A DNA stretch of 64,000 nt from a virus. The stretch spans positions 1 to 64,000 of the IMG/VR virus record IMGVR_UViG_3300027777_000034; one strand, given 5' to 3'. Shown here piece by piece: positions 1 through 64,000 of the stretch (the first letter of the stretch is position 1; each line of letters opens with the position of its first letter). The position numbers were made by a program, and so were the translations under genes. The notes under the pieces were generated by a model that saw only the letters and a program-made list of their open reading frames with translations, searched no databases and was not told where the DNA came from.

Positions 1-13
1 TTGTATGGTTGCA

Positions 14-19
14 CGAATA
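14..19 (+). promoter_or_regulatory. early promoter -10 element (CGAATA); -35 lies outside the window
   Basis: CGAATAAGTAAATAGA, as at 3434, followed by AAGGAG and ATG 53. Confidence 0.6.
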
Positions 20-52
20 AGTAAATAGACAATAGAACATTAACATAAGGAG

Positions 53-526
53 ATGAAGATGTACAAAGTGAGATTTCATTTAGCAAAGGGCGAGAACTAT
101 ATGAAGTGGCAGATTACTGGCGATGCTTCACCTAATAAGCCAAGTGGCAAGCCATTCTATTTCGACCCATCTACTGTGTGTATACAGATGATTAATGCCA
201 AGTTGGTCAATCATGTGGCTACAGCTACAAAGATCAAATGCGGGGCGAATAAGACTGTGTGTGCATGGGTAGAGTGTGAGAACCTAGTTATCTACAGAGA
301 TGATACTGCTGGCGGTAGAAAGAACATTGGTTATGTAGATAAAACTTTTCCCAAAACTCATATGCAATTGTCATACAATCCAAGAGTTGCACCGAACTGG
401 GTGGGGCATAACTCTACAAACATGGACAAGCAAGAGAACCTAAACATATATACATCTGGAAGAAAGTTGTTTTACACATCGTCTTCTATTAAGTGTACTA
501 ATTCGATTGAACCAAGTTGTATTTAA
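53..526 (+). CDS. hypothetical early protein
   Basis: 157-aa ORF, AAGGAG SD. Confidence 0.75.
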   Translation: MKMYKVRFHLAKGENYMKWQITGDASPNKPSGKPFYFDPSTVCIQMINAKLVNHVATATKIKCGANKTVCAWVECENLVIYRDDTAGGRKNIGYVDKTFPKTHMQLSYNPRVAPNWVGHNSTNMDKQENLNIYTSGRKLFYTSSSIKCTNSIEPSCI

Positions 527-538
527 TAAAAATAAATT

Positions 539-565
539 TGAATAATTTGGGCAGTCAAACGAATA
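539..565 (+). promoter_or_regulatory. early promoter (1 mismatch)
   Basis: TGAATA-N15-CGAATA, intergenic. Confidence 0.65.
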
Positions 566-606
566 ATTAAGTATGGAAGTAGAACTTTAACAAAGGAGAA
601 TTGAAT

Positions 607-909
607 ATGAGTAAGCTTAGTAGAAATGCAAAGACAAATTTGTTGGTTGCAAATGATATTTTAAGCATCAAAAGTGATATGAATGCGGGTGATTACCAAT
701 TCATATCGGCAATTATTACTGGAGAAGGTTTTACGCAGTATAACAACATGACCGAAAAAGAATTAAATTCTGAATTTAAAGAACAATGGGAAAATATTAA
801 AGATAATCCAGAAGTATTAAAACTTGGTCGAGCCGATTGGTTCGCTGGAGATGAAGATGAAGATGGTGACGAAGCAGCATTCCAGTCTTTAATTGCCAAA
901 GGAGAATGA
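607..909 (+). CDS. hypothetical acidic early protein, paralog of 2959..3231
   Basis: AAGGAG SD; shares RNxKTxLL..DI..D.NAxDYQ..I.GxG..Y..MTEK. Confidence 0.75.
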   Translation: MSKLSRNAKTNLLVANDILSIKSDMNAGDYQFISAIITGEGFTQYNNMTEKELNSEFKEQWENIKDNPEVLKLGRADWFAGDEDEDGDEAAFQSLIAKGE

Positions 910-910
910 A

Positions 911-1345
911 ATGATTACATTTACTAAAGAGTATAGCGGTATAAGCAATACATATAGGTATAAGATTACAACCTTGAAAAAGGATGGACTCACAAGAACC
1001 GATTGGATAGACATGGAAGATGTCTATGTCAAGCTTGTAGGTATTGAATCATGCAAAGAAGAAAAAAGGCTTGAGAAAAGAAAACCAGAGTATAAATTCA
1101 ATGATACATACCAGTATGTAATTACTTGCAAAAGTATATTTGTATATGTACAAGGTAGGAACGAGAAGGAAGATAATAAGATTGCGATCATTAAAAGATG
1201 CTTCCCGCATATTCCTTTTCTAAACGATGTTGATCCAAAGGATATAAAAAAAGCAAGTTACTGGGGCAATAGTGATCGAATCTATATACATGATGGAAAG
1301 TTTTATAATTGTAAATATGCAATTATGCAAAAATATATTCCATAA
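911..1345 (+). CDS. hypothetical protein
   Basis: GGAG SD before ATG 911. Confidence 0.65.
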   Translation: MITFTKEYSGISNTYRYKITTLKKDGLTRTDWIDMEDVYVKLVGIESCKEEKRLEKRKPEYKFNDTYQYVITCKSIFVYVQGRNEKEDNKIAIIKRCFPHIPFLNDVDPKDIKKASYWGNSDRIYIHDGKFYNCKYAIMQKYIP

Positions 1346-1358
1346 CTAAGGAGATTAA

Positions 1359-1583
1359 ATGTTGTACGAATTTAGAAATCCAATGCCAGTAGAAACAAAT
1401 CTTGGGTATGGATTGCTTGTGTATGTTCGAGATGGTGGGGCATTTTCAAATGATGTATTCGCCATAGTCTCTGAAGTAGATGGAAAGCTTCGACATTTTC
1501 GTAGTGGTCAATTTAGGTTCTTGCCTAATCCTACTTTTGACATTGAAAATTTGGGCAATATGCAAGAAAAGAAAGAAATTTAA
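1359..1583 (+). CDS. hypothetical protein
   Basis: AAGGAG SD, 74 aa. Confidence 0.7.
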   Translation: MLYEFRNPMPVETNLGYGLLVYVRDGGAFSNDVFAIVSEVDGKLRHFRSGQFRFLPNPTFDIENLGNMQEKKEI

Positions 1584-1592
1584 ATTTCTTGC

Positions 1593-1619
1593 TAAATAAA
1601 AGTAATGACTAGACGAATA
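1593..1619 (+). promoter_or_regulatory. early promoter
   Basis: TAAATA-N15-CGAATA, exact. Confidence 0.75.
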
Positions 1620-1727
1620 GATATGTATACCAACAAGGAGGGCAATAATGATTGAAGAAAATGATATTTGGTTATTGTATGAGTTGTTTAGTTATGTAAT
1701 TGAAAATTTATTTTAAGGAGAATAAAC

Positions 1728-2054
1728 ATGAGCAAGTTTGTAACTGGATGCCAAGTTGTTTGTAAGTTTTCTGATGGCAAAGTAGAGAATTTTTTGCTTA
1801 AAGAAAAATTAACAGCAATTGCTGGCGGGTTTAAATGGGTCGTAAGTGACAGCAAGGGATTACTTAGAGTGATTCTTGAAAAGGAAATGTTTAAGTTAGG
1901 CAAAGGAAAAATAAAAATTGGTGACTACGCATACAACCCTGTTTCAGATTGTATAACCCTTATTGATGAAGATGACGATCTTATTTATGCAAATGAAACA
2001 TACTACAAAGTTCAAAATTACAAGGAGAACAAACATGAAAGTCATAACACTTAA
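1728..2054 (+). CDS. hypothetical protein
   Basis: AAGGAG SD. Confidence 0.7.
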   Translation: MSKFVTGCQVVCKFSDGKVENFLLKEKLTAIAGGFKWVVSDSKGLLRVILEKEMFKLGKGKIKIGDYAYNPVSDCITLIDEDDDLIYANETYYKVQNYKENKHESHNT

Positions 2055-2211
2055 CGAGTGCTTGCACTACATGGAATCAATTGGCTATAGGCTAGCTGCT
2101 AAAGGATTTGGTTTATTTATTTTTCGGCAAGACAACAGGCGTTTAAGTTTAACCCTGAGTGAACTAAGAATTAAATTTAAGAAGGAGAATAACAATGAAC
2201 GATCAATTTAG
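2035..2211 (+). CDS. hypothetical protein
   Basis: AAGGAG SD before ATG 2035. Confidence 0.6.
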   Translation: MKVITLNECLHYMESIGYRLAAKGFGLFIFRQDNRRLSLTLSELRIKFKKENNNERSI

Positions 2212-2398
2212 AGAAAAAAAAGAAAAACTTAAAGGTATGCTTCAGACTTTGCACGATTCATGCAGAGAGGGCGAGTATGGATATTGGGATGCTTCTAAAG
2301 AAGGCTTTGCTTCTATGGCTGAAAATGTGCAAGACATAGCCACAATATTAAATCTTAAGATTAAAGAAACATACAAAGGAGAAAGAACAAATGAATAA
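2195..2398 (+). CDS. hypothetical protein
   Basis: AAGGAG SD. Confidence 0.65.
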   Translation: MNDQFREKKEKLKGMLQTLHDSCREGEYGYWDASKEGFASMAENVQDIATILNLKIKETYKGERTNE

Positions 2399-2555
2399 TT
2401 TAAATGTACAGCTAACACCAGATGAGATATCCATGATAGCTAATAGCTTAAGCTATGAACTTAGTGCGGTTACCAACAAAGATTTAGATTCTTCTTACAA
2501 AAAAGAATTAAAAAAGCTTTATGAAAGATTAAGCACTCTTGAGGATGAAATCTAA
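2391..2555 (+). CDS. small helical protein, 54 aa (not in ORF track)
   Basis: AAGGAG SD; MNNLNVQLTPDEISMIANSLSY...; TAATG coupling to next ORF. Confidence 0.65.
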   Translation: MNNLNVQLTPDEISMIANSLSYELSAVTNKDLDSSYKKELKKLYERLSTLEDEI

Positions 2556-2857
2556 TGATTGAAATCAAACAGGTGGGCAATCAATGGAGAATCAAAAGGG
2601 AAGAAGTAGGCAAAGGTTATGCTTATAGGGATATAGATAAGGTATATCTTCATATACTTAGGGGCAGAATGAATGAGCATGGCGTTATCAATTGTGCTGA
2701 TCTGTATATCTATGTGGATGGACATAACCCTGTTGATGATAAGCACATACGGAGTTTTAAGACTGGTGCTACCTATCTAAATTTAGCTGTGCCAAACAAT
2801 GAGCTTTACTACAGTATGTATACAATCAAAGATGTAGTTTTTGGAAATAATTACTAA
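2555..2857 (+). CDS. hypothetical protein
   Basis: TAATG coupling. Confidence 0.65.
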   Translation: MIEIKQVGNQWRIKREEVGKGYAYRDIDKVYLHILRGRMNEHGVINCADLYIYVDGHNPVDDKHIRSFKTGATYLNLAVPNNELYYSMYTIKDVVFGNNY

Positions 2858-2881
2858 ATAATTTGAAGTGTGAAACGAATA
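2855..2881 (+). promoter_or_regulatory. early promoter
   Basis: TAAATA-N15-CGAATA; its TAA is also the upstream stop codon. Confidence 0.75.
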
Positions 2882-2904
2882 CTAAGTTAAGGGAAACGGC
2901 TTTG

Positions 2905-2933
2905 CGTGAACTAAGGGCGTTCCTTAGTTCACG
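2905..2933 (+). promoter_or_regulatory. 5' leader hairpin
   Basis: perfect 12-bp stem CGTGAACTAAGG/CCTTAGTTCACG. Confidence 0.6.
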
Positions 2934-2958
2934 ATGCTGGACTAACAAGGAGATTACT

Positions 2959-3231
2959 ATGAGCAACAGTAAGTTTACGAGAAATGAAAAAACCAGTTTG
3001 TTAATGGCATGGGATATCGTTGCCTTGCGTGAAGATTTAAATGCGAATGACTATCAAATGATTTGTGGCATCCTTAGAGGCGATGGATACCAAGCATATG
3101 ACCTCATGACAGAAAAAGATTTTGATAATGAGTTTTATGAAAAATATGATGAACAAATTAAATATTCTACAAAAATCCTTCAGTTAGCTCATGTGTTGAA
3201 TGGTGAACCAATTAATTTACTAAAAGTTTAA
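2959..3231 (+). CDS. hypothetical early protein, paralog of 607..909
   Basis: AAGGAG SD before ATG 2959; visible similarity to 607..909. Confidence 0.75.
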   Translation: MSNSKFTRNEKTSLLMAWDIVALREDLNANDYQMICGILRGDGYQAYDLMTEKDFDNEFYEKYDEQIKYSTKILQLAHVLNGEPINLLKV

Positions 3232-3244
3232 CAAGGAGAGTTAT

Positions 3245-3415
3245 ATGAGATTATCGCTTAAGTACGAACAGAAGTTAGAAAAAAATAAGTTCCTTGATGT
3301 ATTAGACATTGGAGTTATATCTACAGAGATATGCAGACTTAAGAATCTGCTTAGATCGATTGGCATTAGTGCAGAAGATAAAAGTCTTGAAAAATTAAAA
3401 TTGTGGAAAGACTAA
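3245..3415 (+). CDS. small hypothetical protein, 56 aa (not in ORF track)
   Basis: AAGGAG SD; MRLSLKYEQK... Confidence 0.6.
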   Translation: MRLSLKYEQKLEKNKFLDVLDIGVISTEICRLKNLLRSIGISAEDKSLEKLKLWKD

Positions 3416-3439
3416 ATAAAACTGTGTGTGGGGCGAATA
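3413..3439 (+). promoter_or_regulatory. early promoter
   Basis: TAAATA-N15-CGAATA, exact. Confidence 0.75.
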
Positions 3440-3477
3440 AGTAAATAGAGACAACAACATTAAACAAGGAGAGTAAC

Positions 3478-3846
3478 ATGGCACATGATGAAAAGTTGTA
3501 TGAGAAGTGCGTAAAGATTTATGAGCAAGATGGGCAAGATGCAGTAATAGCTCATTGCATTAAGATTGGACATAAGACATGGGGCAAATGCGAGCCATGC
3601 GAATGTAACAGTCCTATCATGGATGATAATTTTATGACCTGTCTTGTATGTGGTGAATCTACCTATCACAACAATGAAAATAAAACAGTATCGTTATCAA
3701 TATTCCAATTAAAAATATTGCTTGAAGCTACCAATTACTTTTTGGATGCACTTGAGGATGACGAAGAAGCAGAGCTTGATGTAGATAAGTATGATGTTGC
3801 AGAAATAAATAAACTTTTAGAAAGGCTGGTGGCAAATGACAAATAA
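3478..3846 (+). CDS. hypothetical protein with Zn-finger-like motif
   Basis: CEPC...CLVC; AAGGAG SD. Confidence 0.7.
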   Translation: MAHDEKLYEKCVKIYEQDGQDAVIAHCIKIGHKTWGKCEPCECNSPIMDDNFMTCLVCGESTYHNNENKTVSLSIFQLKILLEATNYFLDALEDDEEAELDVDKYDVAEINKLLERLVANDK

Positions 3847-4228
3847 TAATCAATACGACTGGAAGCTTTGTTTTACTGATGGGAAAAATGGTCATAGCTT
3901 ATGGCTTGACCGAATTACCAATAAGTATTCAATTAAAGATCAATCTGGAAATAGACCCAACAATACAGATGATGGTGTGCTTTGGTTTTATGGTGTGGTT
4001 GCTAGCGTTCACACTTGTAAGTTTTCTAAAGATGGCCTTACTGTTGCATTTAGCGTAGAGTCAGAAAGAGATGGGAGAAGCAGTACAGTTTGGTGTGTGT
4101 TTGATTTTGGTATTCGTGTAGCTAAAGAGCTTGATATGCAAATCGTATTGAGTAATGACCTTAAGAAACTTGAACCTCTGTTTTGTCTTACCAGTAGTAA
4201 AGGAGTTAGCAATGAATTTAACCGATAG
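3836..4228 (+). CDS. hypothetical protein
   Basis: 130-aa ORF in operon. Confidence 0.65.
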   Translation: MTNNNQYDWKLCFTDGKNGHSLWLDRITNKYSIKDQSGNRPNNTDDGVLWFYGVVASVHTCKFSKDGLTVAFSVESERDGRSSTVWCVFDFGIRVAKELDMQIVLSNDLKKLEPLFCLTSSKGVSNEFNR

Positions 4229-4388
4229 ACAGCGTGAAATTATAAGGGTCACCCTCAGTTATTGCTTGGCTAACTATGACGAGCTTAATGAGTGCTTATA
4301 TCCAGAAGAAGATCATAATAAGGTTGAAATACAATACTCTGAGATTGAACAAATATTAAATCTAATTCAACATAAGGAGATAGTATGA
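4212..4388 (+). CDS. small helical protein
   Basis: AGGAG SD before ATG 4212 (MNLTDRQREII...). Confidence 0.65.
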   Translation: MNLTDRQREIIRVTLSYCLANYDELNECLYPEEDHNKVEIQYSEIEQILNLIQHKEIV

Positions 4389-4654
4389 AAAAACAACAGA
4401 AAGCTTATATCTATACTGTCTGGCCTAATAGTGGTAATTCCGTAACTCTATGGCTATACTCTCAGGCATCAAAAAGAGTTGACAATACAACAAATGTATA
4501 CCTACAAGGGGATGATGCAGCTTTATTTCTTAAGGAAGTACAAGAGACAGAATATATTTGGGAAAACAGTATAGGTATGACGAAGGATATCCTAAAGAGA
4601 AACTTTAAGAATATAGAAGGTCATGTTTCATACATTATAAGTATGTATTTTTAG
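4385..4654 (+). CDS. hypothetical protein
   Basis: AAGGAG SD. Confidence 0.65.
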   Translation: MKKQQKAYIYTVWPNSGNSVTLWLYSQASKRVDNTTNVYLQGDDAALFLKEVQETEYIWENSIGMTKDILKRNFKNIEGHVSYIISMYF

Positions 4655-5369
4655 ATTGTGCATTTGACATTGAACATTGCGGATGATGCTCTGCAAAGTG
4701 GCAATTTGCACAAAGAAGCATACATTTAGAAGCCTCTTCTAATATTTTTTCCCAACTATGGTTAATTGTACCCACAGCATTTAATGCAAATGATTTATCT
4801 TTTGGGTCTATGTGATGAAATTGTAATGCTGCATAATTCTCACAATATCCACAATGTTGGCATAATCCACCATGTATAGCTATTAGTTTTAATTTTATGT
4901 CTTTTGCTTTTGATGATTGTTTACTGGTTTTTTGTTTTTGTAGTTTTTTTCGACAATCTATAGAAGAACAATATTTTCGTGGAACGATATTTTTGCAGAA
5001 TGTACATTTTTTATCTGGTTTTTCGGATTTCACAAGTGTCCAATGGTATTTATCTCTGCAAGTAGGCGAACACAAGTTTCTTTGTTTTCCTGTTAATTCT
5101 TTTTTGCAAATTAAACAGTTTTGGTTTTTGTGGGCAACACGATGGTAATATTTAGTCTTGTAGTGTTCACTATAACATTTTTTTGAGCAGAATTTTCTTC
5201 GATTGCTTACAAATTGTTTTTCACACATTAAACATTGTGAGAATCTTTGTTTTTTTTCAACAGGATCTTTTGAATTATAGTGATATTTATGACTACATTT
5301 ATTTGAACAGAAGCTTATTTGCTGGCCGATTAAGTTAATATCGCAAGATAAGCATTTTGAACTTGTCAT
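4635..5369 (-). CDS. HNH endonuclease with four N-terminal Zn-finger repeats
   Basis: 4x CxxC...[FLY]CSxx(x)C, then CQHCG...FHHIDP...LLCANCH. Confidence 0.85.
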   Translation of the reverse strand: MTSSKCLSCDINLIGQQISFCSNKCSHKYHYNSKDPVEKKQRFSQCLMCEKQFVSNRRKFCSKKCYSEHYKTKYYHRVAHKNQNCLICKKELTGKQRNLCSPTCRDKYHWTLVKSEKPDKKCTFCKNIVPRKYCSSIDCRKKLQKQKTSKQSSKAKDIKLKLIAIHGGLCQHCGYCENYAALQFHHIDPKDKSFALNAVGTINHSWEKILEEASKCMLLCANCHFAEHHPQCSMSNAQSKNTYL

Positions 5370-5515
5370 TTTTTATCTCGTATGTAATTGACCATGAAAT
5401 CACGAATTACTTCGCTCATGGTCTTGTAATTGCTATCGCACTTTGTTTTAAAAAGTTCAAATAGCGAAGTTTGTAAACGGATTAACATATTTTTTTCTTT
5501 GTGTTTTTCGTTCAT
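5366..5515 (-). CDS. ribbon-helix-helix DNA-binding protein, 49 aa (not in ORF track)
   Basis: MNEKHKEKNMLIRLQTSLFELFKTKCDSNYKTMSEVIRDFMVNYIRDKK; ATGA overlap with HNH start. Confidence 0.75.
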   Translation of the reverse strand: MNEKHKEKNMLIRLQTSLFELFKTKCDSNYKTMSEVIRDFMVNYIRDKK

Positions 5516-5559
5516 ACTATGTATATACACCAATAGGAGGATTTAAATAAAGTTTCTAC

Positions 5560-5586
5560 TAAATAATTTAACCGATCAAACGAATA
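5560..5586 (+). promoter_or_regulatory. early promoter
   Basis: TAAATA-N15-CGAATA, exact. Confidence 0.75.
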
Positions 5587-5658
5587 AGTAAATATGGGGA
5601 TGAAAGTTTTTTAATGTGGAGATTTAACACACAGTATTAAATATACAAGGAGAGCGAA

Positions 5659-6021
5659 ATGATAGAAGAACATGAACAAGAATATAGCGAACAGTATGAA
5701 GATGGTTTTAAAACAGTATTGAAGTTCTTTTCTGCTGAAAATGAAAAACAATGCGAAAGAAATTTATACAAGTACACAAACTGTGGTGCTTGGATCGAAT
5801 TTAAGGACTGGGGCATTAAACTTGGTTCTATCGTAGAAGGTTCAGACGAAGGAACTGATGTCTTTGAACTTAAGTATGACGAAGACTTCTCAGAAGAAAC
5901 TATTCAAAAAGCAATAGATCAGATTGAAGAACAAGCAGATTCAATCTGGAAGTATGCAAACGAAATTGGTGAAGATGGACAGACAGATGAACAAAATGGG
6001 CTTGATTTCCCAACTTTATAA
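5659..6021 (+). CDS. highly acidic early protein
   Basis: AAGGAG SD; D/E-rich throughout. Confidence 0.75.
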   Translation: MIEEHEQEYSEQYEDGFKTVLKFFSAENEKQCERNLYKYTNCGAWIEFKDWGIKLGSIVEGSDEGTDVFELKYDEDFSEETIQKAIDQIEEQADSIWKYANEIGEDGQTDEQNGLDFPTL

Positions 6022-6031
6022 GGAGAATAAC

Positions 6032-6310
6032 ATGGATCGCAGAAGATGGACTCATAAGGTTATTAAGGACAGCAAGTATAGCTTCATGGATGGTATGTCA
6101 TACCGAAGTCCATCATGGACAGGCACTCTTGATGAGTGTATAGCTAAGGCTCGTAAGATGGCAGACTTGTCCAATGCTGATGGTGAAGTATTTATCATTA
6201 GAGTTATGCCAAGAAAGAAGGGCGAAGCCGTACTAAAAATAAGTAGTTTAAGAACTATTGAAAGACAAGTAAGAGTAATGAATCAACATGAACAAGATCA
6301 CTACATTTAA
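6032..6310 (+). CDS. hypothetical protein
   Basis: AAGGAG SD before ATG 6032. Confidence 0.65.
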   Translation: MDRRRWTHKVIKDSKYSFMDGMSYRSPSWTGTLDECIAKARKMADLSNADGEVFIIRVMPRKKGEAVLKISSLRTIERQVRVMNQHEQDHYI

Positions 6311-6320
6311 GGAGAATAAT

Positions 6321-6602
6321 ATGATTAAGACTAGAGATAGACTGTTGGCAGATGTAAAGAAGTTTGTATCTAAGTATTGTGATACTGCTGTATATACCGC
6401 AGAGGAATGGCAAAAGAAAGAAAGTCAATGTCATTTCGGTGAGGTTGTATTTGTCGCAGAGGGTGAGCTTTATTACGCTCTAAATGGTCAGCATGGGCGA
6501 AAAGAAAAAGATGCGATCATTAAGATAGCTAGAAAACATCAATGCTACATCGAAAAGGGTTTCGGTTGGTCGTGGCACTTTTGTAGTGTGGAAGGATTAT
6601 AA
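6321..6602 (+). CDS. hypothetical protein
   Basis: AAGGAG SD before ATG 6321. Confidence 0.65.
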   Translation: MIKTRDRLLADVKKFVSKYCDTAVYTAEEWQKKESQCHFGEVVFVAEGELYYALNGQHGRKEKDAIIKIARKHQCYIEKGFGWSWHFCSVEGL

Positions 6603-6603
6603 A

Positions 6604-6837
6604 ATGGATTACACACATAAAATATCTAATCTTGGTGATGGCTATCCATACGAAGGTGAGATCATTGTAGATAGTGAAAAGAATACTTTAAGATGTATTA
6701 GCGTATCAAATATTCACTTGGAAAGATGGCAAAGAAACTGGGTATACGCTCTTTGCGAACCAGTAGCTTTGCCCTTGAATAGAAAAGCTATTGAAAAACT
6801 TTACGATGTAAGGAGTATTAAATGCTTAAAAGATTAA
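6604..6837 (+). CDS. hypothetical protein
   Basis: AAGGA SD before ATG 6604. Confidence 0.6.
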   Translation: MDYTHKISNLGDGYPYEGEIIVDSEKNTLRCISVSNIHLERWQRNWVYALCEPVALPLNRKAIEKLYDVRSIKCLKD

Positions 6838-7133
6838 AAAGGATTGGGCGAGGTCAGAATCGTTATTCCGTTTATGACAATGAAGGTATAAAAAAACAAA
6901 ACTATTATGTTCTAGCAAATAGCCATAGTGCTGCTGATTATAAAGCTAAGCAACAATTCGGTGAATATGCTAAAGCTGGTGGGCAATTAAGCACAAAAGA
7001 TTGGGAATGGATGACAGAAGACCAAGAATTTATTGTGCAACCATCTAAGTTTAAGCGGTTGATTGCATCTTCTATTCTATTATCTATAGCATTGGTCGTA
7101 TCTGCTGGTTTATACAATGTATTTTTTAAATAG
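6822..7133 (+). CDS. hypothetical protein with C-terminal TM helix
   Basis: AAGGAG SD; hydrophobic C-terminus. Confidence 0.65.
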   Translation: MLKRLKRIGRGQNRYSVYDNEGIKKQNYYVLANSHSAADYKAKQQFGEYAKAGGQLSTKDWEWMTEDQEFIVQPSKFKRLIASSILLSIALVVSAGLYNVFFK

Positions 7134-7143
7134 GAGTTTAATA

Positions 7144-7374
7144 ATGCCAAGAGTAAAAATGGTTTTAGAACTAGACTTTGATAAATTGCAAGATATTAAA
7201 ACTAGGATTTTAAATCTTGCTCTTAGAATTGAGCTTGGATCACATTTATATCCAGAAGAAATAGAATCAATAGATTCTACAGTTAAGCTAATAGATATGA
7301 TTCAAGATCAATGTGTAGATCATCCAGATAATAAATATACAAAAAAACAAGTATATGGATTTTTGGGATCATAG
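7144..7374 (+). CDS. hypothetical protein
   Basis: AGGAG SD before ATG 7144. Confidence 0.6.
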   Translation: MPRVKMVLELDFDKLQDIKTRILNLALRIELGSHLYPEEIESIDSTVKLIDMIQDQCVDHPDNKYTKKQVYGFLGS

Positions 7375-7380
7375 TTATAT

Positions 7381-7452
7381 GGAGATATAGCTCAAAGGCA
7401 GAGCAAATTTCTCATAAAAATTTGGTTCTTGGTTCGAATCCAAGTATCTCCA
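7381..7452 (+). tRNA. tRNA with CAT anticodon (elongator Met or Ile2); CCA not encoded
   Basis: acceptor GGAGATA/TATCTCC, D arm GCTC/GAGC, anticodon arm AATTT-CTCATAA-AAATT, T arm CTTGG-TTCGAAT-CCAAG. Confidence 0.9.
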
Positions 7453-7453
7453 C

Positions 7454-7480
7454 TAAATAATTTACCCTGTCATGCGAATA
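7454..7480 (+). promoter_or_regulatory. early promoter
   Basis: TAAATA-N15-CGAATA, exact, abutting the tRNA 3' end. Confidence 0.75.
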
Positions 7481-7555
7481 AGTATATGTAAGTCTGGCAG
7501 ATATATAGATAAACTTTAGGCTTATATTAAAGGCACACTACAACAAGGAGATAAA

Positions 7556-7711
7556 ATGATTAATGAAAAAGAAATTGAGAATTTTGTAAAGTTAAACAGA
7601 TGGGATCTTGCTCATCTTGCCATTAAACAAAATGAGAATGAACTAGATAAGTTGCGTAAAGAAGTAAAGGCGTTGCGTGAACAATTACAATTACTTAAGG
7701 AGATCAAATGA
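7556..7711 (+). CDS. small coiled-coil protein, 51 aa (not in ORF track)
   Basis: AAGGAG SD; heptad-like C-terminus. Confidence 0.6.
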   Translation: MINEKEIENFVKLNRWDLAHLAIKQNENELDKLRKEVKALREQLQLLKEIK

Positions 7712-7794
7712 ACAAAGATGCAATGAATTTTATTCTAATATGTTCTTGTGTAATTGGTTTTATCAAAGGTATATTTCCAAGTAGAGGTGACTAA
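7708..7794 (+). CDS. 28-aa membrane peptide, copy 1
   Basis: MNKDAMNFILICSCVIGFIKGIFPSRGD; AAGGAG SD; near-duplicate at 11614. Confidence 0.65.
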   Translation: MNKDAMNFILICSCVIGFIKGIFPSRGD

Positions 7795-8036
7795 TGACAA
7801 AATATAAAAAAAACGATGTGGTTGTTTGCAAAACAGCAGAGAATAACTTTGCTATTTACACTTTGGTCGAACCTTGGAAAGTTTATAAAAAATGGTTAGC
7901 AGTTGGAGCAGATAAGAATATTTATCGGGTACATGAAGATGATATTTTAGATAAAGATGATCGAGACAATGTTTTAGAGCTAACTAGTTATATTAAAGCG
8001 TTATCTGAATATTTATTTACAAGTAAAGTTTATTAA
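7794..8036 (+). CDS. hypothetical protein
   Basis: TAATG coupling. Confidence 0.6.
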   Translation: MTKYKKNDVVVCKTAENNFAIYTLVEPWKVYKKWLAVGADKNIYRVHEDDILDKDDRDNVLELTSYIKALSEYLFTSKVY

Positions 8037-8048
8037 AGGAGAACAGCT

Positions 8049-8291
8049 ATGACACCAGAAGATATAGTAATTCAGAATCATCTTGATAAAATTATAAATA
8101 ATCCTAAAACATGGATTGTAAAAGACTTTAATCACACAAATATATATCTACATCTTGATGAGATTGATGTTTTAATTACTGCATTAAATCTATTAATTCA
8201 ACAGGAATCCACAGGGAAACAGCATGATTCCCGTAATGAACTACTTGAAAAGTTATCTGCACTAGAAGAAAGAGAAAGGAGTAGGAACTAA
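8049..8291 (+). CDS. hypothetical protein
   Basis: AAGGAG SD. Confidence 0.65.
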   Translation: MTPEDIVIQNHLDKIINNPKTWIVKDFNHTNIYLHLDEIDVLITALNLLIQQESTGKQHDSRNELLEKLSALEERERSRN

Positions 8292-8551
8292 TGAAGTATA
8301 ATATTTTAGCAAATGGAGAGCTAGTAGCGACAATGCGTGGAGATTTTAAGGATGCAAAATCCCCAATTCTTTTAGACGATGAATCAACGCCATACAATGT
8401 GGGAGACTTTAGCCACAGACCAGTGCTTGCTGCTAATATGATTCTGTTATGGGAAAACTCGGTTAAGGGATCTCGCAGAGTATCCATACTCACAGATGAT
8501 GAAGGTGAGCGATTTGTACTGGCTGATATTAGTATAGTTGAGGGTGTATAA
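8291..8551 (+). CDS. hypothetical protein
   Basis: TAATG coupling. Confidence 0.65.
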   Translation: MKYNILANGELVATMRGDFKDAKSPILLDDESTPYNVGDFSHRPVLAANMILLWENSVKGSRRVSILTDDEGERFVLADISIVEGV

Positions 8552-8585
8552 AATAGGGATTTAAACTTTTTAAAGGAGATATAAA

Positions 8586-8846
8586 ATGACATCAATAGAA
8601 GATAAACCTGTTAAAGCTGGAAGAAAAGTAGTTGCCGATAGCACAATACTTTACAACTTATATAATATTGTAGATCGTGTAGAAAATACTATAAAAGAAT
8701 CAGTCATCAATGTTTATGCAGATAGATATCGTGTAAACATCTGGCAGGGAACAGACAATCCTTTCTTGCCAAAGGCTGGAACTATAGCTGCAAGCTACTT
8801 TATATCTGTTGATTCAAGCGGTAAAATAAAGATGTTCAACAACTAG
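8586..8846 (+). CDS. hypothetical protein
   Basis: AAGGAG SD. Confidence 0.7.
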   Translation: MTSIEDKPVKAGRKVVADSTILYNLYNIVDRVENTIKESVINVYADRYRVNIWQGTDNPFLPKAGTIAASYFISVDSSGKIKMFNN

Positions 8847-8857
8847 AAAGCAATCAG

Positions 8858-9091
8858 ATGAAAATAGATGAGGCAATTGCTATGCTTAATCAAGCAAAGG
8901 ATAGCGGATCAAAAGATGTTATCTTTGCTTTTTGGGAAGCTAAAGAATTTAATAGAAAAGCAAAGAAAACATTTACCAACAATATTGTTTGGTCAAACAT
9001 AGCTGATTACATACACGACAACATGGATTGGAAGTACATACATAATGAACTACAAAAAATGATAGATAAAATAAAAGTTAAAAATGAGTAA
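8858..9091 (+). CDS. hypothetical protein
   Basis: ORF in operon. Confidence 0.6.
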   Translation: MKIDEAIAMLNQAKDSGSKDVIFAFWEAKEFNRKAKKTFTNNIVWSNIADYIHDNMDWKYIHNELQKMIDKIKVKNE

Positions 9092-9115
9092 ATATTTTCA
9101 TGTGACAAACGAATA
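9089..9115 (+). promoter_or_regulatory. early promoter
   Basis: TAAATA-N15-CGAATA, exact. Confidence 0.75.
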
Positions 9116-9136
9116 AGTAATTAGAAAGGAGATAAA

Positions 9137-9340
9137 ATGATTTTTTGGGAAGAAGAAATCGTTGATCATATATGTTACATAACAGGAGCCACTAGAGATG
9201 TTGCCCATGCAATGGTAATGTCAAAAAGCTTTATATTCATACAAGGTTGGTCAATGGGCGAATCAGCATTAAATATAGCTAACAGGATTTTAAAGGAGTA
9301 TGTCGATGAAAAAATTAGAAAGTCAAAAACAATTGTTTGA
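9137..9340 (+). CDS. hypothetical protein
   Basis: AAGGAG SD. Confidence 0.65.
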   Translation: MIFWEEEIVDHICYITGATRDVAHAMVMSKSFIFIQGWSMGESALNIANRILKEYVDEKIRKSKTIV

Positions 9341-9623
9341 AGATGTCTTTGCAGTAGAGCATATACATTCAAGCAAAAAGAAATTGGTTATTCGTACTGA
9401 TGTGTTTGAAGATGGTATTATTGTGCAAAAAGTATCTGCTAATTGCACGATGATTTACATCAATGACCTTGATTATATGGCTAAAGGCGATATTCTTGAT
9501 GGGAGCATTCAGATAATATTCTTTCCAATATCGCACAAAGAATTGGACAAAAGATTTAAATTACTTGCGGAATGTATTTCAAAAAAGGAGGAACTATGTG
9601 GTACGAAAACAGAGAAAATTTAG
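9300..9623 (+). CDS. hypothetical protein
   Basis: AAGGAG SD; start 9300 or 9306. Confidence 0.6.
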   Translation: MSMKKLESQKQLFEDVFAVEHIHSSKKKLVIRTDVFEDGIIVQKVSANCTMIYINDLDYMAKGDILDGSIQIIFFPISHKELDKRFKLLAECISKKEELCGTKTEKI

Positions 9624-9793
9624 TGGCTCTAGCCAATTACCTTAAGGATGATGGAGAGTGGCGAGATTATAGCACTAAAGAACATAAAGATGATCCTATC
9701 AAGCGAATGATCTACTTTTTATCTAAACCTTGGAAGTGGCAAGAAGAGTGGGAAATGTTTCAGAAAACCAAAACTTTTATTGGGAGGAATTAA
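9596..9793 (+). CDS. hypothetical protein
   Basis: GGAGG SD before ATG 9596. Confidence 0.65.
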   Translation: MWYENRENLVALANYLKDDGEWRDYSTKEHKDDPIKRMIYFLSKPWKWQEEWEMFQKTKTFIGRN

Positions 9794-9796
9794 AAA

Positions 9797-10042
9797 ATGA
9801 CAGAAGAAACATCATACGAAGAATGTATAGCCCTACCAATAGGTATTGGAGATATGAAAATATATGAACTTTTTGACGGATTAGTTCTTAAGATGGATGC
9901 AAAAATGAAGTCTTCCTTAAACACTAAGGCAAACTACTTGGTTTGGAGCAATTATCAATTTTTGGGATTGTTCTTCACAAGCAAAGAAGTTTCTGCACAG
10001 CTTAACTCACAAGGAGAAAAACATGAAAAACAGAAGGATTAG
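9797..10042 (+). CDS. hypothetical protein
   Basis: GGAGG SD. Confidence 0.6.
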   Translation: MTEETSYEECIALPIGIGDMKIYELFDGLVLKMDAKMKSSLNTKANYLVWSNYQFLGLFFTSKEVSAQLNSQGEKHEKQKD

Positions 10043-10358
10043 TATTACATCAAGCATTGTGAATGGCATTGAACAAATGCTAGAAAGCGATAGTATTGAT
10101 CAAAACAATTTTCAACCTATTTTAGAATGGGTTCAAAACATCAAAAGATTTCCAATGCAAAAATACTCAGACCTATTTTTTGCAAAAGGGCTGTTAGATA
10201 ATTTAAATCTTCTCAAGACTTTCTACTATCGTCATGTAGAGGAAAAGAATGGTCTTGTATATCATAAAAGCGTATTGGATGCGTTTATGTATATAGACAA
10301 AGTTAATGAAAAGTATGGGGAAGTAGCTCCAGTTGCTGCTGAAGTTGAACAAGAATAA
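10023..10358 (+). CDS. hypothetical protein
   Basis: AAGGAG SD. Confidence 0.65.
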   Translation: MKNRRISITSSIVNGIEQMLESDSIDQNNFQPILEWVQNIKRFPMQKYSDLFFAKGLLDNLNLLKTFYYRHVEEKNGLVYHKSVLDAFMYIDKVNEKYGEVAPVAAEVEQE

Positions 10359-10390
10359 TGTGCGTCTTTTCTAAACTAGGAGGGTTTGTG

Positions 10391-10549
10391 ATGACGATGA
10401 GGATTTTAATATGCTTTGCTTCTATCTGTGCGTTTGGATGCGGAACGATAGAGCAGAGCGTTTCTACTAGCATTAGCCCATATGACAGTAGAGAAATAGA
10501 GAAGGTAAATGTAAGTTTTAAACATTGTTATGTTTTTCCAACAAGGTGA
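10391..10549 (+). CDS. putative small lipoprotein
   Basis: hydrophobic leader ending in AFGC (lipobox-like); GGAGG SD. Confidence 0.5.
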   Translation: MTMRILICFASICAFGCGTIEQSVSTSISPYDSREIEKVNVSFKHCYVFPTR

Positions 10550-10552
10550 TTT

Positions 10553-10810
10553 ATGCCAATAGAAAAAAATAAATTTATCTCTAGCGATACTGGATTGATA
10601 TATTCAATGTCTAAACCTAAATGGAAAAAGTATTTAAAACTAATGCTTGCCCATAAGTTATCTTTGTTAAAGAAAAAGCAATTACCAGCACCAGAAATAA
10701 AAAAGGAGGACATTAAATTAATTGCGTACAATGTATTTGATATTGATAGATTGAAGAATGATGACTGTATAGATACTGTGAAATCAGAACTTTTAAAACT
10801 AGGAAAATAA
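10553..10810 (+). CDS. hypothetical protein
   Basis: AGGTG SD. Confidence 0.55.
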   Translation: MPIEKNKFISSDTGLIYSMSKPKWKKYLKLMLAHKLSLLKKKQLPAPEIKKEDIKLIAYNVFDIDRLKNDDCIDTVKSELLKLGK

Positions 10811-10811
10811 A

Positions 10812-11033
10812 ATGAAAATGTATTTAGTTAATGGGTATAAAGATGCTACTATCAGAGCAGGATTTTTAGAAAAAGAGTGGACTAGTAAATCTGGAAAGAA
10901 ACTAGTAACACTTAAAATACTTGATCACTACAAGGAACATTCAACAGTTTTTAGAACATATCATCGTGATAAGTTATCTGTAATGAAAGTTCTTGATGTT
11001 GATGATGATTTATTAGCAAAGGAGAAAAAATGA
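10812..11033 (+). CDS. hypothetical protein
   Basis: AGGA SD. Confidence 0.6.
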   Translation: MKMYLVNGYKDATIRAGFLEKEWTSKSGKKLVTLKILDHYKEHSTVFRTYHRDKLSVMKVLDVDDDLLAKEKK

Positions 11034-11302
11034 GCAATTTAAGCGGATGGAAACAAAACAGAAGCATTACACCAGAAGAGTTTGTAAAAGCTTTTACCGA
11101 AAATGATACCTATGAGGCAATTGCAACAAAGCTAAACATTAGCGTATCAGCAGTAAGGAACAGGGCTTATGCTTTAAAGCGATCTGGTGTTAACTTAAAT
11201 ACTAGTAAGAAGAAAGCCAGCGGTTCTTTTTTTGGCTCAAAAAAACTTGATGAAAAAAATGTTTTAGAGCTAAATAAAATCATCGATGACTCGAATAAGT
11301 AA
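11030..11302 (+). CDS. HTH DNA-binding protein
   Basis: YEAIATKLNISVSAVRNRAYAL. Confidence 0.7.
   Translation: MSNLSGWKQNRSITPEEFVKAFTENDTYEAIATKLNISVSAVRNRAYALKRSGVNLNTSKKKASGSFFGSKKLDEKNVLELNKIIDDSNK
11271..11297 (+). promoter_or_regulatory. early promoter
   Basis: TAAATA-N15-CGAATA, exact; followed by hairpin TGGGGCTA-GCAA-TAGCCCCA (11317-11336). Confidence 0.75.
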
Positions 11303-11356
11303 TTGTAATAATTGTATGGGGCTAGCAATAGCCCCAAAAATACCAAGGAGGAACAA

Positions 11357-11617
11357 ATGGACTTCAAAAAGATTGCAAAAAAGAATGTTAAAGAGTTTAT
11401 TGAGTCAGTAGATCAGTTTCATTCATATGCGAGTAATTTGTTACATCTCTTGAAGAGTGTAAAATCATCCTTAAAAAACAATGAAACATGTTTTAATATT
11501 ATGGAAGTACAGTCTAATGTTGAAACATTAAATACTTTTATGGTTAACATGAATAGATTTTATGACAGAGTTGAATTTATTGAAGAACTACAATTCGAAA
11601 AAGAGTTTCAAAAATGA
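11357..11617 (+). CDS. hypothetical protein
   Basis: AAGGAGG SD before ATG 11357. Confidence 0.65.
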   Translation: MDFKKIAKKNVKEFIESVDQFHSYASNLLHLLKSVKSSLKNNETCFNIMEVQSNVETLNTFMVNMNRFYDRVEFIEELQFEKEFQK

Positions 11618-11700
11618 ACAAAGATGCAATGACTTTTATTCTGATATGTTCTATTATAATTGGTATTATTAAAGGCATATTTCCAAGCAATGGTGATTAA
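11614..11700 (+). CDS. 28-aa membrane peptide, copy 2
   Basis: MNKDAMTFILICSIIIGIIKGIFPSNGD; ATGA and TAATG overlaps at both ends. Confidence 0.65.
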   Translation: MNKDAMTFILICSIIIGIIKGIFPSNGD

Positions 11701-12293
11701 TGGCTTTTAGATATCAAACTTCTAATATTTTTTCTTATGAAAATATAGAACTTGTTGCACAAATAAAACTTAAATTTTATAGAAATCAAATGGATCAAGA
11801 TAATGTAATAATGGCAAATTATGAAGGTAAATTAGAATATTTTTATGCAAAAAATATATTTTCTGATGATAAAGATTTTGATATATATGATTACTTACAA
11901 TATTTGCCAATTATAAATGTTGAAAATTATACTGAATGTAAGGATATTTCAGAAATATGTTTAAATAGAAAAATGGGAACACTTGAAAGTTTTTTATATT
12001 ATAAAAAGTCTCAAGAAGAACTTTTTTCTACTTTTCCAGAAGTGACTACAACAACAAGTACAAGCACAACAACCACAACCGTTACAACAACGCCATGTCC
12101 AACAGGTGTATCAAGTAGAGTATATTACATAAATGCAACAAATATTTGTGCAGTTTGTGTAGCAACAAATGAATTTGTGTGCAGCCCATATGAAAATTAT
12201 AATTATGTAAATTGTTTAAATTCAGTAAATAGTATTAATAAAGGAAATACAAATTGTACAACAAGTCCAGAACCAACAACACCTATGCCTTAG
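11700..12293 (+). CDS. protein with Thr-rich linker and Cys-rich C-terminal domain
   Basis: VTTTTSTSTTTTTVTTTPC followed by several Cys. Confidence 0.6.
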   Translation: MAFRYQTSNIFSYENIELVAQIKLKFYRNQMDQDNVIMANYEGKLEYFYAKNIFSDDKDFDIYDYLQYLPIINVENYTECKDISEICLNRKMGTLESFLYYKKSQEELFSTFPEVTTTTSTSTTTTTVTTTPCPTGVSSRVYYINATNICAVCVATNEFVCSPYENYNYVNCLNSVNSINKGNTNCTTSPEPTTPMP

Positions 12294-12302
12294 ATATAAA
12301 AA

Positions 12303-12770
12303 TTATTGTTTAGCCATATATTCTTTGTGTTTTTTTTCAAATTCAATTATTTTATCTTTTGGCCCAACATATGTAAATTCCTCTTTTTTATAATGCCTTA
12401 TAAGGGTTAAAACATGATTTGAAAATAGTTTTAAAATCTTTTGTGCATCACTACTAAGTAAAGCATCTGGCCAAACTTCTTGGCCCATAAGCATTGCTAA
12501 ACCAAGATCATTATTTTCAGCAGTAACAGGATAAAACATGAGTCCAAGATTATTCGGCCTAATTTCTTCGCCACCAGGAATTAAGTTTAAAATGTACGCA
12601 CAAGACCAATCACGACATATGTTTGGCCTAGTGTCATACACACCACAACCACCATGATCTGCTCTATCTTTGCAATTGCAGAATGCTGGCTTGTTAAGTT
12701 CTCGAACTTCTAAGATGTTGCAACACACATCACAATTGCCACAGGTGTTTTCTACTTGTTTAAGTTCCAT
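12303..12770 (-). CDS. YkgJ-like CxxCxxCC Zn/Fe-chelating protein
   Basis: CGNCDVCC...CGVYDTRPNICRDWSC. Confidence 0.75.
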   Translation of the reverse strand: MELKQVENTCGNCDVCCNILEVRELNKPAFCNCKDRADHGGCGVYDTRPNICRDWSCAYILNLIPGGEEIRPNNLGLMFYPVTAENNDLGLAMLMGQEVWPDALLSSDAQKILKLFSNHVLTLIRHYKKEEFTYVGPKDKIIEFEKKHKEYMAKQ

Positions 12771-12825
12771 AATTAACCTTGTTTGAATTTGTTTAAAAGT
12801 ATAATATATATAAAAGGAGATCAAT

Positions 12826-13116
12826 ATGAAATGTTTTTTTTCAGCAATTAGTTTTATTTTACTGGTTTCTACATCAAATGCTCAACAGATTATGTATAAG
12901 CCATTGCAACAACAAGCTTATAGTTATAACAATTATAATAACTATAACAATGCTCAGAGATATTATCCAATTAATCCTATTCAGAAAACTCCAACTGGAT
13001 ATTTGTATTATCCATTGACTAATTTACCACCATTACAATCAAATGGATACACATTACAAAATACTCAACCGTATATTGGAATGTATTACTATAGTCCTAG
13101 TTTATGGTTACAATAA
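12826..13116 (+). CDS. secreted Q/Y/N/P-rich protein
   Basis: signal peptide ending SNA; low-complexity mature part. Confidence 0.6.
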   Translation: MKCFFSAISFILLVSTSNAQQIMYKPLQQQAYSYNNYNNYNNAQRYYPINPIQKTPTGYLYYPLTNLPPLQSNGYTLQNTQPYIGMYYYSPSLWLQ

Positions 13117-13863
13117 ATGTTTAACGAAGATGATTTAAATAAGTGGAAAAACTCAAAACCATTTAATCATTTAGTAATAGACAATTTTTTAGAAAACTCA
13201 TTGGCTATGCAAATAGCTGATGAGTTTCCTTCTATTAATGATGACTTTTGGTTTTATTACAACAATGCTGTTGAAGTTAAAAAAGCCTGTGATATGTGGT
13301 GTAAGTTCCCAAAATCAATATACAAAACAATATTTGAATTAACGAGCAAAGAATTTGTAGACTCTCTATCTAACTTAGTTGGTAAACAAGTTTGGGCAGA
13401 CTATGGGTTAAATGGCGGTGGTATACACGCTATGGGCAATTCTGGAAAATTAAACCCACATTTAGACTACAGCATACACCCAAAGCTTGGACTACAAAGA
13501 AAGATAAATTTAATAATATACTTAACAAAAAATTGGGATACCTCTTGGGGTGGAGCTATAGAGCTATGGTCACACGATGAAGAGAATAATAAACCAAAAC
13601 AGGTTGAAGTTAAAATAGATTCCACTTTTAATAGGGCTTTATTGTTTGATACAACTCAAAATTCATGGCATGGCATATCAGATCAAATCACATGTCCAAT
13701 CGACAAATCAAGAAATTCAATAGCAATATACTATGTTTGTGAGCCAGAGATTGGAAGCGAAGATAGGAATAAGGCTTTGTTTGCCCCAACAGAGGATCAA
13801 AAGGGCGATAAGTTAGTTGAAGAACTTATAAGACAAAGACTTTTGGGGAAATACAAAATATAG
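13117..13863 (+). CDS. 2OG-Fe(II) oxygenase (prolyl-hydroxylase-like)
   Basis: PFNHLVIDNFL, GGGIH, HLD, SWHG, RNS. Confidence 0.85.
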   Translation: MFNEDDLNKWKNSKPFNHLVIDNFLENSLAMQIADEFPSINDDFWFYYNNAVEVKKACDMWCKFPKSIYKTIFELTSKEFVDSLSNLVGKQVWADYGLNGGGIHAMGNSGKLNPHLDYSIHPKLGLQRKINLIIYLTKNWDTSWGGAIELWSHDEENNKPKQVEVKIDSTFNRALLFDTTQNSWHGISDQITCPIDKSRNSIAIYYVCEPEIGSEDRNKALFAPTEDQKGDKLVEELIRQRLLGKYKI

Positions 13864-13890
13864 TAAATATTAATGTTACTTAAGCGAATA
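13864..13890 (+). promoter_or_regulatory. early promoter ahead of the methyltransferase operon
   Basis: TAAATA-N15-CGAATA, exact. Confidence 0.7.
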
Positions 13891-13929
13891 GCTTTTTGTA
13901 CAAAACATTTACTTTTATAGGAGGATACA

Positions 13930-14331
13930 ATGGAATCAAAAGCACCAATCGAAATCAATGGAGAAAAATATCTGCTGTTTGCAAGCGAGAATGTTAAAAG
14001 ACTTTTAAGAAAGAATAAGGTTGCAGCAGTGACCATTCTTGAAGAGTTTATTAATAAACCATTCACAAAGCTTGGAACATCTAATATTAAAAGGATTGCA
14101 GAAACAAACTTAAACATCTTAAACATTCAAGCAACAGAGTTTGAGTCTCAAGAAGAAATCAAATGTTTTATATTGCACTGTGTTGGTAATTATACGCAAA
14201 TGCTGCCGATATATCCAAAGAAGTGGTCGGTAATGTTGGAATGTGGGCATAAAGCAATCTTTGATGAAACAGTTGACTACATCTGTAAAGATCATGTGGT
14301 CACATGTTTTAAGTGCAATAAAAATAATTAA
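13930..14331 (+). CDS. hypothetical protein with C-terminal Zn finger
   Basis: LECGH...CFKC; GGAGG SD. Confidence 0.65.
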   Translation: MESKAPIEINGEKYLLFASENVKRLLRKNKVAAVTILEEFINKPFTKLGTSNIKRIAETNLNILNIQATEFESQEEIKCFILHCVGNYTQMLPIYPKKWSVMLECGHKAIFDETVDYICKDHVVTCFKCNKNN

Positions 14332-14383
14332 TGCTTTTTAATCTGTAAGAAAAACGCATACATATTTCTTACAAGGAGGTTTG

Positions 14384-15283
14384 ATGTTAAAACTATATGA
14401 TATGTTTTCGGGGATAGGTGGATTTGCTTTAGGGTTTCAAAAGGAAGGTTTTGAAGTAACTGCTTTTGCAGAGTTAGATAAGTATCCTTCTGAAGTTTTA
14501 GCAAAGAATTTTCCAAATATCCCTAATTATGGAGATGTAACAAAAGTAAAGTATAAAAAAGATCAGTTTGATTTGATTGTTGGGGGTTTTCCCTGCACAG
14601 ACATATCTATAGCAAGTCAATCAAAGGAGGGCATATATGGAAAAAGATCATTCTTGTGGAAAGAATTCTTCCGAGCAGTTAAAGATGTTCAACCAAAATA
14701 TTGTGTCATTGAAAATGTCTTTATGCTGCTTGGAAGAGGGCTTGAAACGGTACTTCAAGACCTTGCCAGCATCGGGTACGATGCGACTTATACAACGCTC
14801 GATGCCCAATACTGTGGAACAGCCCAAAGAAGGCGTAGAGTTTACATTTTGGGAGTCCGTGATGGAATCACCTCCAATAGCGATATACTCCAGTTTGGCC
14901 CTCGTAGTACTAGAACCTGTCAACAAAGCGTGGAACTTGTCAAAAAGAGCTTTGAATGGAATTTTAAAAAGAGCATGTGGTTCAAAGAAACCTTTGCCTA
15001 CTTTACTCGCCAAAGAAGTGATCAGTTTGATGAATGCGGAGTGTCATCAACCCTAACAAAAAGAGATTATAAGTCTTTTACAGATTTAGTAGTATCTGAT
15101 GGCAACATACGCAGAGTAACACCTACAGAAAGGCTTCGCCTTATGGGTTTTCCTGACGATTGGCATATTGAAAATGCTTCAAGTACTGATAAGTATAAAT
15201 ATAACGGTATGCATGTACCTTCAGTTCAATACATAGCAAGATGTTTAAAGGAGTACGAAAGATGTTTGAATTTGCAAAAATAG
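14384..15283 (+). CDS. DNA (cytosine-5) methyltransferase, alpha chain
   Basis: motif I FSGIGG, IV GFPC, VI ENV, VIII QRRRRVY, IX RRVTPTERLRLMGFP; atypical motif X. Confidence 0.92.
   Translation: MLKLYDMFSGIGGFALGFQKEGFEVTAFAELDKYPSEVLAKNFPNIPNYGDVTKVKYKKDQFDLIVGGFPCTDISIASQSKEGIYGKRSFLWKEFFRAVKDVQPKYCVIENVFMLLGRGLETVLQDLASIGYDATYTTLDAQYCGTAQRRRRVYILGVRDGITSNSDILQFGPRSTRTCQQSVELVKKSFEWNFKKSMWFKETFAYFTRQRSDQFDECGVSSTLTKRDYKSFTDLVVSDGNIRRVTPTERLRLMGFPDDWHIENASSTDKYKYNGMHVPSVQYIARCLKEYERCLNLQK
14637..15056 (+). CDS. nested out-of-frame ORF resembling the M.EcoHK31I-type methyltransferase beta polypeptide
   Basis: AAGGAGG 6 nt before ATG; TLPASGTMR...SSL...LE...WNLSKRALNGILKRA...KPLPTLL. Confidence 0.65.
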   Translation: MEKDHSCGKNSSEQLKMFNQNIVSLKMSLCCLEEGLKRYFKTLPASGTMRLIQRSMPNTVEQPKEGVEFTFWESVMESPPIAIYSSLALVVLEPVNKAWNLSKRALNGILKRACGSKKPLPTLLAKEVISLMNAECHQP

Positions 15284-15894
15284 CAGAAAAATTTGACGAA
15301 CATTTAGCTGGACAATTATATTGGCATAGCAATTTCGTTAATCATTTCTTGCCTGAGATTGCATCTGTCTTTATGGCAGAAGGAACAAATGTATATGATT
15401 TTGGTGCATCAACAGGTAATGTAGAAGTGGCTTTATCAAGTATGATTAAGTCAAGGAGCATAGATTTTATACCTGTGGAAAAATGTAAAGAGATGGCAGA
15501 AAGATATAAGGGAGAAAGCGAAGTGGTTGTTGATGATTTTTTAAATGTGTATATGGAAGAGTTTTCATTTGCTACATGTATTTTGTCTTTATGTTTTATC
15601 CATCCATCAAAAAGAGAAACATTTATTGATTCTTTAAAAAATAATTGTATGATTGGCGGTGCTTTTATAGTTTTGGAGAAAATGAAATCCAAGGGTGGAT
15701 ATTTAGGAACAGCTTTAAATAGAGTCACATGGCGTAATAAGATTGAAAATGGTGAATCTTTAAAGATGGTAATCAATAAAGAGCTTTCTCTAAGTGGTGT
15801 GCAGTATCCGCTAAGTGAAAAAGAACTTGAAGGATTTGAGTTAATATGGGCTTATGGTGATTTTCGTGCTTATATTTGGTTAAAGGAGTTTTAA
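15262..15894 (+). CDS. CmoA-like (carboxy-SAM synthase family) SAM-binding protein
   Basis: FDEHLAGQL, VYDFGASTG, GGAFIVLEK, KELSLSGV. Confidence 0.7.
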   Translation: MFEFAKIAEKFDEHLAGQLYWHSNFVNHFLPEIASVFMAEGTNVYDFGASTGNVEVALSSMIKSRSIDFIPVEKCKEMAERYKGESEVVVDDFLNVYMEEFSFATCILSLCFIHPSKRETFIDSLKNNCMIGGAFIVLEKMKSKGGYLGTALNRVTWRNKIENGESLKMVINKELSLSGVQYPLSEKELEGFELIWAYGDFRAYIWLKEF

Positions 15895-16140
15895 ATGGAA
15901 GAAGAATTAGATTATCATTGTTCTGAGTGCGGTGTTCAAATTTCAGAGTGGATGCTTAGAGATGTCGATGGCGTTACAATTGATACATGTTTAAATTGTG
16001 CAATTAAAACATCATTAATGTTATGCCCTGTGTGCGACATAAACATAGGAATAACGAATGTAGATCGTGCAAATAGAATACTTGGTGAGGGATGGGAAGA
16101 GATGTGCGAAGACTGTGCAAAAGCATTTGTTGAAAAATAG
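15895..16140 (+). CDS. multi-CxxC Zn-finger protein
   Basis: four CxxC pairs. Confidence 0.65.
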   Translation: MEEELDYHCSECGVQISEWMLRDVDGVTIDTCLNCAIKTSLMLCPVCDINIGITNVDRANRILGEGWEEMCEDCAKAFVEK

Positions 16141-16162
16141 CCAAGTTTTATTGTGCTAACAA

Positions 16163-16175
16163 TGGGGTATTTATA
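16163..16175 (+). promoter_or_regulatory. putative late promoter motif
   Basis: TGGGGTATTTATA; similar motifs at 5521(-), 29831(-), 33846, 35468, 44012. Confidence 0.45.
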
Positions 16176-16313
16176 ATGGAAGACTTTAAAAAATGGTACA
16201 TTTGTTCTTACTGTGCATTTAAATTTTACTGGGAAGGCTTAGAAGATCCAACACAATGTCCAAAATGTAGATGTGAAGAAATTATTTTAATAAAAGAAAA
16301 TAAAATTTTGTAA
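16176..16313 (+). CDS. small Zn-ribbon protein, 45 aa (not in ORF track)
   Basis: YICSYC...CPKC. Confidence 0.55.
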   Translation: MEDFKKWYICSYCAFKFYWEGLEDPTQCPKCRCEEIILIKENKIL

Positions 16314-16330
16314 AACTTTATGGAGCATAA

Positions 16331-17275
16331 ATGACAATCAACAGAAGAATTTTTTATGCTTGCCAAGCAGTTGGAATTGGTGACAAAGACGGTGCAAATT
16401 TTACTGTTGCTCATGGTGTTCAGAGTGTTGGCATAAATACACAGTTTAACTTAGAACAAATTTTTGAAGTTGGGATGATTTCAATTTATGAAAATGTTGA
16501 AAATGTTCCTGATGTTGAAGTAACATTAGAAAAAGTATTAGATGGAAGAGATCTTCTTTACAATTTAGCAACATCAAGTGCTGTTGGAACTACCTTATCG
16601 GCAAAATCAGTAGCACAATGTTCTGTAGCATTAGCCATTTTTGATGATACATCTGTAGCTGCAACTGGTACAGCAAAAGCTGGTTGTGTAATGAAAAAGT
16701 GTGTTGTAAGCCAAATAACATACAAAGTGGCAGTTGAAGGAAATGCAACAGAATCTATAACTCTTGTTGGAAATGAAAAGATTTGGTCAAACAGTTTAAA
16801 TCCATCAGATGGAGAATGGTATATAAATAATTTTCCAGAAACAAATGTTCCAGACGATAAGCCAGATTTGACTATACAAAGAAGACAGCATGTTAATATT
16901 GGTGCTTCAAAAATACCAAATTGCATACCAGCAATATCATCATTCCAATCAATAACTGTTGGTGCAAATATAACTAGAGAAAAAATACTTGAGCTTGGAA
17001 GTAAAGTTCCATATTTTAGATATGCGAAATTTCCAGTAGAAGTAACAGCACAATTTGAGATTATAGCAAAAAAGGGCGATCAAATAGGCGTTGTTGAGGA
17101 TACAAACAATCTTACAGATGAAGAAATAAAATTGGTTTTTTTAAATGGAACAACAATAGACCTTGGAAAAAAGAACAAGTTACAATCTGCAAACTATCAA
17201 GGTGGCGGTACAGACGGTGGTAATGCAACAATAACATATAGTTTTAAGACATTTAATGATTTTACGGTAACATAA
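16331..17275 (+). CDS. putative virion structural protein (tail tube-like)
   Basis: beta-rich internally duplicated fold (QSVGINT..EQIFEVG / QSITVGA..EKILELG). Confidence 0.55.
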   Translation: MTINRRIFYACQAVGIGDKDGANFTVAHGVQSVGINTQFNLEQIFEVGMISIYENVENVPDVEVTLEKVLDGRDLLYNLATSSAVGTTLSAKSVAQCSVALAIFDDTSVAATGTAKAGCVMKKCVVSQITYKVAVEGNATESITLVGNEKIWSNSLNPSDGEWYINNFPETNVPDDKPDLTIQRRQHVNIGASKIPNCIPAISSFQSITVGANITREKILELGSKVPYFRYAKFPVEVTAQFEIIAKKGDQIGVVEDTNNLTDEEIKLVFLNGTTIDLGKKNKLQSANYQGGGTDGGNATITYSFKTFNDFTVT

Positions 17276-17490
17276 TGAATACTACTGAACAAAAACAAAT
17301 CAAAACTTTGGAAGATTTTAATTTTGAATTGCAATTTCATTTTACATTACAATACGAAAGAATTAAAAAGCTTGAAGAAGCAATAAAAACTCATCAAGAA
17401 GAAATGGAAAATCATTGGTTATATGCTGGTATAGATAAAAGACAAGTTCCCGATTGGGATACCAATAAAAAACTATGGGATTGTTTATAA
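17275..17490 (+). CDS. hypothetical protein
   Basis: TAATG coupling. Confidence 0.55.
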   Translation: MNTTEQKQIKTLEDFNFELQFHFTLQYERIKKLEEAIKTHQEEMENHWLYAGIDKRQVPDWDTNKKLWDCL

Positions 17491-17737
17491 ACATATGGAT
17501 AGTGATGATTCATATACTATTGTGTTCACAAACGAAATGCTTAAGTCTATTGGTATAGACACAGATCAAAATGATATTGATGTAAAAATAGTTGTTGAAA
17601 ATGGAACTATTAAAGTATTGAGAAAAGAAGATGTTGGTTGATAACTACATTTGTGCATTTTTTCAATATATATGTTATACAATATTGTATTTGCTTATAA
17701 TAAAATTAATGAAAGAAATATTAAATGAGGATTCTGA

Positions 17738-17764
17738 TAAATTTTTTTGAGTGTTGAACGAATA
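17738..17764 (+). promoter_or_regulatory. early-type promoter (1 mismatch) ahead of the csrA/DUF1501 operon
   Basis: TAAATT-N15-CGAATA. Confidence 0.6.
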
Positions 17765-17804
17765 ACAATATGTGTAAGGAATACATAACCCAAGGAGAAA
17801 AGAT

Positions 17805-18089
17805 ATGATGATTTACAATTGGCTTTTTGGCAAGGAAAAAAAGAATTGTGGAGGTTGCAAATTAAAGCAACAAGATAAATCAATAGCAGAATTTGTTTCT
17901 GAGCTTAACTTATTAAAAGCTAAATTTAATGATTTAGAGTTAGATTATATTGAGTTAGAAAACATTAATGCTTCTTTAAGTTCTGATAATGAGGAACTAA
18001 AAACTAAAAACAACGAACTAATATCTATGCTATTAAAAGTATCTGATATAGCAAGAGTTGGTGTTGAATGTAATAAAAAAGGATATTAA
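17805..18089 (+). CDS. coiled-coil protein with CxxC
   Basis: AAGGAG SD; heptad repeats. Confidence 0.65.
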   Translation: MMIYNWLFGKEKKNCGGCKLKQQDKSIAEFVSELNLLKAKFNDLELDYIELENINASLSSDNEELKTKNNELISMLLKVSDIARVGVECNKKGY

Positions 18090-18094
18090 CTGAA

Positions 18095-18166
18095 ATTATA
18101 AGGTGTCTGGACCAATGACGGTGGGAAAGGTCTTACTAGTTGTGTTGACTAGAGACACCTTGTAAT
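18095..18166 (+). ncRNA. candidate three-way-junction RNA upstream of csrA
   Basis: 14-bp closing stem plus two inner stems (see findings). Confidence 0.45.
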
Positions 18167-18185
18167 AAACTTAGGGGGAATTAAT

Positions 18186-18416
18186 ATGGAAATTGGAAGT
18201 TTGGTTTTTGCTAGAAAATTGAATGAAGCTTTTACTATTTATACCGATTCTGGTAATATAGAGGTTACCATTAAAGAAATAAATACATATTCAAATCAAG
18301 TTAGATTGCGTATTAAAGCACCAAAAAACATTAAAATCATGCGAGATAATGCAGTTGATTTAAAACCAAAAGATATATTGTTCACACCAACAATTCCAAG
18401 ATCGGAGAAAAGATGA
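18186..18416 (+). CDS. csrA: carbon storage regulator CsrA-like RNA-binding protein
   Basis: LVFARKLNE.F.I...IEVTI...QVRLRIKAPKNIKIMR. Confidence 0.8.
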   Translation: MEIGSLVFARKLNEAFTIYTDSGNIEVTIKEINTYSNQVRLRIKAPKNIKIMRDNAVDLKPKDILFTPTIPRSEKR

Positions 18417-19690
18417 ACAGAAGACATTTTATAAAACATACGGCTGGTATTTCTGCACTTTCTTTTGTGGGCAAAGTTAAAGCACAAGAAGAAACACTTA
18501 AAAAGTCTGGAAAAAAACTTATTGTGTTGTGGATGGGCGGTGGTCCTAGTCATATGGATCTTTGGGATTTAAAACAGGGGCAAGCAAATGGTGGTGAATT
18601 TAAACAAATACTCACTTCAGCAAATGGAGTTAGCATTAGTGAAGTTCTTCCAACAATCGCTTCTCAGTTTCACAATTTAGTTGCTGTTCGATCTCTTGTG
18701 ACCAACGAAGGAAGTCATGAGAGAGGAACCGTTTTAATGAATACTGGGCATCAACCAAGCGTTGTTGTGCAGTATCCATCCATTGGATCGGTAACATCTT
18801 CTCTTTTAACATCAAAAGAACTACCACTGCCAGGATTTATTGGTATTGGAAATTCAGCACAAAGAATTGGGCCAGGATTTTTAGGAACAAACCTAGCACC
18901 ATTTACAGTACAAAATGCTGGAACTCCACCAGAAAACATTAAAGCACCAAAGGAAATAGATGATGAAGAAAGACTTAGGAGAAGACAAAGACTGTTTTAT
19001 ACATTGGAAGACGATTTTTCGGAAAGAATTGCACCTCATATTAAAAATAGTGTGGCTAGAGAAGCTATGGGCAATCATGCTCAATCTCATTCTAATATCT
19101 ATGGCAAAGCCTTTGATCTTACACTATCTCCGTTAAAAACAATATTTGAACTAAAAGACGAAAATCCTAAAACGATTGAGTCTTATGGTGGTAGAGGAAA
19201 TAACTTTGGAATGGGTTGTCTTCTTGCTAGAAAGTTAATTTCTAAAGGAGTTAGCTGTGTACAAATCGATTTGGGTGGATGGGATAATCATAGCAATATC
19301 TTTAGTGCTATTAGGAATGGGAATGGGAATCGTCTTGATATGGGCATGGGATATTTGGTCAAGGACTTGGTAGATATGGGTATGTGGAAAGATACTGTAG
19401 TTATGTGGATGGGAGAGTTTGGTCGTACACCCAAGATTAATCAAAATGGTGGGCGTGATCATTGGGCCAGATGTTGGTCTGTGGTTCTTGGTGGTGGTAC
19501 TATCCAAGGTGGACAGGTTTATGGTTCTACAACCGCTGATGGTATGGATATTAAAGACAAACCTTGCAGTATTTCAGATGTTTATGCTACAGTATACAAA
19601 GCTTTGGGTTTAGACCCAATGTTCCAAATTAGGGATAATTTAGGGCGACCAATACCTATATCAGAAGGAAAGGCTTTAGATATATTTTGA
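18413..19690 (+). CDS. DUF1501 family protein with Tat signal
   Basis: MNRRHF; WMGGGPSHMDLWD; GGWDNH; GEFGRTPKIN..GGRDHW. Confidence 0.9.
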   Translation: MNRRHFIKHTAGISALSFVGKVKAQEETLKKSGKKLIVLWMGGGPSHMDLWDLKQGQANGGEFKQILTSANGVSISEVLPTIASQFHNLVAVRSLVTNEGSHERGTVLMNTGHQPSVVVQYPSIGSVTSSLLTSKELPLPGFIGIGNSAQRIGPGFLGTNLAPFTVQNAGTPPENIKAPKEIDDEERLRRRQRLFYTLEDDFSERIAPHIKNSVAREAMGNHAQSHSNIYGKAFDLTLSPLKTIFELKDENPKTIESYGGRGNNFGMGCLLARKLISKGVSCVQIDLGGWDNHSNIFSAIRNGNGNRLDMGMGYLVKDLVDMGMWKDTVVMWMGEFGRTPKINQNGGRDHWARCWSVVLGGGTIQGGQVYGSTTADGMDIKDKPCSISDVYATVYKALGLDPMFQIRDNLGRPIPISEGKALDIF

Positions 19691-20655
19691 TTAATTACTC
19701 TTTATGTTTATTTGGTCAATTTGAAAATTCTGTTGAAGAATCTACAAATAGTTTGCGTAGGTATTCAACAGGATTACTTGAGCATTTTTTAAAATTAAAC
19801 CATGTTGATTTAAAAGTTGTTCAATTTGATTGGAAAACAGAGCACAATCCAGAAAAAACTTTTGAAAAAATTCCAAAGTGCGATTTTTTATTAACAACTC
19901 TATACACATTAAATGTTTTAAATAATCATCATTTAGCAAAAGAAAAAGTTAATTATAAAACCTCAACATTTTTAGAAAATAAAAGTTTGTGGGATTATTC
20001 ATTTGGAAATCTAAGGGAAAGTTCTCCAGATTGCTATATCCCATACCCTTGTTCAAAAAAATTTTTTAAATATAAAGAAAAAATACCAAAAACAATTCTT
20101 TTAGATGACCATAATCCAGAAATAGGTTTTGGAAAAGACATATCTGTAGAAATAACAGATTGGTTAACTGAACTTGTAGAACAAGGTTATAAACTTTATC
20201 AGCTAACAAAAAAAAATGATGTGCCAAATTCAAAAATTATAGAACCAATATTTAAATGTAATTATAAAGAGTACATGGAAAAAACATCTCAAATTGAATC
20301 GTTTATAATGACTCATCCCGGAGCTTATGAGAATTCTGTAATAGATATGGTTCCAAGAGGAATAAGAGTATTAGTTCCCATAGATCAGGGAACATTTAAA
20401 AGATATGATAAGACAGAAGGTTTTATTCCAATGGAAATAATCAAAGATTTTGAATTAGGCACATTTAAAAATAAAGAACAATTAATAAATTTAATTAAAA
20501 AACCAATTGACAATTCAAATGTTGAAAAGCATATATCTATGATGACAGATATAGAAGAAGTTGTTTTAACAATAGACAAAGTTTTTCAAGATATAGTAAA
20601 AAAAATAGCAAAACATATTGATTATAAAATTTTTTTTGATAACCTAAATCTTTAA
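19687..20655 (+). CDS. hypothetical protein, possibly glycosyltransferase-like
   Basis: 322-aa ORF; weak GT-B-like C-terminus. Confidence 0.55.
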   Translation: MINYSLCLFGQFENSVEESTNSLRRYSTGLLEHFLKLNHVDLKVVQFDWKTEHNPEKTFEKIPKCDFLLTTLYTLNVLNNHHLAKEKVNYKTSTFLENKSLWDYSFGNLRESSPDCYIPYPCSKKFFKYKEKIPKTILLDDHNPEIGFGKDISVEITDWLTELVEQGYKLYQLTKKNDVPNSKIIEPIFKCNYKEYMEKTSQIESFIMTHPGAYENSVIDMVPRGIRVLVPIDQGTFKRYDKTEGFIPMEIIKDFELGTFKNKEQLINLIKKPIDNSNVEKHISMMTDIEEVVLTIDKVFQDIVKKIAKHIDYKIFFDNLNL

Positions 20656-20729
20656 CAGGAAGAACGAATGTGTTAGTATCTAACATATTGTTTTGTTAGA
20701 AAGTTTAAAACCTTTAAGGAGGAAGATTT

Positions 20730-20945
20730 ATGTTTGATTTATTGTTGGCAACATCGATTGCCTTTGGTTCTGAATCTGTTAATGCTATTGGACTTCGTTC
20801 TAAGTCCAGTTGTTCTGGTGGCGTTTGTTCATCTTCTGCACCTATTGCAGTTGAATCTAATAAAAAACCAGAAACAAAGGTTGTTGTTGATTTGCAAAAA
20901 CAATCTAAATTTAAAAGCATTATTCGTGGAAAGAAATGTAAGTAA
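20730..20945 (+). CDS. small secreted protein
   Basis: AAGGAGG SD; hydrophobic leader; CSGGVC. Confidence 0.6.
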   Translation: MFDLLLATSIAFGSESVNAIGLRSKSSCSGGVCSSSAPIAVESNKKPETKVVVDLQKQSKFKSIIRGKKCK

Positions 20946-20955
20946 AAATAAATGT

Positions 20956-20981
20956 AAAAGGGGGGCTTTTGCCCCCTTTTT
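20956..20981. terminator. intrinsic terminator, probably bidirectional
   Basis: AAAAG-GGGGGC-TTTT-GCCCCC-TTTTT. Confidence 0.8.
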
Positions 20982-21002
20982 ATATTAAAATGGACAGTAA
21001 AA

Positions 21003-21341
21003 ATGAAAAAAGAACTAATAAATAGCTGGCAACCTAGCAATAAAAAAAAAATAGATTTAAGCAATTTAAATATTGATGGTTATAAAATAAATAATAGCAA
21101 TGCAACTTTTTTAGGCAAACGATATGAAAAAATTTTTAAACCATTAACAGGACTTTCTTTATATAATATCCTGACAAATGAAGAAGTGTTAAAATCATCA
21201 GAAGTTTTAAAATCACACATTAAAAAAATTAAAGAAAATAATTCAAGTTTAAAAGATTTTGAAATTTGTGATCTTGAAAATTTTCAAAGAATGTTAGAAA
21301 TTTATGGCAATAATGGATTTTGCTTATATTCTTGGTACTAA
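21003..21341 (+). CDS. hypothetical protein
   Basis: 112-aa ORF. Confidence 0.55.
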   Translation: MKKELINSWQPSNKKKIDLSNLNIDGYKINNSNATFLGKRYEKIFKPLTGLSLYNILTNEEVLKSSEVLKSHIKKIKENNSSLKDFEICDLENFQRMLEIYGNNGFCLYSWY

Positions 21342-21342
21342 T

Positions 21343-21573
21343 ATGTATAACGCATATATTCAATATATTAACAACAACATGGAAATTTCTAAAAAACATG
21401 TTGGAAAAATAGAAAATTCTGAAGATATAGCCACAAAAGTTATTCAAGACATATATATGTTAGAATATATGTATATGCCAATGGCAATTTTAATAGTTGA
21501 AGAAGATGGAAAAATAATATTAAAGTATTCAATAGAAAAAATTAATGAAAAGTTTTTTCTTGTTTCGAGGTAA
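21343..21573 (+). CDS. hypothetical protein
   Basis: tightly packed ORF. Confidence 0.5.
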   Translation: MYNAYIQYINNNMEISKKHVGKIENSEDIATKVIQDIYMLEYMYMPMAILIVEEDGKIILKYSIEKINEKFFLVSR

Positions 21574-21575
21574 AA

Positions 21576-22163
21576 ATGAACATTGATTCCTTAGTAGAAA
21601 GATTAAATAAAAAAATAAAAGATAGCATTACATTTAGAAAAACAGATGAAAAGATATTATTGATTTATTATAAAAACGAATCATATAAAAGATTTTTAAC
21701 AAATCAAATTTTACAATTCTGCAATGAAAACAAATTAGAAATATTTAATGTATCTCCATATAAATATGATATTGTTAATTCATGTCACTTATATAAAGAG
21801 AGTGATTTTTATTTAAATATGTTTTATGAAATAAAGATAAGTAAAAAAGCAGAGTATAATAATGTTGTTATTTTTAAGGATATTGATTCTTTTATTTCTG
21901 ATGACAAAACAATTGGTTTAGTAGAATACATAAATGATTTTAAAAGATCTATCAATGATAATACAAAATTTATAATTGTTATGACAAATAAACGACAAAT
22001 AATGAAACCGTTTTGTAAAAGCGATCCAAGTTTTTTGGGCATTGATTTTTATGGTTGTTTAACAGAAGCAGCATTTTTTGATGTTTCTAAAAAAACTCCA
22101 GAAGAATCTTTAAAAGAATTAACTCAAGATGAAAATAAATTAGGAGAAATAAATGAGGATTGA
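21576..22163 (+). CDS. hypothetical protein, possibly degenerate AAA-like fold
   Basis: VVIFKDID...IIVMTN; no Walker A. Confidence 0.5.
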   Translation: MNIDSLVERLNKKIKDSITFRKTDEKILLIYYKNESYKRFLTNQILQFCNENKLEIFNVSPYKYDIVNSCHLYKESDFYLNMFYEIKISKKAEYNNVVIFKDIDSFISDDKTIGLVEYINDFKRSINDNTKFIIVMTNKRQIMKPFCKSDPSFLGIDFYGCLTEAAFFDVSKKTPEESLKELTQDENKLGEINED

Positions 22164-22554
22164 TGTTTTGTCAAGAATGAGTTTTAAATCTGGAACACTA
22201 ATCTTAATTCAAATTGAAGACTTGAAAAGATTAATAGATAAAAAAATCAACAAGAAGATAGATGAATATGAAATAATATGTGATGTAGTTGAAAATGGTG
22301 GTGAAATGGTTAGCATGGACCCATACGAAAATGTTTCCATAGGAAAAATGTACACTCTTGATGAAGACGGTGGAAATTCTACAATTTTAAGGGTTGGACC
22401 AGTTATAAACAAATCAAAAAGACTTTTAGATACTGGTGAAAAAACAGCACAAGAATACTGCATATACAAAAAAAACAAGGAAAACATAGACATGAGCGAA
22501 ATAGGAGATTTTTTTATGAAAGAATTAGAGAACTATAAAAGGGAGATGCTTTAA
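22153..22554 (+). CDS. hypothetical protein
   Basis: AGGAG SD. Confidence 0.6.
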   Translation: MRIDVLSRMSFKSGTLILIQIEDLKRLIDKKINKKIDEYEIICDVVENGGEMVSMDPYENVSIGKMYTLDEDGGNSTILRVGPVINKSKRLLDTGEKTAQEYCIYKKNKENIDMSEIGDFFMKELENYKREML

Positions 22555-22555
22555 G

Positions 22556-23179
22556 GTGAAAACTGATAAAATAACAACTAGAATTGAAAATGGTAATAGT
22601 TTAGCAGATAAAGTTGCTAAATATTTAAACTTTAGATTTAAGTACGAATTTGAAAAAGCTTCTATTGAAGAAGATAAAAAGTTAATGATTGATTATAAGT
22701 GCAAAAAGACTAATAAAACTGCACAAATGAAGTGTCGTGAAAATAAATCTGACATTATTTATGAGGCAAAAAGATTTTATTCTACTGATGGTTCATCTTA
22801 TGAAGAAGCAAATGGTAGAGATGTTCGAACTGAAGCAACATTGTATGTGTGTTTGTCCGCAGACAAGCGTAAAATCATAGTTGCAGAAACAGAAGCAATT
22901 AAAAAAATAGTTCAAAAAGAAATTCAAAAATTAGAAATAACACTTAATCAAGTTAAACAATACGAAGAAGAATGTCAGAACAACAGAAACAAAACAAAAA
23001 AACTTTTATCTAATAAATCTAGAATTGAAGTATGGTTTAAAGTTGACGAGGGAGTAGATTCAAGGCATTATAGTAAATTGCTTGTTTTTATACCTTATTC
23101 TGCTATATTTGAATCTGTGGTAATTGATTTAAAAAGTCACGAAAACATTGAAGATGAAAGGACTTGGAAAAATGGATAA
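22556..23179 (+). CDS. putative PD-(D/E)xK-like nuclease
   Basis: ED...IDY...QMKCR. Confidence 0.5.
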   Translation: MKTDKITTRIENGNSLADKVAKYLNFRFKYEFEKASIEEDKKLMIDYKCKKTNKTAQMKCRENKSDIIYEAKRFYSTDGSSYEEANGRDVRTEATLYVCLSADKRKIIVAETEAIKKIVQKEIQKLEITLNQVKQYEEECQNNRNKTKKLLSNKSRIEVWFKVDEGVDSRHYSKLLVFIPYSAIFESVVIDLKSHENIEDERTWKNG

Positions 23180-23768
23180 TGAAATCATATTTAATCAAAG
23201 AATACCTAGTTTGCTTGTTGTTGACAACTTTTATAAAGATCCAGATTGGATAGTTGAAAAAACAAAAGATTTTGATTTTAAAGAAGAAAACAAATTCTAC
23301 AAAGGAAAAAGAACAACAGGTTGTTTGTTTCCTTATGTAAAAGAAGAATTTGAAAAGTTGTTGCAAGTAGAAATAGTAGATTGGTTAAATCAACCAATGA
23401 ATGGTGTTTTTCAAATAACATCTGGAAATGACCCATTAGTATGGCATAGTGATTCACAAGACTATGCAGCAGCAGTATACTTAACTAAAGATGGCCCAAC
23501 AAATGCTGGAACATCATTTTGGAAAGATAAAAAATATGGCTGTAGAAGACCACCAAGTCATCCATTGGAAAATAGAGAAGACATAAATGAATCAGACATA
23601 TACACACAGCATAGCTTATTAAATGAAGATAGTTGGGAGTTAGTAGACAGAGTTGGGTCTGTATATAACAGACTAGTTCTTTGGGATGGAAAAATGATTC
23701 ACTCAGCCACAATGTACGGTGAGTTTTCTAGGTTAGTTCAACTATTCTTTTTTAATGTGAAAAAATAA
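23172..23768 (+). CDS. 2OG-Fe(II) oxygenase-like protein (DUF6445-like)
   Basis: VVDNFYKDPD, HSD, GTSFW, YNRLVLW...HSA, RLVQLFF. Confidence 0.75.
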   Translation: MDNEIIFNQRIPSLLVVDNFYKDPDWIVEKTKDFDFKEENKFYKGKRTTGCLFPYVKEEFEKLLQVEIVDWLNQPMNGVFQITSGNDPLVWHSDSQDYAAAVYLTKDGPTNAGTSFWKDKKYGCRRPPSHPLENREDINESDIYTQHSLLNEDSWELVDRVGSVYNRLVLWDGKMIHSATMYGEFSRLVQLFFFNVKK

Positions 23769-25019
23769 ATGCCATACTTTTCTATAGTTACGCCAACGCA
23801 CAATACTCAATTCCTTGCTAGACTTTCTCGCTCTATAGCAAGGCAAACATTTAAAGATTTTGAATGGGTAATTGTTCCTAATGGAAATGCCAATATTGAT
23901 GTTGAGTCTTTGGATTTTAAACCAAGGATTGTAGTATCAAAAAATCCTGATTCAAAATTAATTGGACTCTTCAAAAAAGAAGGGTCTATGGGATCAAATG
24001 GCATTGTGGTAGTTGAAGTTGATCATGATGATGAATTAACAGAAGATTGTTTGCAGGAATTATATAACGCATTTAATTCAGATCAAACAATTGATTTTGC
24101 ATATTCAAATTGTGCAGAAATAGACCCTGATGGAAAGCCATTTGTTTACTCTGATTATTATGGTTGGAGAAATAGACCATTTAAATATCATGGCAAAGAT
24201 CTTTTAGAACTAATATCATTTGATTCAACTCCAGCATCATTCTCTAAAATTTGGTTTGCCCCAAATCATGTTCGTGCTTGGAAAAAATCGTTTTACGAAA
24301 AGATTGGTGGACATGATGAAACAATGGAAGTTTTAGATGATCATGACATACTTTGCAGGACATACATACAAGGAAATGTTAAACATATAGATAAGTGCTT
24401 GTATATTTACTATAAGCATAAAAACAATACTTGTTACGGTGAAAAGAATGCTTTCATTCAAGAAGAGACATTAAACATTCATGATAGATATATCTACGCA
24501 TTAGCTGAGAAATGGTGTGATCTTAATGGTTTGCTTAAGATAGACCTTTGTGGAGGTTTTAATCCTCCAAAGGGGTACAAGTCAGTAGACATGCATAACG
24601 CAGAAATTATACATGATTTAAACGATCCTTGGCCTTTTAAAGATGGTGAAGTGGGATTGATAAGAGCACATGATGCACTTGAGCATTTAAAAGACCCAAT
24701 TCATGTGATGAAAGAAGCTTATAGATGCCTATGCCCAATGGGTTGGTTTTTAACTCAGACTCCATCTACAGATGGTAGAGGTGCTTTTCAAGATCCAACA
24801 CATATATCATTTTGGAATAGCAATAGTTTCTGGTATTACACAAAAAGAGATCAGGCTAAATACATTGGAACACCAGTAAGATTTCAAGCAAATAGAATTA
24901 AAAACTTTTATCCAACCGAATGGCATAAGACACACAATATTCTTTATGTAAAAGCTGACATATTAAAAGTTCCAGATGAAGCATTAAAAATGAGAGTTCC
25001 TGGTGAAGTATCAATATGA
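23769..25019 (+). CDS. GT2 glycosyltransferase fused to class I methyltransferase-like domain
   Basis: FSIVTPTHN, DHDD, DDHD; C-terminal DLCGG, HDALEHL, DPTH. Confidence 0.85.
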   Translation: MPYFSIVTPTHNTQFLARLSRSIARQTFKDFEWVIVPNGNANIDVESLDFKPRIVVSKNPDSKLIGLFKKEGSMGSNGIVVVEVDHDDELTEDCLQELYNAFNSDQTIDFAYSNCAEIDPDGKPFVYSDYYGWRNRPFKYHGKDLLELISFDSTPASFSKIWFAPNHVRAWKKSFYEKIGGHDETMEVLDDHDILCRTYIQGNVKHIDKCLYIYYKHKNNTCYGEKNAFIQEETLNIHDRYIYALAEKWCDLNGLLKIDLCGGFNPPKGYKSVDMHNAEIIHDLNDPWPFKDGEVGLIRAHDALEHLKDPIHVMKEAYRCLCPMGWFLTQTPSTDGRGAFQDPTHISFWNSNSFWYYTKRDQAKYIGTPVRFQANRIKNFYPTEWHKTHNILYVKADILKVPDEALKMRVPGEVSI

Positions 25020-25573
25020 ATCACATATATCAACTCCCACAGTTTGGAGAAGATTGGTTTAATTATAAAGACTTTTATAAGTCAATGGTTAAAAAGTTTC
25101 CTTATGGAAGCAAATTTATTGAAATTGGATCGTGGAAAGGAAAAAGTTCAGCTTATCTTGCTGTAGAAATTATAAACTCTAAAAAAAACATAACATTAGA
25201 TTGTATAGATACATGGAAAGGAAGTTCTGAACATGTAGCATATGAAAATATAATATCAGATGATTTATACGAATTATTTATTAAAAATATATCTTCTTTG
25301 TTAAGTGTAATTAATCCAGTTAGATTAGATTCTATATCTGCATCAAAAAACTATGAAGATAAAACAATAGACTTTATATTTATAGATGGTAGTCATGATT
25401 ATGAAAATGTAAAGGCAGATATAAATGCATGGTTGCCAAAAGTTAAATTTGGTGGAATTATATCTGGTCATGATTATGGTTCTTGGAAAACTGTAACAAA
25501 AGCAGTTGATGAGTTTTTTGAAGATAAAAAAGTTTTAATTATTGGCGACTGTTGGATTTATGAAAACAATTAA
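25016..25573 (+). CDS. class I SAM methyltransferase (Methyltransf_24-like)
   Basis: EIGSWKGKS, FIDGSHDY, GGIISGHDY. Confidence 0.85.
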   Translation: MNHIYQLPQFGEDWFNYKDFYKSMVKKFPYGSKFIEIGSWKGKSSAYLAVEIINSKKNITLDCIDTWKGSSEHVAYENIISDDLYELFIKNISSLLSVINPVRLDSISASKNYEDKTIDFIFIDGSHDYENVKADINAWLPKVKFGGIISGHDYGSWKTVTKAVDEFFEDKKVLIIGDCWIYENN

Positions 25574-25590
25574 ATATTGGAAAAAATAAT

Positions 25591-25956
25591 ATGATACATA
25601 ATGTATTTATTGGAACTGGTGAATTGATTGATAAAATAACAATTTTAAAAATAAAGTGTTCCGTAATAAACAATGAAAATAATATTAATCAATTAGAAAG
25701 TCTTTTAACTATTTATAATCAAATGCCAGAAAATTTAAGAATTAAAATTATTGAATTTGAAGAAGAATTATTTTATATAAATAAAGTAATATGGAAATAT
25801 GAAAATATAGTAAGGTCAAAAGTTAATGATGAAGAAATTTTAAAATCTGCAAAATCTATATTTGAATATAATGATAAAAGAAACAAATTAAAAAAAACAA
25901 TAGATGAAGAAACAATTAGTGGATTTTTTGATGAAAAAAAACATGAAATAAATTAA
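25591..25956 (+). CDS. DUF6165-like protein
   Basis: GELIDKITILKIK...N..IW..E...R...ND.R..LK. Confidence 0.7.
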   Translation: MIHNVFIGTGELIDKITILKIKCSVINNENNINQLESLLTIYNQMPENLRIKIIEFEEELFYINKVIWKYENIVRSKVNDEEILKSAKSIFEYNDKRNKLKKTIDEETISGFFDEKKHEIN

Positions 25957-26666
25957 TTATTCCAATTTTCTTTAATTCTATTGTAAACCTTTTCTCTAAA
26001 ATCAACATGATCTGCAATAGCATTACATGCAGCCAAATGAAATCCAAAAGAATCATTGTTTGTTTTTGACCAATGTTGTTCAACTGAAAATTTACAAGCA
26101 GTATCGATATCTGCATATTTAAAACCAAAATTTAACATTTGTTTATATATTGTACAACACAAGAAAACATCTTCAGCATGATCACAATATGAATCGCCAA
26201 TAATTTCTGATGCTTTATCCATAAATGCTTTTGACCTTAAACAAAAACCACCATTGCCAACATGATTTGAACCTTTTGGAGATTGAGGCCAAGAAGCACC
26301 AATATAGTCATATTTTAAAAAATCATTTGTCCACTTTTCTGGCTTATAAATTAAACCATCATGTTGAACAATTAGTGCAAATTTTGTTTCTATGTGTTTT
26401 GAAAATTCTTTAATCATAAAATTGTCATATTCTCTAGCAGACGATATTTTATTTATGTTTACATAATTGATGCCATATTCTTTTAATTTGTAATGTTTTA
26501 TGTCTGAAAAATAAATTGCTTTATTAAAAGTTATTCCGCAATTTGAAAAACAATGAATTATTGATTTTGCAGCATTGTCGTAATTCTTGCAATCTACTAC
26601 ACAAATTGTTATATCATTTAAATTGTTCAAAATGCTCCAATCAATTAAATAATTTGACAGATGCAC
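25953..26666 (-). CDS. DUF5672-like glycosyltransferase
   Basis: LIVQHDG, YDYIGASW, VGNGGFCLRS, ED, FSVE, FGFH; start uncertain. Confidence 0.75.
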   Translation of the reverse strand: MHLSNYLIDWSILNNLNDITICVVDCKNYDNAAKSIIHCFSNCGITFNKAIYFSDIKHYKLKEYGINYVNINKISSAREYDNFMIKEFSKHIETKFALIVQHDGLIYKPEKWTNDFLKYDYIGASWPQSPKGSNHVGNGGFCLRSKAFMDKASEIIGDSYCDHAEDVFLCCTIYKQMLNFGFKYADIDTACKFSVEQHWSKTNNDSFGFHLAACNAIADHVDFREKVYNRIKENWNN

Positions 26667-26671
26667 GAATA
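26646..26671 (+). promoter_or_regulatory. early-type promoter, 14-nt spacer variant
   Basis: TAAATA-N14-CGAATA before SD/ATG 26706. Confidence 0.5.
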
Positions 26672-26705
26672 GTAATATATTACAATTTTAAAGGAGTTAA
26701 TCAAG

Positions 26706-26915
26706 ATGAAAGCTATAATAAAAGATTTTGTTGGAAATTATTTTTGTAGAGAACCAGAAGTTGGATTAACAAAAGTAAAAAGTAATGCATATATTTTTGA
26801 TTGTTACAATGAAGAACATTCAAAATTAATATTAGAAAAAACAAAAATGTTTATATCTAATGATGATTTAACCTTAGAGTTTGTAGAAATGACAGAAATA
26901 AATTTAAATTTTTAA
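26706..26915 (+). CDS. hypothetical protein
   Basis: AAGGAG SD. Confidence 0.6.
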   Translation: MKAIIKDFVGNYFCREPEVGLTKVKSNAYIFDCYNEEHSKLILEKTKMFISNDDLTLEFVEMTEINLNF

Positions 26916-26924
26916 AGGAAAAAA

Positions 26925-27395
26925 ATGAACATATTTGTATTAGATAAAAATCCAAAACAAGCTGCTGAATGGCATATGGATAAACACATAGTTAAAATGC
27001 CTTTGGAAACAGCACAAATTTTATGTACCATTCTTAATGGTCATAGTGTTATGACACCTTATAAGTCAGCATATGTTAATCATCCTTGCACAATTTGGGC
27101 AGGGAAAAGTATGGGTAATTTTATTTGGTTGTGCGAATTAGGCATATATCTTTGTGATGAGTATTCTTATAGATATGAAAAAGAACACAAATGTAAAAAA
27201 ATTATAGAGGAATGTTTGACATTTGCATGTAAGATACCAAATCTTGAGATGACAGAATTTGTTCAAGCTATGCCAGAAGAAATAAAATCAAAAAATCCAA
27301 TAGAATCATATAAAATGTATTATATAAAATTTAAATCCCATATAGCAAAATGGAAAAAAAGAGAAGTCCCAAATTGGTACAATGTGATACTATGA
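26925..27395 (+). CDS. pyrimidine-dimer DNA glycosylase / endonuclease V family
   Basis: MNIFVLD..DKHIVKMPLETAQIL..NHPCTIW..EY..RY...H. Confidence 0.8.
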   Translation: MNIFVLDKNPKQAAEWHMDKHIVKMPLETAQILCTILNGHSVMTPYKSAYVNHPCTIWAGKSMGNFIWLCELGIYLCDEYSYRYEKEHKCKKIIEECLTFACKIPNLEMTEFVQAMPEEIKSKNPIESYKMYYIKFKSHIAKWKKREVPNWYNVIL

Positions 27396-27580
27396 AAATT
27401 AAAAAGAATAGACAAAAAAAAGCAAGAAGAATAATGATATTGGCATCTATTAGAATGTCAAAAAGCATTGGTGTAAAATTTAATAGAGTTTGTATGGAAG
27501 ATATACGAGATGTTTATATAAACATGTTTGGTGTTGATAGTTTAATTAAAAGATTTGATATAGCAAGCATTGTTGTTTAA
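27392..27580 (+). CDS. small basic protein
   Basis: ATGA overlap. Confidence 0.45.
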   Translation: MKIKKNRQKKARRIMILASIRMSKSIGVKFNRVCMEDIRDVYINMFGVDSLIKRFDIASIVV

Positions 27581-28140
27581 ATATTTATTTTTCTTTTATC
27601 TATAATAAATAGTATGTCATCATTCCTATTTTTTATTTTTCTAAGGTCGTGAATATAAATATTTTTAATTAAATCTTGATGAACATGTTTAATCAAAGTA
27701 TCAATCCAAGAAATGTTTTGAACATCTTCTATTACAATAATTCCGTTTTCATTTAATTTACTTTGATATCCATCTAAAAATGAAATCATACTTTTTAAAG
27801 TGTGAGGACCATCATCAATAATTAAATCAAAGTTGTTTTCTGGAATAGAATCTATAAATTTTTTACTGTAAGCATCTTCATGTATTATTTTTAATCTTTC
27901 TTTTTCTTTAAAAATGTCGTTTTTATCTTCTATATCTATTCCGTAAATTTCAGCGTTTAAAAAATATTCTTTCCATAACAATATGCTTCCACCATGATCA
28001 ATTCCTATTTCTAAAATATTTTTAGAAGACGATTGTATTTCAGAGAATAGTTCTGAATAAACATGATCAATGTAAGAATGTACTGTATTTTTATCAGTAT
28101 AAAAATGTTTTGAACTATAAGTTTCAGATAATGTTTTCAT
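27577..28140 (-). CDS. class I SAM methyltransferase
   Basis: TDK..HSY, ILEIGIDHGGS, IIDDGPH, IEDV. Confidence 0.85.
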   Translation of the reverse strand: MKTLSETYSSKHFYTDKNTVHSYIDHVYSELFSEIQSSSKNILEIGIDHGGSILLWKEYFLNAEIYGIDIEDKNDIFKEKERLKIIHEDAYSKKFIDSIPENNFDLIIDDGPHTLKSMISFLDGYQSKLNENGIIVIEDVQNISWIDTLIKHVHQDLIKNIYIHDLRKIKNRNDDILFIIDKRKINI

Positions 28141-28145
28141 TGTTT

Positions 28146-28580
28146 TTAACCTTTTGGAGATTTTGTTTTTATACCAACTTTATTGTATTCACTACGCATT
28201 TTTGGATTATCATCTATAGCAAAAAGTATTTTTTCTTTAATACTTTCAGCGTGTTTTTTTTTAGATTCATTTTGATCTTTTGGATTACCGCCAATGTTAT
28301 TCATCATTAAACGATTGTATTTGACTCCAGCTTTTTTAAGAGCTTCTACTGTGTCTTTCCTATCCTTTTCTGGTCTTCCTGTTATTATGTAGATTTTATT
28401 TTGTTTTGATAACTTATTAACATAATCAACCATTTTTTTAATTGGATATATGCCATTACGCAAAATTGTATTATCTATGTCTACTATAACTACTGAACAT
28501 TTTGTTAAAAATATTTGTATTTGTTCATAAATATTAAACATTAAATATTCCTGTGTTAAATTACCAATCAAGTTTTTCAT
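28146..28580 (-). CDS. HAD-family phosphatase (PNKP 3'-phosphatase-like)
   Basis: DIDNT, ITGR, K, IDDN; start uncertain. Confidence 0.8.
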   Translation of the reverse strand: MKNLIGNLTQEYLMFNIYEQIQIFLTKCSVVIVDIDNTILRNGIYPIKKMVDYVNKLSKQNKIYIITGRPEKDRKDTVEALKKAGVKYNRLMMNNIGGNPKDQNESKKKHAESIKEKILFAIDDNPKMRSEYNKVGIKTKSPKG

Positions 28581-29376
28581 AAAAAAAATTAGATAAACTA
28601 TTATCTATGTTATAATAAAAACACCTTTTATTAATCCATTCTTTTAATTTATTCTTATTTTTTTCTAAAATTGCATCTTTTCTTAATTCATCAAGTTTTT
28701 TATCCGTGTCATTGTGATTTCTTTTATCTTTATAATGAAAAGAAAAAACTTTAAAGTTTTTTATTTTTATGTAAGAGCTAAAGAATCTTTCATGTATAAA
28801 TGGAAAAAGATTTAAAGAATAATCTTTAGGATATTTAAATGAAGAATTGTGTATGTTTTTAATATCTTCATCTAATTCATCAAGTGCTTCAAAATAATTT
28901 GAAAAAATTTCATTATAACCATCCCAAAATTTTTTATTTGCAATAAAGTAACAACAATAAAACATTTCATCAGTGTTCATTGGTTCATAAAGATGTTTTA
29001 ACTCTATTTTCAATAATGGAAAAAATTTTTCTAAAAATTTAATTGATTTTGAGTTTTGAGAATACAAGTTTTCCCAAACATTGTAATAACAAGCTGAAAC
29101 ATTGTAGAATGGGTTAAAAAAATATATATCATAACCATTATTTTCTTTTATTTTATTTATAATTTCTATTCCAGGAATGTTCATTTTTGATTTATAATTA
29201 ACACTAAAACAACCCCAAAAATTTAAATTTTCTTCAATAGCTTTTTCATAACATATTTTATTTATGTAGTACTCTCTTAATTCTGGTATTAAATTTTCTG
29301 TATTGTCTAATTTTTCAAAAGATTTATCTAAAATACTTTCTTGATATTTTTTATAAAAACATTGATAAATTTTCAT
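28561..29376 (-). CDS. hypothetical protein, likely glycan-related
   Basis: IYQ.FY...LRE...FYCCYFIA...F..ER. Confidence 0.6.
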   Translation of the reverse strand: MKIYQCFYKKYQESILDKSFEKLDNTENLIPELREYYINKICYEKAIEENLNFWGCFSVNYKSKMNIPGIEIINKIKENNGYDIYFFNPFYNVSACYYNVWENLYSQNSKSIKFLEKFFPLLKIELKHLYEPMNTDEMFYCCYFIANKKFWDGYNEIFSNYFEALDELDEDIKNIHNSSFKYPKDYSLNLFPFIHERFFSSYIKIKNFKVFSFHYKDKRNHNDTDKKLDELRKDAILEKNKNKLKEWINKRCFYYNIDNSLSNFFYEKLDW

Positions 29377-29377
29377 T

Positions 29378-29815
29378 TTAACTCAAAGTAAGTAAATACT
29401 TTAATTGAGAAAAAGAACTAAGCATTTCATCTCTTGTATTTAATAAATTTGTTTGCGTGATTGGATTTACATTTTTAGGTATTTCTACAATAAGAAAATT
29501 TTCTGCTTTAGCAATAAATGAAACAATTTCTTCTGAAGTGTTATTGGATACAGAATATGAAGAAAATTGACCATGTGGCATTAAACCATGTTCACCTTGC
29601 CATTGTTCAATAAAATCATCAATGCTTTCAGATAAATCGTCATAAGCTTCACCAAATGATTTGTGTTGAGCAAAAGATTTGGTGTTCCAATGAAAAACTT
29701 TAAGTTGCGAAAGCAAAAATAAGAAATCTGACTGCGTAATAGTAGCATCTGTTGCTACTTCAGCAGCTTTTGAAAAATAATTGTGAACATGTTTTGTAAA
29801 ATTCGAATTTTTCAT
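29378..29815 (-). CDS. ferritin/Dps-like protein (DUF5856-like)
   Basis: FHWNT.SFAQH..F..AYD....DDFIE..QG; LLNTRDEM..LKYLLTL; AAGGAG SD. Confidence 0.8.
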   Translation of the reverse strand: MKNSNFTKHVHNYFSKAAEVATDATITQSDFLFLLSQLKVFHWNTKSFAQHKSFGEAYDDLSESIDDFIEQWQGEHGLMPHGQFSSYSVSNNTSEEIVSFIAKAENFLIVEIPKNVNPITQTNLLNTRDEMLSSFSQLKYLLTLS

Positions 29816-29862
29816 ATAATATCTCCTTAATACAATATACACCAAAAAAAATATTAACTTTT

Positions 29863-30441
29863 TTAATTGTGTATTCCTATAATTTTTTCAAAAAAACCAA
29901 TTTTTAAATTATTTTTTAAACAATGTTTTTCAGCTTCTTTTATAAAATAAAAATCGGAATCATATAATGTTCCCCATATTATTTTTTTTGCAATATCTGT
30001 TTTAATCATAGCATTTAATGTGTCTATCTCTGCAAGATTAATTTCATTTTTTTTTGGTATGATGCCAGATTTATTGTGCATTATTTTACATATTAACATT
30101 GCATATTTATTTTCTATTATTTCATTGTTTGAAAAAGATAAGTAATCTTTTTTAATAGTGTTATCGTCATCAAGCCATATCGTGTAATCTCCATTGCATT
30201 TTAAAATCATGGCATTTCTTTGAAAACTTCCATAATTTTTAACTTTTATTTTTTCTATATGATTATAAATAAAACGATTGTCATTAATATTTAATACGCA
30301 TTTTTCATCTTCTTCACTATATCCATCAGAACAAATTAATACTTCATAGTTATTATAATTTTGATTTAAAACACTAATAATTGCACGATTAAGTAAATCA
30401 ACTCTTTTGTATGTTGGAATTATTATTGAAAACTTTATCAT
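29863..30441 (-). CDS. GT2 glycosyltransferase
   Basis: FSIIIPTYKR, SDG, RN, WLDDDN. Confidence 0.85.
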   Translation of the reverse strand: MIKFSIIIPTYKRVDLLNRAIISVLNQNYNNYEVLICSDGYSEEDEKCVLNINDNRFIYNHIEKIKVKNYGSFQRNAMILKCNGDYTIWLDDDNTIKKDYLSFSNNEIIENKYAMLICKIMHNKSGIIPKKNEINLAEIDTLNAMIKTDIAKKIIWGTLYDSDFYFIKEAEKHCLKNNLKIGFFEKIIGIHN

Positions 30442-30520
30442 TTTAAAACCTTTAAAAATTGATTATTATCAAATAATTGCCTATATGTATAAAACACCGT
30501 TTTTATCATATTGGAGTTCT

Positions 30521-30796
30521 ATGAAATATCTTTATGAAATATGGATACGAATAGAAGAAAAAAATAAAAAAAATAAAGCTTGTATAGATAAAAATGGAAG
30601 CTGTTGTATTGCACTATGTGCTTCATCAAATAAAGAAGCATTTTTTCTTTTGCAAGAAGTGCTTTTAAGTTGTGATAAAAGGCCAATAGGAAATAAAAAG
30701 AAAATAAAGCACTTTAGGTTGAAAGGCAGTTGTTCTAAGTATATATTTCTTCTATGTAAGGAAAATGTTGAAAGTTATAAAAGAGCATGTGATTAA
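30521..30796 (+). CDS. hypothetical protein
   Basis: GGAG SD before ATG 30521. Confidence 0.5.
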   Translation: MKYLYEIWIRIEEKNKKNKACIDKNGSCCIALCASSNKEAFFLLQEVLLSCDKRPIGNKKKIKHFRLKGSCSKYIFLLCKENVESYKRACD

Positions 30797-31090
30797 AAGC
30801 AACTGCGTTAACAATTCAAGCATACGGTTCTTCCGCAGTTTTTATACCGAAATGAATCACATCACCAGGGGATAACCCCAAGGATTGCCAGAGAGTAGCC
30901 AAACTCTCAACAGGGTGGCACGAAATAGTTTAGAAAGATTATTATACTAGAATTTGAGTGACCACTTCTCATACTAGACCTGATACTTTACAAGTACCTT
31001 CTTTCTAATGTCCTGTTTGGTCAAAATTTTATAACAAACTGCTTGTTCTAGGAACTTGCTGGTAGTAGTACTATCAGGGAGAAGAAGTGG
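30787..31090. ncRNA. candidate multi-stem ncRNA or structured origin-like region
   Basis: about 300 nt without ORF, GC-richer, at least seven stems. Confidence 0.4.
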
Positions 31091-31098
31091 CTTATTGC

Positions 31099-31383
31099 CT
31101 ATAAGTAATCTGCTGTTATATCGGAAAAAAACCAAACAACAGTTTTTTCAATAAATCCTTTAGAATTAAAATCATTTACATTTTTACCAATAATTGATAG
31201 CAATGAAATAAATTCAGATTCTGATATAATACCATTTAAATAAGATTTTCTTGTTATTTTTAACAGTAAATCAAAAGTTTCATTTGAACAAATGTCGTTT
31301 TTTGATATAGAATTAAGTATTGTTATTGAGTTTGAAAGTTTTTTTGTTAACTTTTTACAAGCATAGTCTATTCTGTTTTTCAA
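31099..31383 (-). CDS. hypothetical protein
   Basis: 94-aa ORF. Confidence 0.45.
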   Translation of the reverse strand: MKNRIDYACKKLTKKLSNSITILNSISKNDICSNETFDLLLKITRKSYLNGIISESEFISLLSIIGKNVNDFNSKGFIEKTVVWFFSDITADYL

Positions 31384-31406
31384 AATTATTTTCCTTGAGG
31401 TTTATA

Positions 31407-31910
31407 ATGGCTAAAAAGAAAAAACAAATTTCAAGTGAAATAAAACTTCTTTTAAAAAAGAACTTAAGATCTATAGTAGAAATAGAAAAGAAAAATTGCA
31501 CTATAGAAGATCCAGATTTTGGCGAAATGGTTTCAAAAAAAGCTTGGAATTCATCTAATTTTATTGATTTTGTTAAAAAAAAGAACACATATAGCTACAC
31601 AATAAGCGAAGGTTCATTAATTGTTGGATTTTTGCTTTTTGAAGTTAAAGAAAATGAATTATTGATTGAAAGAATATGTGTAGACAAAGATTTTAGAAGA
31701 TCAGGATTTGGAAAAGAATTTTTAGATTTTATAAACATTAAAAAATATAGAAATAAAATTATTTTTTATTGTAAAGAAAACGATGTTGCCACTATTAAAT
31801 TTTTTAAAAAAAATGACTTTACAGCTAATTTAGAAAAAAATTATTTTGGAATTGATGATGATGCTATTAAGTTTACAAAGGAGATTTTTTATGAAGAAAA
31901 CAAAAGGTAA
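31407..31910 (+). CDS. GNAT (RimI-like) acetyltransferase
   Basis: IVGF...ICVDKDFRRSGFG...FFKKNDF. Confidence 0.8.
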   Translation: MAKKKKQISSEIKLLLKKNLRSIVEIEKKNCTIEDPDFGEMVSKKAWNSSNFIDFVKKKNTYSYTISEGSLIVGFLLFEVKENELLIERICVDKDFRRSGFGKEFLDFINIKKYRNKIIFYCKENDVATIKFFKKNDFTANLEKNYFGIDDDAIKFTKEIFYEENKR

Positions 31911-32070
31911 AATACTTGTAAACTGTTTAGGTTGGTGTAATAAACAATTTTTAAGTTATGATCCAGCAACAAATAGGGTTTGTAAAAAATGCAAAGAAAA
32001 AATAAACAATAAAAAAAATGAAATGGGAAAAAATTATTTTTCTGAAAAAAGAGTAGAGGAAAATGAATAA
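31891..32070 (+). CDS. small Zn-finger protein
   Basis: CLGWC...NRVCKKC; AAGGAG SD. Confidence 0.6.
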   Translation: MKKTKGKILVNCLGWCNKQFLSYDPATNRVCKKCKEKINNKKNEMGKNYFSEKRVEENE

Positions 32071-33112
32071 ACCAAAAGTTGCACTTATAACACCATCATT
32101 AAGCATGGGTGGTGCTGAAAGATGGATAGTTACACTTGCAAAATTTTTTAATAGATTAGATCCTTATTTAATTTTAAATTTAAGTGGTTACAGTGATTCA
32201 ATTTTGCTTGAAGATATTCCAAAAACAACAAAAGTTTTATCAAATTTTTATTCAAATGAAAGAAGCATTATAAACGCTTTAAGTGATGCAGATGCAGTTG
32301 TTTCTTGGTGTTTTAATTTAAATATTAGTTTAAAAAATGAATTAAATTGTCCAACAATAGATGTTTCACATAGTGATCCATCATGGAAAAATCATTCATT
32401 ATTAATAAAAGAATCGTGTAAAAAATCAAAATATCATGTTGGAGTAAGTAAAGTAGCTGCATCAGCATTTAAAGAAAATAATTCGACTGTAATATACAAT
32501 GGTATAGATACAGAAAGACTTAATCAATTTAAAGGAAGAATCAAACAAAGAGAAGAATGGGGTTGTGAAAATAAAAAAGTTGTTATTTTTTTAAGTAGAT
32601 TATCAGAAGAAAAAAATCCAAAAATTATTTTAGAATGCTCAGAACTTTTTGATGAAAGCTGGAAGTTTTTATTTGTTAATATTGGTTTATTAAAAAAAGA
32701 ATTTAACACAATAAATAAACCCAATATAAAAATTATTGAAAAAACTAAAAATATTGGAGATTATTATTCTGGTGCAGATGTAGTTGTTCTTCCTTCAGAT
32801 ATAGAAGGTATGCCATTAGTTTTATTGGAATCTTGGTTTTGTGGTATTCCTGTTGTAACAACTAATTATAATTCTTATTTAGAATTAACTAACACTCATG
32901 GAGAATTAGCGTTATCAACAAATATAAGACCAACAGCAATTGAATTTGCAAATAAAATACAACAAGCTTTTTATGAAGGAAGAAATTCTAATAAAGTTGT
33001 TTTAGCAAAAAAAATTGTTGAAAATAATTACACATATCAAACAATGATTAAAAATTGGGAAGATTATATATTTTTAAAAATAAAAGAACATAATGAGAAC
33101 ATTAATGCTTAA
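32063..33112 (+). CDS. GT4 glycosyltransferase
   Basis: GGAER, YNGID, RLSEEKN, PSDIEGMPLVLLES. Confidence 0.88.
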   Translation: MNKPKVALITPSLSMGGAERWIVTLAKFFNRLDPYLILNLSGYSDSILLEDIPKTTKVLSNFYSNERSIINALSDADAVVSWCFNLNISLKNELNCPTIDVSHSDPSWKNHSLLIKESCKKSKYHVGVSKVAASAFKENNSTVIYNGIDTERLNQFKGRIKQREEWGCENKKVVIFLSRLSEEKNPKIILECSELFDESWKFLFVNIGLLKKEFNTINKPNIKIIEKTKNIGDYYSGADVVVLPSDIEGMPLVLLESWFCGIPVVTTNYNSYLELTNTHGELALSTNIRPTAIEFANKIQQAFYEGRNSNKVVLAKKIVENNYTYQTMIKNWEDYIFLKIKEHNENINA

Positions 33113-33821
33113 GTATTTTTTTGGTTTTTTTGGTTCTGATCGTTCTGGTAAATGGTGGACTGTTCGTTGCGAACACATTAAAGATAATCCATCGTGTATA
33201 GGTTGTGGTACAAAAAAAGATGTTCAAGTTCATCATATAATACCAGTTAGTGTTGATGCATCTAAAGAGTTATGTAGAAACAACCTATGTACTCTTTGCA
33301 AATATTGTCATTTTGTTTTTGGGCATTTGCACAATTATAAAAATTACAATCCAGAAGTAATTAGGGATTGCCAAGAGCATTACAAAAGAGTAAAACAATT
33401 TAGAGTTAAGACTTTTCAAAGACCTATTTCTTTATGGAGGACTATTATGGCTAAGTTTTTTGGTTCTATTGCTTTGGTTTTTTTAGGTTTTTCAATTTAT
33501 GTTAGTCATATGTATGTGGTAGAGACTAATAAAAATATAACAGTTAAAGAACTTTTTTATGCTGAAAACAGGCTCTTAAAGGATGAGATTTATGCAGAGA
33601 GAAACAAACCAACTTATGAAAATGGCTATAGAGATGCTATTTTAAGGGCTGGTTCACCAACTGGCTCTGGCTCATACCGTGATGGTTGGGAGGCTTGTGC
33701 GAAGCTTTATGCTGATGGTTCATGGACAAGCGGTTATCATACAGCACTAGAACAATTTGGTTGGAAGAATGAATCAACAGCATTCAAAAATTCAAACCCT
33801 CAAGCTGTTTCTATGAAATAA
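33093..33821 (+). CDS. HNH domain fused in frame to a membrane protein that has its own internal start (33447)
   Basis: CIGCG..VHHIIP..NLCTLC..CH; GGAGG + ATG at 33447, then TM helix. Confidence 0.7.
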   Translation: MRTLMLKYFFGFFGSDRSGKWWTVRCEHIKDNPSCIGCGTKKDVQVHHIIPVSVDASKELCRNNLCTLCKYCHFVFGHLHNYKNYNPEVIRDCQEHYKRVKQFRVKTFQRPISLWRTIMAKFFGSIALVFLGFSIYVSHMYVVETNKNITVKELFYAENRLLKDEIYAERNKPTYENGYRDAILRAGSPTGSGSYRDGWEACAKLYADGSWTSGYHTALEQFGWKNESTAFKNSNPQAVSMK

Positions 33822-33832
33822 TCTTTACTATT

Positions 33833-33865
33833 TTACCCTCATACTGTGTATTAGTATGGGGGTAA
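33833..33865 (+). promoter_or_regulatory. RBS-occluding hairpin with promoter-like loop
   Basis: TTACCCTCATACT-gtgtatt-AGTATGGGGGTAA, 13-bp stem. Confidence 0.6.
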
Positions 33866-33867
33866 TT

Positions 33868-34242
33868 ATGAAAAAAAAATCGCACAACAGTAAGGCTTTT
33901 GGTGAAATTTCTGGAAAATATTGGTCTTCTTTAATAAAAAACGCAAAAAAAAGAAGTATAAAAGTAACTGCAACAATAGAAGAAGCTTGGGAAATATTTT
34001 TAAAACAGAATAGAAGATGTTTTTATACTGGTTTAAAAATAACTCATAAAAAGTATTTGAAAAGAATTAATAATAAAGACATATATTCTTTAGGAACGGC
34101 ATCGTTAGACAGAAAAAATAGTGGCCTTAGTTACACTAAACAAAATATACAGTGGGTTCATAAAGATGTTAATTATATGAAAATGAGTTTAAACGAAAAG
34201 TATTTTATAAAACTTTGCAAGCTTATATCTAGGAGATTCTAA
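33868..34242 (+). CDS. HNH-like (homing-type) endonuclease
   Basis: AKKR...KQNRRCFYTG...ASLDRKNS..Y...NIQWVHKDVNYMK. Confidence 0.75.
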   Translation: MKKKSHNSKAFGEISGKYWSSLIKNAKKRSIKVTATIEEAWEIFLKQNRRCFYTGLKITHKKYLKRINNKDIYSLGTASLDRKNSGLSYTKQNIQWVHKDVNYMKMSLNEKYFIKLCKLISRRF

Positions 34243-34727
34243 TGCCTTTAAAAAATTGTTCTGAAAATGGTAAAGATGGTTGGAAATGGGGCGATCAAGG
34301 TAAGTGTTATCTTGGAAAAAATGCTAAAAAACAAGCCATTAGACAAGGAATATCTATTGAAGGTCCAGAAAAATTTGCTAAATTAATGAAATCTCAATCG
34401 CATGAAGATCTTTATATGCAGCTTTCAAATGATGAAAAAGAATTAGCCAATTCACTTATTTCATTATCGCAAAAGGTTGGTCCGCTTGATAAAGCCGATG
34501 GCATTTGGATTGGTTATGAAAATGCAGAGAATAATTCTGTAAAAAACATTGGTGTAAAGTGTGGCAATTGTGCATTGCACAAATCAGAAAATGCATGTGC
34601 AATTATTGATCAACAAATAGAAATGGATGGCGTTTGCAGATTTGCAGTAATACCAGATGGCTATGTTAATGCTATTCAAATAGAAAAGGACATAGAAGAA
34701 TACTTTAATGAAAATAATAATAAATAG
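34242..34727 (+). CDS. hypothetical protein with Cys-cluster domain
   Basis: GWKWGDQGKCY; CGNC...C...GVC. Confidence 0.65.
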   Translation: MPLKNCSENGKDGWKWGDQGKCYLGKNAKKQAIRQGISIEGPEKFAKLMKSQSHEDLYMQLSNDEKELANSLISLSQKVGPLDKADGIWIGYENAENNSVKNIGVKCGNCALHKSENACAIIDQQIEMDGVCRFAVIPDGYVNAIQIEKDIEEYFNENNNK

Positions 34728-35193
34728 CCCTGTTTTAAAAACAAAGTGTAAAGAAGTAGATCTAAAAAAAGGAAAGACTATTGCCAAAAGAATGTGGCAA
34801 TTTTTGAACCTTTACAATAAAAAGAACGAAGTAAAAGCTGTTGGTTTAGCAGCAAATCAATTTGGAATAGATGCTTCAGTTGCCATAGTTCTTAAAAATA
34901 ATAAACCATTTATTTTAATAAATCCTAAAATAATAAACTTTTCTCAAATAAAAATTTGTAAAAAGGAAGGGTGTTTAAGTTTTCCAGATGAGCAACTTGA
35001 TGTTTATAGGCATATGTGGATTGAAGTTGTATGTTTAAATCATCCTGATCTTATTTTCTTTGGAAGTAGACCAGAAGAAAGCAATGATAATTTTTTAGAA
35101 AGCTGTATTGCTCAACATGAAATAGCACACTTAAACGGTTTGACTTTTCATGATTTTCAATGGAATAATTCAATAACACCTAACGATTGGTAA
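34708..35193 (+). CDS. def: peptide deformylase
   Basis: GLAANQ, EGCLS, QHEIAHLNG. Confidence 0.92.
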   Translation: MKIIINSPVLKTKCKEVDLKKGKTIAKRMWQFLNLYNKKNEVKAVGLAANQFGIDASVAIVLKNNKPFILINPKIINFSQIKICKKEGCLSFPDEQLDVYRHMWIEVVCLNHPDLIFFGSRPEESNDNFLESCIAQHEIAHLNGLTFHDFQWNNSITPNDW

Positions 35194-35194
35194 A

Positions 35195-35464
35195 ATGAAA
35201 AACCACTATACAAAAGTAAAAAACGCTGTAGATTTTAAAATATACAATGAGCTTGAGAGTTTTGTTTATAACTCTTTAGTTGAAGATGAGTTAACATCTG
35301 AAGAAAATTTGCGTTCTTTAATTGTTTCTCAGGTAAAAAGAGAACATGGTAGCCTTATTTATTCCAGTATAGAAATAGAAGATACTATAAAAAATCTAAT
35401 TATTAGAAAAATTATTAAAGAAGCAATTGGTATAAAGTTGTCCAAGTTTATTTATAGTCAATAG
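35195..35464 (+). CDS. hypothetical protein
   Basis: 89-aa ORF. Confidence 0.55.
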   Translation: MKNHYTKVKNAVDFKIYNELESFVYNSLVEDELTSEENLRSLIVSQVKREHGSLIYSSIEIEDTIKNLIIRKIIKEAIGIKLSKFIYSQ

Positions 35465-35512
35465 TTAGGGGTATTTATACATGGGCTTTATCCTTTTTAA
35501 AGGAGGTATCCC

Positions 35513-35686
35513 ATGCAAACTTATTTTGAAGTTTGGGCAACAGAGCCTAATGGCAAAACAAGAATAAAAATAGCAGAGTACGAAGAAATTTATTGGCAAA
35601 GAGCAGAAAAAAAAGCTTTATCATTAGAAATGCAAGGATATACTAAGATAGTTGTTTTTGAAAAGATGAGGACCACAAACAAATAA
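35513..35686 (+). CDS. small hypothetical protein, 57 aa (not in ORF track)
   Basis: AAGGAGG SD; MQTYFEVWATEPNGK... Confidence 0.65.
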   Translation: MQTYFEVWATEPNGKTRIKIAEYEEIYWQRAEKKALSLEMQGYTKIVVFEKMRTTNK

Positions 35687-35711
35687 ATTTTATTTGCATA
35701 AGGAGGATATT

Positions 35712-36776
35712 ATGGACATAAATCTCAGTTGCCCAATAAATCAACTTGGTTATGGTGTTGTTGGTTTAAACATTTTTTTAAATTTACAAAAAAATCACAA
35801 TGTGGCACTATGGCCGATTGGGCCAGTAGATTGCGAAGAATCGAAACATGATGCGTTAAGAGCATCTATTGAAAAAACAAAAACATTTAATTACACAGCA
35901 CCAAGTTTAAAAATATGGCATCAGTTTGATATGGCATCTCATGTTGGAAACGGAAAAAAATTTGGTTTAACTTTTTTTGAAACAAATAAAATAAAAGAAA
36001 ATGAAGTTCATCATTTAAAATTTTTAGAAAAAGTGTTTGTTACATCTTCTTGGGCAAAAGATGTTCTTATAAATTCTGGTTTGGAAAGTTCAAAAGTTAT
36101 AGTTGTAAAACTTGGTGTAGATAAAATAGTATTTCCAGAATCTAAAATCGATGATAAAAAAACAACCAAAATAGTTTGTGTTGGTAAATGGGAGATAAGA
36201 AAAGGTCATGATCTTATTATAGATATTATAGAAAGAACCTTTGATAAAGATGATGATTTTAAACTTGTGATGTGCTGTTCTAATCCATTTTTATCAGATG
36301 AAGAACAAAATCACTGGATTTCTTTTTTTGAAAAAAGTAAGTATTTTGACAAAATAATTGTTTTAAAAGAAAGATTAAAATCTCAAACAGATGTTAACAG
36401 ATTAATGCATGGTTCTGATGTTGGAATATTCCCATATCGTGCAGAAGCTTGGAATTTAGAACTTTCTGAAATGTTGTCTATGGGTAAACATTGCATTGCT
36501 ACAAACTATTCTGGCCCAACAGAGTTTGCTAATGATGCTGGTGCAATTTTAATTAATCCAGAAGGCATGGAAAATGCTTATGATGGAAAATGGTTTGATG
36601 GTTCAGCAGAATGGGCTAAACTTGGAAAAAAATATGTGGAAGAATTTTCTTCTGCGTTAAGAAGTATTCATGAACAAAAACAAAAAGGCAACTTAAAAAT
36701 AAACTCTAAAGGTATAAGTTATTTTAATGAAAACACTTGGGAAAAATCTTGTGAAACGATAGTGGGTGAATTATGA
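35712..36776 (+). CDS. GT4 glycosyltransferase
   Basis: LGYG, FET, KWEIRKG, PYRAEAWNLELSE. Confidence 0.85.
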   Translation: MDINLSCPINQLGYGVVGLNIFLNLQKNHNVALWPIGPVDCEESKHDALRASIEKTKTFNYTAPSLKIWHQFDMASHVGNGKKFGLTFFETNKIKENEVHHLKFLEKVFVTSSWAKDVLINSGLESSKVIVVKLGVDKIVFPESKIDDKKTTKIVCVGKWEIRKGHDLIIDIIERTFDKDDDFKLVMCCSNPFLSDEEQNHWISFFEKSKYFDKIIVLKERLKSQTDVNRLMHGSDVGIFPYRAEAWNLELSEMLSMGKHCIATNYSGPTEFANDAGAILINPEGMENAYDGKWFDGSAEWAKLGKKYVEEFSSALRSIHEQKQKGNLKINSKGISYFNENTWEKSCETIVGEL

Positions 36777-37171
36777 ATTTGACAATATCATTTTTAATAT
36801 GCAGAACAGACGAAGGTAAAGAACCATCAATTTTATTTTTAAAAAATGAAAATGGTAATTATGAATTGCCAAGTTTTCAAATGAAAGACGATGAGTATGA
36901 TGTTGATGAATTTGTTGGCAGAACATTTAAATCAATCACTGGTGTTCAAGCTATAGATAAAAAAGGTTTCGGCTGGATTAATTTATTTTTGTCTGGAACC
37001 ATAGTTTCAAATAAAAAATACAGTTTTGTTTATATGTGCAATCTTCCAAATATTGTAAACACAGAAGGTTATGAATCTATTAAAATGAGTTCTATTCTTG
37101 AATCAGAAAATTTTGAAGAAGATTACATATCTCAGGTTATTCACTGTTTTAACAACCTATATATTAGATAA
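36773..37171 (+). CDS. hypothetical protein, degenerate NUDIX-like fold
   Basis: ILFLK...YELP...R.F..ITG. Confidence 0.5.
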   Translation: MNLTISFLICRTDEGKEPSILFLKNENGNYELPSFQMKDDEYDVDEFVGRTFKSITGVQAIDKKGFGWINLFLSGTIVSNKKYSFVYMCNLPNIVNTEGYESIKMSSILESENFEEDYISQVIHCFNNLYIR

Positions 37172-37172
37172 T

Positions 37173-37481
37173 ATGAAAAATATAAAAATAATTTTTGATG
37201 TAAATTCAAGTGATGTTATAACAACTTTTGTATTTCCAGAAATAATAGACAAAGAAGAGAAATCTGTTTTATCTGAAAAAACAGCATCTTTTCTTTCTTC
37301 TTTGCAAACTGGAAATATGATGACATCAATAATACATGGTGTTGTTGAAGGTGGAATTATTTCTGACGATAAAAGTTTATCTGATTTAATAATTAAAAAA
37401 ATGCTTTCTAATTTTTTAGTTACATCAGATGAAAAACCATTGGTTCTTCCAAGTGAAGCATTTGTTTTTAAGGAAAAATAA
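37173..37481 (+). CDS. hypothetical protein
   Basis: tightly packed ORF. Confidence 0.55.
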   Translation: MKNIKIIFDVNSSDVITTFVFPEIIDKEEKSVLSEKTASFLSSLQTGNMMTSIIHGVVEGGIISDDKSLSDLIIKKMLSNFLVTSDEKPLVLPSEAFVFKEK

Positions 37482-38284
37482 TGACAATTGAAGCAAAGAT
37501 AATTTCAGATTCTATATCTATTCATGATAAAAGAATAACTACTATGGTTATTAAATATCCAAGGTTTATACATTCTGAGTTTATGACACATAGAATTTTT
37601 TCCAGAAATGCCAGTAGTAGCCGAGCTATACCAGTTGATAAAATGATTGATGATATTAAAGAAGATATGGCAAAACCAAGCGTTTGGGCAAAAAATCAAA
37701 AGGGAATGTCATCTGGCGAAAGATTAGAACACAATAAAGAAGTAATGTGTAATCATGTTTGGGAAGAAGCAGCAGATTTTGTTATGAAAAAATGTGCATT
37801 ATTAAAAGAACTTGGTGTTCACAAAAGTATAGCCAATAGAATATTAGAGCCATTTTCGCACATAACAACAATTGTTACTTCTACAGAATGGGATAACTTT
37901 TTTAAATTACGGATAAGTCCTGATGCACAACCAGAAATATGTGAATTAGCAACAAAAATGAAATTTGTATTAGATGAATCAATTCCTAAGATTAAAAACT
38001 TTGGTGATTGGCACATTCCATTTGGCGATGCTTATGTAGATGACGGTATACCAATAGAAAAAATGCTTAAAATAAGCGTGGCTCGTTGTGCTAGAGTTAG
38101 CTATCTTAATTTTGAAGGCAAAATAGACAATGAAAAAGATTATGATCTTCACGATAGACTTATGAATGAAGGTCATTGGAGTCCTTTTGAACATTGTGCT
38201 ACTCCTACATCATCTGATATTTACAGTGGAAACTTTTTAGGTTGGTTACAATATAGAAAATTTGCGGATAGAAAGAATGATTAA
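37481..38284 (+). CDS. thyX: FAD-dependent thymidylate synthase
   Basis: EFMTHRIFSRNASSSRAIP, AQPEI, ARCARVSY, HWSPFEH. Confidence 0.9.
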   Translation: MTIEAKIISDSISIHDKRITTMVIKYPRFIHSEFMTHRIFSRNASSSRAIPVDKMIDDIKEDMAKPSVWAKNQKGMSSGERLEHNKEVMCNHVWEEAADFVMKKCALLKELGVHKSIANRILEPFSHITTIVTSTEWDNFFKLRISPDAQPEICELATKMKFVLDESIPKIKNFGDWHIPFGDAYVDDGIPIEKMLKISVARCARVSYLNFEGKIDNEKDYDLHDRLMNEGHWSPFEHCATPTSSDIYSGNFLGWLQYRKFADRKND

Positions 38285-38849
38285 AAAAATACAATGGTTA
38301 AAATGGGAAGATCCACTTACACCAAATAAAGAAGACATTGACCTTGAAACAAAATCTCACAAAGACAGTTTTAAAGAATTTGATGATTCTGAAGAAAGAC
38401 ATGTTAGATTAGTTGTCGGTCCTTATGGTCTTTTACCATTAAATGAAAATGCTGTAACAGCAAAACTTTATAAGCTTTGGGTTGGTCATTGTAATTTTGA
38501 AATAACTGATACGGTTAAAGAAAAAATAGAATCTGTTGCTGGAGTAGAAGTTTTACGAATATGGACAAGATATAGATTTTGGTTAGGTGTAGCAAATCTT
38601 TTTGATGACTCAGATGTTCAAAGTAATATTGAAAATCTTTTAACTGAAGAAAAAGAATTAAAGAATAAAAATATTGCACTTAAAGCTTTGATAAAAGTTT
38701 TAAAAAATAAATATAAATTTTGGGCAGTTTTTTTAGAAAAGAATGGCGAATTAAAAACTGTTGGCAGTGAAAATATTGAAGATGTAAAAAAAGAAACAGA
38801 ATTGAATAAAAATTTAAACATATTAGCTTGCAGTTGGAAAAATGATTGA
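38277..38849 (+). CDS. hypothetical protein
   Basis: W.KWEDP...WVGHCNF.IT...GVE..RYRF. Confidence 0.65.
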   Translation: MIKKIQWLKWEDPLTPNKEDIDLETKSHKDSFKEFDDSEERHVRLVVGPYGLLPLNENAVTAKLYKLWVGHCNFEITDTVKEKIESVAGVEVLRIWTRYRFWLGVANLFDDSDVQSNIENLLTEEKELKNKNIALKALIKVLKNKYKFWAVFLEKNGELKTVGSENIEDVKKETELNKNLNILACSWKND

Positions 38850-38888
38850 TATATTATATTTATCCATTACTCAAAAGGAGATTTCGCT

Positions 38889-39149
38889 ATGTCTGATGTT
38901 GTAAAAAGTTTTAATCCTGATCAAGTTGCAAAGTCTGTAGCTATTATTGTGTCTACCTTAAAGTGGGTTTCCACAATTATTCCTGGCGATGCAGATGATA
39001 AAGTAGTTGCTCAAATTGTTAAAATTGCTGAAGAACCTTGGTTTGTTACCGCTTTGACTTTTTTGATCAATAAATTTGAAGGCGATATTAGTAAAATAAA
39101 AGCTGAAGATTTTATCCTCGCTGCTAGAACTGCTCAAGGCAAATATTAA
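38889..39149 (+). CDS. small hydrophobic protein (holin-like candidate)
   Basis: AAGGAG SD; amphipathic/hydrophobic helices, IPG..DD. Confidence 0.55.
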   Translation: MSDVVKSFNPDQVAKSVAIIVSTLKWVSTIIPGDADDKVVAQIVKIAEEPWFVTALTFLINKFEGDISKIKAEDFILAARTAQGKY

Positions 39150-39185
39150 TATTGATTTTTTGTATAAACCATATAGGAAATAAAC

Positions 39186-39965
39186 ATGTTTAATAAATCA
39201 TTGCTTTTTTTATTAGTTTTTTGCAATTTTACTTTTGCAGAAAATTTTGTAATTCCAGAACAAAAAATTGTTGGAGCAGAGGTTCCTATTCCATTGGGTG
39301 AGCTTGTAGATTTGTCTATAAGCCCAATTCAATCTACGCCAAAGTTTTTAGTTTCAACTACATATTCATGGAAAGTTTTTGATGGTTACATAGAAAAAAG
39401 AATTCGCAATTATGAAAATGGTGTTTTCTTTGGTTCTGGTATACAAGCAAAAAAACTTAAGGTTATTGTTTCAATAACTCATTTATATGTAGTTAAAGAC
39501 AATGAAAAACTTTTAGAGGCTGCTACTAGAACTAATTTTATTTCAACAGATGTTTTTATTGGCGAACAAGAGCCTGACACTCCACCAGAGCCAGAGATTG
39601 AACCAGAATTTGGAGAATCAAAGTATCAACTTTCTAAATTTATCTATGAAAATGTTAAGCTTTTAAAAATATCAAAATCAGATAAAGCAAAACAATCTGC
39701 TGCTATTGCAACATCTTTTGATAGTATGGCTGCTGCTATTGCTGCCGGAACAATTTCAACACTTGAAGACATACTAAAAAAGACAGCAGAATCAAATAAA
39801 TTAGCATTAACAAAATCTGGTGGGGATAGAACAAAATGGGAACCATTGTTTACAGAAATACAAGAAAAACTTTTTGACTTGTATAAAACTAATAAGATGC
39901 AAACTAAAGAAGATTTTGCTATTGCGTGGAGAGAAATATCATCTGGACTTAAATTAATAAAATAG
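39186..39965 (+). CDS. secreted protein (beta domain, Pro-rich linker, helical domain)
   Basis: signal peptide ending TFA; EPDTPPEPEIEPE. Confidence 0.7.
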   Translation: MFNKSLLFLLVFCNFTFAENFVIPEQKIVGAEVPIPLGELVDLSISPIQSTPKFLVSTTYSWKVFDGYIEKRIRNYENGVFFGSGIQAKKLKVIVSITHLYVVKDNEKLLEAATRTNFISTDVFIGEQEPDTPPEPEIEPEFGESKYQLSKFIYENVKLLKISKSDKAKQSAAIATSFDSMAAAIAAGTISTLEDILKKTAESNKLALTKSGGDRTKWEPLFTEIQEKLFDLYKTNKMQTKEDFAIAWREISSGLKLIK

Positions 39966-39972
39966 GTGAAAC

Positions 39973-40896
39973 ATGTCTGAATTATCAAAGCTTAATGGTT
40001 GGGCAGGAAAAGACAATCCTTCACTTGTTGAAAGTGAATTTAATTTAATTAAAGATGGTGGATCATTTAGAGACTTTAATGTTTATGGTAAAAGCCAAGA
40101 CACTAAAGGCAAAAAAATGATGTTATATGAAGTTGTTCGTAAGGTTCTTGGTAAAGATACAGAAAATTATGAACAGCAGATTGGTGATTGTGTAAGTTTT
40201 GGTGCTAAAAATGCTGTTGAGTATTTAATGGCTACTGAAAAACTTATGAAAGGTGATCACGAAAAATTTGAATCTGTTTTTCCACCATATCTTTATGGAA
40301 CAGGAAGAGTTTTAATTGGGCGTGGACAACTTCAAGGCGATGATGGTTCTCTTGGTAGTTGGATGGCAGATGCTGTTATTAAATATGGTGTTTTGCGTAG
40401 TGATTTTGATGGTGTTCCTAAATATGCTGGAGCCGTAGCTAAAAAATGGGGAGATAAACCAGGACCAGATAAAAAATTTATTGAAGAAGGAACTAAGCAC
40501 CCAGTAAAGTCGGCTGCTCAAATTAAAAGTTGGGATCAATTGGTTGAAGCTATTGTGAATGGATATCCTTGCACAACCGCTAGTGATGTAGGTTATGAAA
40601 TGGAAGCAGAGTCTGATGGATTTCATAGCCAGACAGACAATTGGGGCCACCAAATGTGTTTTATAGGCGTTGATGATAGAGCTAAAGATCCATATGCAAT
40701 CATTGTTAATAGTTGGGGCGATGCTCATGGTCATCTTAAAGATTTTGATACTGGCGAAAATCTACCCATAGGTGTTCTTAGAGTTAGAAAGAAAGATGCT
40801 GAAAAGCATATTCGGGCTGGAGAAACTTTTGCATATAGTAATTTTGATGGTTTTCCAGAACAGTTGATAGATAAAAAATTATTCATGCTTATTTAA
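39973..40896 (+). CDS. papain-like (C1-type) cysteine peptidase
   Basis: QQIGDCVSFG, WGHQM, VNSWG. Confidence 0.8.
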   Translation: MSELSKLNGWAGKDNPSLVESEFNLIKDGGSFRDFNVYGKSQDTKGKKMMLYEVVRKVLGKDTENYEQQIGDCVSFGAKNAVEYLMATEKLMKGDHEKFESVFPPYLYGTGRVLIGRGQLQGDDGSLGSWMADAVIKYGVLRSDFDGVPKYAGAVAKKWGDKPGPDKKFIEEGTKHPVKSAAQIKSWDQLVEAIVNGYPCTTASDVGYEMEAESDGFHSQTDNWGHQMCFIGVDDRAKDPYAIIVNSWGDAHGHLKDFDTGENLPIGVLRVRKKDAEKHIRAGETFAYSNFDGFPEQLIDKKLFMLI

Positions 40897-40907
40897 GGAA
40901 ATTTTAT

Positions 40908-41531
40908 ATGATAGATAGATCTGAAGGTTTGCAATATGGTAAACCAGACAAAAATGACCCAAGGAAAACTCCAGCAAAACCAGAAGATCAAAAAAAGGGT
41001 TCTAAAAAAAACCCAAAAGACTCTGCAAATAAGCCAAATAAAAGCACAAAAAAATCTTCGGCAGCTTACTTAAACGAAGAAGTTGATTATTCTGAGTTTT
41101 TAAATTCTATTAAAGATATAATTGTAAAAAGCAAAGAAAAAAGTAAGGCTTTTTTAGATATTAAAAAATATTTTACTAAATCTGCTGAAAGTTATGATGC
41201 ACCAGAATCTGCCAGAAATAACGCAAGAAAAGTTTTAGAATGGAAAGATAAATATGGAAAAGAATGTAAAGGTATGACCGCTGTAGGTTGGGCCAGAGCT
41301 AGAGACTTGGCTGGAAATGCTATGTTATCTGCTGACACAGTAAAAAGAATGGCTCAATTTAATAGACATGGATCTAATTACGAAAAAGCAAAATCTAAAC
41401 CAGAATATAAAACTAAACCTTGGAGTATTCCAGCGGTGGTTGCATGGTTGGGTTGGGGTGGTACATCTGGTATTGAATGGGCAATAAGAACAAGTCAATC
41501 TATTATAAATAATAAAAACAGCAAAAGATAA
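40908..41531 (+). CDS. hypothetical phage protein
   Basis: basic N-terminus; TAVGWARARDL...TVKRM...AWLGWGG. Confidence 0.65.
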   Translation: MIDRSEGLQYGKPDKNDPRKTPAKPEDQKKGSKKNPKDSANKPNKSTKKSSAAYLNEEVDYSEFLNSIKDIIVKSKEKSKAFLDIKKYFTKSAESYDAPESARNNARKVLEWKDKYGKECKGMTAVGWARARDLAGNAMLSADTVKRMAQFNRHGSNYEKAKSKPEYKTKPWSIPAVVAWLGWGGTSGIEWAIRTSQSIINNKNSKR

Positions 41532-41539
41532 ATATTTTT

Positions 41540-42496
41540 ATGAATAAGATTTTAAATTTCAATAAGTCTAATAATGTTCAAATGTTATTTGATGGCAAAT
41601 GGCATGAAACAACCGATTCATTTTCTTGCACAAAAATGGATAGGACTGAAGATATTAAATTTTCTCCAAGTGGAAAAAAGCTGGCAATAGCATCATACAC
41701 ATTGGGTTCAATTTTTATTTTTGATATTTATATTGATGGAAACAACATATCAGTATCAGATTATTATGAAGTAAAATGTAACGACTATAAAAGTTTTCAT
41801 GGCGTAGATTGGATAAATGAAAATGTTATTATTATTAGTTCAAGATCTAGTTTTTTGTGCCCTATCGTAAAATTACCATTAAAAAATCCAAATCGTATTA
41901 TTAAATTAAAGCCTGTTAAAATAATAGAAAATTATATGACTGGATCAAGTGCGGTAAAAGTTTTAAATTTAGATGATAACTTAGTAGAATTGTTTTTTTC
42001 TAGCAGTTCTTTAAATATAGTATCTAAACACATATTAAATAAAAATACTTTTGAAATAATTGAAGAAAATATAATTTTAGAAAAACTAAGTTGCCCTGAT
42101 GCAATAAATATTAGCAATGATAAAAAATGGATAGCTATTAGTAATCACAATAAAAGCAATGTTCTTATTTATAAAAATGAAAACATTAATAAAAATAGTG
42201 TTCCAAGTGCAATTTTAAGATCTGAAAATTTAATATTTCCTCATGGTTTGTGCTTTTACAACAATAGTTTATTTTTAACAGATGCTGGTAGCAATAACAT
42301 TTTTGTTTTTAAAAACATTAATGGTGATTGGTGTGGAGATATTAATGCTGAATTTAGCATAGAGCCAATGAGCATTGAAGATTACAATATTTCAAAAATA
42401 AACCCTAAAGAGGGCGGTGCTAAAGGATTAGACATTTTTGGAAACATATTGGCTATCACTAGCGGTAATTGTCCATTAACCTTTTTTAGTTTATAA
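41540..42496 (+). CDS. beta-propeller protein
   Basis: DIKFSPSGKKLAIA, PDAINISNDKKWIAIS, PHGLCF. Confidence 0.7.
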   Translation: MNKILNFNKSNNVQMLFDGKWHETTDSFSCTKMDRTEDIKFSPSGKKLAIASYTLGSIFIFDIYIDGNNISVSDYYEVKCNDYKSFHGVDWINENVIIISSRSSFLCPIVKLPLKNPNRIIKLKPVKIIENYMTGSSAVKVLNLDDNLVELFFSSSSLNIVSKHILNKNTFEIIEENIILEKLSCPDAINISNDKKWIAISNHNKSNVLIYKNENINKNSVPSAILRSENLIFPHGLCFYNNSLFLTDAGSNNIFVFKNINGDWCGDINAEFSIEPMSIEDYNISKINPKEGGAKGLDIFGNILAITSGNCPLTFFSL

Positions 42497-42664
42497 AAAA
42501 TAAATTATGTTAAGCTTAATACTTTTTTTGTTGTTTGATCAAACTATAAGCAAAGAACAATTTGTGCTAATAGAGAAAGATTCTATTTCATTTTCTAAGC
42601 TTATAAATCAATTACCAAAATCAAAAGTGTTCTTACCAGTAATCATAAATGCAAATCAAGAAGA

Positions 42665-43039
42665 ATGTTTTACTTGACGGAGAAGAAAATAATGCGGTCG
42701 CATAATAAAATAGAATTAATTTTACAAAAATCAGAAAAAATAAAACATTATGATGCTATTGGAATCATAACTATTATTATGTTGGTCGGATTTATAGTTG
42801 ATGGAATTACAATACTTAAATTTTGCACTTCTAAAAAAGGTGTTGCTTTAATAATTAAAAATGGTGGTCCTTTAGTAAGAATGTTTATAAGAAGAAATTT
42901 ATACAACAAAATAATTAAAGCAAATGTTTCAGCAGAACACGCTAAGATTATATCTGATACAATAGTCGAATTGATGCAATCTTTGTCTGTTGATGAAATA
43001 GTTTCACTTTTGGATATGGTTTATAATGAGAATAGTTAA
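42665..43039 (+). CDS. membrane protein
   Basis: TM helix IGIITIIMLVGFIV. Confidence 0.55.
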   Translation: MFYLTEKKIMRSHNKIELILQKSEKIKHYDAIGIITIIMLVGFIVDGITILKFCTSKKGVALIIKNGGPLVRMFIRRNLYNKIIKANVSAEHAKIISDTIVELMQSLSVDEIVSLLDMVYNENS

Positions 43040-43916
43040 AGCTACATATGGTCCAAAAGATGTAACAGAGCATATGCAAAATTGTTTTAAAAATGAAAAA
43101 ATAAATATTTGTGTTTCTAATGATATTTTTGGTGATACAAATCACGGTTTTTTAAAAAAACTAATTGTTGAATTTGATGATGGATCTAAATTAGAAACAA
43201 ATGAAAATGAACTTTTAATTTATCCAAAAATATTAAGTGAAAGAATTGGAATTTTTTACACAAACAATGATGATAAAAGAAAAGAAAAAGCACTTCATGC
43301 TAGTTTAGAAAGTTTAAAAATTGCATCAAAAGAAATGAATAATATAATTACATGCGTATGGAACAAAATACCAAACAATCCCTTTTGTGAAATAGTTTCT
43401 CAAGTTAAAAACAGCAATCATTTAAATCAAATTTTGCAAATTTTACAATTGCTTTATTTTTTAAGAAGAAATGCAAAAAATATAAAATACATAAGTTTTT
43501 TAGAGCATGACTGCCTTTATCCAGAAAATTATTTTGAATATGATGATTTTGAATGTGATTCTATTTCAAACACTAATTATATAGGATTATGTTCTTTTGG
43601 TTGGCAACCTAATCATGGTGCAGTAAGACCAACATCTCAGGTAACTATGAAATTTGATAGTGCTATTAAACATTTTGAAAACATATTTCCAAATGCGTTA
43701 TTGGAAAATAGTGGCAGTTTAGAGCCTTGGTATTCAAAAGCACAAAGTTTTAAATATATCAATTGGAAAAACAAAGACTGGGTTTGTAAAAACCCTTCTG
43801 TTCATATAAATCATGGTTATGCATTTACATCACATTTTGAAACTTTTGAAAAAATATTTTCTGAATCAAATGAATATTGGGGAGATTTTTCAGAATACGC
43901 TTATCTTTTTTCTTAA
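43026..43916 (+). CDS. lectin-like N-terminus plus GT-A-like domain
   Basis: ATYG..DVT...NDIFGD....KKL; FLEHDCLY. Confidence 0.6.
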   Translation: MRIVKATYGPKDVTEHMQNCFKNEKINICVSNDIFGDTNHGFLKKLIVEFDDGSKLETNENELLIYPKILSERIGIFYTNNDDKRKEKALHASLESLKIASKEMNNIITCVWNKIPNNPFCEIVSQVKNSNHLNQILQILQLLYFLRRNAKNIKYISFLEHDCLYPENYFEYDDFECDSISNTNYIGLCSFGWQPNHGAVRPTSQVTMKFDSAIKHFENIFPNALLENSGSLEPWYSKAQSFKYINWKNKDWVCKNPSVHINHGYAFTSHFETFEKIFSESNEYWGDFSEYAYLFS

Positions 43917-43990
43917 TTTTTCTACAAAAAACATTTGATTAAAAAGCACAAAATAGTCTTGCTACAATAAAAAAAATAAGTAAGATTTTG

Positions 43991-44103
43991 ATCTGTCTTA
44001 CCTACAATCATGGGTGTATTTATTTCCGCTGGTAATCGCCAGTATTACATTCCTTTAAAGTTCCGCTTATCCTTGCGATAGCAGGGCAGATGGAGTTTTT
44101 TTT
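43991..44103 (+). promoter_or_regulatory. structured 5' leader of the RNR gene
   Basis: alternative stems covering the GGAG SD; GGTGTATTTA motif at 44013. Confidence 0.45.
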
Positions 44104-46395
44104 ATGTCTATTAAAGAATTGCAAAAATATACTGCTGTTTCTAAGTATGCTAGATGGATTGAATCTGAAAAAAGAAGAGAAACTTGGGATGAAACTGTAG
44201 AAAGAATCAAAAGTATGATGATAGAAGTTCATCCTTCTTTGCGTGAAGATATTGAAAAATATTATGGAATGATTAAAGATCAAAAAATATTAGGTTCACA
44301 AAGAGCTTTACAATTTGGTGGAAAACCAATTCTAAAACATAATGCAAGAATATTTAATTGTTCTGCAAGTTATTGCGACAGATTGCGGTTTTTTCAAGAG
44401 TGTTTTTATTTATTACTTTGTGGATCTGGAACTGGGTTTAGTGTACAAAAACATCATGTTGAATTATTACCAAAATTTTCATCAGCTAGATTAAATTCAG
44501 AAACATGTTGTTATGAACATCATATTTATAGAGTTGAAGATTCAATTGAAGGTTGGTCAAATGCTTTAGGTGTTCTTCTTTCTTCATATTTTGAAACTCC
44601 TATAAAAGAATTTAAAAGATATAAAGATGTTGCAGTTGGATTTAGCTATGAGGATATAAGGGAAAAAGGTGCTCCTTTAAGTTGTGGCATAGGTAATGCC
44701 CCAGGTTATCAACCATTAGAAAAAGCTTTAGAAAAAACTAGGGAATTGCTGGATAGATGTATTGCAAATGGGCAAACAGAATTAAGAACAATAGATGCAT
44801 TTGATATAGTTATGTTTGCTGCTGATGCAGTTATTTCTGGCGGTGTTCGTAGATCTGCAACCATAGCCTTATTCTCTGCTGATGACGAATTAATGATTAA
44901 TGCAAAAACTGGCGATTGGTACTTTACTAATCCACAAAGAGCTAGGGCAAATATCTCTGCATTACTTCATAGAAAACACACCAACAAAAAAGTCTTTGAA
45001 AATCTCTTTAAGGCAACAAAAGAGTTTGGAGAGCCAGGATTTTTCTTTGCTGATTTTTACGATGTCTTATGCAATCCATGTTGTGAAATATCATGGATAA
45101 CTAGGTATTTCTACAAGAAGGGTAGTCCAGAACTGGCTGAAGCTTTGTCATTATATGAAGGACCAATAACAACAAAAGAGTCATGCAAAGATGACATGCC
45201 AGAAGATGAGGTCGGTCTTTCTGGTTGGGGATTCTGTAATTTATCAACAATTAACGGAAAAACAGTTAAATCAGAACAAGACTTTTATGAAAGATGTGCT
45301 GCTGCTGCCTTTATTGGTACATTACAAGCATCTTTTACCAATTTTCCATACTTGGGTCATGTTACAGAACTTATTACTCGTAAAGAGGCATTATTGGGCG
45401 TTTCAATTAATGGTATGCAACATCATCCTAAAATACTATTAGACCCAATGATTCAACAAAATGGGGCAAAAATAGTTAAAGACACAAACAAAAAGTACGC
45501 AGAAATATTAAACATAAGTCCTGCTGCAAGAACGACTTGTGTAAAACCAGAGGGCAATTCTGCTGCTTTGTTAGGGTCTGCTTCTGGCATTCATCCAGAT
45601 CATTCTAAAAGGTATTTTCGTATTGTTCAAGCTAATCAAATGGAATCTCCATATCAGCACTTTAAAAGCATTAATCCTCAAGCATGTGAAGAGTCAGTAT
45701 GGTCATCAAATAAAACAGATGATTGCATACGATTTTGTGTGCAAAGTCAATATGGAACAGTACTTAAGGAAAGCATAGATGCTATATCTATGCTTGATGA
45801 TGTTTTATCAACCTATAAAAATTGGGTTGTTGCTGGAAAAAATGAACATCTTTGTGTTAGAAAAGAGTTAAATCACAATGTATCTAATACAATACATGTA
45901 AAAGATAATGAATGGGATAAGGTAAAAGAATACATTTTTAATCATCGTGCAGAACTTGCTGGAATATCTCTTATAGCTTCAACTGGCGATAAAGATTATA
46001 ACCAAGCTCCATTCACAGCAGTTTATTCAATTGAAGAACAAATAACAAATTGGGGTTTTGAAGCTACATCTAAAGCTTATGAAATTTATCCAAAATTTTC
46101 TGAATATAATTTTAATTCTTTGTGGGATGCATGTTCATGTGTTCTTGGTTATTTTGAACCAAAAGACGATAAACAACAATCTTGGAAAATTACGATAAAA
46201 AAATATGCAGATGAACATTTTTCTTCTGATATTAAATATGCTACTTATGCACTTAAAGATGCTTACAATTTAGATTTATGGAATAAGTTAATAAACAATT
46301 ATTCTGATGTAAACTATTTAAATGCTGTTGAAAATAATTCTACAATAGACATTCAAGGAGAACTTGCTTGTGCTGGTGGAGCTTGTTTAATATAA
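44104..46395 (+). CDS. nrdJ: class II (B12-dependent, monomeric) ribonucleotide reductase
   Basis: FNC, GGVRRSA, NPCCEI, FCNL, TCVKPEG, C-terminal CAGGAC. Confidence 0.9.
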   Translation: MSIKELQKYTAVSKYARWIESEKRRETWDETVERIKSMMIEVHPSLREDIEKYYGMIKDQKILGSQRALQFGGKPILKHNARIFNCSASYCDRLRFFQECFYLLLCGSGTGFSVQKHHVELLPKFSSARLNSETCCYEHHIYRVEDSIEGWSNALGVLLSSYFETPIKEFKRYKDVAVGFSYEDIREKGAPLSCGIGNAPGYQPLEKALEKTRELLDRCIANGQTELRTIDAFDIVMFAADAVISGGVRRSATIALFSADDELMINAKTGDWYFTNPQRARANISALLHRKHTNKKVFENLFKATKEFGEPGFFFADFYDVLCNPCCEISWITRYFYKKGSPELAEALSLYEGPITTKESCKDDMPEDEVGLSGWGFCNLSTINGKTVKSEQDFYERCAAAAFIGTLQASFTNFPYLGHVTELITRKEALLGVSINGMQHHPKILLDPMIQQNGAKIVKDTNKKYAEILNISPAARTTCVKPEGNSAALLGSASGIHPDHSKRYFRIVQANQMESPYQHFKSINPQACEESVWSSNKTDDCIRFCVQSQYGTVLKESIDAISMLDDVLSTYKNWVVAGKNEHLCVRKELNHNVSNTIHVKDNEWDKVKEYIFNHRAELAGISLIASTGDKDYNQAPFTAVYSIEEQITNWGFEATSKAYEIYPKFSEYNFNSLWDACSCVLGYFEPKDDKQQSWKITIKKYADEHFSSDIKYATYALKDAYNLDLWNKLINNYSDVNYLNAVENNSTIDIQGELACAGGACLI

Positions 46396-46452
46396 TGTCA
46401 AAAAGAATTACAAAAATTTTAAAAACTAAAAAAACAAGATTGGTGAAAAAAA

Positions 46453-47316
46453 ATGCCCAAAAAAGGAAAAGTAAAAGGCATAGGTTCCCCTTTTAATCTT
46501 AACTTTTCAAGTTGTTCAAATAATAAACCAAAGTTTTTTGATTGGTCTAATGAAGATTCCGATTTTTCTGTTCTTATGGATTATTCAATTCTTGATTGTT
46601 ATAAATATCCAAAGATTAAAAATATTCCTAAATTTGGATGGTTATGTGAATCAATAACAATATTTCAAAATTTGTATGACAAAATAAAATACGATTATAA
46701 AAAAATATTTAATGACATAGATTACATATTTACTTCTGATGAATACTTACTTTCTTTAGATTCAAGATTTAAGTTTTGTTATTCATGCAGCAATATTCCT
46801 TGGTCAAAAAAAGAAAATTGGAACATTTATAAAAAAACAAAAAAATGTTCAATGATATGTTCAAATAAATTAAGTTGCAATCTTCATCTTCTTAGACAAA
46901 ATATTGCAAAAAATAATATTGAAAAATTTGATTTATTTGGAGGTTTTTTAAATTCTCCTTACACTGGTGAAAAATTTAATGATTTTTATAATAAAGATAA
47001 TGCTTTAAAAGATTACATGTTTACAGTTGTTATTCAAAACAATGATCAACCTTATTTTTTTGCTGAAATGTTAACAGATTGTTTTTCATTTGGAACAATA
47101 CCTATTTATTTAGGTAATCCTAAAATAGACTTGTTTTTTGATTTAAATGGAATAATATCTATAAGTTCAAAAGAAGATCTTGATAAGATTGTTCTTAGCG
47201 AAGAATTATATTTGTCTAAGCTTGATAGTATAAAAAATAATCTTGAAAAATTGTATACTATGGAAATGAGCGATGATTATCTTTATCAACAATGTTTAAA
47301 TCTTATGGAGGTTTAA
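46453..47316 (+). CDS. GT10-like (fucosyltransferase-like) glycosyltransferase
   Basis: SMICSNK, KDYMFTVVIQN..YFFAE..DCF..GTIPIY.G. Confidence 0.7.
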   Translation: MPKKGKVKGIGSPFNLNFSSCSNNKPKFFDWSNEDSDFSVLMDYSILDCYKYPKIKNIPKFGWLCESITIFQNLYDKIKYDYKKIFNDIDYIFTSDEYLLSLDSRFKFCYSCSNIPWSKKENWNIYKKTKKCSMICSNKLSCNLHLLRQNIAKNNIEKFDLFGGFLNSPYTGEKFNDFYNKDNALKDYMFTVVIQNNDQPYFFAEMLTDCFSFGTIPIYLGNPKIDLFFDLNGIISISSKEDLDKIVLSEELYLSKLDSIKNNLEKLYTMEMSDDYLYQQCLNLMEV

Positions 47317-47317
47317 T

Positions 47318-47554
47318 ATGTCTTTATTTAATATTGGTGATATAGTTGCTTTAAAATCTGGTGGAATGCCAATGACAGTTGTGGCTTTTGGTGAAGAAAC
47401 AAAAGAGGTTTTAGTTGTTTATTTTGATTTAGATGCTAATGTTATGCGAGATGGTTTTCCAGCAGAGGCTTTAGAATTTACAGAAAACAGATGGAAAATG
47501 AAATATTGTGTTGATATAAACGAAGAAGATTATACAGATGATGAGGAATTTTAA
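47318..47554 (+). CDS. YodC/DUF2158 family protein
   Basis: FNIGDIVALKSGGMPMTV...F...AL. Confidence 0.8.
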   Translation: MSLFNIGDIVALKSGGMPMTVVAFGEETKEVLVVYFDLDANVMRDGFPAEALEFTENRWKMKYCVDINEEDYTDDEEF

Positions 47555-47916
47555 TGCCATACTATGAATTTTTATGTGAGTCATGCGAATACAATTTTGA
47601 AATTAAACTTTCTTTTTCTGAAAGTCATCCTAAAGATTGTCCAAAATGTAAAAAAGCAAAATTAAATCAAGTTTATGATGGAAATACTATTGTCTGCATG
47701 AAAGGTGGCGATACAATAGGCCAAGTAGGGGAAGCTAATTACAAAAAATCTGGTGGTAAAATTAAAGAACATATGGCCAAAAAACAAGAGTTGCAAGATT
47801 CAAAATTACCTTGGTGGAGATCTGGAAAAGTTAATGGATTAAGTAAAAAGGATAAACCTTTAAACTTATCTAAAATAAAAGATGTTAAAAATTACATAGA
47901 AACAGGAGAAGAATAA
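47554..47916 (+). CDS. FmdB-family Zn-ribbon protein
   Basis: MPYYEFLCESC...FE...CPKC. Confidence 0.8.
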   Translation: MPYYEFLCESCEYNFEIKLSFSESHPKDCPKCKKAKLNQVYDGNTIVCMKGGDTIGQVGEANYKKSGGKIKEHMAKKQELQDSKLPWWRSGKVNGLSKKDKPLNLSKIKDVKNYIETGEE

Positions 47917-48164
47917 TGGGATTAATTCCAAAGTCTGGAGAAGATTCACCACATACAGCTATAGTTAGAATAAATTGGGAAATTCTTCCAACAAATTCTG
48001 ACGGTTTATATGGATCAAATCAACCAGTTGATGTTGGTTTAATATTGTTTAGAGCAGATGGTTTGTCGTTTCAAGAGTCAAAAAATAAATTAGAGGCTTT
48101 TTTATCTAATGCTGTTAACGACAAAAATTTTGTGCATATTTGGAAAAGAGGACAGACAATATGA
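47916..48164 (+). CDS. hypothetical protein
   Basis: AGGAG SD. Confidence 0.6.
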   Translation: MGLIPKSGEDSPHTAIVRINWEILPTNSDGLYGSNQPVDVGLILFRADGLSFQESKNKLEAFLSNAVNDKNFVHIWKRGQTI

Positions 48165-48454
48165 AAATTGAAGATTATGGAAATCTTATTATAAGTTGTA
48201 GCAATTGTAATAAGCCACTTGTTGACTTATTTATAACCAATACGGATGCGGACATTTACTGGAAATGTGTTGCAGAATGTTGCTATTGTGGAGATAAAAG
48301 TTTTGTAAAAGATGTTAAAGGAATTTTTAGGTCAGGTGGATGCGTTACAATAGACAGAGAAAATCCAGATCATTTTACACAAGACACTCTTTTAACAGAC
48401 ATTGTTACTGAAGACAATAAAGTTATATTTAAAACTCAGAAAGGAAAAAAATAA
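48161..48454 (+). CDS. Zn-ribbon protein
   Basis: CSNC...CCYC. Confidence 0.65.
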   Translation: MKIEDYGNLIISCSNCNKPLVDLFITNTDADIYWKCVAECCYCGDKSFVKDVKGIFRSGGCVTIDRENPDHFTQDTLLTDIVTEDNKVIFKTQKGKK

Positions 48455-48774
48455 TGTTTTCTGTAATTGGATTTGATAAAAATGGAAAAGAATGTGATCA
48501 TGAAAATTTTTTGTCTCTTGCTAAAAAAAGCACTGATACAGATTTGAAGAGTGAAAAATTTTGGGTTAAAGTTTGTACTAACGGAATAGATTCTGGAAAA
48601 CTTTTTGATCCTTCTTCAAGTTTGTTAGAAGACCTAAAGCGTTTTGATAATCACACAGATAAACATAGGTACTCATACAAAAGCGTAAATAAAGAATGTT
48701 TTAACTTTTACATTTCTTATTTATCAACTAACAATTCTTCATTTTTAAAAAATGCTGAAAGGAATATATCATGA
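48454..48774 (+). CDS. hypothetical protein
   Basis: TAATG coupling. Confidence 0.65.
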   Translation: MFSVIGFDKNGKECDHENFLSLAKKSTDTDLKSEKFWVKVCTNGIDSGKLFDPSSSLLEDLKRFDNHTDKHRYSYKSVNKECFNFYISYLSTNNSSFLKNAERNIS

Positions 48775-49061
48775 CTAAAAAATTTAAAAATGCTTTTTTG
48801 AATGAAATTGAAATATATTTTATTGAGGGCAACTGTTCATCTATGTCTTTGAGTGATGTTGCAGAAAAACTCAACAGAGATGTTGAATTTATTAAAGATG
48901 TTTACGACAAGGCTAGAGTTAAAAAAGCTTTAACATTTCAAACAAAACTTGGAAGCGTAGCCATGACAGCAGCACAATCTAGCAAAGGTGATGATATTGT
49001 TAGATCAAATGAAAATCCTGCTTATATGAAAAAATTTAAAGATAGTATTCATAAAATATGA
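48771..49061 (+). CDS. HTH-containing protein
   Basis: MSLSDVAEKLNRDVEFI. Confidence 0.6.
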   Translation: MTKKFKNAFLNEIEIYFIEGNCSSMSLSDVAEKLNRDVEFIKDVYDKARVKKALTFQTKLGSVAMTAAQSSKGDDIVRSNENPAYMKKFKDSIHKI

Positions 49062-49513
49062 TTTGCAAAAAATATGACAAAGAATATTTTGAAGATAAAA
49101 CTTGTTGGGCAGTAGAATTGTCCAATGGTGAAACTATTTATCAAAATGATGGTTTTGATCAGGCTGTTGAGTTTTCTGCTTGGATTAGACTCAAAGAGTA
49201 CTTGCACGAAAACAATTTGAAAATAGAAAAAATGTATGTGAGATTTAGATCGAATATTTTTTATCCTTTAGAAGATTATTGTGAAGGATACTTTTTCTCT
49301 ATGGGCATCATTGGTATGATGTCTTCTACGGAAAATATAAATTTTTATATATTGGGTTCTATTAAGAAAGATGTTGTTAATATAAAAAAGATAAAAGTTC
49401 CAGAACTAATAATTTTTGATGAAGAAGAAAGAAACATTTCTGATTGTACTGAGCAACAAGTAATTTTAAATACGAAAGAAAATTATGGCAAAGGAAAGAT
49501 CTTTAAACAGTAA
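49058..49513 (+). CDS. hypothetical protein
   Basis: 151-aa ORF, ATGA overlap. Confidence 0.65.
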   Translation: MICKKYDKEYFEDKTCWAVELSNGETIYQNDGFDQAVEFSAWIRLKEYLHENNLKIEKMYVRFRSNIFYPLEDYCEGYFFSMGIIGMMSSTENINFYILGSIKKDVVNIKKIKVPELIIFDEEERNISDCTEQQVILNTKENYGKGKIFKQ

Positions 49514-49913
49514 ATATGAATCTAGGCATGGTGGTGGTTGGATAACTCCAGCACAATTTTTGGCTGAGTTAATGTGTGAGCGTTTTGCTAAACAAAATCG
49601 TCAAGATATACCTCCAAAATTTTGGGATAAACAACCTTGGAAAAAAGAGTTTTTTAAACAACTTTCTTTAGCAAATAAGCTTTTAGAAAAATATGATCCA
49701 GCATTAGTTTCTAAGGCATTAAGATCACAAGAAGGTAAAAAAATATTTTCTTTAGGTGCTCCTTGGCTAATAAAGCTTATAGAGTTTGAAGAATACAAAT
49801 TCAAGGAAGCAGATGAGAAAAAGGTTGAGCAAGTAGAATCTCTTCCAGTTAAAATGTCTTTTGTTTTAAAGAAGTCAACACTAAGTAAATTAAAGGATAT
49901 TGAAAATGAGTGA
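49485..49913 (+). CDS. hypothetical protein
   Basis: 142-aa ORF preceding recA. Confidence 0.65.
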   Translation: MAKERSLNSKYESRHGGGWITPAQFLAELMCERFAKQNRQDIPPKFWDKQPWKKEFFKQLSLANKLLEKYDPALVSKALRSQEGKKIFSLGAPWLIKLIEFEEYKFKEADEKKVEQVESLPVKMSFVLKKSTLSKLKDIENE

Positions 49914-51891
49914 TGAAGTAGAAAAAATAATTAAAGAAGTATCAAAACAATATGGTGCTGGTATTGCAATAAACGCAAGTGATTTACTAGATGAAGAAAA
50001 GCATGTGATACCACTTTCTCCATCTTTAAACCTTGGTTTACATGGCGGTATACCAGAAGGTTCTTGGGTTACATGTTCTGGTCACCCTAAAAGCGGAAAA
50101 GAACAACCTATTTCTGCTATTGTTTATACTCCAAATGGTCCTAAACCAATTGGTGAATTAATGTTAGCAGAGCATGTATGTACACATGATGGCAACTCAG
50201 CAGAAATTCTTGCTATCTATCCACAAGGGATTAAAGATGTTTATCGAATAAGTTTTTCTGATGGAACATTTGCAGAGTGTGGATTGGATCATCTTTGGTC
50301 AATTAAAACAAAAGACCACAAAGATTTTGTTGTTAGACAACTTAAAGATTTTATTAATGATATTTATTACAAATCTGGAAAAGTAGCAAAATATTCTATA
50401 CCAATTTCTACCCCTGCATTATTTAATGAAACAACCAAAGAAATTTCTCCATACATCATGGGTATTTTTCTTGGTGCTGGAATATTTGGAAAAAATTCAA
50501 CATATGTAACTCTTGAAAAAGATTTAGATATTATGAATGAAATGTCTGATAGCGATAAAAAATATATAGTTTATGATAATGAATCTAAAAAGATTTCTGC
50601 TAAAAATTCCAATCCTTTTATAAAGCTTGGGCTTTTTAATATTGCAAATAATCAAAAGTTTATTCCTCCAAAGTATTTGTTTGATGGCGTTTATAATCGA
50701 ACAAAACTAATAACTGGTATTTTAAAAGTCGCTGGATATTTAACCAAAGACAAAAGCTTAACTATTACAGTATCAAGTCAAAGGCTTGCAGAAGACATTG
50801 TTACATTGGTACAATCTTTGGGGGGCATAGGTAACTATTCTGTCCACAAGAACAAAGATTCAAAAAGATATGTTTGTATATTAAAACTTAATATTTTACA
50901 AAAAAGAAAAAACAAATTTGAAAGAAAAATAACATCTGTAAAAAAAGTAAGAAAAGAAGAGTGTGTTTGTATTACTATAAACACAAAAGATGGTTTATAT
51001 TTAACCAATAACTTTATAGTTACACATAATACATTAACCTCACTTTCTTTTGCTGCACAGTGTCAAAAACCTGAGAATGGTGGTAGGCATGTGTATTATC
51101 TGAACATTGAAGGTCGATTGAAGCCTATGAATCTAAAGGGCATAGCTGGCTTAAATTTAGACAAAATGACAATCTATAGGTCTACTCAAGATAAGATTCT
51201 TTCCGCAAAAGACTACCTAAATTTGGCGTTTAAAGCTATTAATACCCATCCAGGAAGTTTGATCATCATAGATAGTGTTTCTGCCCTATGTGATGAAAAA
51301 GAAATGGATGAAGGGATTGGCTATGAGAATAGAGGGGCTGGCAATAAGCTTTTTGCTGGTTTTTGTAGACAAGCAGCCAATATAGTGCCAGTACAAAATT
51401 GTATTGTTTGGGCGATTATGCACTTAACGCAATCTCAGGGCATGTATGGCGGTTATACAGAAAAAGGTTCTAGAACATTGCAATATCAAGCAGATGTTCA
51501 AATGAGAGTTAAATTTGATAAGGCTTGGAATGTTGGGATAGAAGGCAAAGAAAAACAAATTGGACAACAGGTTCATTGGTTAATTGAATCCTGTGCTTTA
51601 GGATCACCAGGAATGGAAATTGATAGCTATATTCGTTACGGCATTGGTATTGATAATACATATGAAGCCATAAATCTTGGTTGTCAACTTGGCCTTATAG
51701 CTAAAGCTGGTGCTTGGATGACACTTGATTTTATGCAAAGACATTTAAAATTGTTAGATTCAAAAGAATGGGATGATGCAACAATAAGAAAAGTAAAAAC
51801 TCAAGGTGCAGAAAAACTTTATAGGCTATTACTTGAAAATCCTTTATGGGTAAAAGTTCTTGAGCAAGAAATAAAAGGTCTTCTATCATGA
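49906..51891 (+). CDS. recA: RecA-like recombinase with intein
   Basis: GGIPEG, Walker A GHPKSGK|T split by intein, IIDSVSAL, AGAW. Confidence 0.88.
   Translation: MSDEVEKIIKEVSKQYGAGIAINASDLLDEEKHVIPLSPSLNLGLHGGIPEGSWVTCSGHPKSGKEQPISAIVYTPNGPKPIGELMLAEHVCTHDGNSAEILAIYPQGIKDVYRISFSDGTFAECGLDHLWSIKTKDHKDFVVRQLKDFINDIYYKSGKVAKYSIPISTPALFNETTKEISPYIMGIFLGAGIFGKNSTYVTLEKDLDIMNEMSDSDKKYIVYDNESKKISAKNSNPFIKLGLFNIANNQKFIPPKYLFDGVYNRTKLITGILKVAGYLTKDKSLTITVSSQRLAEDIVTLVQSLGGIGNYSVHKNKDSKRYVCILKLNILQKRKNKFERKITSVKKVRKEECVCITINTKDGLYLTNNFIVTHNTLTSLSFAAQCQKPENGGRHVYYLNIEGRLKPMNLKGIAGLNLDKMTIYRSTQDKILSAKDYLNLAFKAINTHPGSLIIIDSVSALCDEKEMDEGIGYENRGAGNKLFAGFCRQAANIVPVQNCIVWAIMHLTQSQGMYGGYTEKGSRTLQYQADVQMRVKFDKAWNVGIEGKEKQIGQQVHWLIESCALGSPGMEIDSYIRYGIGIDNTYEAINLGCQLGLIAKAGAWMTLDFMQRHLKLLDSKEWDDATIRKVKTQGAEKLYRLLLENPLWVKVLEQEIKGLLS
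50101..51030 (+). mobile_element. class 3 intein (310 aa) with degenerate LAGLIDADG endonuclease
   Basis: starts EQPISAIVYTPNG; HLW, VCITI, VTHN|T. Confidence 0.85.
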
Positions 51892-52292
51892 AAATAAAAG
51901 GTTTAGATGGAAGAATGCATTCTTGGTCATTCTATGGTCAAATGCCAGATATAAGCGATGAAAGAAAAAGATCTGAATTACACATAAGAACAAGAGCCTT
52001 GCTTAAATCTTTATATCCAGTAGATAGAATACTTGAAGAAGTTCATTTGCCTGGTTCTGGAAATTTGTACGCAGATTTTTGGTTGCCATTAAGAAATAAG
52101 ATGATAGAAGTTCATGGGGAACAACATTATAAATTTGTTCCTTTCTTTCATGGAACACAGCTAAACTTTTTAGCATCAAAGGCGAATGACAACAAGAAGA
52201 GAGAATGGTGTTTAATCAACGGAATAGTTCTTGTGGAGTTACCATTTAATGAATCAACCGAGCAGTGGCAGTCAAGAATTGAACTTGACTGA
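51888..52292 (+). CDS. Vsr/DUF559-like endonuclease
   Basis: EE...LYADFWL...IEVHGEQHY...D..KREWC. Confidence 0.75.
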   Translation: MKIKGLDGRMHSWSFYGQMPDISDERKRSELHIRTRALLKSLYPVDRILEEVHLPGSGNLYADFWLPLRNKMIEVHGEQHYKFVPFFHGTQLNFLASKANDNKKREWCLINGIVLVELPFNESTEQWQSRIELD

Positions 52293-52758
52293 AGAACAAA
52301 AGATTGATCTTGCTTTAGAAAAATACGAATTGACCATTGGGTTAACACCAATTCCTTCTGACAAAGAGTTTACATGCATAAAATACTTATACTTATCGCA
52401 GGATGATTTATCAAAAATGAGCAGTGAACAATGCTCAGAGTCATGTGTTTTACTTAATAGCTTTTCTTTTCATATAAGCAGAGTTATAAATAAAGAAAAA
52501 ACAAAATTAAGGTGGTGTAATGAAAAGATTTTAAGTGTTATAGCAAATAATCTTTCAGACTACAGATATTTTTCAGCAGAAGAAAGAATGGCTTTATGCA
52601 TAAAAGATAATGATTATGCAAAAAAAATAAAAAAACTTTCTACTTTAATACAAGCAAGAATAGATAGAATTGAATATTTGCCGATTAGACTTGAAAAAGT
52701 TGCTGAATCTTTGTTAAATTTAGCTTACTCAAAAAGGAGAAACAATGAATCTCGTTAA
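52231..52758 (+). CDS. hypothetical helical protein (start uncertain)
   Basis: 175-aa ORF. Confidence 0.6.
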   Translation: MWSYHLMNQPSSGSQELNLTEEQKIDLALEKYELTIGLTPIPSDKEFTCIKYLYLSQDDLSKMSSEQCSESCVLLNSFSFHISRVINKEKTKLRWCNEKILSVIANNLSDYRYFSAEERMALCIKDNDYAKKIKKLSTLIQARIDRIEYLPIRLEKVAESLLNLAYSKRRNNESR

Positions 52759-53173
52759 CATGTTGAAAACAGCAGTTGAAAATAAAGATTGGGCATTAGT
52801 GTCAAAAGCATTAGATATTTTAACTGGTGATGAAGAATTTATTGTTTTAACACATCAACCATCTACTCCAGCTAAACAAGTTAATTTTTCATCTAATAAA
52901 GCTTCTGTCAGTAGTAAGTCTTTAGTTCCACCAACAGCCAATAAGTTTGTTGATGATTTAACACTTGAATCGGGCTTTATAGAAAAGAGTCAAAAAGTTT
53001 CTAATAAAAGTTATAGACAACCATTTAAAGAAGGCGATCATTTTTGCGAAGTAAAATGCTCTAAGTGTGGATGCGGTATGAAGGTAACAAAAGAAGAACA
53101 CAAGTTTAGAACAATTGATTCTGAGTCAGCACCATTTACATGCATTAAGTGCATTAGAAATTCGAGTAGATAA
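52745..53173 (+). CDS. hypothetical protein with C-terminal Zn finger
   Basis: CSKC...CIKC; AAGGAG SD. Confidence 0.65.
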   Translation: MNLVNMLKTAVENKDWALVSKALDILTGDEEFIVLTHQPSTPAKQVNFSSNKASVSSKSLVPPTANKFVDDLTLESGFIEKSQKVSNKSYRQPFKEGDHFCEVKCSKCGCGMKVTKEEHKFRTIDSESAPFTCIKCIRNSSR

Positions 53174-54636
53174 TGAACGATGTTGCATCTGAAAGAGTTA
53201 TATTGGCTGCTCTTTTTCAAAAAGGCTATGATTGCTATATTGAAATTTGTGATATTGTTGATGAAAACAGTTTTAGTTCTGATGAAACATCTGCGATATA
53301 TAAATGCTTGGTAAAAATAGTAAATGAAAAAGATTCAAAAGCCGATATACCATCAATTATAGCTGTAGCAAATTCTTTAAAAATACAGCAATTTTTTCAA
53401 AAAGATGATCAGGCTAAGTATCTTAGGTCTTTAACATTATTGCCAGTTGAAATAGTTAATGCTAAAAAGGCAGCAGCAAAATTAAAAAAGATGCAAATTG
53501 CTAAGACTTTAGCATACAACTTATCTAATTGTGCAACTGAATTATTAGGCATGACAGGAGATGAGCCTATTTCACAAATAGTTTCTCTTGCAGAAGCAAC
53601 TGTATTAGATCAAACTTTTAAAATTTCAAATGCAGAAGACCCAAGCCCAAAAGAAATATCTGAAGGTTTAGATGATTATGTAAAATTTCTAGAAGATAAT
53701 CCAATATCTCAACTTGGTATTTCATCAGGGTTTAAAGTTTATGATAGGGCTATTGGGGGCGGTCTTAGGCCAGGAACAGTTAATTTAATTGGTGCAAGAA
53801 TGAAAACAGGCAAATCATTTTTTGCAGATAATGTTGCAATGAATGTTGCTAAACAAGGTATACCTGTTTTAATGTTTGACACTGAAATGACAGCGAAGGA
53901 TCATTGGCATAGATTATTGGCTTGTATTGGAAATATTAAAATTGAAGAAATTGAAAATGGTTCTTTTTCAAAAGATTCATCAAAAAAGAAAAGAGTTCAC
54001 GATGCTTCAAAAGCATTGAAAGATATGCCGTTTAAGTACAAGTCCATTGCTGGAAAAAGTTTTGATGAAGTTTTAAGTCTTGCTAGAAGGTGGGTTATAA
54101 AAGATGTTGGTTTAGATGATTTTGGTAAAGCAAAGCCATGTTTGATAGTTTTAGATTATATAAAATTGATGGATGATGGAACAATATCAAAAAATATTGC
54201 TGAATATCAAGCGTTGGGTTTTTTAATGACAAGCTTACACAATTTTATGGTTCAGTATGGTGTCGCTTGTTTAGCCTTTACTCAATTGAATAGAGATGGC
54301 ATAACAAGAGAAGATACAGATGTTGCATCAGGGTCCGATAGAATTTTGTGGTTGTGCAGCAATTTTTCAATATATAAGCGTAAAACGGAAGAGGAAATGG
54401 CAGATGAAAGCGTTTCTCAGAATAATGTTTCATATAATTTAAAACTAATACCAGTTGTTGCAAGACATGGTAAAGGGATTGATGCTGGTGATTACATAAA
54501 CATATCTGGAAATTATGAATATGGAAGAATAACAGAAGGACCAACTAGAAATGAATTTCATCAACTTAGATCAACAAGAATTAATAACGGTTTTCAAATA
54601 GAGGAATTACCAGATGAAATCTCAGCAACAAATTGA
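53173..54636 (+). CDS. dnaB: replicative DNA helicase
   Basis: GARMKTGKS, DTEM, LDYIKL, QLNR. Confidence 0.92.
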   Translation: MNDVASERVILAALFQKGYDCYIEICDIVDENSFSSDETSAIYKCLVKIVNEKDSKADIPSIIAVANSLKIQQFFQKDDQAKYLRSLTLLPVEIVNAKKAAAKLKKMQIAKTLAYNLSNCATELLGMTGDEPISQIVSLAEATVLDQTFKISNAEDPSPKEISEGLDDYVKFLEDNPISQLGISSGFKVYDRAIGGGLRPGTVNLIGARMKTGKSFFADNVAMNVAKQGIPVLMFDTEMTAKDHWHRLLACIGNIKIEEIENGSFSKDSSKKKRVHDASKALKDMPFKYKSIAGKSFDEVLSLARRWVIKDVGLDDFGKAKPCLIVLDYIKLMDDGTISKNIAEYQALGFLMTSLHNFMVQYGVACLAFTQLNRDGITREDTDVASGSDRILWLCSNFSIYKRKTEEEMADESVSQNNVSYNLKLIPVVARHGKGIDAGDYINISGNYEYGRITEGPTRNEFHQLRSTRINNGFQIEELPDEISATN

Positions 54637-55729
54637 TTTTAAATTAGCAAATAAAATAATTTCAAAAAACATAGATGTTGTTTTAAATCACTTCGATATT
54701 GAATTAAATTATACAGATGCTTATCTTTCTGGTCCATGCCCAATACATGGTGGAGATAATAAGACTGCATTTAATATTTTTACATCTGGTAATACGCATG
54801 TTGGAAATTGGATATGTTACACGCACCATTGTGAAAAAAGTTTTATAAATAATACCATTGGTTTTATTAGAGGTTTGATAAGTCATAGTAAATATAATTG
54901 GTCAAAATCTGGAGACAAAATAGCATCATTTGCAGAAACATTGTACTTAATAAAAAGTTTGTACGACTTTTCAATTGATGATACTTTATCTACAAATAAA
55001 CCTAAAAACATATTAGAATCTTCTGCATTTACAAAGACTACAAGAGAAAAACAAGATAAGTGGAGTAAGACTTCTGTGAGATCAAGCTTATTAATACCAT
55101 CTAAATATTATCTTTCTAGGGGTTACACTGAAGAATGCTTAAATAATTATGACATAGGAGAGTCTAATTCTTCTGTTGGAATTTTTAAAGATAGAGTAGT
55201 TGTTCCAGTGTATGACACAGATGGGAAATTTATAGTTGGATTCACAGGAAGAACAAAGTATAAAAAGTGTGAAGCATGTAAACATTATCATGAACAAGAA
55301 GCTAGTTGCAATGGTTATGTTCATATGTCTAAATGGTGTCACAATAAAGGTTTTTCTAAGAAAGATTATTTATATAATTATAATTTTGCAATTGAATCTA
55401 TTAAAAAAACTGGTGTTGCTATATTGGTAGAAGGACCAGGAGATGTATGGAGAATTGCTGAATCTGGAATTAAAAATTCATTAGCTGTATTTGGATCGTC
55501 TTTAACAGATGCACAACAGATTTTATTAGAGTCATCTGGAGCTTTGCACTTAATACTATTATTTGATTCAGATGAGGCTGGTTTAAAGGCTGGTAATAGC
55601 ATAGAATCTTCTCTTGGTAGAATGTTTAAAATAATTAAACCAAAATTGCCCAATGGTTTTAAAGATATTGGTGAGATGAGTGTGCATGATGTTAAAAGTT
55701 TTTTAGTGCCTATTATGGAAAAAATATGA
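54614..55729 (+). CDS. dnaG: DNA primase
   Basis: CPIH...CYTHHC Zn domain; TOPRIM VEGPGD, FDSDEAG. Confidence 0.9.
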   Translation: MKSQQQIDFKLANKIISKNIDVVLNHFDIELNYTDAYLSGPCPIHGGDNKTAFNIFTSGNTHVGNWICYTHHCEKSFINNTIGFIRGLISHSKYNWSKSGDKIASFAETLYLIKSLYDFSIDDTLSTNKPKNILESSAFTKTTREKQDKWSKTSVRSSLLIPSKYYLSRGYTEECLNNYDIGESNSSVGIFKDRVVVPVYDTDGKFIVGFTGRTKYKKCEACKHYHEQEASCNGYVHMSKWCHNKGFSKKDYLYNYNFAIESIKKTGVAILVEGPGDVWRIAESGIKNSLAVFGSSLTDAQQILLESSGALHLILLFDSDEAGLKAGNSIESSLGRMFKIIKPKLPNGFKDIGEMSVHDVKSFLVPIMEKI

Positions 55730-56373
55730 TACAAAAAATAATTGGATTTTCTGGAAAAAAAGGTTCTGGCAAAGACACTATTGCTGGATTTCTTTCCTTT
55801 AATTCTGTGGCTCTTTTTGGTTGTAGTTCATCCATTTATTCTTTTGCACAACCAATGAAAAAAATAGCTATTGATTTTTTTGGATTAAGGCACAAACAAG
55901 TTTTTGGATCATTTGAAGATAAAAAAACTTTGACAAACTATTTATGGGAAGATCTTCCACATTACGAAGAAATTAAAATTCGAGAAGAAGTAGCTCCAAC
56001 AGGCAAAATGACAGCTAGAGAATTTTTGCAGGAATTTGGAACTGGTATAGCCAGAAGAATGTGTAAAGATGTACACATAAATGCTTGTTTTAACGAAATA
56101 AGAAATGGTCATTGTCCATTGAATTTTATTACTGATGCAAGATTTGAAAATGAAATAGATAGTATTAAAGCAAACGGTGGAATTGTGATAAGGTTAACAA
56201 AAAGCACAGAAGATGATTACCACATAAGCGAAAATGAGTTGGACAATAGTGAAAAATTTGATATTGTTTTAGACAATCAAAAAATGACAAAAGAAGAACA
56301 AAAAACAGAAATTTTAAAAATTCTTAAGAAATTAGATTGGATAAAGAGTGATTATAACTTACTTAAGGTCTAG
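55726..56373 (+). CDS. deoxynucleoside monophosphate kinase
   Basis: GKKGSGKDT, FA.P.K, REFLQ.FGT, TDARFENE. Confidence 0.88.
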   Translation: MIQKIIGFSGKKGSGKDTIAGFLSFNSVALFGCSSSIYSFAQPMKKIAIDFFGLRHKQVFGSFEDKKTLTNYLWEDLPHYEEIKIREEVAPTGKMTAREFLQEFGTGIARRMCKDVHINACFNEIRNGHCPLNFITDARFENEIDSIKANGGIVIRLTKSTEDDYHISENELDNSEKFDIVLDNQKMTKEEQKTEILKILKKLDWIKSDYNLLKV

Positions 56374-57376
56374 TTCTGTATCATCATACTCTTGGTGTCA
56401 ACACAAGTATTGGTTAACCTACAATCTTGGGTTTAAAGATGACTCCAATAAAAAAGCAGAAAAGGGCAATGTTGTACATAAAGGTTTAGAATTGTTGGCA
56501 AATAAAAAGCTTTGCCTACAAAATGGAACAATTTCGTTTTCTGATTCTGAATTAGGTATGGAATTTATAACATCAGAAATGTCACCAGAAACAGCAATAT
56601 TGGCTGGTTTTAATCATTATAAAAACAAAAGCACACATGAGTGGACAGATGTTGATTTTAAAGAATGCACTAAGTGGTTGTGGGATGTTTTATTATTTAA
56701 TAATGGCATGTTTTCACCATTAACTAGAAATATTGTGATGCCAGAACAGTATTTTGATATTGAAATTGATAAACCTTGGGCAAATTATGATTATTTTCTT
56801 CCAGATGGGCAAATAATTTCTGGAAAGTTGCGAATAAAAGGAACTATGGACTTAATAACAAGGGTTGATTCAAAAACAGTAGAATATGTTGATTGGAAAA
56901 CAGGAGAAAGAAAGAATTGGTCAACAGGAAAAGAGAAGGGTTATGATGATTTATACAATGATTTTCAGCTTAGATTGTACCATTATGCTTTAAATGAATT
57001 GTACCCAAATGAAAATATGATAATTATGACAATATTTTTTGTTAAAGCTGGTGGACCATTTTCTTTGTGTTTTCAAAAAGATGATATAAAAACAACCGAA
57101 GAAATGATAAAAAAAGAATTTGAAAAAATTAAGAATTGCAATAAACCATCAAGAATAATAGACTATGGAAAAGACAAATGGAAATGCATTAGACTTTGTA
57201 GTTTTTACAAAGATAAGCATAAAGATTCTGAAAATAATTCAATATGCGACCATATGCATCAAGAATTGATACAACTTGGTATTAACAATGCGTATGTTAA
57301 ACATGCCAAAAAAGATACTGTAAAATCTTATGGCGATGGTGGCGGTCAATCTAATAGGGAGAATCAAAATGGCTGA
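56348..57376 (+). CDS. PD-(D/E)xK (RecB/Cas4-like) exonuclease
   Basis: SS...WC, G..VH..LE, GTMDL, DWKTG, QLRLY, C..LC...C. Confidence 0.85.
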   Translation: MIITYLRSSSVSSYSWCQHKYWLTYNLGFKDDSNKKAEKGNVVHKGLELLANKKLCLQNGTISFSDSELGMEFITSEMSPETAILAGFNHYKNKSTHEWTDVDFKECTKWLWDVLLFNNGMFSPLTRNIVMPEQYFDIEIDKPWANYDYFLPDGQIISGKLRIKGTMDLITRVDSKTVEYVDWKTGERKNWSTGKEKGYDDLYNDFQLRLYHYALNELYPNENMIIMTIFFVKAGGPFSLCFQKDDIKTTEEMIKKEFEKIKNCNKPSRIIDYGKDKWKCIRLCSFYKDKHKDSENNSICDHMHQELIQLGINNAYVKHAKKDTVKSYGDGGGQSNRENQNG

Positions 57377-58067
57377 TTGGAGATGGGAAGATATTGTTTT
57401 TACTAATAAAAAAGAAGAAGTTACAACGACATCAACTTCTGCACCAGAAACTGTTAAATATGAATCTAAGTACAATGGAGAAAAAGTTCTTGTTATTAAA
57501 ACTGATATATTAAAAAATGATTCTTTTCAAGGATTTATTACTGGAATTGAAGCAAAAAAATTGCGTGATAAAATTCTTTCAGTAGACAATATATTTTATA
57601 TTGATCGTAATATTGCAGAAAATGATAAATCTTATAAACAAGTTATACCATACTGTTTGATCAATCGTGGAGATTCAACATTTTGTTATCAAAGATCTAA
57701 AAAAGCATCTGAAAATAGATTGCATGATTTATGGTCATTGGGCGTTGGTGGGCATGTTAACCCATGCGATGGATTGAATAGTGAAACTATTACCAATGCG
57801 TGTAAAAGAGAAATTGAAGAAGAGGTAGAGTTTTCAAATTTAAAAAATGCAAACTTTGTAGGACTGATAAACGATGATTCAAATGATGTAAGTTCTGTTC
57901 ATTTTGGGATTGTTTACAGTGTAAATCTTCAAGATCATTCAACCTTTAAGGTTAAAGAAGAAGCATTAGCAGAAGGTTCTTTTGTTAAAAAAGATATTAT
58001 TAAAGTTGAAGAAAAGAACTGGGAAAATTGGTCTAGTTTAATTGTAAAAGAATATTTAAGAAAGTAA
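57369..58067 (+). CDS. NUDIX-family hydrolase
   Basis: KQVIPY, RLH..SLGVGGH, ACKREIEEEV, VHFG. Confidence 0.8.
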   Translation: MADWRWEDIVFTNKKEEVTTTSTSAPETVKYESKYNGEKVLVIKTDILKNDSFQGFITGIEAKKLRDKILSVDNIFYIDRNIAENDKSYKQVIPYCLINRGDSTFCYQRSKKASENRLHDLWSLGVGGHVNPCDGLNSETITNACKREIEEEVEFSNLKNANFVGLINDDSNDVSSVHFGIVYSVNLQDHSTFKVKEEALAEGSFVKKDIIKVEEKNWENWSSLIVKEYLRK

Positions 58068-58085
58068 AATTTTTAGGAACAGCAC

Positions 58086-59999
58086 ATGAATAATTGGACA
58101 GCACTACATTGTCATTCTCATTATAGTCTTTTAGATGGTTTAACAAAGCCAGAATCTATGGCAAAAAGAGCCAAAAGCCTTGGACACAAGTCTATAGCTC
58201 TTACGGATCATGGAACTATTTCTGGCTCTATTTCTTTTAATAAGGCATGTGTTGCAGAAGAAATAAAACCAATAATAGGGTGTGAGTTTTACATATGTGG
58301 TCAAAGTGCTTTGATTCATGATAAGACTAATTCTAAAAATTCTCACTTATGTGTCCTTGCTAAAAACATTTCTGGCTGGTATGAGCTTATAAAACTTTCA
58401 TCTTTATCAAACAATAAAGATTATTTTTATTATAAGCCTAGACTAAGCTTGGAAGATTTTGCACCGTACTCAAAAAACTTAATAGCGTTTTCTGGACATC
58501 CAGGAACACAATTGGCCAGATGTATTTTTCCAGATGAAGCATACAAGTGTGCTAGTCCAGAAGAAGCAAGAGCTTTAATCAAAGATGATTGGTTTGAAGA
58601 ATCTAAGAAGTTATGTTCTAAGCACCAAGACATTTTTGGCAAAGAAAACTTCTTTATTGAAATACAACTTTTTGATAAAGACAACTTGCATTGTTCTGTA
58701 GTCCTTGCTGAATGCCTTAGAAAACTATCTAAAGAAACTGGCATTAAGGCAATAGCTACTCCTGATGCTCATTACGCTAAACAAGAGGATGCTTCTGATC
58801 AAAGAATAATTTTGTGTGCATCTATGGAAACAACTCTTTCTAAGGTAAGGTCATCTTTAGATAAGCATGAAGATTTTGGATTATCTAGCTTTTTTAAATC
58901 AAATAGGTATTACATTCCATCTACTGAAGAGATTTTAGCCCTTCATGAACCAGAAGAGTTAAAAAATTGTTTATTAATTGAAGAGATGTGTGAAAATTAT
59001 TCTTTAACAAAAAAGTCAGTACTTCCAAGTTTTCAATGTCCAGAAAGCAAAAATGAACATGATTATTTAAGAGAGCTTTGTAGAAATGGATGGAAAGAAA
59101 AGTTTTCAGACTTAGAAAAAGATTCATCAAAGTTTGAAAATTATGTTGGAAGAATTAAAAATGAGCTTTCTGTTATAGGCGATGCTGGTCTTGAAGGCTA
59201 CTTTTTAATTGTTCAAGATTATTGTAATTGGGCTAGAAAACAAGGATGGTTAACAGGAAGAGGGCGTGGATCAGGTGCTGGTTGTATGGTTTCTTATTTA
59301 CTTGGAATAACTCAAGTAGATCCAATTGAGCACAATTTAGTTTTTGAGCGTTTTTACAATGCAGGAAGAAATGTTCCAGGCCATGTAAGTCTTCCTGATA
59401 TAGATTGCGATTTTCCAATTACTAAAAGAGATAAGGTAATTGATTACATTAAATCAAAGTATAACGAAGAAAATGTTTCGCAAATGATAACATATAGTAG
59501 GATGCAGGGCAGGGGTGCTTTAAAAGATGTGTTAAGGGCACATGGTTTTTCGTTTGATGAAAGTAATGCTATTACAAAAAATATACCTGATGAAGCTGAA
59601 ATATCTGAACAGCTTCAAGAAATGAAGGAAGATGGTGGAGAATCATCAATCATTGGTTGGGCATTAGAAAATATACCTTCAAAACTTAAAGATTATTGCG
59701 AGATAGACGAACATGGTAATATAACAGGAAAGTTGTCAAAAGAGTTTTCACAAGCTATTAGACTTGAAGGAACTAAGCGTAGTCAAGGAAAACATGCTGC
59801 TGGAATTGTTATAAGTCACACTCCGTTAAAAGATATCTGCCCTATGATCTATGATAAAAAGAATAAGCAAATGATTGCTGGTCTTGAAATGTCAGATCTT
59901 GAATCAATTGGTTTAGTTAAGTTTGATATTTTGGGGGTTGCTGTTTTAGATAAGATAATGGGTTGTATAAATTTATTGAAAGGAAAAGAAAATGAGTGA
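58086..59999 (+). CDS. dnaE: DNA polymerase III alpha, N-terminal part (PHP + palm/thumb)
   Basis: HCHSHYSLLDG, GRGSGAG, FERF, PDIDCDF, HAAG, KFDILG. Confidence 0.92.
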   Translation: MNNWTALHCHSHYSLLDGLTKPESMAKRAKSLGHKSIALTDHGTISGSISFNKACVAEEIKPIIGCEFYICGQSALIHDKTNSKNSHLCVLAKNISGWYELIKLSSLSNNKDYFYYKPRLSLEDFAPYSKNLIAFSGHPGTQLARCIFPDEAYKCASPEEARALIKDDWFEESKKLCSKHQDIFGKENFFIEIQLFDKDNLHCSVVLAECLRKLSKETGIKAIATPDAHYAKQEDASDQRIILCASMETTLSKVRSSLDKHEDFGLSSFFKSNRYYIPSTEEILALHEPEELKNCLLIEEMCENYSLTKKSVLPSFQCPESKNEHDYLRELCRNGWKEKFSDLEKDSSKFENYVGRIKNELSVIGDAGLEGYFLIVQDYCNWARKQGWLTGRGRGSGAGCMVSYLLGITQVDPIEHNLVFERFYNAGRNVPGHVSLPDIDCDFPITKRDKVIDYIKSKYNEENVSQMITYSRMQGRGALKDVLRAHGFSFDESNAITKNIPDEAEISEQLQEMKEDGGESSIIGWALENIPSKLKDYCEIDEHGNITGKLSKEFSQAIRLEGTKRSQGKHAAGIVISHTPLKDICPMIYDKKNKQMIAGLEMSDLESIGLVKFDILGVAVLDKIMGCINLLKGKENE

Positions 60000-60261
60000 A
60001 AAAGAAGAAATTGAATTAATAGCAAAACTAGTATCTCAACAAATGGGATTAGTTCAAGCTGTTTCAGAATGTCAAAATTCAAAAAATCAACTTTCTTTAC
60101 AGTTTATAAAAATACTTAAAGCAATTGTTTTAAAAAACAACGGTAATTTTGTTATAGAAAAAGAATTTTTTGACTCTGCTGATGACAATGATTTTAAATT
60201 AGATATCACAACTGATGATGAAGAATCAATAGTTTTACAATTTTTAGAGAATGAGGAATAA
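59992..60261 (+). CDS. small acidic protein between the dnaE halves
   Basis: 89 aa; overlaps the end of dnaE-N. Confidence 0.6.
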   Translation: MSEKEEIELIAKLVSQQMGLVQAVSECQNSKNQLSLQFIKILKAIVLKNNGNFVIEKEFFDSADDNDFKLDITTDDEESIVLQFLENEE

Positions 60262-60900
60262 ATGTATAGTAATACAATTATGGTTTTTGATTTTGAAACA
60301 GGTTCTTTAGATATAAATAAGTGTGAAGTAATTCAAGTTGCAGCTATGGCAATAAATAGAAAAACTCTTGAACCAATCAAAGATGGTATTTTTGAAACAT
60401 TAATAAAACCAAGAGACTTTAATAATCTTCAAGATGAAGCTCTTGCAATAAATAAAAAAACAAGAGAAGAATTGAAGCTTGCACCAAGCATTGATGCTGT
60501 TTGGAAAAAGCTTGCAGATTTTATTTCGATGTTTAATAACGGCAAAGGAAATATCTCTGCACCAATTCCAGCAGGGAAAAACATAAGACATTTTGATATG
60601 CCTATTTTTCAAAGAGTTTGCTCAGAACTTGGTTATGTAGATAAGAATGGAAATCAGAATTTATTAAATAGAAGAAGCATGTATGACCTTGATGAAATAA
60701 TGATGTTATGGTTTGATAATACTACAGTGGTTCCAAACTATAAGATGGATACACTTAGAGATTTCTTTGGACTATCTAAAGCTAATGCTCATGATGCTTT
60801 AACTGATGTTATACAGACTTCTGATATTATTTTACATTTTTTAAAGTTGCACAGAAGCATTTTCCCAAAAATTAAATTTAAAGATGCATTTAGAAAGTAA
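60262..60900 (+). CDS. DEDDh 3'-5' exonuclease (epsilon-like)
   Basis: DFETG, N..HFD, AHDALTD. Confidence 0.88.
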   Translation: MYSNTIMVFDFETGSLDINKCEVIQVAAMAINRKTLEPIKDGIFETLIKPRDFNNLQDEALAINKKTREELKLAPSIDAVWKKLADFISMFNNGKGNISAPIPAGKNIRHFDMPIFQRVCSELGYVDKNGNQNLLNRRSMYDLDEIMMLWFDNTTVVPNYKMDTLRDFFGLSKANAHDALTDVIQTSDIILHFLKLHRSIFPKIKFKDAFRK

Positions 60901-60902
60901 TT

Positions 60903-62525
60903 ATGAAATATTATAAGTTTGAATGTGGCTGTTCTTGGCCAATAATTGAAGAATCTAAGATAGAAGGTGCTTTACCATTGATGGAAGTTGATCCATTAAA
61001 ATTGCCATACTGTCAGTCAACTTGGGATTTGTTTGCTAGAGGTGATACAAAAGGCGTATTTCAGCTTGAATCAGATCTTGGTAAACAATGGAGCAAGCGA
61101 TTAAGGCCAAAGAACGCAGAACATCTATCTGCCATTGGTGCATTAATTAGGCCGGGAACACTTCGTGCATTAGACGAAAACGGCATTAGCATGACCGCCC
61201 ACTATTGCAAAAGAGCCAACTTTGAAGAACCAGTTGAGTCATATCATCCTGTTGTTGATGAAATTTTAAAATCAACATATGGATCATTGGTGTTTCAAGA
61301 ACAGGCTATGGAGTTATCTAAGTCTGTCGCTGGCTTTACTCTGCAAGAAGCTGATAAGCTAAGAAAGGCTATGGGTAAAAAACTTGCTAGTGAAATGGCA
61401 AAATGTAAAAAAATATTTATTGAAGGTGCTAAAAAGGCTGAAATTGTAAGCGAAAAACAGGCTGAAGAAATATTTAGTTGGATTGAACAAAGTCAAAGAT
61501 ATTCATTTAATAAAAGTCACAGTTGTTGTTATGGTTTAACTGGATATGATACTGCTTATTTAAAAAGTCATTTTCCAGTTCAGTTTTATTGCAGTTGGTT
61601 ATATTACGCAAAAGATAAACTTGATTCTCAACTTGAGATAATGGATCTTGTTGAAGATGCAAGAAAGTTTAATATAGATGTTTTAGCACCAGATGCTTTT
61701 AAACTAAATAAAAATTTTGCAACTGATGGTTTAAACATATGGTTTGGTATTACTGATATTAAGGGGATTGGTGAATCACAATTTAATAAACTTAAAGCAT
61801 CTATGGAAAAGAATAAAGACAAGCTAAATACTTGGGAAAATTTTGTAGTATTTTGTTCTGATGAAATACCAAGTTCTACTATAATAAAACTAATATCTGT
61901 TGGTGGATTTAAAAGATATAATACATGTAGACAAAAACTTTTAGCAGAATATAACTCTTGGGTGCAGTTAACGGATAAAGAAAGAGAATGGATTAAAATT
62001 AATTTTACAGAATCTACCATAGCTGAATTAATATCTTTAGCAGCAAAACCAAAAAAGGAAAATGGCGGTTGCTCTAATCAGAACAGAGTATTGTTTTTGA
62101 AGGACTTGGCTAATTTGCTCATTAATCCACCATCTCCACATATTGATCTTCCTCAATGGTTAATTTGGTCAGAAAAGGATGCTTTAGGCATTTCTTTGAC
62201 TTGTAATGCAATTGATTCATGCGATACTGCACAAGCCAATACTACATGTAAAGAATTTTTAAATGGAAAAACTGGTTTTATGATTTTTGGAGTTGAAATA
62301 CGAAGATGTAAAGAAGTTGTTACAAAAGCTGGTAAATCTCCAGGATCTAAAATGGCTTTTATGTCTATATCAGATTCAACTGGAAAAGTAGATGATGTAA
62401 TATGTTTTCCAGACTCGTACAAAGATAGTTGGTCTTTGTTAAAAGAGGGCAACACTGTTTTAATTCATGGTGAAAAAAGTAGGGGCAGTGATTCTCTTTT
62501 AGTTAAAAAAGTTTTTCAAATTTAG
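60903..62525 (+). CDS. dnaE: DNA polymerase III alpha, C-terminal part (fingers, HhH, OB)
   Basis: GVFQLES, RPG, FQEQ, RKAMGKK, YSFNKSH, IKGIG, MAF..D. Confidence 0.92.
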   Translation: MKYYKFECGCSWPIIEESKIEGALPLMEVDPLKLPYCQSTWDLFARGDTKGVFQLESDLGKQWSKRLRPKNAEHLSAIGALIRPGTLRALDENGISMTAHYCKRANFEEPVESYHPVVDEILKSTYGSLVFQEQAMELSKSVAGFTLQEADKLRKAMGKKLASEMAKCKKIFIEGAKKAEIVSEKQAEEIFSWIEQSQRYSFNKSHSCCYGLTGYDTAYLKSHFPVQFYCSWLYYAKDKLDSQLEIMDLVEDARKFNIDVLAPDAFKLNKNFATDGLNIWFGITDIKGIGESQFNKLKASMEKNKDKLNTWENFVVFCSDEIPSSTIIKLISVGGFKRYNTCRQKLLAEYNSWVQLTDKEREWIKINFTESTIAELISLAAKPKKENGGCSNQNRVLFLKDLANLLINPPSPHIDLPQWLIWSEKDALGISLTCNAIDSCDTAQANTTCKEFLNGKTGFMIFGVEIRRCKEVVTKAGKSPGSKMAFMSISDSTGKVDDVICFPDSYKDSWSLLKEGNTVLIHGEKSRGSDSLLVKKVFQI

Positions 62526-62533
62526 GAGCAGAA

Positions 62534-62905
62534 ATGAATATTTGTAGTTTTATGGGTCGTTTAACTAGAGAACCAGAATATGTGCAATTACAAAATGGAA
62601 AAAATGTAATAAATTTTTCTATGGCTGTTAGAAACCCAAACACTAGCAGTAAAGATAAAGCAGATACAACATTTATTGATTGTGTAGCTTGGGAAGGAAC
62701 CGCTGATTTAATAAATAAATATTTTAAAAAAGGTTCTAGGATATTAGTGCATACATCTGCAAAAACAGATAACTGGATTGATAAAGATACTGGAAAGAAT
62801 AGATATAAAATTAAATTTCTTGTGCAAAAATTTTGGTATGTAGATCAAAAACAAGAAGATTCGTATTCAAGCATTGAAAATGTTGACGAAGAAGAAGTAA
62901 TTTAA
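62534..62905 (+). CDS. ssb: single-stranded DNA-binding protein
   Basis: GRLTREPE, FIDCVAW, KKG; acidic tail. Confidence 0.9.
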   Translation: MNICSFMGRLTREPEYVQLQNGKNVINFSMAVRNPNTSSKDKADTTFIDCVAWEGTADLINKYFKKGSRILVHTSAKTDNWIDKDTGKNRYKIKFLVQKFWYVDQKQEDSYSSIENVDEEEVI

Positions 62906-62906
62906 T

Positions 62907-64000
62907 ATGCAAAAAAGAAAAGTCCTTCTTGTTGGTGAAGCCTCCTATCTTAATTCTGGATATGCCAATTATGGTTTTCAGATAATGAAAAGGCTTTATG
63001 ACACTAAGGACTTTGATCTTGCTGAAATAAGTTGTCATGGAAGTGATAATAGATCAGATGAGATACCTTGGAAAAGTTATGTTGTTCCTCAAAAATCAAA
63101 CATTTTTGGTGAAGACATATTTAATGATGTTTTAATTGATTTTAAACCAGATATAGTTTGGTCATTTAGAGATCCTTGGGTAGATGAGTTTATTGGTGAT
63201 TCTGTATTAAGGAATAATTTTAAATGGGTCTACATGCCAACTATTGATGCTTTACCATTAGATGTTGACTGGATTGATACAATAAGCAGAGCAGATTATG
63301 TTTTGACATATTCTGATTGGGCAGCAGAAGAACTTAAAAGCTTGTATCCTAATATAAACATTTTAGGTTCAGCATCCCCAGGATTTGATAATAATTTTAA
63401 ACCTGTTGAAGATAAAATTAAATTTAAAAAACAAAATGGAATAAATGAAGAATCATTAATTATTGGTTCTGTAATGAGAAATCAAAAAAGAAAACTTATT
63501 CCAGATTTACTTGATGCATTTTCTGAGTTTTTAGATAAAGCACCAAAAGAAATTTCTGAAAAATGTTTTTTGTATCTTCACACAACTTATCCAGATGTTG
63601 GTTGGAATATACCTAGACTTATTGCAGAAAGACCAAAAATATCCAACAAGGTTCTTTTTTCTTATAATTGCAACAATTGTTTTAAACTTTCAATCTCTTC
63701 TTTCTGTGGTGCAATTATCCAATGCAACAATTGTAAACAGGTCAATTGTACATTCCCTAGAGTTTCAAAAGGCTCAAAAAGAGATGATATGGTTATGGTG
63801 TATAACCTTATGGATCTGTATGTGCAATACTCTTGTGCAGAAGGTTTTGGTATGCCACTAGTTGAAGCAGCATCATGCGGTGTACCAGTTTGTGCTGTAG
63901 ATTATAGTGCAATGACTGATATAGTTAAAAAACTAGAAGGTTATCCAATAAAAGTACAAAGATATACATATGAAGTTGAAACAAACAGAAAGTTTGCTTT
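62907..64000 (+). CDS. GT4 glycosyltransferase with Zn-finger insert (runs off the window end)
   Basis: SGY, RNQKRK, YLHT, CNNC..C..CNNC, EGFGMPLVEA. Confidence 0.85.
   Translation, partial: MQKRKVLLVGEASYLNSGYANYGFQIMKRLYDTKDFDLAEISCHGSDNRSDEIPWKSYVVPQKSNIFGEDIFNDVLIDFKPDIVWSFRDPWVDEFIGDSVLRNNFKWVYMPTIDALPLDVDWIDTISRADYVLTYSDWAAEELKSLYPNINILGSASPGFDNNFKPVEDKIKFKKQNGINEESLIIGSVMRNQKRKLIPDLLDAFSEFLDKAPKEISEKCFLYLHTTYPDVGWNIPRLIAERPKISNKVLFSYNCNNCFKLSISSFCGAIIQCNNCKQVNCTFPRVSKGSKRDDMVMVYNLMDLYVQYSCAEGFGMPLVEAASCGVPVCAVDYSAMTDIVKKLEGYPIKVQRYTYEVETNRKFA

Follow-up and report, generated by a model that had tools for sequence, protein, structure and literature searches.

The locus considered here raises the question of whether a phage gene for a C5-cytosine DNA methyltransferase contains, in a second reading frame, another gene and, if so, what the product of that gene might do. 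Long same-strand overlapping genes that are under clear purifying selection are rare in bacteria and phages, and are discarded by annotation pipelines. The methyltransferase gene lies in a stretch of viral DNA of 64,000 nucleotides, which we refer to as the window.

The methyltransferase gene and the frame nested within it

The enzyme matches PF00145 in Pfam (E 3.3e-55, with residues 4-285 falling on positions 2-318 of a 324-position profile) and has motifs I, IV (PC), VI (ENV), VIII (QRRRR), IX, and X all in one frame. Note that the motif IX sequence RRxTPxExxxLxGF is invariant in our alignment A4 and is thus present in the enzyme itself, as the first-pass annotation of this DNA had held. The listed ORF (14381..15283) begins with a TTG at 14381; the ATG at 14384 is more likely to be the start because an AAGGAGG sits 4 nt upstream of it. 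Among solved structures we found no close relative of the enzyme, the best match being M.HhaI (E 1.7e-22). The features of the host gene and its neighbour are as follows.

14373..14379, + strand: AAGGAGG serving the methyltransferase as ribosome-binding site, with ATG 14384 after a gap of 4 nt
14384..15283, + strand: C5-cytosine DNA methyltransferase (frame 0), 299 aa, identified by the PF00145 match and by the invariant columns of alignments A1 and A4
14591-14596, + strand: methyltransferase motif IV, PC
14711-14719, + strand: methyltransferase motif VI, ENV
14825-14839, + strand: methyltransferase motif VIII, QRRRR
15110-15151, + strand: methyltransferase motif IX
15241..15894, + strand: CmoA-like or SAM-methyltransferase-like neighbour, overlapping the 3' end of the enzyme gene by 43 nt

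Wholly inside the methyltransferase ORF, and offset from its listed start by 256 nt, is an ORF in the +1 frame. The ORF list and the sequence bear out what had first been described, namely 139 codons headed by an ATG at 14637 with a perfect AAGGAGG 6 nt ahead of it. The features of the overlap are as follows.

14624..14630, + strand: AAGGAGG ribosome-binding site of the nested gene, followed by the 6-nt spacer gcatat and then ATG 14637
14637..15056, + strand: nested +1-frame gene, ATG start, 139 codons and a stop
14637..14888, + strand: nested residues 1-84, the leader, with a sequence imposed by motifs IV-VIII of the enzyme and with stops kept out by selection
14889..15053, + strand: nested residues 85-139, the conserved C-terminal module, where the nested frame is the more conserved frame
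14895-14909, 14943-14981, and 15000-15047, + strand: predicted helices of the module
14648..15013, - strand: 121-aa antisense ORF that results from the avoidance of stops; its frame is not conserved

The AAGGAGG of the nested gene is made from the rare codons AAG-GAG, which encode Lys-Glu in the enzyme and which would be chosen for that pair with a probability of 0.028 given the codon usage of the window. It is kept in 11 of the 12 distinct gene sequences of the clade, the group that is 75% identical having AAGGAC instead. Nine copies of AAGGAGG occur in the window, all of them on the + strand, and because eight of the nine have an ATG 4-7 nt downstream, the sequence serves in this phage almost only as a ribosome-binding site. 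The overlap is also visibly richer in GC than its surroundings, an earlier observation that the measurements support (0.41-0.51 in 150-nt windows over 14650-14950, compared with 0.30-0.36 on either flank), and none of the 11 Leu codons within it is TTA, compared with 6 of 13 outside it. Contigs of relatives in four freshwater RNA libraries cover parts of the region, those in X1, X3, and X4 covering parts of 14430-15485; these contigs reveal neither strand, ends, transcription start, nor translation, and could reflect carry-over of DNA.

Coding constraint in the nested frame

Resampling of the methyltransferase gene gave a +1 frame that ran without a stop for 147 codons or more in 0.035% of 20,000 trials when synonymous codons were permuted within the gene, and in 0.015% of 20,000 trials when codons were drawn according to the usage of the window. 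In four diverged relatives, the 84 codons upstream of the module remained open in 0.01-0.08% of resamplings.

The last 45 codons of the nested ORF appear to be constrained chiefly by the nested frame. Among 10 diverse sequences the amino-acid identity over these codons was 0.51 in the nested frame and 0.25 in the enzyme frame, and between two deep groups it was 0.38 and 0.09, respectively, these identities being taken from an alignment that was built on the nested proteins and that therefore favours the nested frame. Over the same codons, entropy at nested codon position 3 exceeded that at position 2 in 38 columns, compared with 5 columns that behaved in the opposite way (p 2.5e-7), and the codon alignment contains switches between TTR and CTN for Leu, between AGR and CGN for Arg, and between TCN and AGY for Ser at sites where the residue of the nested protein stays the same. 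The segment selected in the nested frame is exactly the C-terminal motif to which the first-pass annotation had drawn attention. Upstream of the module the pattern is reversed (17 columns versus 37), and variability follows the enzyme frame. Judged from these patterns, the sequence of leader residues ~1-85 would be set by enzyme motifs IV-VIII, with selection in the nested frame acting only against stops. The dominant constraint thus changes frame within a single ORF, and this makes the nested ORF a clean test set for the detection of dual coding. Synonymous differences between the window and the 75% identical relative show only a mild apparent drop within the overlap (31/110, or 0.28) when compared with the sequence before it (22/56, or 0.39) and after it (22/58, or 0.38).

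Only the nested and enzyme frames are free of stops across the module in all 12 of the loci compared. An antisense gene as the source of the periodicity could be ruled out, as each antisense frame is closed in at least one of the 12.

The frame is intact in the close homologues; an interruption there, which had been named at the outset as part of what would speak against the proposal, was not seen. In particular, the nested start and stop are identical in all 21 close viral loci (which amount to 12 distinct sequences, with enzymes that are 75-94% identical), and the frame is also open in L049 and L055-L058 (69%) and in L022 (63%, from a Clostridia MAG). One could suppose that the ORF is a non-coding by-product of a GC-rich, perhaps recombinant, stop-poor segment, as the local rise in GC and the antisense ORF that is open across the same stretch would allow. 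We find this supposition scarcely credible, given resampling odds of 1e-4 to 4e-4, the conservation of start and stop in relatives that are 63-94% identical, the lack of conservation of the antisense frames, and the persistence of both the nested-frame periodicity and the conserved residues across enzymes that are only 25-40% identical and that range in GC from 0.33 to 0.61. We are highly confident that the nested ORF is a genuine gene, translated and under purifying selection.

A widespread family of +1 reading frames

The first-pass annotation had proposed a search with an HMM of the nested ORF. Such an HMM, trained on the nested ORFs of the window and of ten loci and applied to 5,259 six-frame ORFs of loci L022-L104, picked out the +1 frame in full-length enzymes of 25-40% identity (L091, L083, L087/L088, L094, L033, and L099; E 1e-11 to 1e-51). 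Homologous +1 ORFs are found in dmt of phage P1, in gp127 of mycobacteriophage Omega, and in the methyltransferase of Caulobacter phage DMCA. In L033, L083, L087, L091, L094, L099, P1, Omega, and DMCA, as well as in the 21 close loci, L022, L049, L055-58, and the window, the ORF lies in the +1 frame and ends ~50-65 codons behind motif VIII, and the module keeps its position directly behind motif VIII in enzymes that are 25-94% identical. A profile search returned 4,369 clusters at 50% identity with E<=1e-3 (2,954 with E<=1e-10). Of 8,000 candidate proteins that were scored, at least 6,822 reached E<=1e-5, and no name other than 'hypothetical protein' is attached to them. The window's own nested protein matches the family profile with E 2.5e-47 (a match to its own genome). 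On sequence grounds, then, the nested gene is a member of a family of +1 ORFs, very large and unnamed, that lie inside the C5-methyltransferase genes of phages and prophages, and this family is old, very widespread, and present even in the model phages P1 and Omega. Retention of the hidden gene in thousands of related methyltransferase genes of phages makes it very probable that a real protein, as yet without a name, is produced. In the open-access full text searched, we found no description of such a nested gene; PMC8788219 does not mention methyltransferases.

The module has the family consensus VCSLSDILETGxVPxRYYLSxKACxGILRRAEKRGKxLPxxLxxAL and reads ...NLSKRALNGILKRACGSKKPLPTLLAKEV... in the window. 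The motif L-S-x-[KR]-A-x-x-G-I-L-x-R-A...K-x-L-P-x-x-L is kept in the nested frame, and columns L101, A105, G108, I109, L110, R112, A113, L120, P121, and L124 are near-invariant in alignments A2 and A3. AF2 (with 131 sequences) folded residues 101-130 with a pLDDT of 94-95, placing helices at 103-115 and 122-137, and gave residues 1-84 low confidence (block means of pLDDT of 47-68). The module is thus confidently predicted to be a basic helical hairpin, and the first ~85 residues look unstructured in the model.

Searches for relatives of known function returned little. The window's nested protein had no match in Pfam, NCBIfam, or PHROGs, a PDB sequence search with the nested profile gave as its best hit an unrelated protein (E 0.058), Foldseek of the nested fold against the PDB gave none at E<=0.001, VIA-align over 48,161 chains reached at best a Z of 3.6 with generic helical hairpins, and the ESM Atlas contained only 'hypothetical protein' clusters. 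The nested ORFs of L087 (E 5.8e-7), P0008 (5.1e-5), and P0140 (3.9e-5) do match phrog_16143, which argues that phage annotators had already clustered such ORFs; that of the window does not match it at E<=0.01. (In PHROGs v4 this entry is a 139-position profile labelled 'DNA methyltransferase', with no function or overlap recorded, and the label seems to have been taken from the surrounding gene.)

The start site of the nested ORF varies by subfamily, lying before motif IV in L087, L091, and L094 and after it in the clade of the window and in L033, and a start codon with a Shine-Dalgarno-like sequence heads the ORF in the clade of the window, L091, L087, L094, and P1. These start signals bear on whether the +1 frame might instead be entered by ribosomal frameshifting, which would yield a truncated enzyme (motifs I-VIII) ending in the helical module. 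In a few database proteins (P0006, P0012, P0282, P0287, and P0293), motifs I-IV or I-VI do continue without a break into the nested frame; these proteins lack motif VIII or motifs V-VIII, however, and look like broken genes. Moreover, the 84 codons from the nested ATG to the module have stayed free of stops where chance would leave them so at odds of only 1e-4 to 8e-4, and we saw no slippery run when reading the window sequence by eye. Frameshifting is therefore improbable. We favour a model in which ribosomes on the methyltransferase mRNA would start independently at the AAGGAGG-6nt-ATG of the nested gene and so make the 139-aa protein.

Relation of the nested product to the methyltransferase

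Sixty-three long proteins (at least 271 aa) carry the module, and in 45 of them, as classed by regular expressions with C-terminal PF00145 matches in addition, the module is followed in the same frame by motif IX, motif X, or both, whereas motifs I, IV, and VIII are all missing ahead of it. Motif VIII was found in frame upstream of the module in none of the 63. These fusions form mostly single-member clusters and could be frameshifted pseudogenes or assembly errors. One of them, P0274 (321 aa, 91 sequences), gave in a predicted fold a pLDDT of 95-97 for the module and of 86-94 for motifs IX-X, with a pTM of 0.35; only its IX-X part was matched by Foldseek, to M.HhaI with E 0.019.

Prediction of a complex between the enzyme and nested residues 76-139, part of a check that had been suggested for this locus, gave a score of 0.59 (runs of 0.57, 0.59, and 0.60), with the best control at 0.00, at least 51% of contacts shared between runs, and a partner pLDDT of at least 69. 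Among 80 solved complexes, 58 attained the mark for such scores, as did 2 of 110 mismatched pairs; the passes at <=0.60, however, comprised only 7 of the 80 and both mismatches. The score of the pair thus falls in a range in which passing scores mislead more often than not, except for complexes that were already likely, and the prediction, although it separates the pair from the control, lends weak support to binding.

Taken together, the in-frame fusions to the C-terminal half of the enzyme and the complex prediction indirectly favour an accessory-subunit role, which by analogy we regard as the most likely function: the nested protein may be a functional analogue of the beta polypeptide of M.EcoHK31I. 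Its first ~85 residues would form an unstructured leader and its last ~55 the conserved basic helical hairpin, encoded just behind motif VIII in DNA where the enzyme frame is poorly conserved, and the protein would dock, as a small subunit that activity might require, on the target-recognition and motif IX-X half of the enzyme. That the nested protein works together with the methyltransferase seems to us an even chance; for a genuine overlapping gene whose product also acts with the enzyme, a joint judgement made with some slack, the balance tips modestly in favour.

We consider it unlikely, though well short of negligible, that the nested protein is real but independent of catalysis, for example a basic nucleic-acid-binding regulator that times expression of the methyltransferase, or a counter-defence factor co-inherited with a C5 methyltransferase (e.g. 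against restriction of methylated DNA). Several observations would suit such a protein: the basic, helical character of the module, the failure to detect any resemblance between it and any part of known methyltransferases, the weakness of the complex prediction, and the nesting itself, which ensures that the two genes are inherited and expressed together. An unrelated function is nevertheless hard to reconcile with the in-frame fusion of the module to the TRD-IX-X half in 45 of the 63 long variants, and the module lies directly behind motif VIII in every enzyme compared. If the function does prove to be another one, the nested gene would encode a new small phage protein physically tied by selection to cytosine methylation.

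The first-pass annotation had proposed that the nested product is a beta polypeptide of the M.EcoHK31I type, which may confer specificity or link the enzyme to the CmoA-like protein in a three-component system. The gene arrangement does match that of M.EcoHK31I, as PMC2836561 and PMC3404938 describe it, and the CmoA-like gene (Methyltransf_25 in Pfam, with E 0.086, which is below the cut-off) overlaps the 3' end of the enzyme gene and accompanies it in every examined relative at least 63% identical whose sequence reaches that far. In our neighbour survey, however, no CmoA-like gene lay beside the distant enzymes that carry the nested ORF (L083, L087, L091, L094, L099, P1, and Omega). This neighbour is therefore kept only in the clade of the window and falls outside the nested-gene family, which makes a bridge to it unlikely as a general role. 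Nor did we detect a motif IX in the nested protein: PF00145 did not match the window copy at E<=0.1 or those of L087 and P0008 at E<=1, and the nested profile, when compared with the enzyme alignment by hhalign, gave E 0.47. We accordingly rate the three-component proposal as highly improbable.

A broader extension of the accessory-subunit reading can be offered as a tentative possibility, and one that we doubt more than we credit. A major clade of phage and prophage C5 methyltransferases, P1 Dmt among them, would be a two-product enzyme in which the DNA behind motif VIII is read in two frames, as a loose linker in the enzyme frame and, in the +1 frame, as an essential helical module that returns in trans. 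It might have arisen by a compensating pair of frameshifts in an ancestral single-frame enzyme, and then been retained for long across hosts from cyanobacteria to mycobacteria and enterobacteria.

As a separate observation, the sole local hhalign alignment of the nested profile with E. coli Dcm covers Dcm 309-338, just after motif VIII and at the position of the module-coding DNA here; it is not significant (E 0.21, probability 0.3%) and is a lead for a frameshift origin of the module rather than evidence. Derivation of the module from an in-frame segment of ordinary C5 methyltransferases was set aside as speculation, the HMM of the hairpin having scored -0.3 against Dcm, in addition to the hhalign result and the count of 0/63 for motif VIII upstream.

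Several known systems resemble this one in part. The Rz/Rz1 spanin genes of phage lambda are one such case, in which the +1 frame of one gene houses the other and the two products form one demonstrated complex; the proteins and their function are unrelated to those considered here, where a complex is suggested by prediction and by the fusions. As PMC3404938 describes for M.AquI alpha/beta and for artificially split enzymes, C5 methyltransferases tolerate a division into two chains within the proximal variable region, which follows motif VIII; this is the site at which the nested module and the break between Omega gp127 and gp128 lie. The subunits in those cases are consecutive pieces of one frame, whereas here a complete single-chain enzyme is accompanied by an extra, out-of-frame product.

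The closest parallel is M.EcoHK31I, an alpha/beta C5 methyltransferase of E. coli HK31 that modifies YGGCCR (Lee, Kam, and Shaw 1995, as described in PMC2836561 and PMC3404938); a different frame of its methyltransferase gene encodes, wholly within that gene, a small polypeptide, as the first-pass annotation had also stated. In this beta polypeptide the N-terminal portion is partly dispensable and the C-terminal part matters, according to PMC2836561, a division of importance that resembles the pattern of conservation in the nested ORF. The two systems differ in that the alpha polypeptide of M.EcoHK31I is without motif IX, which beta supplies, whereas the enzyme here has its own and the nested protein has none that is detectable. 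They differ further in that the present family is phage-borne and comprises thousands of clusters, and it is by gene arrangement, not by the sequence of beta, that we liken the two. To our knowledge, M.EcoHK31I is the single known case of an out-of-frame methyltransferase subunit. Should the nested product be a methyltransferase subunit, past expression and assays of phage C5 methyltransferases from this clade may have lacked part of the enzyme, P1 would offer an immediate genetic test, and M.EcoHK31I would become the tip of a large class.

The nested frame and its surroundings

The window belongs to a 72-kb viral record. The phage, a large one from freshwater, carries DnaB, primase, PolIII-alpha, ThyX and RecA-like genes of its own. 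Its C5-cytosine methyltransferase gene (14384-15283) contains a second, out-of-frame ORF.

14637-15056, + strand: nested ORF, 139 codons from an ATG, in the +1 frame within the C5-cytosine methyltransferase gene
14624-14630, + strand: Shine-Dalgarno of the nested ORF, a perfect AAGGAGG 6 nt upstream of the ATG

GC content is 0.41-0.51 over 14650-14950 and 0.30-0.36 on the flanks; stop avoidance together with a second coding layer accounts for the rise. What the first-pass annotation had observed here (the +1 ORF, the AAGGAGG 6 nt before its ATG and the GC-richer overlap) was right in every element. The host gene encodes the complete enzyme as one chain (PF00145, E 3.3e-55, profile positions 2-318 of 324) that has both motif IX and motif X, bearing out the earlier remark that the enzyme keeps its own motif IX.

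Two genes upstream of the methyltransferase lies a 2OG-Fe(II) oxygenase gene (13117-13863; PF13640, E 2.7e-16) that is kept in the closest relatives (L001-L005, L020). Overlapping the 3' end of the methyltransferase gene by 43 nt is a CmoA-like gene (15241-15894; 217 aa, SAM-methyltransferase-like), the product of which has as its best Pfam match Methyltransf_25, at an E of only 0.086. This gene adjoins the enzyme in every relative at least 63% identical that reaches that far (L001-L022, L049, L055-L059), a Clostridia MAG included, and the product of the gene might act on the methylated base, or on the DNA, to modify it further. The oxygenase, the C5 methyltransferase and the second methyltransferase-like gene, side by side, could be a DNA hypermodification cluster. 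At 18413-19690 lies an auxiliary gene unusual for a phage genome; its product belongs to DUF1501 (E 2.9e-91) and has a twin-arginine-like N-terminus.

Evidence that the nested frame is under selection

Synonymous resampling rarely left the +1 frame open for at least 147 codons: in 0.035% of 20,000 resamplings by permutation within the enzyme gene, and in 0.015% of those using window codon usage. TTA, the commonest Leu codon of the phage, accounts for 0 of 11 Leu codons within the overlap as against 6 of 13 outside. Moreover, the 84 codons between the nested ATG and the conserved C-terminal part were stop-free in only 0.01-0.08% of trials, run separately on four enzymes (100, 75, 69 and 63% identical) with low odds in each. 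Thus selection holds the entire ORF open, rather than its end alone.

AAGGAGG occurs nine times in the 64 kb, always on the coding (+) strand, and because eight of the nine copies (one of them at the enzyme's own start, 14384) precede an ATG by 4-7 nt, the perfect heptamer is almost diagnostic of a translation start in this phage. The spelling of the enzyme's Lys-Glu as AAG-GAG has a probability of 0.028 under phage codon usage. (Short ORFs headed by AAGGAGG at 1648, 9596, 11357, 20730 and 35513, of 22, 65, 86, 71 and 57 aa, respectively, may be real small genes.)

Among close relatives, all 21 viral loci matched by the enzyme (75-94% identical; 12 distinct sequences, window included) have the frame uninterrupted, bounded by the same pair of stops and with its ATG at an unchanged codon, so that the interruption in close homologues named in the first-pass annotation as telling against the gene was found in none of them. 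The Shine-Dalgarno is intact in 11 of the 12 distinct sequences, with AAGGAC in its place in the 75% group. The same open frame and start are present in L049 (89%), L055-L058 (69%) and L022 (63%, the Clostridia MAG). Four 139-aa database proteins (88, 81, 79 and 40% identical) stem from gene calling in the nested frame, on contigs too short for the enzyme gene. In two freshwater RNA libraries (X1, X3), contigs of relatives have lost 1 nt at 14754 and gained 1 nt after 14757; the two changes compensate each other, altering a single codon and bringing both frames back into register.

Conservation extends much further. The HMM search with the nested ORF proposed in the first-pass annotation, run with nested ORFs against every six-frame ORF from loci L022-L104, matched the +1 frame of full-length methyltransferases (L091, L083, L087/L088, L094, L033, L099) that are only 25-40% identical and have a GC of 0.46-0.61. 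These matches cover the C-terminal family consensus (VCSLSDILETGxVPxRYYLSxKACxGILRRAEKRGKxLPxxLxxAL, 131 sequences), at the site of which the enzyme frame is not alignable between groups. At the level of sequence, these distant relatives decide in favour of a real nested gene. A tblastn search of phage genomes matched 136 records; in the three inspected (P1 dmt, Omega gp127 and the methyltransferase of Caulobacter phage DMCA) the match falls in frame +1 relative to the annotated gene, and the nested ORF itself is unannotated. The family comprises 4,369 clusters at 50% identity with E<=1e-3 (2,954 at 1e-10). With 90% clustering, 6,822 of 8,000 scored proteins have E<=1e-5; most are 150-170 aa, and their sole name, where any, is 'hypothetical protein'.

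To ask which frame selection acts on, we compared 10 diverse sequences in a codon alignment built on the nested proteins, which biases it towards the nested frame. Sequence pairs differed over the final 45 codons by 0.47, 0.34 and 0.62 at nested positions 1, 2 and 3, which we read as the signature of nested-frame coding; upstream the values were 0.45/0.57/0.47 and 0.33/0.57/0.53, the most variable nested position being the enzyme's third codon position. Nested position 3 was more variable than position 2 in 38 versus 5 columns of the conserved C-terminal part, hereafter the module (p 2.5e-7), and in 17 versus 37 upstream columns (p 0.009). Amino-acid identity over the module was 0.51 in the nested frame versus 0.25 in the enzyme frame, and 0.38 versus 0.09 between two deep groups, in an alignment that favours the nested frame. 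Leu, Arg and Ser are retained in the nested frame across switches between each residue's two codon blocks, which only a sense nested frame explains. The antisense frame sharing the same wobble positions was considered as a source of the periodicity and rejected: the nested and enzyme frames alone are free of stops in all 12 loci, and no antisense frame is.

In a P1 isolate (L105, OP279344.1; 1093-4134) the C5 half of Dmt is split just past the motif IV catalytic Pro-Cys by a long insertion that looks like an intein, ending in VVHN before CQAFS; the nested ORF begins downstream of it. The mycobacteriophage Omega enzyme (L106, 1667-2971) is divided in the annotation into gp127 (motifs I-VIII) and gp128 (TRD-IX-X), two genes in the same frame that are parted by a stop and two codons. 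In Schatzie (L108) the methyltransferase gene encloses an HNH gene and bears the annotation 'coding region not determined; unable to determine intron boundaries'. In L034 and L097 (a Methylocucumis oryzae contig and its IMG/VR twin; 2486-3259) the enzyme frame is broken after motif VI and the module lies in phase with the enzyme N-terminal part, behind an in-frame stop, probably in a decaying prophage gene. L083 (2414-4438) encodes a 675-aa family member in which a large insertion, rich in Cys/His and HNH-like by eye, comes just after the module-encoding stretch; its nested ORF is intact.

Probable synthesis and predicted architecture of the nested protein

Start signals of the nested ORF (subfamily: signal, distance to start codon)
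Window clade: AAGGAGG, 6 nt
L091: AAGGAG, 10 nt, immediately after a stop
L087: CAGGAG, 10 nt
L094: AGGAGC, 5 nt
P1: GGAG, 7 nt

Because a Shine-Dalgarno-like sequence and a start codon head the ORF in these subfamilies, independent initiation on the enzyme mRNA is the simplest reading. Ribosomes could instead reach the module by frameshifting out of the enzyme frame, but that route has no need for 84 open codons ahead of the module. The nested start precedes motif IV in some subfamilies and follows it in others, consistent with a leader (residues 1-84) of unimportant sequence.

AlphaFold2 (AF2) prediction with 131 homologues gave low confidence for residues 1-85 (block means 47-68) and a pLDDT of 94-95 for residues 101-130, with helices at 103-115 and 122-137 and a short helix at 87-91. 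In this predicted picture the protein starts with an unstructured leader, its sequence set by enzyme motifs IV-VIII, and ends in a small helical module of basic character. No naming match was found among the families, solved structures or folds searched. Among the distant members, some hit phrog_16143; this PHROG bears the label 'DNA methyltransferase' and itself seems to be made up of such nested ORFs.

Relation to the enzyme and to M.EcoHK31I

Module-encoding DNA always lies directly behind motif VIII. Of 63 long module-bearing proteins (at least 271 aa), 45 continue in frame into motifs IX and/or X, and these have no motif I, IV or VIII upstream of the module; motif VIII precedes the module in frame in none of the 63. 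In such fusions, perhaps working split enzymes and perhaps broken genes, the module sits immediately N-terminal to the target-recognition/IX/X half. The complex prediction called for in the first-pass annotation, in which the enzyme was paired with residues 76-139 of the nested protein, gave a score of 0.59 (0.57, 0.59, 0.60) versus 0.00 for the best control, with runs agreeing at least 51% and a partner pLDDT of at least 69. The result was classed as 'weak support'. Solved complexes reach the mark in 58 of 80 cases and mismatches in 2 of 110, but at 0.60 or under stand only 7 of the 80 and both passing mismatches. Together, module position, in-frame fusions and complex prediction favour a small accessory subunit of the enzyme, to which, given that the gene is real, we assign about even odds. 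The main rival is an independent function, as a regulator or as a counter-defence factor obliged to travel with a C5 methyltransferase.

The suggestion that the nested protein bridges to the CmoA-like protein in a three-component system does not hold as a general explanation, since the CmoA-like gene is a conserved enzyme partner within the window's clade only and is absent from the distant nested-ORF carriers examined.

As to origin, hhalign aligned the module locally to E. coli Dcm at a single place, the segment after motif VIII, which is topologically where the module-encoding DNA lies; the match is non-significant (E 0.21; HMM score -0.3). A compensating frameshift pair in an ancestral one-frame enzyme would, speculatively, explain the arrangement.

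The nested gene is not described in the open-access full-text literature searched, although an out-of-frame small polypeptide within a C5 methyltransferase gene is of a kind already known. As outlined in PMC2836561 and PMC3404938, M.EcoHK31I beta is encoded within alpha in another frame; alpha has motifs I-VIII, X and the TRD, beta supplies motif IX, and beta withstands N-terminal truncations. By that description, the two systems share the gene-in-gene architecture and, putatively for the nested protein, a dispensable N-terminus. Unlike M.EcoHK31I beta, the nested protein has no motif IX detectable by PF00145 search or by profile comparison with the enzyme alignment. What is new is that, unlike M.EcoHK31I alpha, the large chain here retains motif IX, and that the nested family is far more widespread than the one described case, extending to phage P1, where decisive experiments are easy.

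Follow-up and report, generated by a model that had tools for sequence, protein, structure and literature searches.

We describe a phage gene cassette in which a C5 cytosine methyltransferase-like enzyme (hereafter the methylase) is encoded beside, and overlaps, a homologue of CmoA. Our analysis makes it somewhat probable that this cassette carries out carboxy-SAM-dependent carboxymethylation of cytosine at C5, and that it would do so with an arginine-less class of methylases that lies outside the published definition of CmoX. The argument is carried by a strongly supported link between methylases of this class and CmoA homologues, a link that is specific to the class. That a phage CmoA and a C5-methyltransferase homologue can together make a non-methyl cytosine is already published: in Synechococcus phage S-B43, CmoA makes carboxy-SAM, the C5-methyltransferase homologue CmoX makes 5-carboxymethylcytosine (5cxmC) at GC sites, and the ligase CmoY adds glycine (PMC12783734; Yang et al., Nat Commun 2025). 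Natural DNA carboxymethylation was first described in that report, in December 2025, and in the literature searched we found no other paper on natural CmoA-dependent cytosine carboxymethylation. The initial annotation of the present sequence had proposed a carboxymethyl or other non-methyl modification. The logic shown for S-B43 and the link between class and CmoA speak for this proposal, but the methylase is without the residue to which carboxy-SAM use is attributed in CmoX and the engineered M.MpeI N374K.

The stretch analysed here (the window, 64,000 nucleotides, about 30% GC) comes from a linear IMG/VR virus record of 72,393 bp that is by estimate about 45% complete. In addition to the cassette, the window encodes a ribonucleotide reductase, a DnaB-like helicase, a primase, a DNA polymerase, ThyX, a dNMP kinase and exonucleases, all functions of phage replication and nucleotide metabolism. 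The initial annotation had the methyltransferase gene overlapping a downstream CmoA-like gene, and this arrangement is borne out (Table 1). The open frame of the CmoA-like gene extends from 15241 to 15894; its probable start is the ATG at 15262, because AAGGAG lies 7 nt upstream and the closest homologues in the alignment begin at that methionine, and the real overlap with the methylase gene would therefore be 22 nt (43 nt if counted from the frame start at 15241). The full-length CmoA-like homologues listed cover 94-97% of the query. An early promoter that had been placed at 13864 was not recovered: a sigma-70 scan has no hit at that position, and its 15 promoter-like sites in the region are no excess over shuffled sequences (16.8 +/- 4.2). 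The reported absence of a CmoB-like tRNA enzyme from the window extends to the whole 72,393-bp record, in which TIGR00452 has no match, the record being about 45% complete. Searches of the same record likewise returned no second C5-methyltransferase, no chorismate mutase (PF01817) and no asparagine-synthase-type ligase (PF00733).

Table 1. Features of the cassette, with positions counted from the first nucleotide of the window
Feature	Position	Strand	Basis
Ribosome-binding site of the methylase gene, AAGGAGG	14373..14379	+	Sequence read directly; 4 nt separate it from ATG 14384
Class II C5 cytosine methyltransferase-like gene, 299 aa	14384..15283	+	PF00145, TIGR00675, AF2 model, motifs
Ribosome-binding site of the CmoA-like gene, AAGGAG	15249..15254	+	Sequence read directly; embedded in the methylase gene's 3' end; 7 nt separate it from ATG 15262
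CmoA-like gene of the 'KELSLSG' clade (putative carboxy-SAM synthase), 210 aa	15262..15894	+	TIGR00740, 4gek/4iwn, AF2 model

Judged by its sequence, the first gene encodes a complete C5-methyltransferase. It matches PF00145 with an E-value of 3.3e-55 (188 bits, where the cut-off is 22) and TIGR00675 with an E-value of 1.2e-49, and the catalytic motifs are intact: motifs I (FSGIGG), IV (GGFPCTDIS), VI (ENV), VIII (QRRRR) and IX are all present, with the catalytic cysteine, Cys71, in GFPC. The closest structure to its AF2 model (pLDDT 82.6) is M.HhaI, with a Z-score of 26.8 and an rmsd of 2.9 over 248 residues. CmoX itself (8yf3) matches the model with a Z-score of 22.1 and an rmsd of 2.9 over 238 residues, and by sequence only weakly (E 5.6e-8). 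The methylase thus shares with enzymes of the M.HhaI type motifs I, IV (PC), VI (ENV), VIII (QRR) and IX as well as its best structural match, and differs from them in two places: the glutamine that follows the catalytic cysteine in canonical enzymes is threonine here, and motif X, canonically GN(A/S)V, reads YKYNGMHVP, with Tyr-Asn-Gly-Met (x-N-G-M) and without the canonical Gly-Asn dipeptide. It is very improbable that the enzyme acts on RNA in the manner of Dnmt2. Dnmt2-type tRNA methylases do share the fold, and 6fdf is among the matches (Z 20.9, E 4.2e-13), but the best matches by both sequence and fold are the bacterial DNA methylases HhaI and HaeIII, its nearest relatives come from phages and are DNA methylases that carry a target recognition domain (TRD) between motifs VIII and IX, and DNA is the substrate of those relatives of the system that have been validated (PMC12783734).

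On the evidence of its motifs, the methylase is a member of a large family in phages, apart from the published CmoX class, that we name class II and define by motif IV GGFPC[T/Q/S]DIS and by motif X x-[N/C]-G-M. Of 684 homologues at E <= 1e-10, the best 120 all share the signature, with GGFPC[Q/T/S/A] in motif IV; the methionine of motif X is invariant among these 120, preceded by glycine in 117 and by alanine in 3. Candidate CmoX proteins were defined by the motif SPPC and by Arg350, a residue that replaces Asn304 of HhaI and contacts the carboxymethyl group, and the R350N mutant is inactive (PMC12783734). Unlike CmoX, the methylase has GFPCT in motif IV in place of SPPC (S95 P96 P97 C98), with GGFPC-type motifs in all its class II relatives too, and it has Asn274 or Met276, according to the alignment register and neither of them cationic, in place of Arg350. 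The C5-methyltransferase fold with its catalytic cysteine and the genomic association with a phage CmoA are features that the two have in common.

The second gene encodes what is, on the predicted structure, a CmoA homologue with a CmoA-type class I methyltransferase fold. Its AF2 model (pLDDT 88.6) is closest to the E. coli CmoA structure 4gek (Z 24.6, rmsd 2.3 over 210 residues), followed by other CmoA structures (1im8, Z 24.2; 4iwn, Z 24.0), and the next family is that of CysG/BelI, at a Z-score of about 22.5. Comparison with the E. coli CmoA structures 4iwn and 4gek gives an E-value of 2e-11. The frame has no Pfam match, and against the CmoA equivalog model TIGR00740 it scores 67.1 bits (E 1.9e-18), under the cut-off of 193.3; the validated enzyme SpCmoA, at 115.6 bits, also falls under it. 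Like CmoA of the E. coli CmoA/CmoB pathway for tRNA cmo5U (4GEK, 4IWN; as set out in the accessible part of PMC4482062), the protein matches in fold and SAM-binding core. Unlike that pathway, it comes with no CmoB partner, its C-terminal region is about nine residues shorter, it stays below the equivalog cut-off, and it has glutamate for Arg199. A complex prediction for the methylase and the CmoA-like protein scored 0.00, which speaks neither for nor against an interaction.

The substitution at Arg199 deserves separate comment, since the accessible part of the E. coli study gives this residue as the sole carboxylate contact for carboxy-SAM (PMC4482062). The initial annotation had aligned the arginine of 'KRSML' by eye to 'KELSL' and taken this as a caution that the product might be another SAM analogue. 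The alignment is true, with Glu181 of the CmoA-like protein (KELSL) at the Arg199 position, but as a caution it does not discriminate, because validated SpCmoA carries glutamate in that column too. In the alignment of CmoA homologues, an arginine occupies one of three alternative columns: that of Arg199 in canonical CmoA; a column four residues further on in SpCmoA, in the CmoAs of Staphylococcus phages and in locus L174; and the column of Arg161 in loci L090, L091 and L182 and in a clade, named here for its 'KELSLSG' motif, that includes the present protein. The arginine of the second column, found in SpCmoA, is missing from the CmoA-like protein, which is about 23% identical to SpCmoA and belongs to a different clade. 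These comparisons suggest that Arg161 may take the place of Arg199 in the KELSLSG clade. The clade has 27 invariant columns in an alignment of 29 sequences whose range extends down to 32% identity and includes the homologue from Moraxella phage Mcat8.

The co-occurrence of the two genes, which the initial annotation had put forward as a check on the pair, proved to depend on the class of methylase. With methylase queries alone we fetched 156 viral loci holding 159 methyltransferase ORFs, 144 of them distinct; both this and the reciprocal count below take in related sequences and are not counts of independent events. A CmoA homologue was present in the locus for 12/12 distinct class II ORFs, overlapping in every case, and for 0/92 ORFs of the GN type, those with the canonical Gly-Asn in motif X. 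The remaining ORFs were unclassified or truncated methyltransferases (CmoA homologue in 1/37), class III (1/1) and class IV-like (0/2). Among 80 loci from bacterial genomes, none of the 74 GN-type methyltransferases had a CmoA homologue, and only two class II genes were found. Class II loci form at least ten divergent groups and occur in both gene orders, and over 12 divergent representative loci the only conserved neighbours are the methylase and the CmoA homologue themselves.

The reciprocal search, seeded with CmoA, took the best 80 of 562 relatives in viral contigs, which gave 53 distinct CmoA-like ORFs, and counted as a partner any methyltransferase within 1.5 kb. Twenty-seven of the 53 had a class I partner (SPPC with GR in motif X, the CmoX type) and one more had a class I partner together with a second, unclassified methyltransferase; class II supplied the partner for 16, and class III (G[F/V]PC[K/L], 'ERCSGIPP') for one. 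No partner was seen for the other eight, seven of which are without adequate flank: at least 1.5 kb was available on both sides of 32 of the 53 ORFs, and among these only one (L062) was partnerless. A search among longer proteins for a fusion of CmoA with a methylase, by its nature weak evidence, returned none.

These counts bear on a reading in which the methylase is an ordinary SAM-dependent enzyme that makes 5-methylcytosine (5mC), and the CmoA homologue serves another purpose, for example by draining or diverting host SAM to counter defences that depend on it, or by acting on tRNA. Depletion of SAM was raised as a possible effect of CmoA by Yang et al. themselves (PMC12783734). We nevertheless consider this reading unlikely, since an unrelated function of CmoA would predict neither the contrast of 12/12 with 0/92 nor overlapping frames in both gene orders nor the recruitment of two CmoA lineages by one methylase class; nor does the record, about 45% complete, have a CmoB. 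The other points in its favour are the residues of motif X and a small set of phages in which CmoA is missing; both are taken up below.

The two lineages emerge from a CmoA tree that is a quick version with long branches, and in which the CmoA partners of class II methylases are of two very different kinds. One is the KELSLSG clade, with the CmoA-like gene described here and that of Mcat8; the other resembles validated SpCmoA, and its class II-paired members are in loci L090, L091, L170, L174, L182 and L185. Both lineages have class I partners as well, for example in Mcat8 and S-B43, and the CmoA clade of the present cassette serves class I, CmoX-type methylases as in the S-B43 system, at 27 distinct loci and at the one with a second unclassified methyltransferase. 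The phylogeny of the pair, the companion check to co-occurrence, therefore delivered partner interchange between two CmoA lineages and two methylase classes, with the reservation that the tree is quick and its branches long. Taken together, these pairings suggest that class II and class I probably use the same cofactor.

A further reading accepts the CmoA link and supposes a modified cytosine distinct from both 5mC and 5cxmC, either because the cofactor is another SAM analogue or because a methylase without the arginine processes the transferred group differently. In the quick tree, the CmoA-like protein falls in a subclade with those of loci L027, L030 and L031 (SH-aLRT 99) whose partners are only of class II or III; it has neither Arg199 nor the +4 arginine of SpCmoA, and the motif X pocket of the methylase is remodelled and offers no side chain that would bind a carboxylate. 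Against this, the invariant residues of the clade are common to homologues down to 32% identity, including that of Mcat8 with its class I partner, the CmoA partners of other class II methylases are close to validated SpCmoA, and no extra conserved gene lies beside the pair. We regard such a modification as distinctly unlikely, and more doubtful yet is a version in which class II and the rarer class III ('CSGIPP') would be independent arginine-less inventions, both dependent on the product of CmoA and both making something other than 5mC or 5cxmC, with phages of cofactor-making hosts dispensing with the synthase.

How carboxy-SAM could be accommodated turns on motif X. The initial annotation described it as atypical, with the glycine before the asparagine lost and the asparagine itself kept, and this is the better-supported register because four alignments agree on it. 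Asn274 falls on the canonical asparagine (N304 of HhaI) in a single-sequence alignment with HhaI, in an L-INS-i alignment with the 23 nearest GN-type methylases, in an hhalign comparison with the 14 nearest GN-type methylases, and in an alignment of the family profile with HhaI that is ungapped from motif IX onwards. The other register comes from alignments with the distant class I methylases, in which both MAFFT and hhalign pair Gly275 with Gly349 and Met276 with Arg350. A first alignment had led us to conclude that the asparagine was not retained, with Met276 at the position of Arg350 and Asn304; comparison with HhaI and with the closest GN-type methylases overturned this. Structural models, which had also been named as a check, answered in part: both AF2 folds match their expected families, but the end pairs of the methylase alignments are split between Asn274 and 275/276. 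Residue 296 pairs with 372 of 8yf3, which fits Asn274, and 299 or 298 pairs with 327 of HhaI, which fits 276 or 275. With human DNMT1 the pairing is of 299 with 1603, which fits Asn274 if the motif X asparagine of that enzyme is residue 1578, as we take it to be.

In neither register does a cationic residue occupy the motif X position. The 23 GN-type relatives have glycine in 100% and asparagine in 91%, whereas the best 120 of 684 homologues, all class II, have cysteine or tyrosine in the glycine column and asparagine in 84%. The family consensus at the position of the lost glycine is cysteine, with tyrosine in the methylase described here, and in close relatives of this phage the asparagine is in turn replaced by cysteine. 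If Asn274 is the canonical asparagine, the pocket would therefore resemble that of an ordinary methylase, and this alignment, together with a pocket motif that has neither arginine nor lysine, speaks for plain 5mC.

Engineered enzymes offer a second point of comparison. According to the accessible part of the report on them (PMC13288465), a cationic side chain at the motif X position best supports carboxy-SAM use in M.MpeI and M.CviPI, and the natural residue at this position in M.CviPI is Tyr205. As in the engineered carboxymethyltransferases M.MpeI N374K and M.CviPI Y205K, described there, which use carboxy-SAM, class II has a C5-methyltransferase scaffold in which the motif X position flanking the transferable group is changed; those variants gained a cationic side chain, and class II has none at that position.

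We favor a mechanism in which the CmoA homologue would convert SAM and host prephenate into carboxy-SAM, Cys71 of the methylase would attack C6 of the target cytosine, and the carboxymethyl group would be passed to C5. Phage DNA would then carry 5-carboxymethylcytosine at the recognition sites of the enzyme, presumably as protection against host nucleases. Because there is no arginine or lysine at the carboxylate-binding position, class II would have to recognise the cofactor differently from CmoX, and we speculate that the invariant Gly-Met turn might do this through backbone amides and the N-terminus of a helix. The gene layout resembles that of the S-B43 CmoA-CmoX-CmoY system (PDB 8YF3) in having a phage CmoA homologue beside a C5-methyltransferase homologue and no CmoB, and differs from it in that the two genes overlap directly and in that no CmoY-like ligase was found by phmmer, with SpCmoY and its homologue from Staphylococcus phage F1 as queries, either in the 72-kb record or at class II loci; the same search found such ligases in class I loci only. 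With no amide ligase alongside the cassette, the pathway would stop at 5cxmC.

Several lines of evidence argue for this carboxymethylation reading: the S-B43 precedent, the class-specific co-occurrence, the interchange of partners, the intact catalytic motifs, and the cases without CmoA in cofactor-making hosts. Against it stand the lack of a cationic residue at or beside the motif X position, a pocket that looks ordinary if Asn274 is canonical, the tolerance of natural methylases for other residues there (Tyr205 in M.CviPI, in the accessible part of PMC13288465), and a CmoA homologue that is far below the equivalog cut-off and without Arg199.

The cases without CmoA come from four records only. 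Vibrio phages S4-7, 1.052.A and 1.233.A encode class II methylases that are about 50% identical to the one described here, and none of the three records has a match to TIGR00740 at E <= 0.01, a model that does find SpCmoA and the CmoA-like gene of the present cassette; a 208-aa ORF that overlaps the S4-7 methylase gene upstream has no Pfam or NCBIfam family match. The fourth is a contig of a Colwellia metagenome-assembled genome, with a class II gene and no CmoA homologue within 4 kb, in a genome that carries a canonical cmoA (339.6 bits against TIGR00740) adjoining cmoB. The three Vibrio phages could be taken as ordinary 5mC methylation in the absence of a synthase. The four records also fit the idea that carboxy-SAM would be supplied by the host, as Yang et al. 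showed for CmoX in E. coli, where the native CmoA of the bacterium can provide the cofactor in vivo (PMC12783734).

As far as the literature was searched, class II itself, its strict linkage to CmoA and the subset that is apparently supplied by its hosts are new, with the proviso that the supplements to PMC12783734 may list classes beyond SPPC/R350. Should class II prove to consist of plain methylases, its strict linkage to CmoA would need another explanation. If instead class II uses carboxy-SAM, the modification would be more widespread than a census based on SPPC and Arg350 suggests, given that the best 120 of the 684 homologues are all of class II. It would also represent a second structural solution to cofactor recognition, one without a salt bridge, and would be of interest for engineering carboxymethyltransferases for sequencing methods. 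The Vibrio phages without CmoA would, on the same condition, be phages that rely on a tRNA-modification cofactor of their hosts.

The class II C5-methyltransferase gene and the CmoA-like gene that it overlaps are surrounded in the window by several other recognizable features (listed below). The 2OG-Fe(II) oxygenase is not conserved as a cassette neighbor across the other class II groups. The glycosyltransferase and methyltransferase regions include a GT2 and Methyltransf_11 fusion, Methyltransf_24, GT1-family genes and DUF6445, and the targets of these enzymes could be DNA or surface sugars. The N-terminus of the DUF1501 protein (MNRRHFIK...) looks like a twin-arginine signal.

Features of the window around and beyond the cassette
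Feature	Window position	Details
tRNA-Met (CAT) gene	7381-7453	single
2OG-Fe(II) oxygenase	13117-13863	PF13640, E 2.7e-16; two genes upstream of methylase
Inverted repeat	14344-14371	GTAAGAAA ... TTTCTTAC; 8-bp stem, 12-nt loop; immediately upstream of methylase ribosome-binding site
DUF1501 protein	18413-19690	E 2.9e-91
Several glycosyltransferase and methyltransferase genes	23148-25573, 32063-36776, 62907-63998	
DNA polymerase, 2 ORFs	58086-62525	phrog_405 positions 41-616 and 632-1073
RNase_T-type exonuclease ORF	60262-60900	between both halves of split DNA polymerase

Methylases with other motifs also adjoin CmoA homologs in the viral loci that we fetched (L numbers; coordinates are those of each locus). 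Class III methylases, in which the catalytic Cys is followed by K or L (PCK or PCL) and motif X of the cofactor pocket reads ERCSGIPP, do so in L030:124-1792 and L090:3938-6520, the gene order in the latter being class II methylase, CmoA and then class III methylase. The methylases that adjoin cmoA in the Staphylococcus phages SPbeta-like (L002:3974-5673) and vB-SscS-F1 (L003:3968-6486) carry GSPCQSF and a motif X, GGVINQ, without Asn or Arg, and in vB-SscS-F1 a gene resembling that of the glycine ligase CmoY is placed between cmoA and the methylase. In Vibrio phage S4-7, the position held by CmoA in other phages is occupied by a 208-aa ORF (L088:2391-3017) that overlaps the start of a class II methylase by 14 nt and has no match in Pfam or NCBIfam.

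Two large viral contigs each encode two separate cassettes of a class II methylase and a CmoA-like protein: one of 221,321 bp (L029 and L032) and one of 206,326 bp (L027 and L034). The motif X variants in these doubled cassettes are YKYCGMDVHS and YKYCGMHVPS. If the cofactor is diffusible, a single synthase would be enough for both cassettes of one phage genome.
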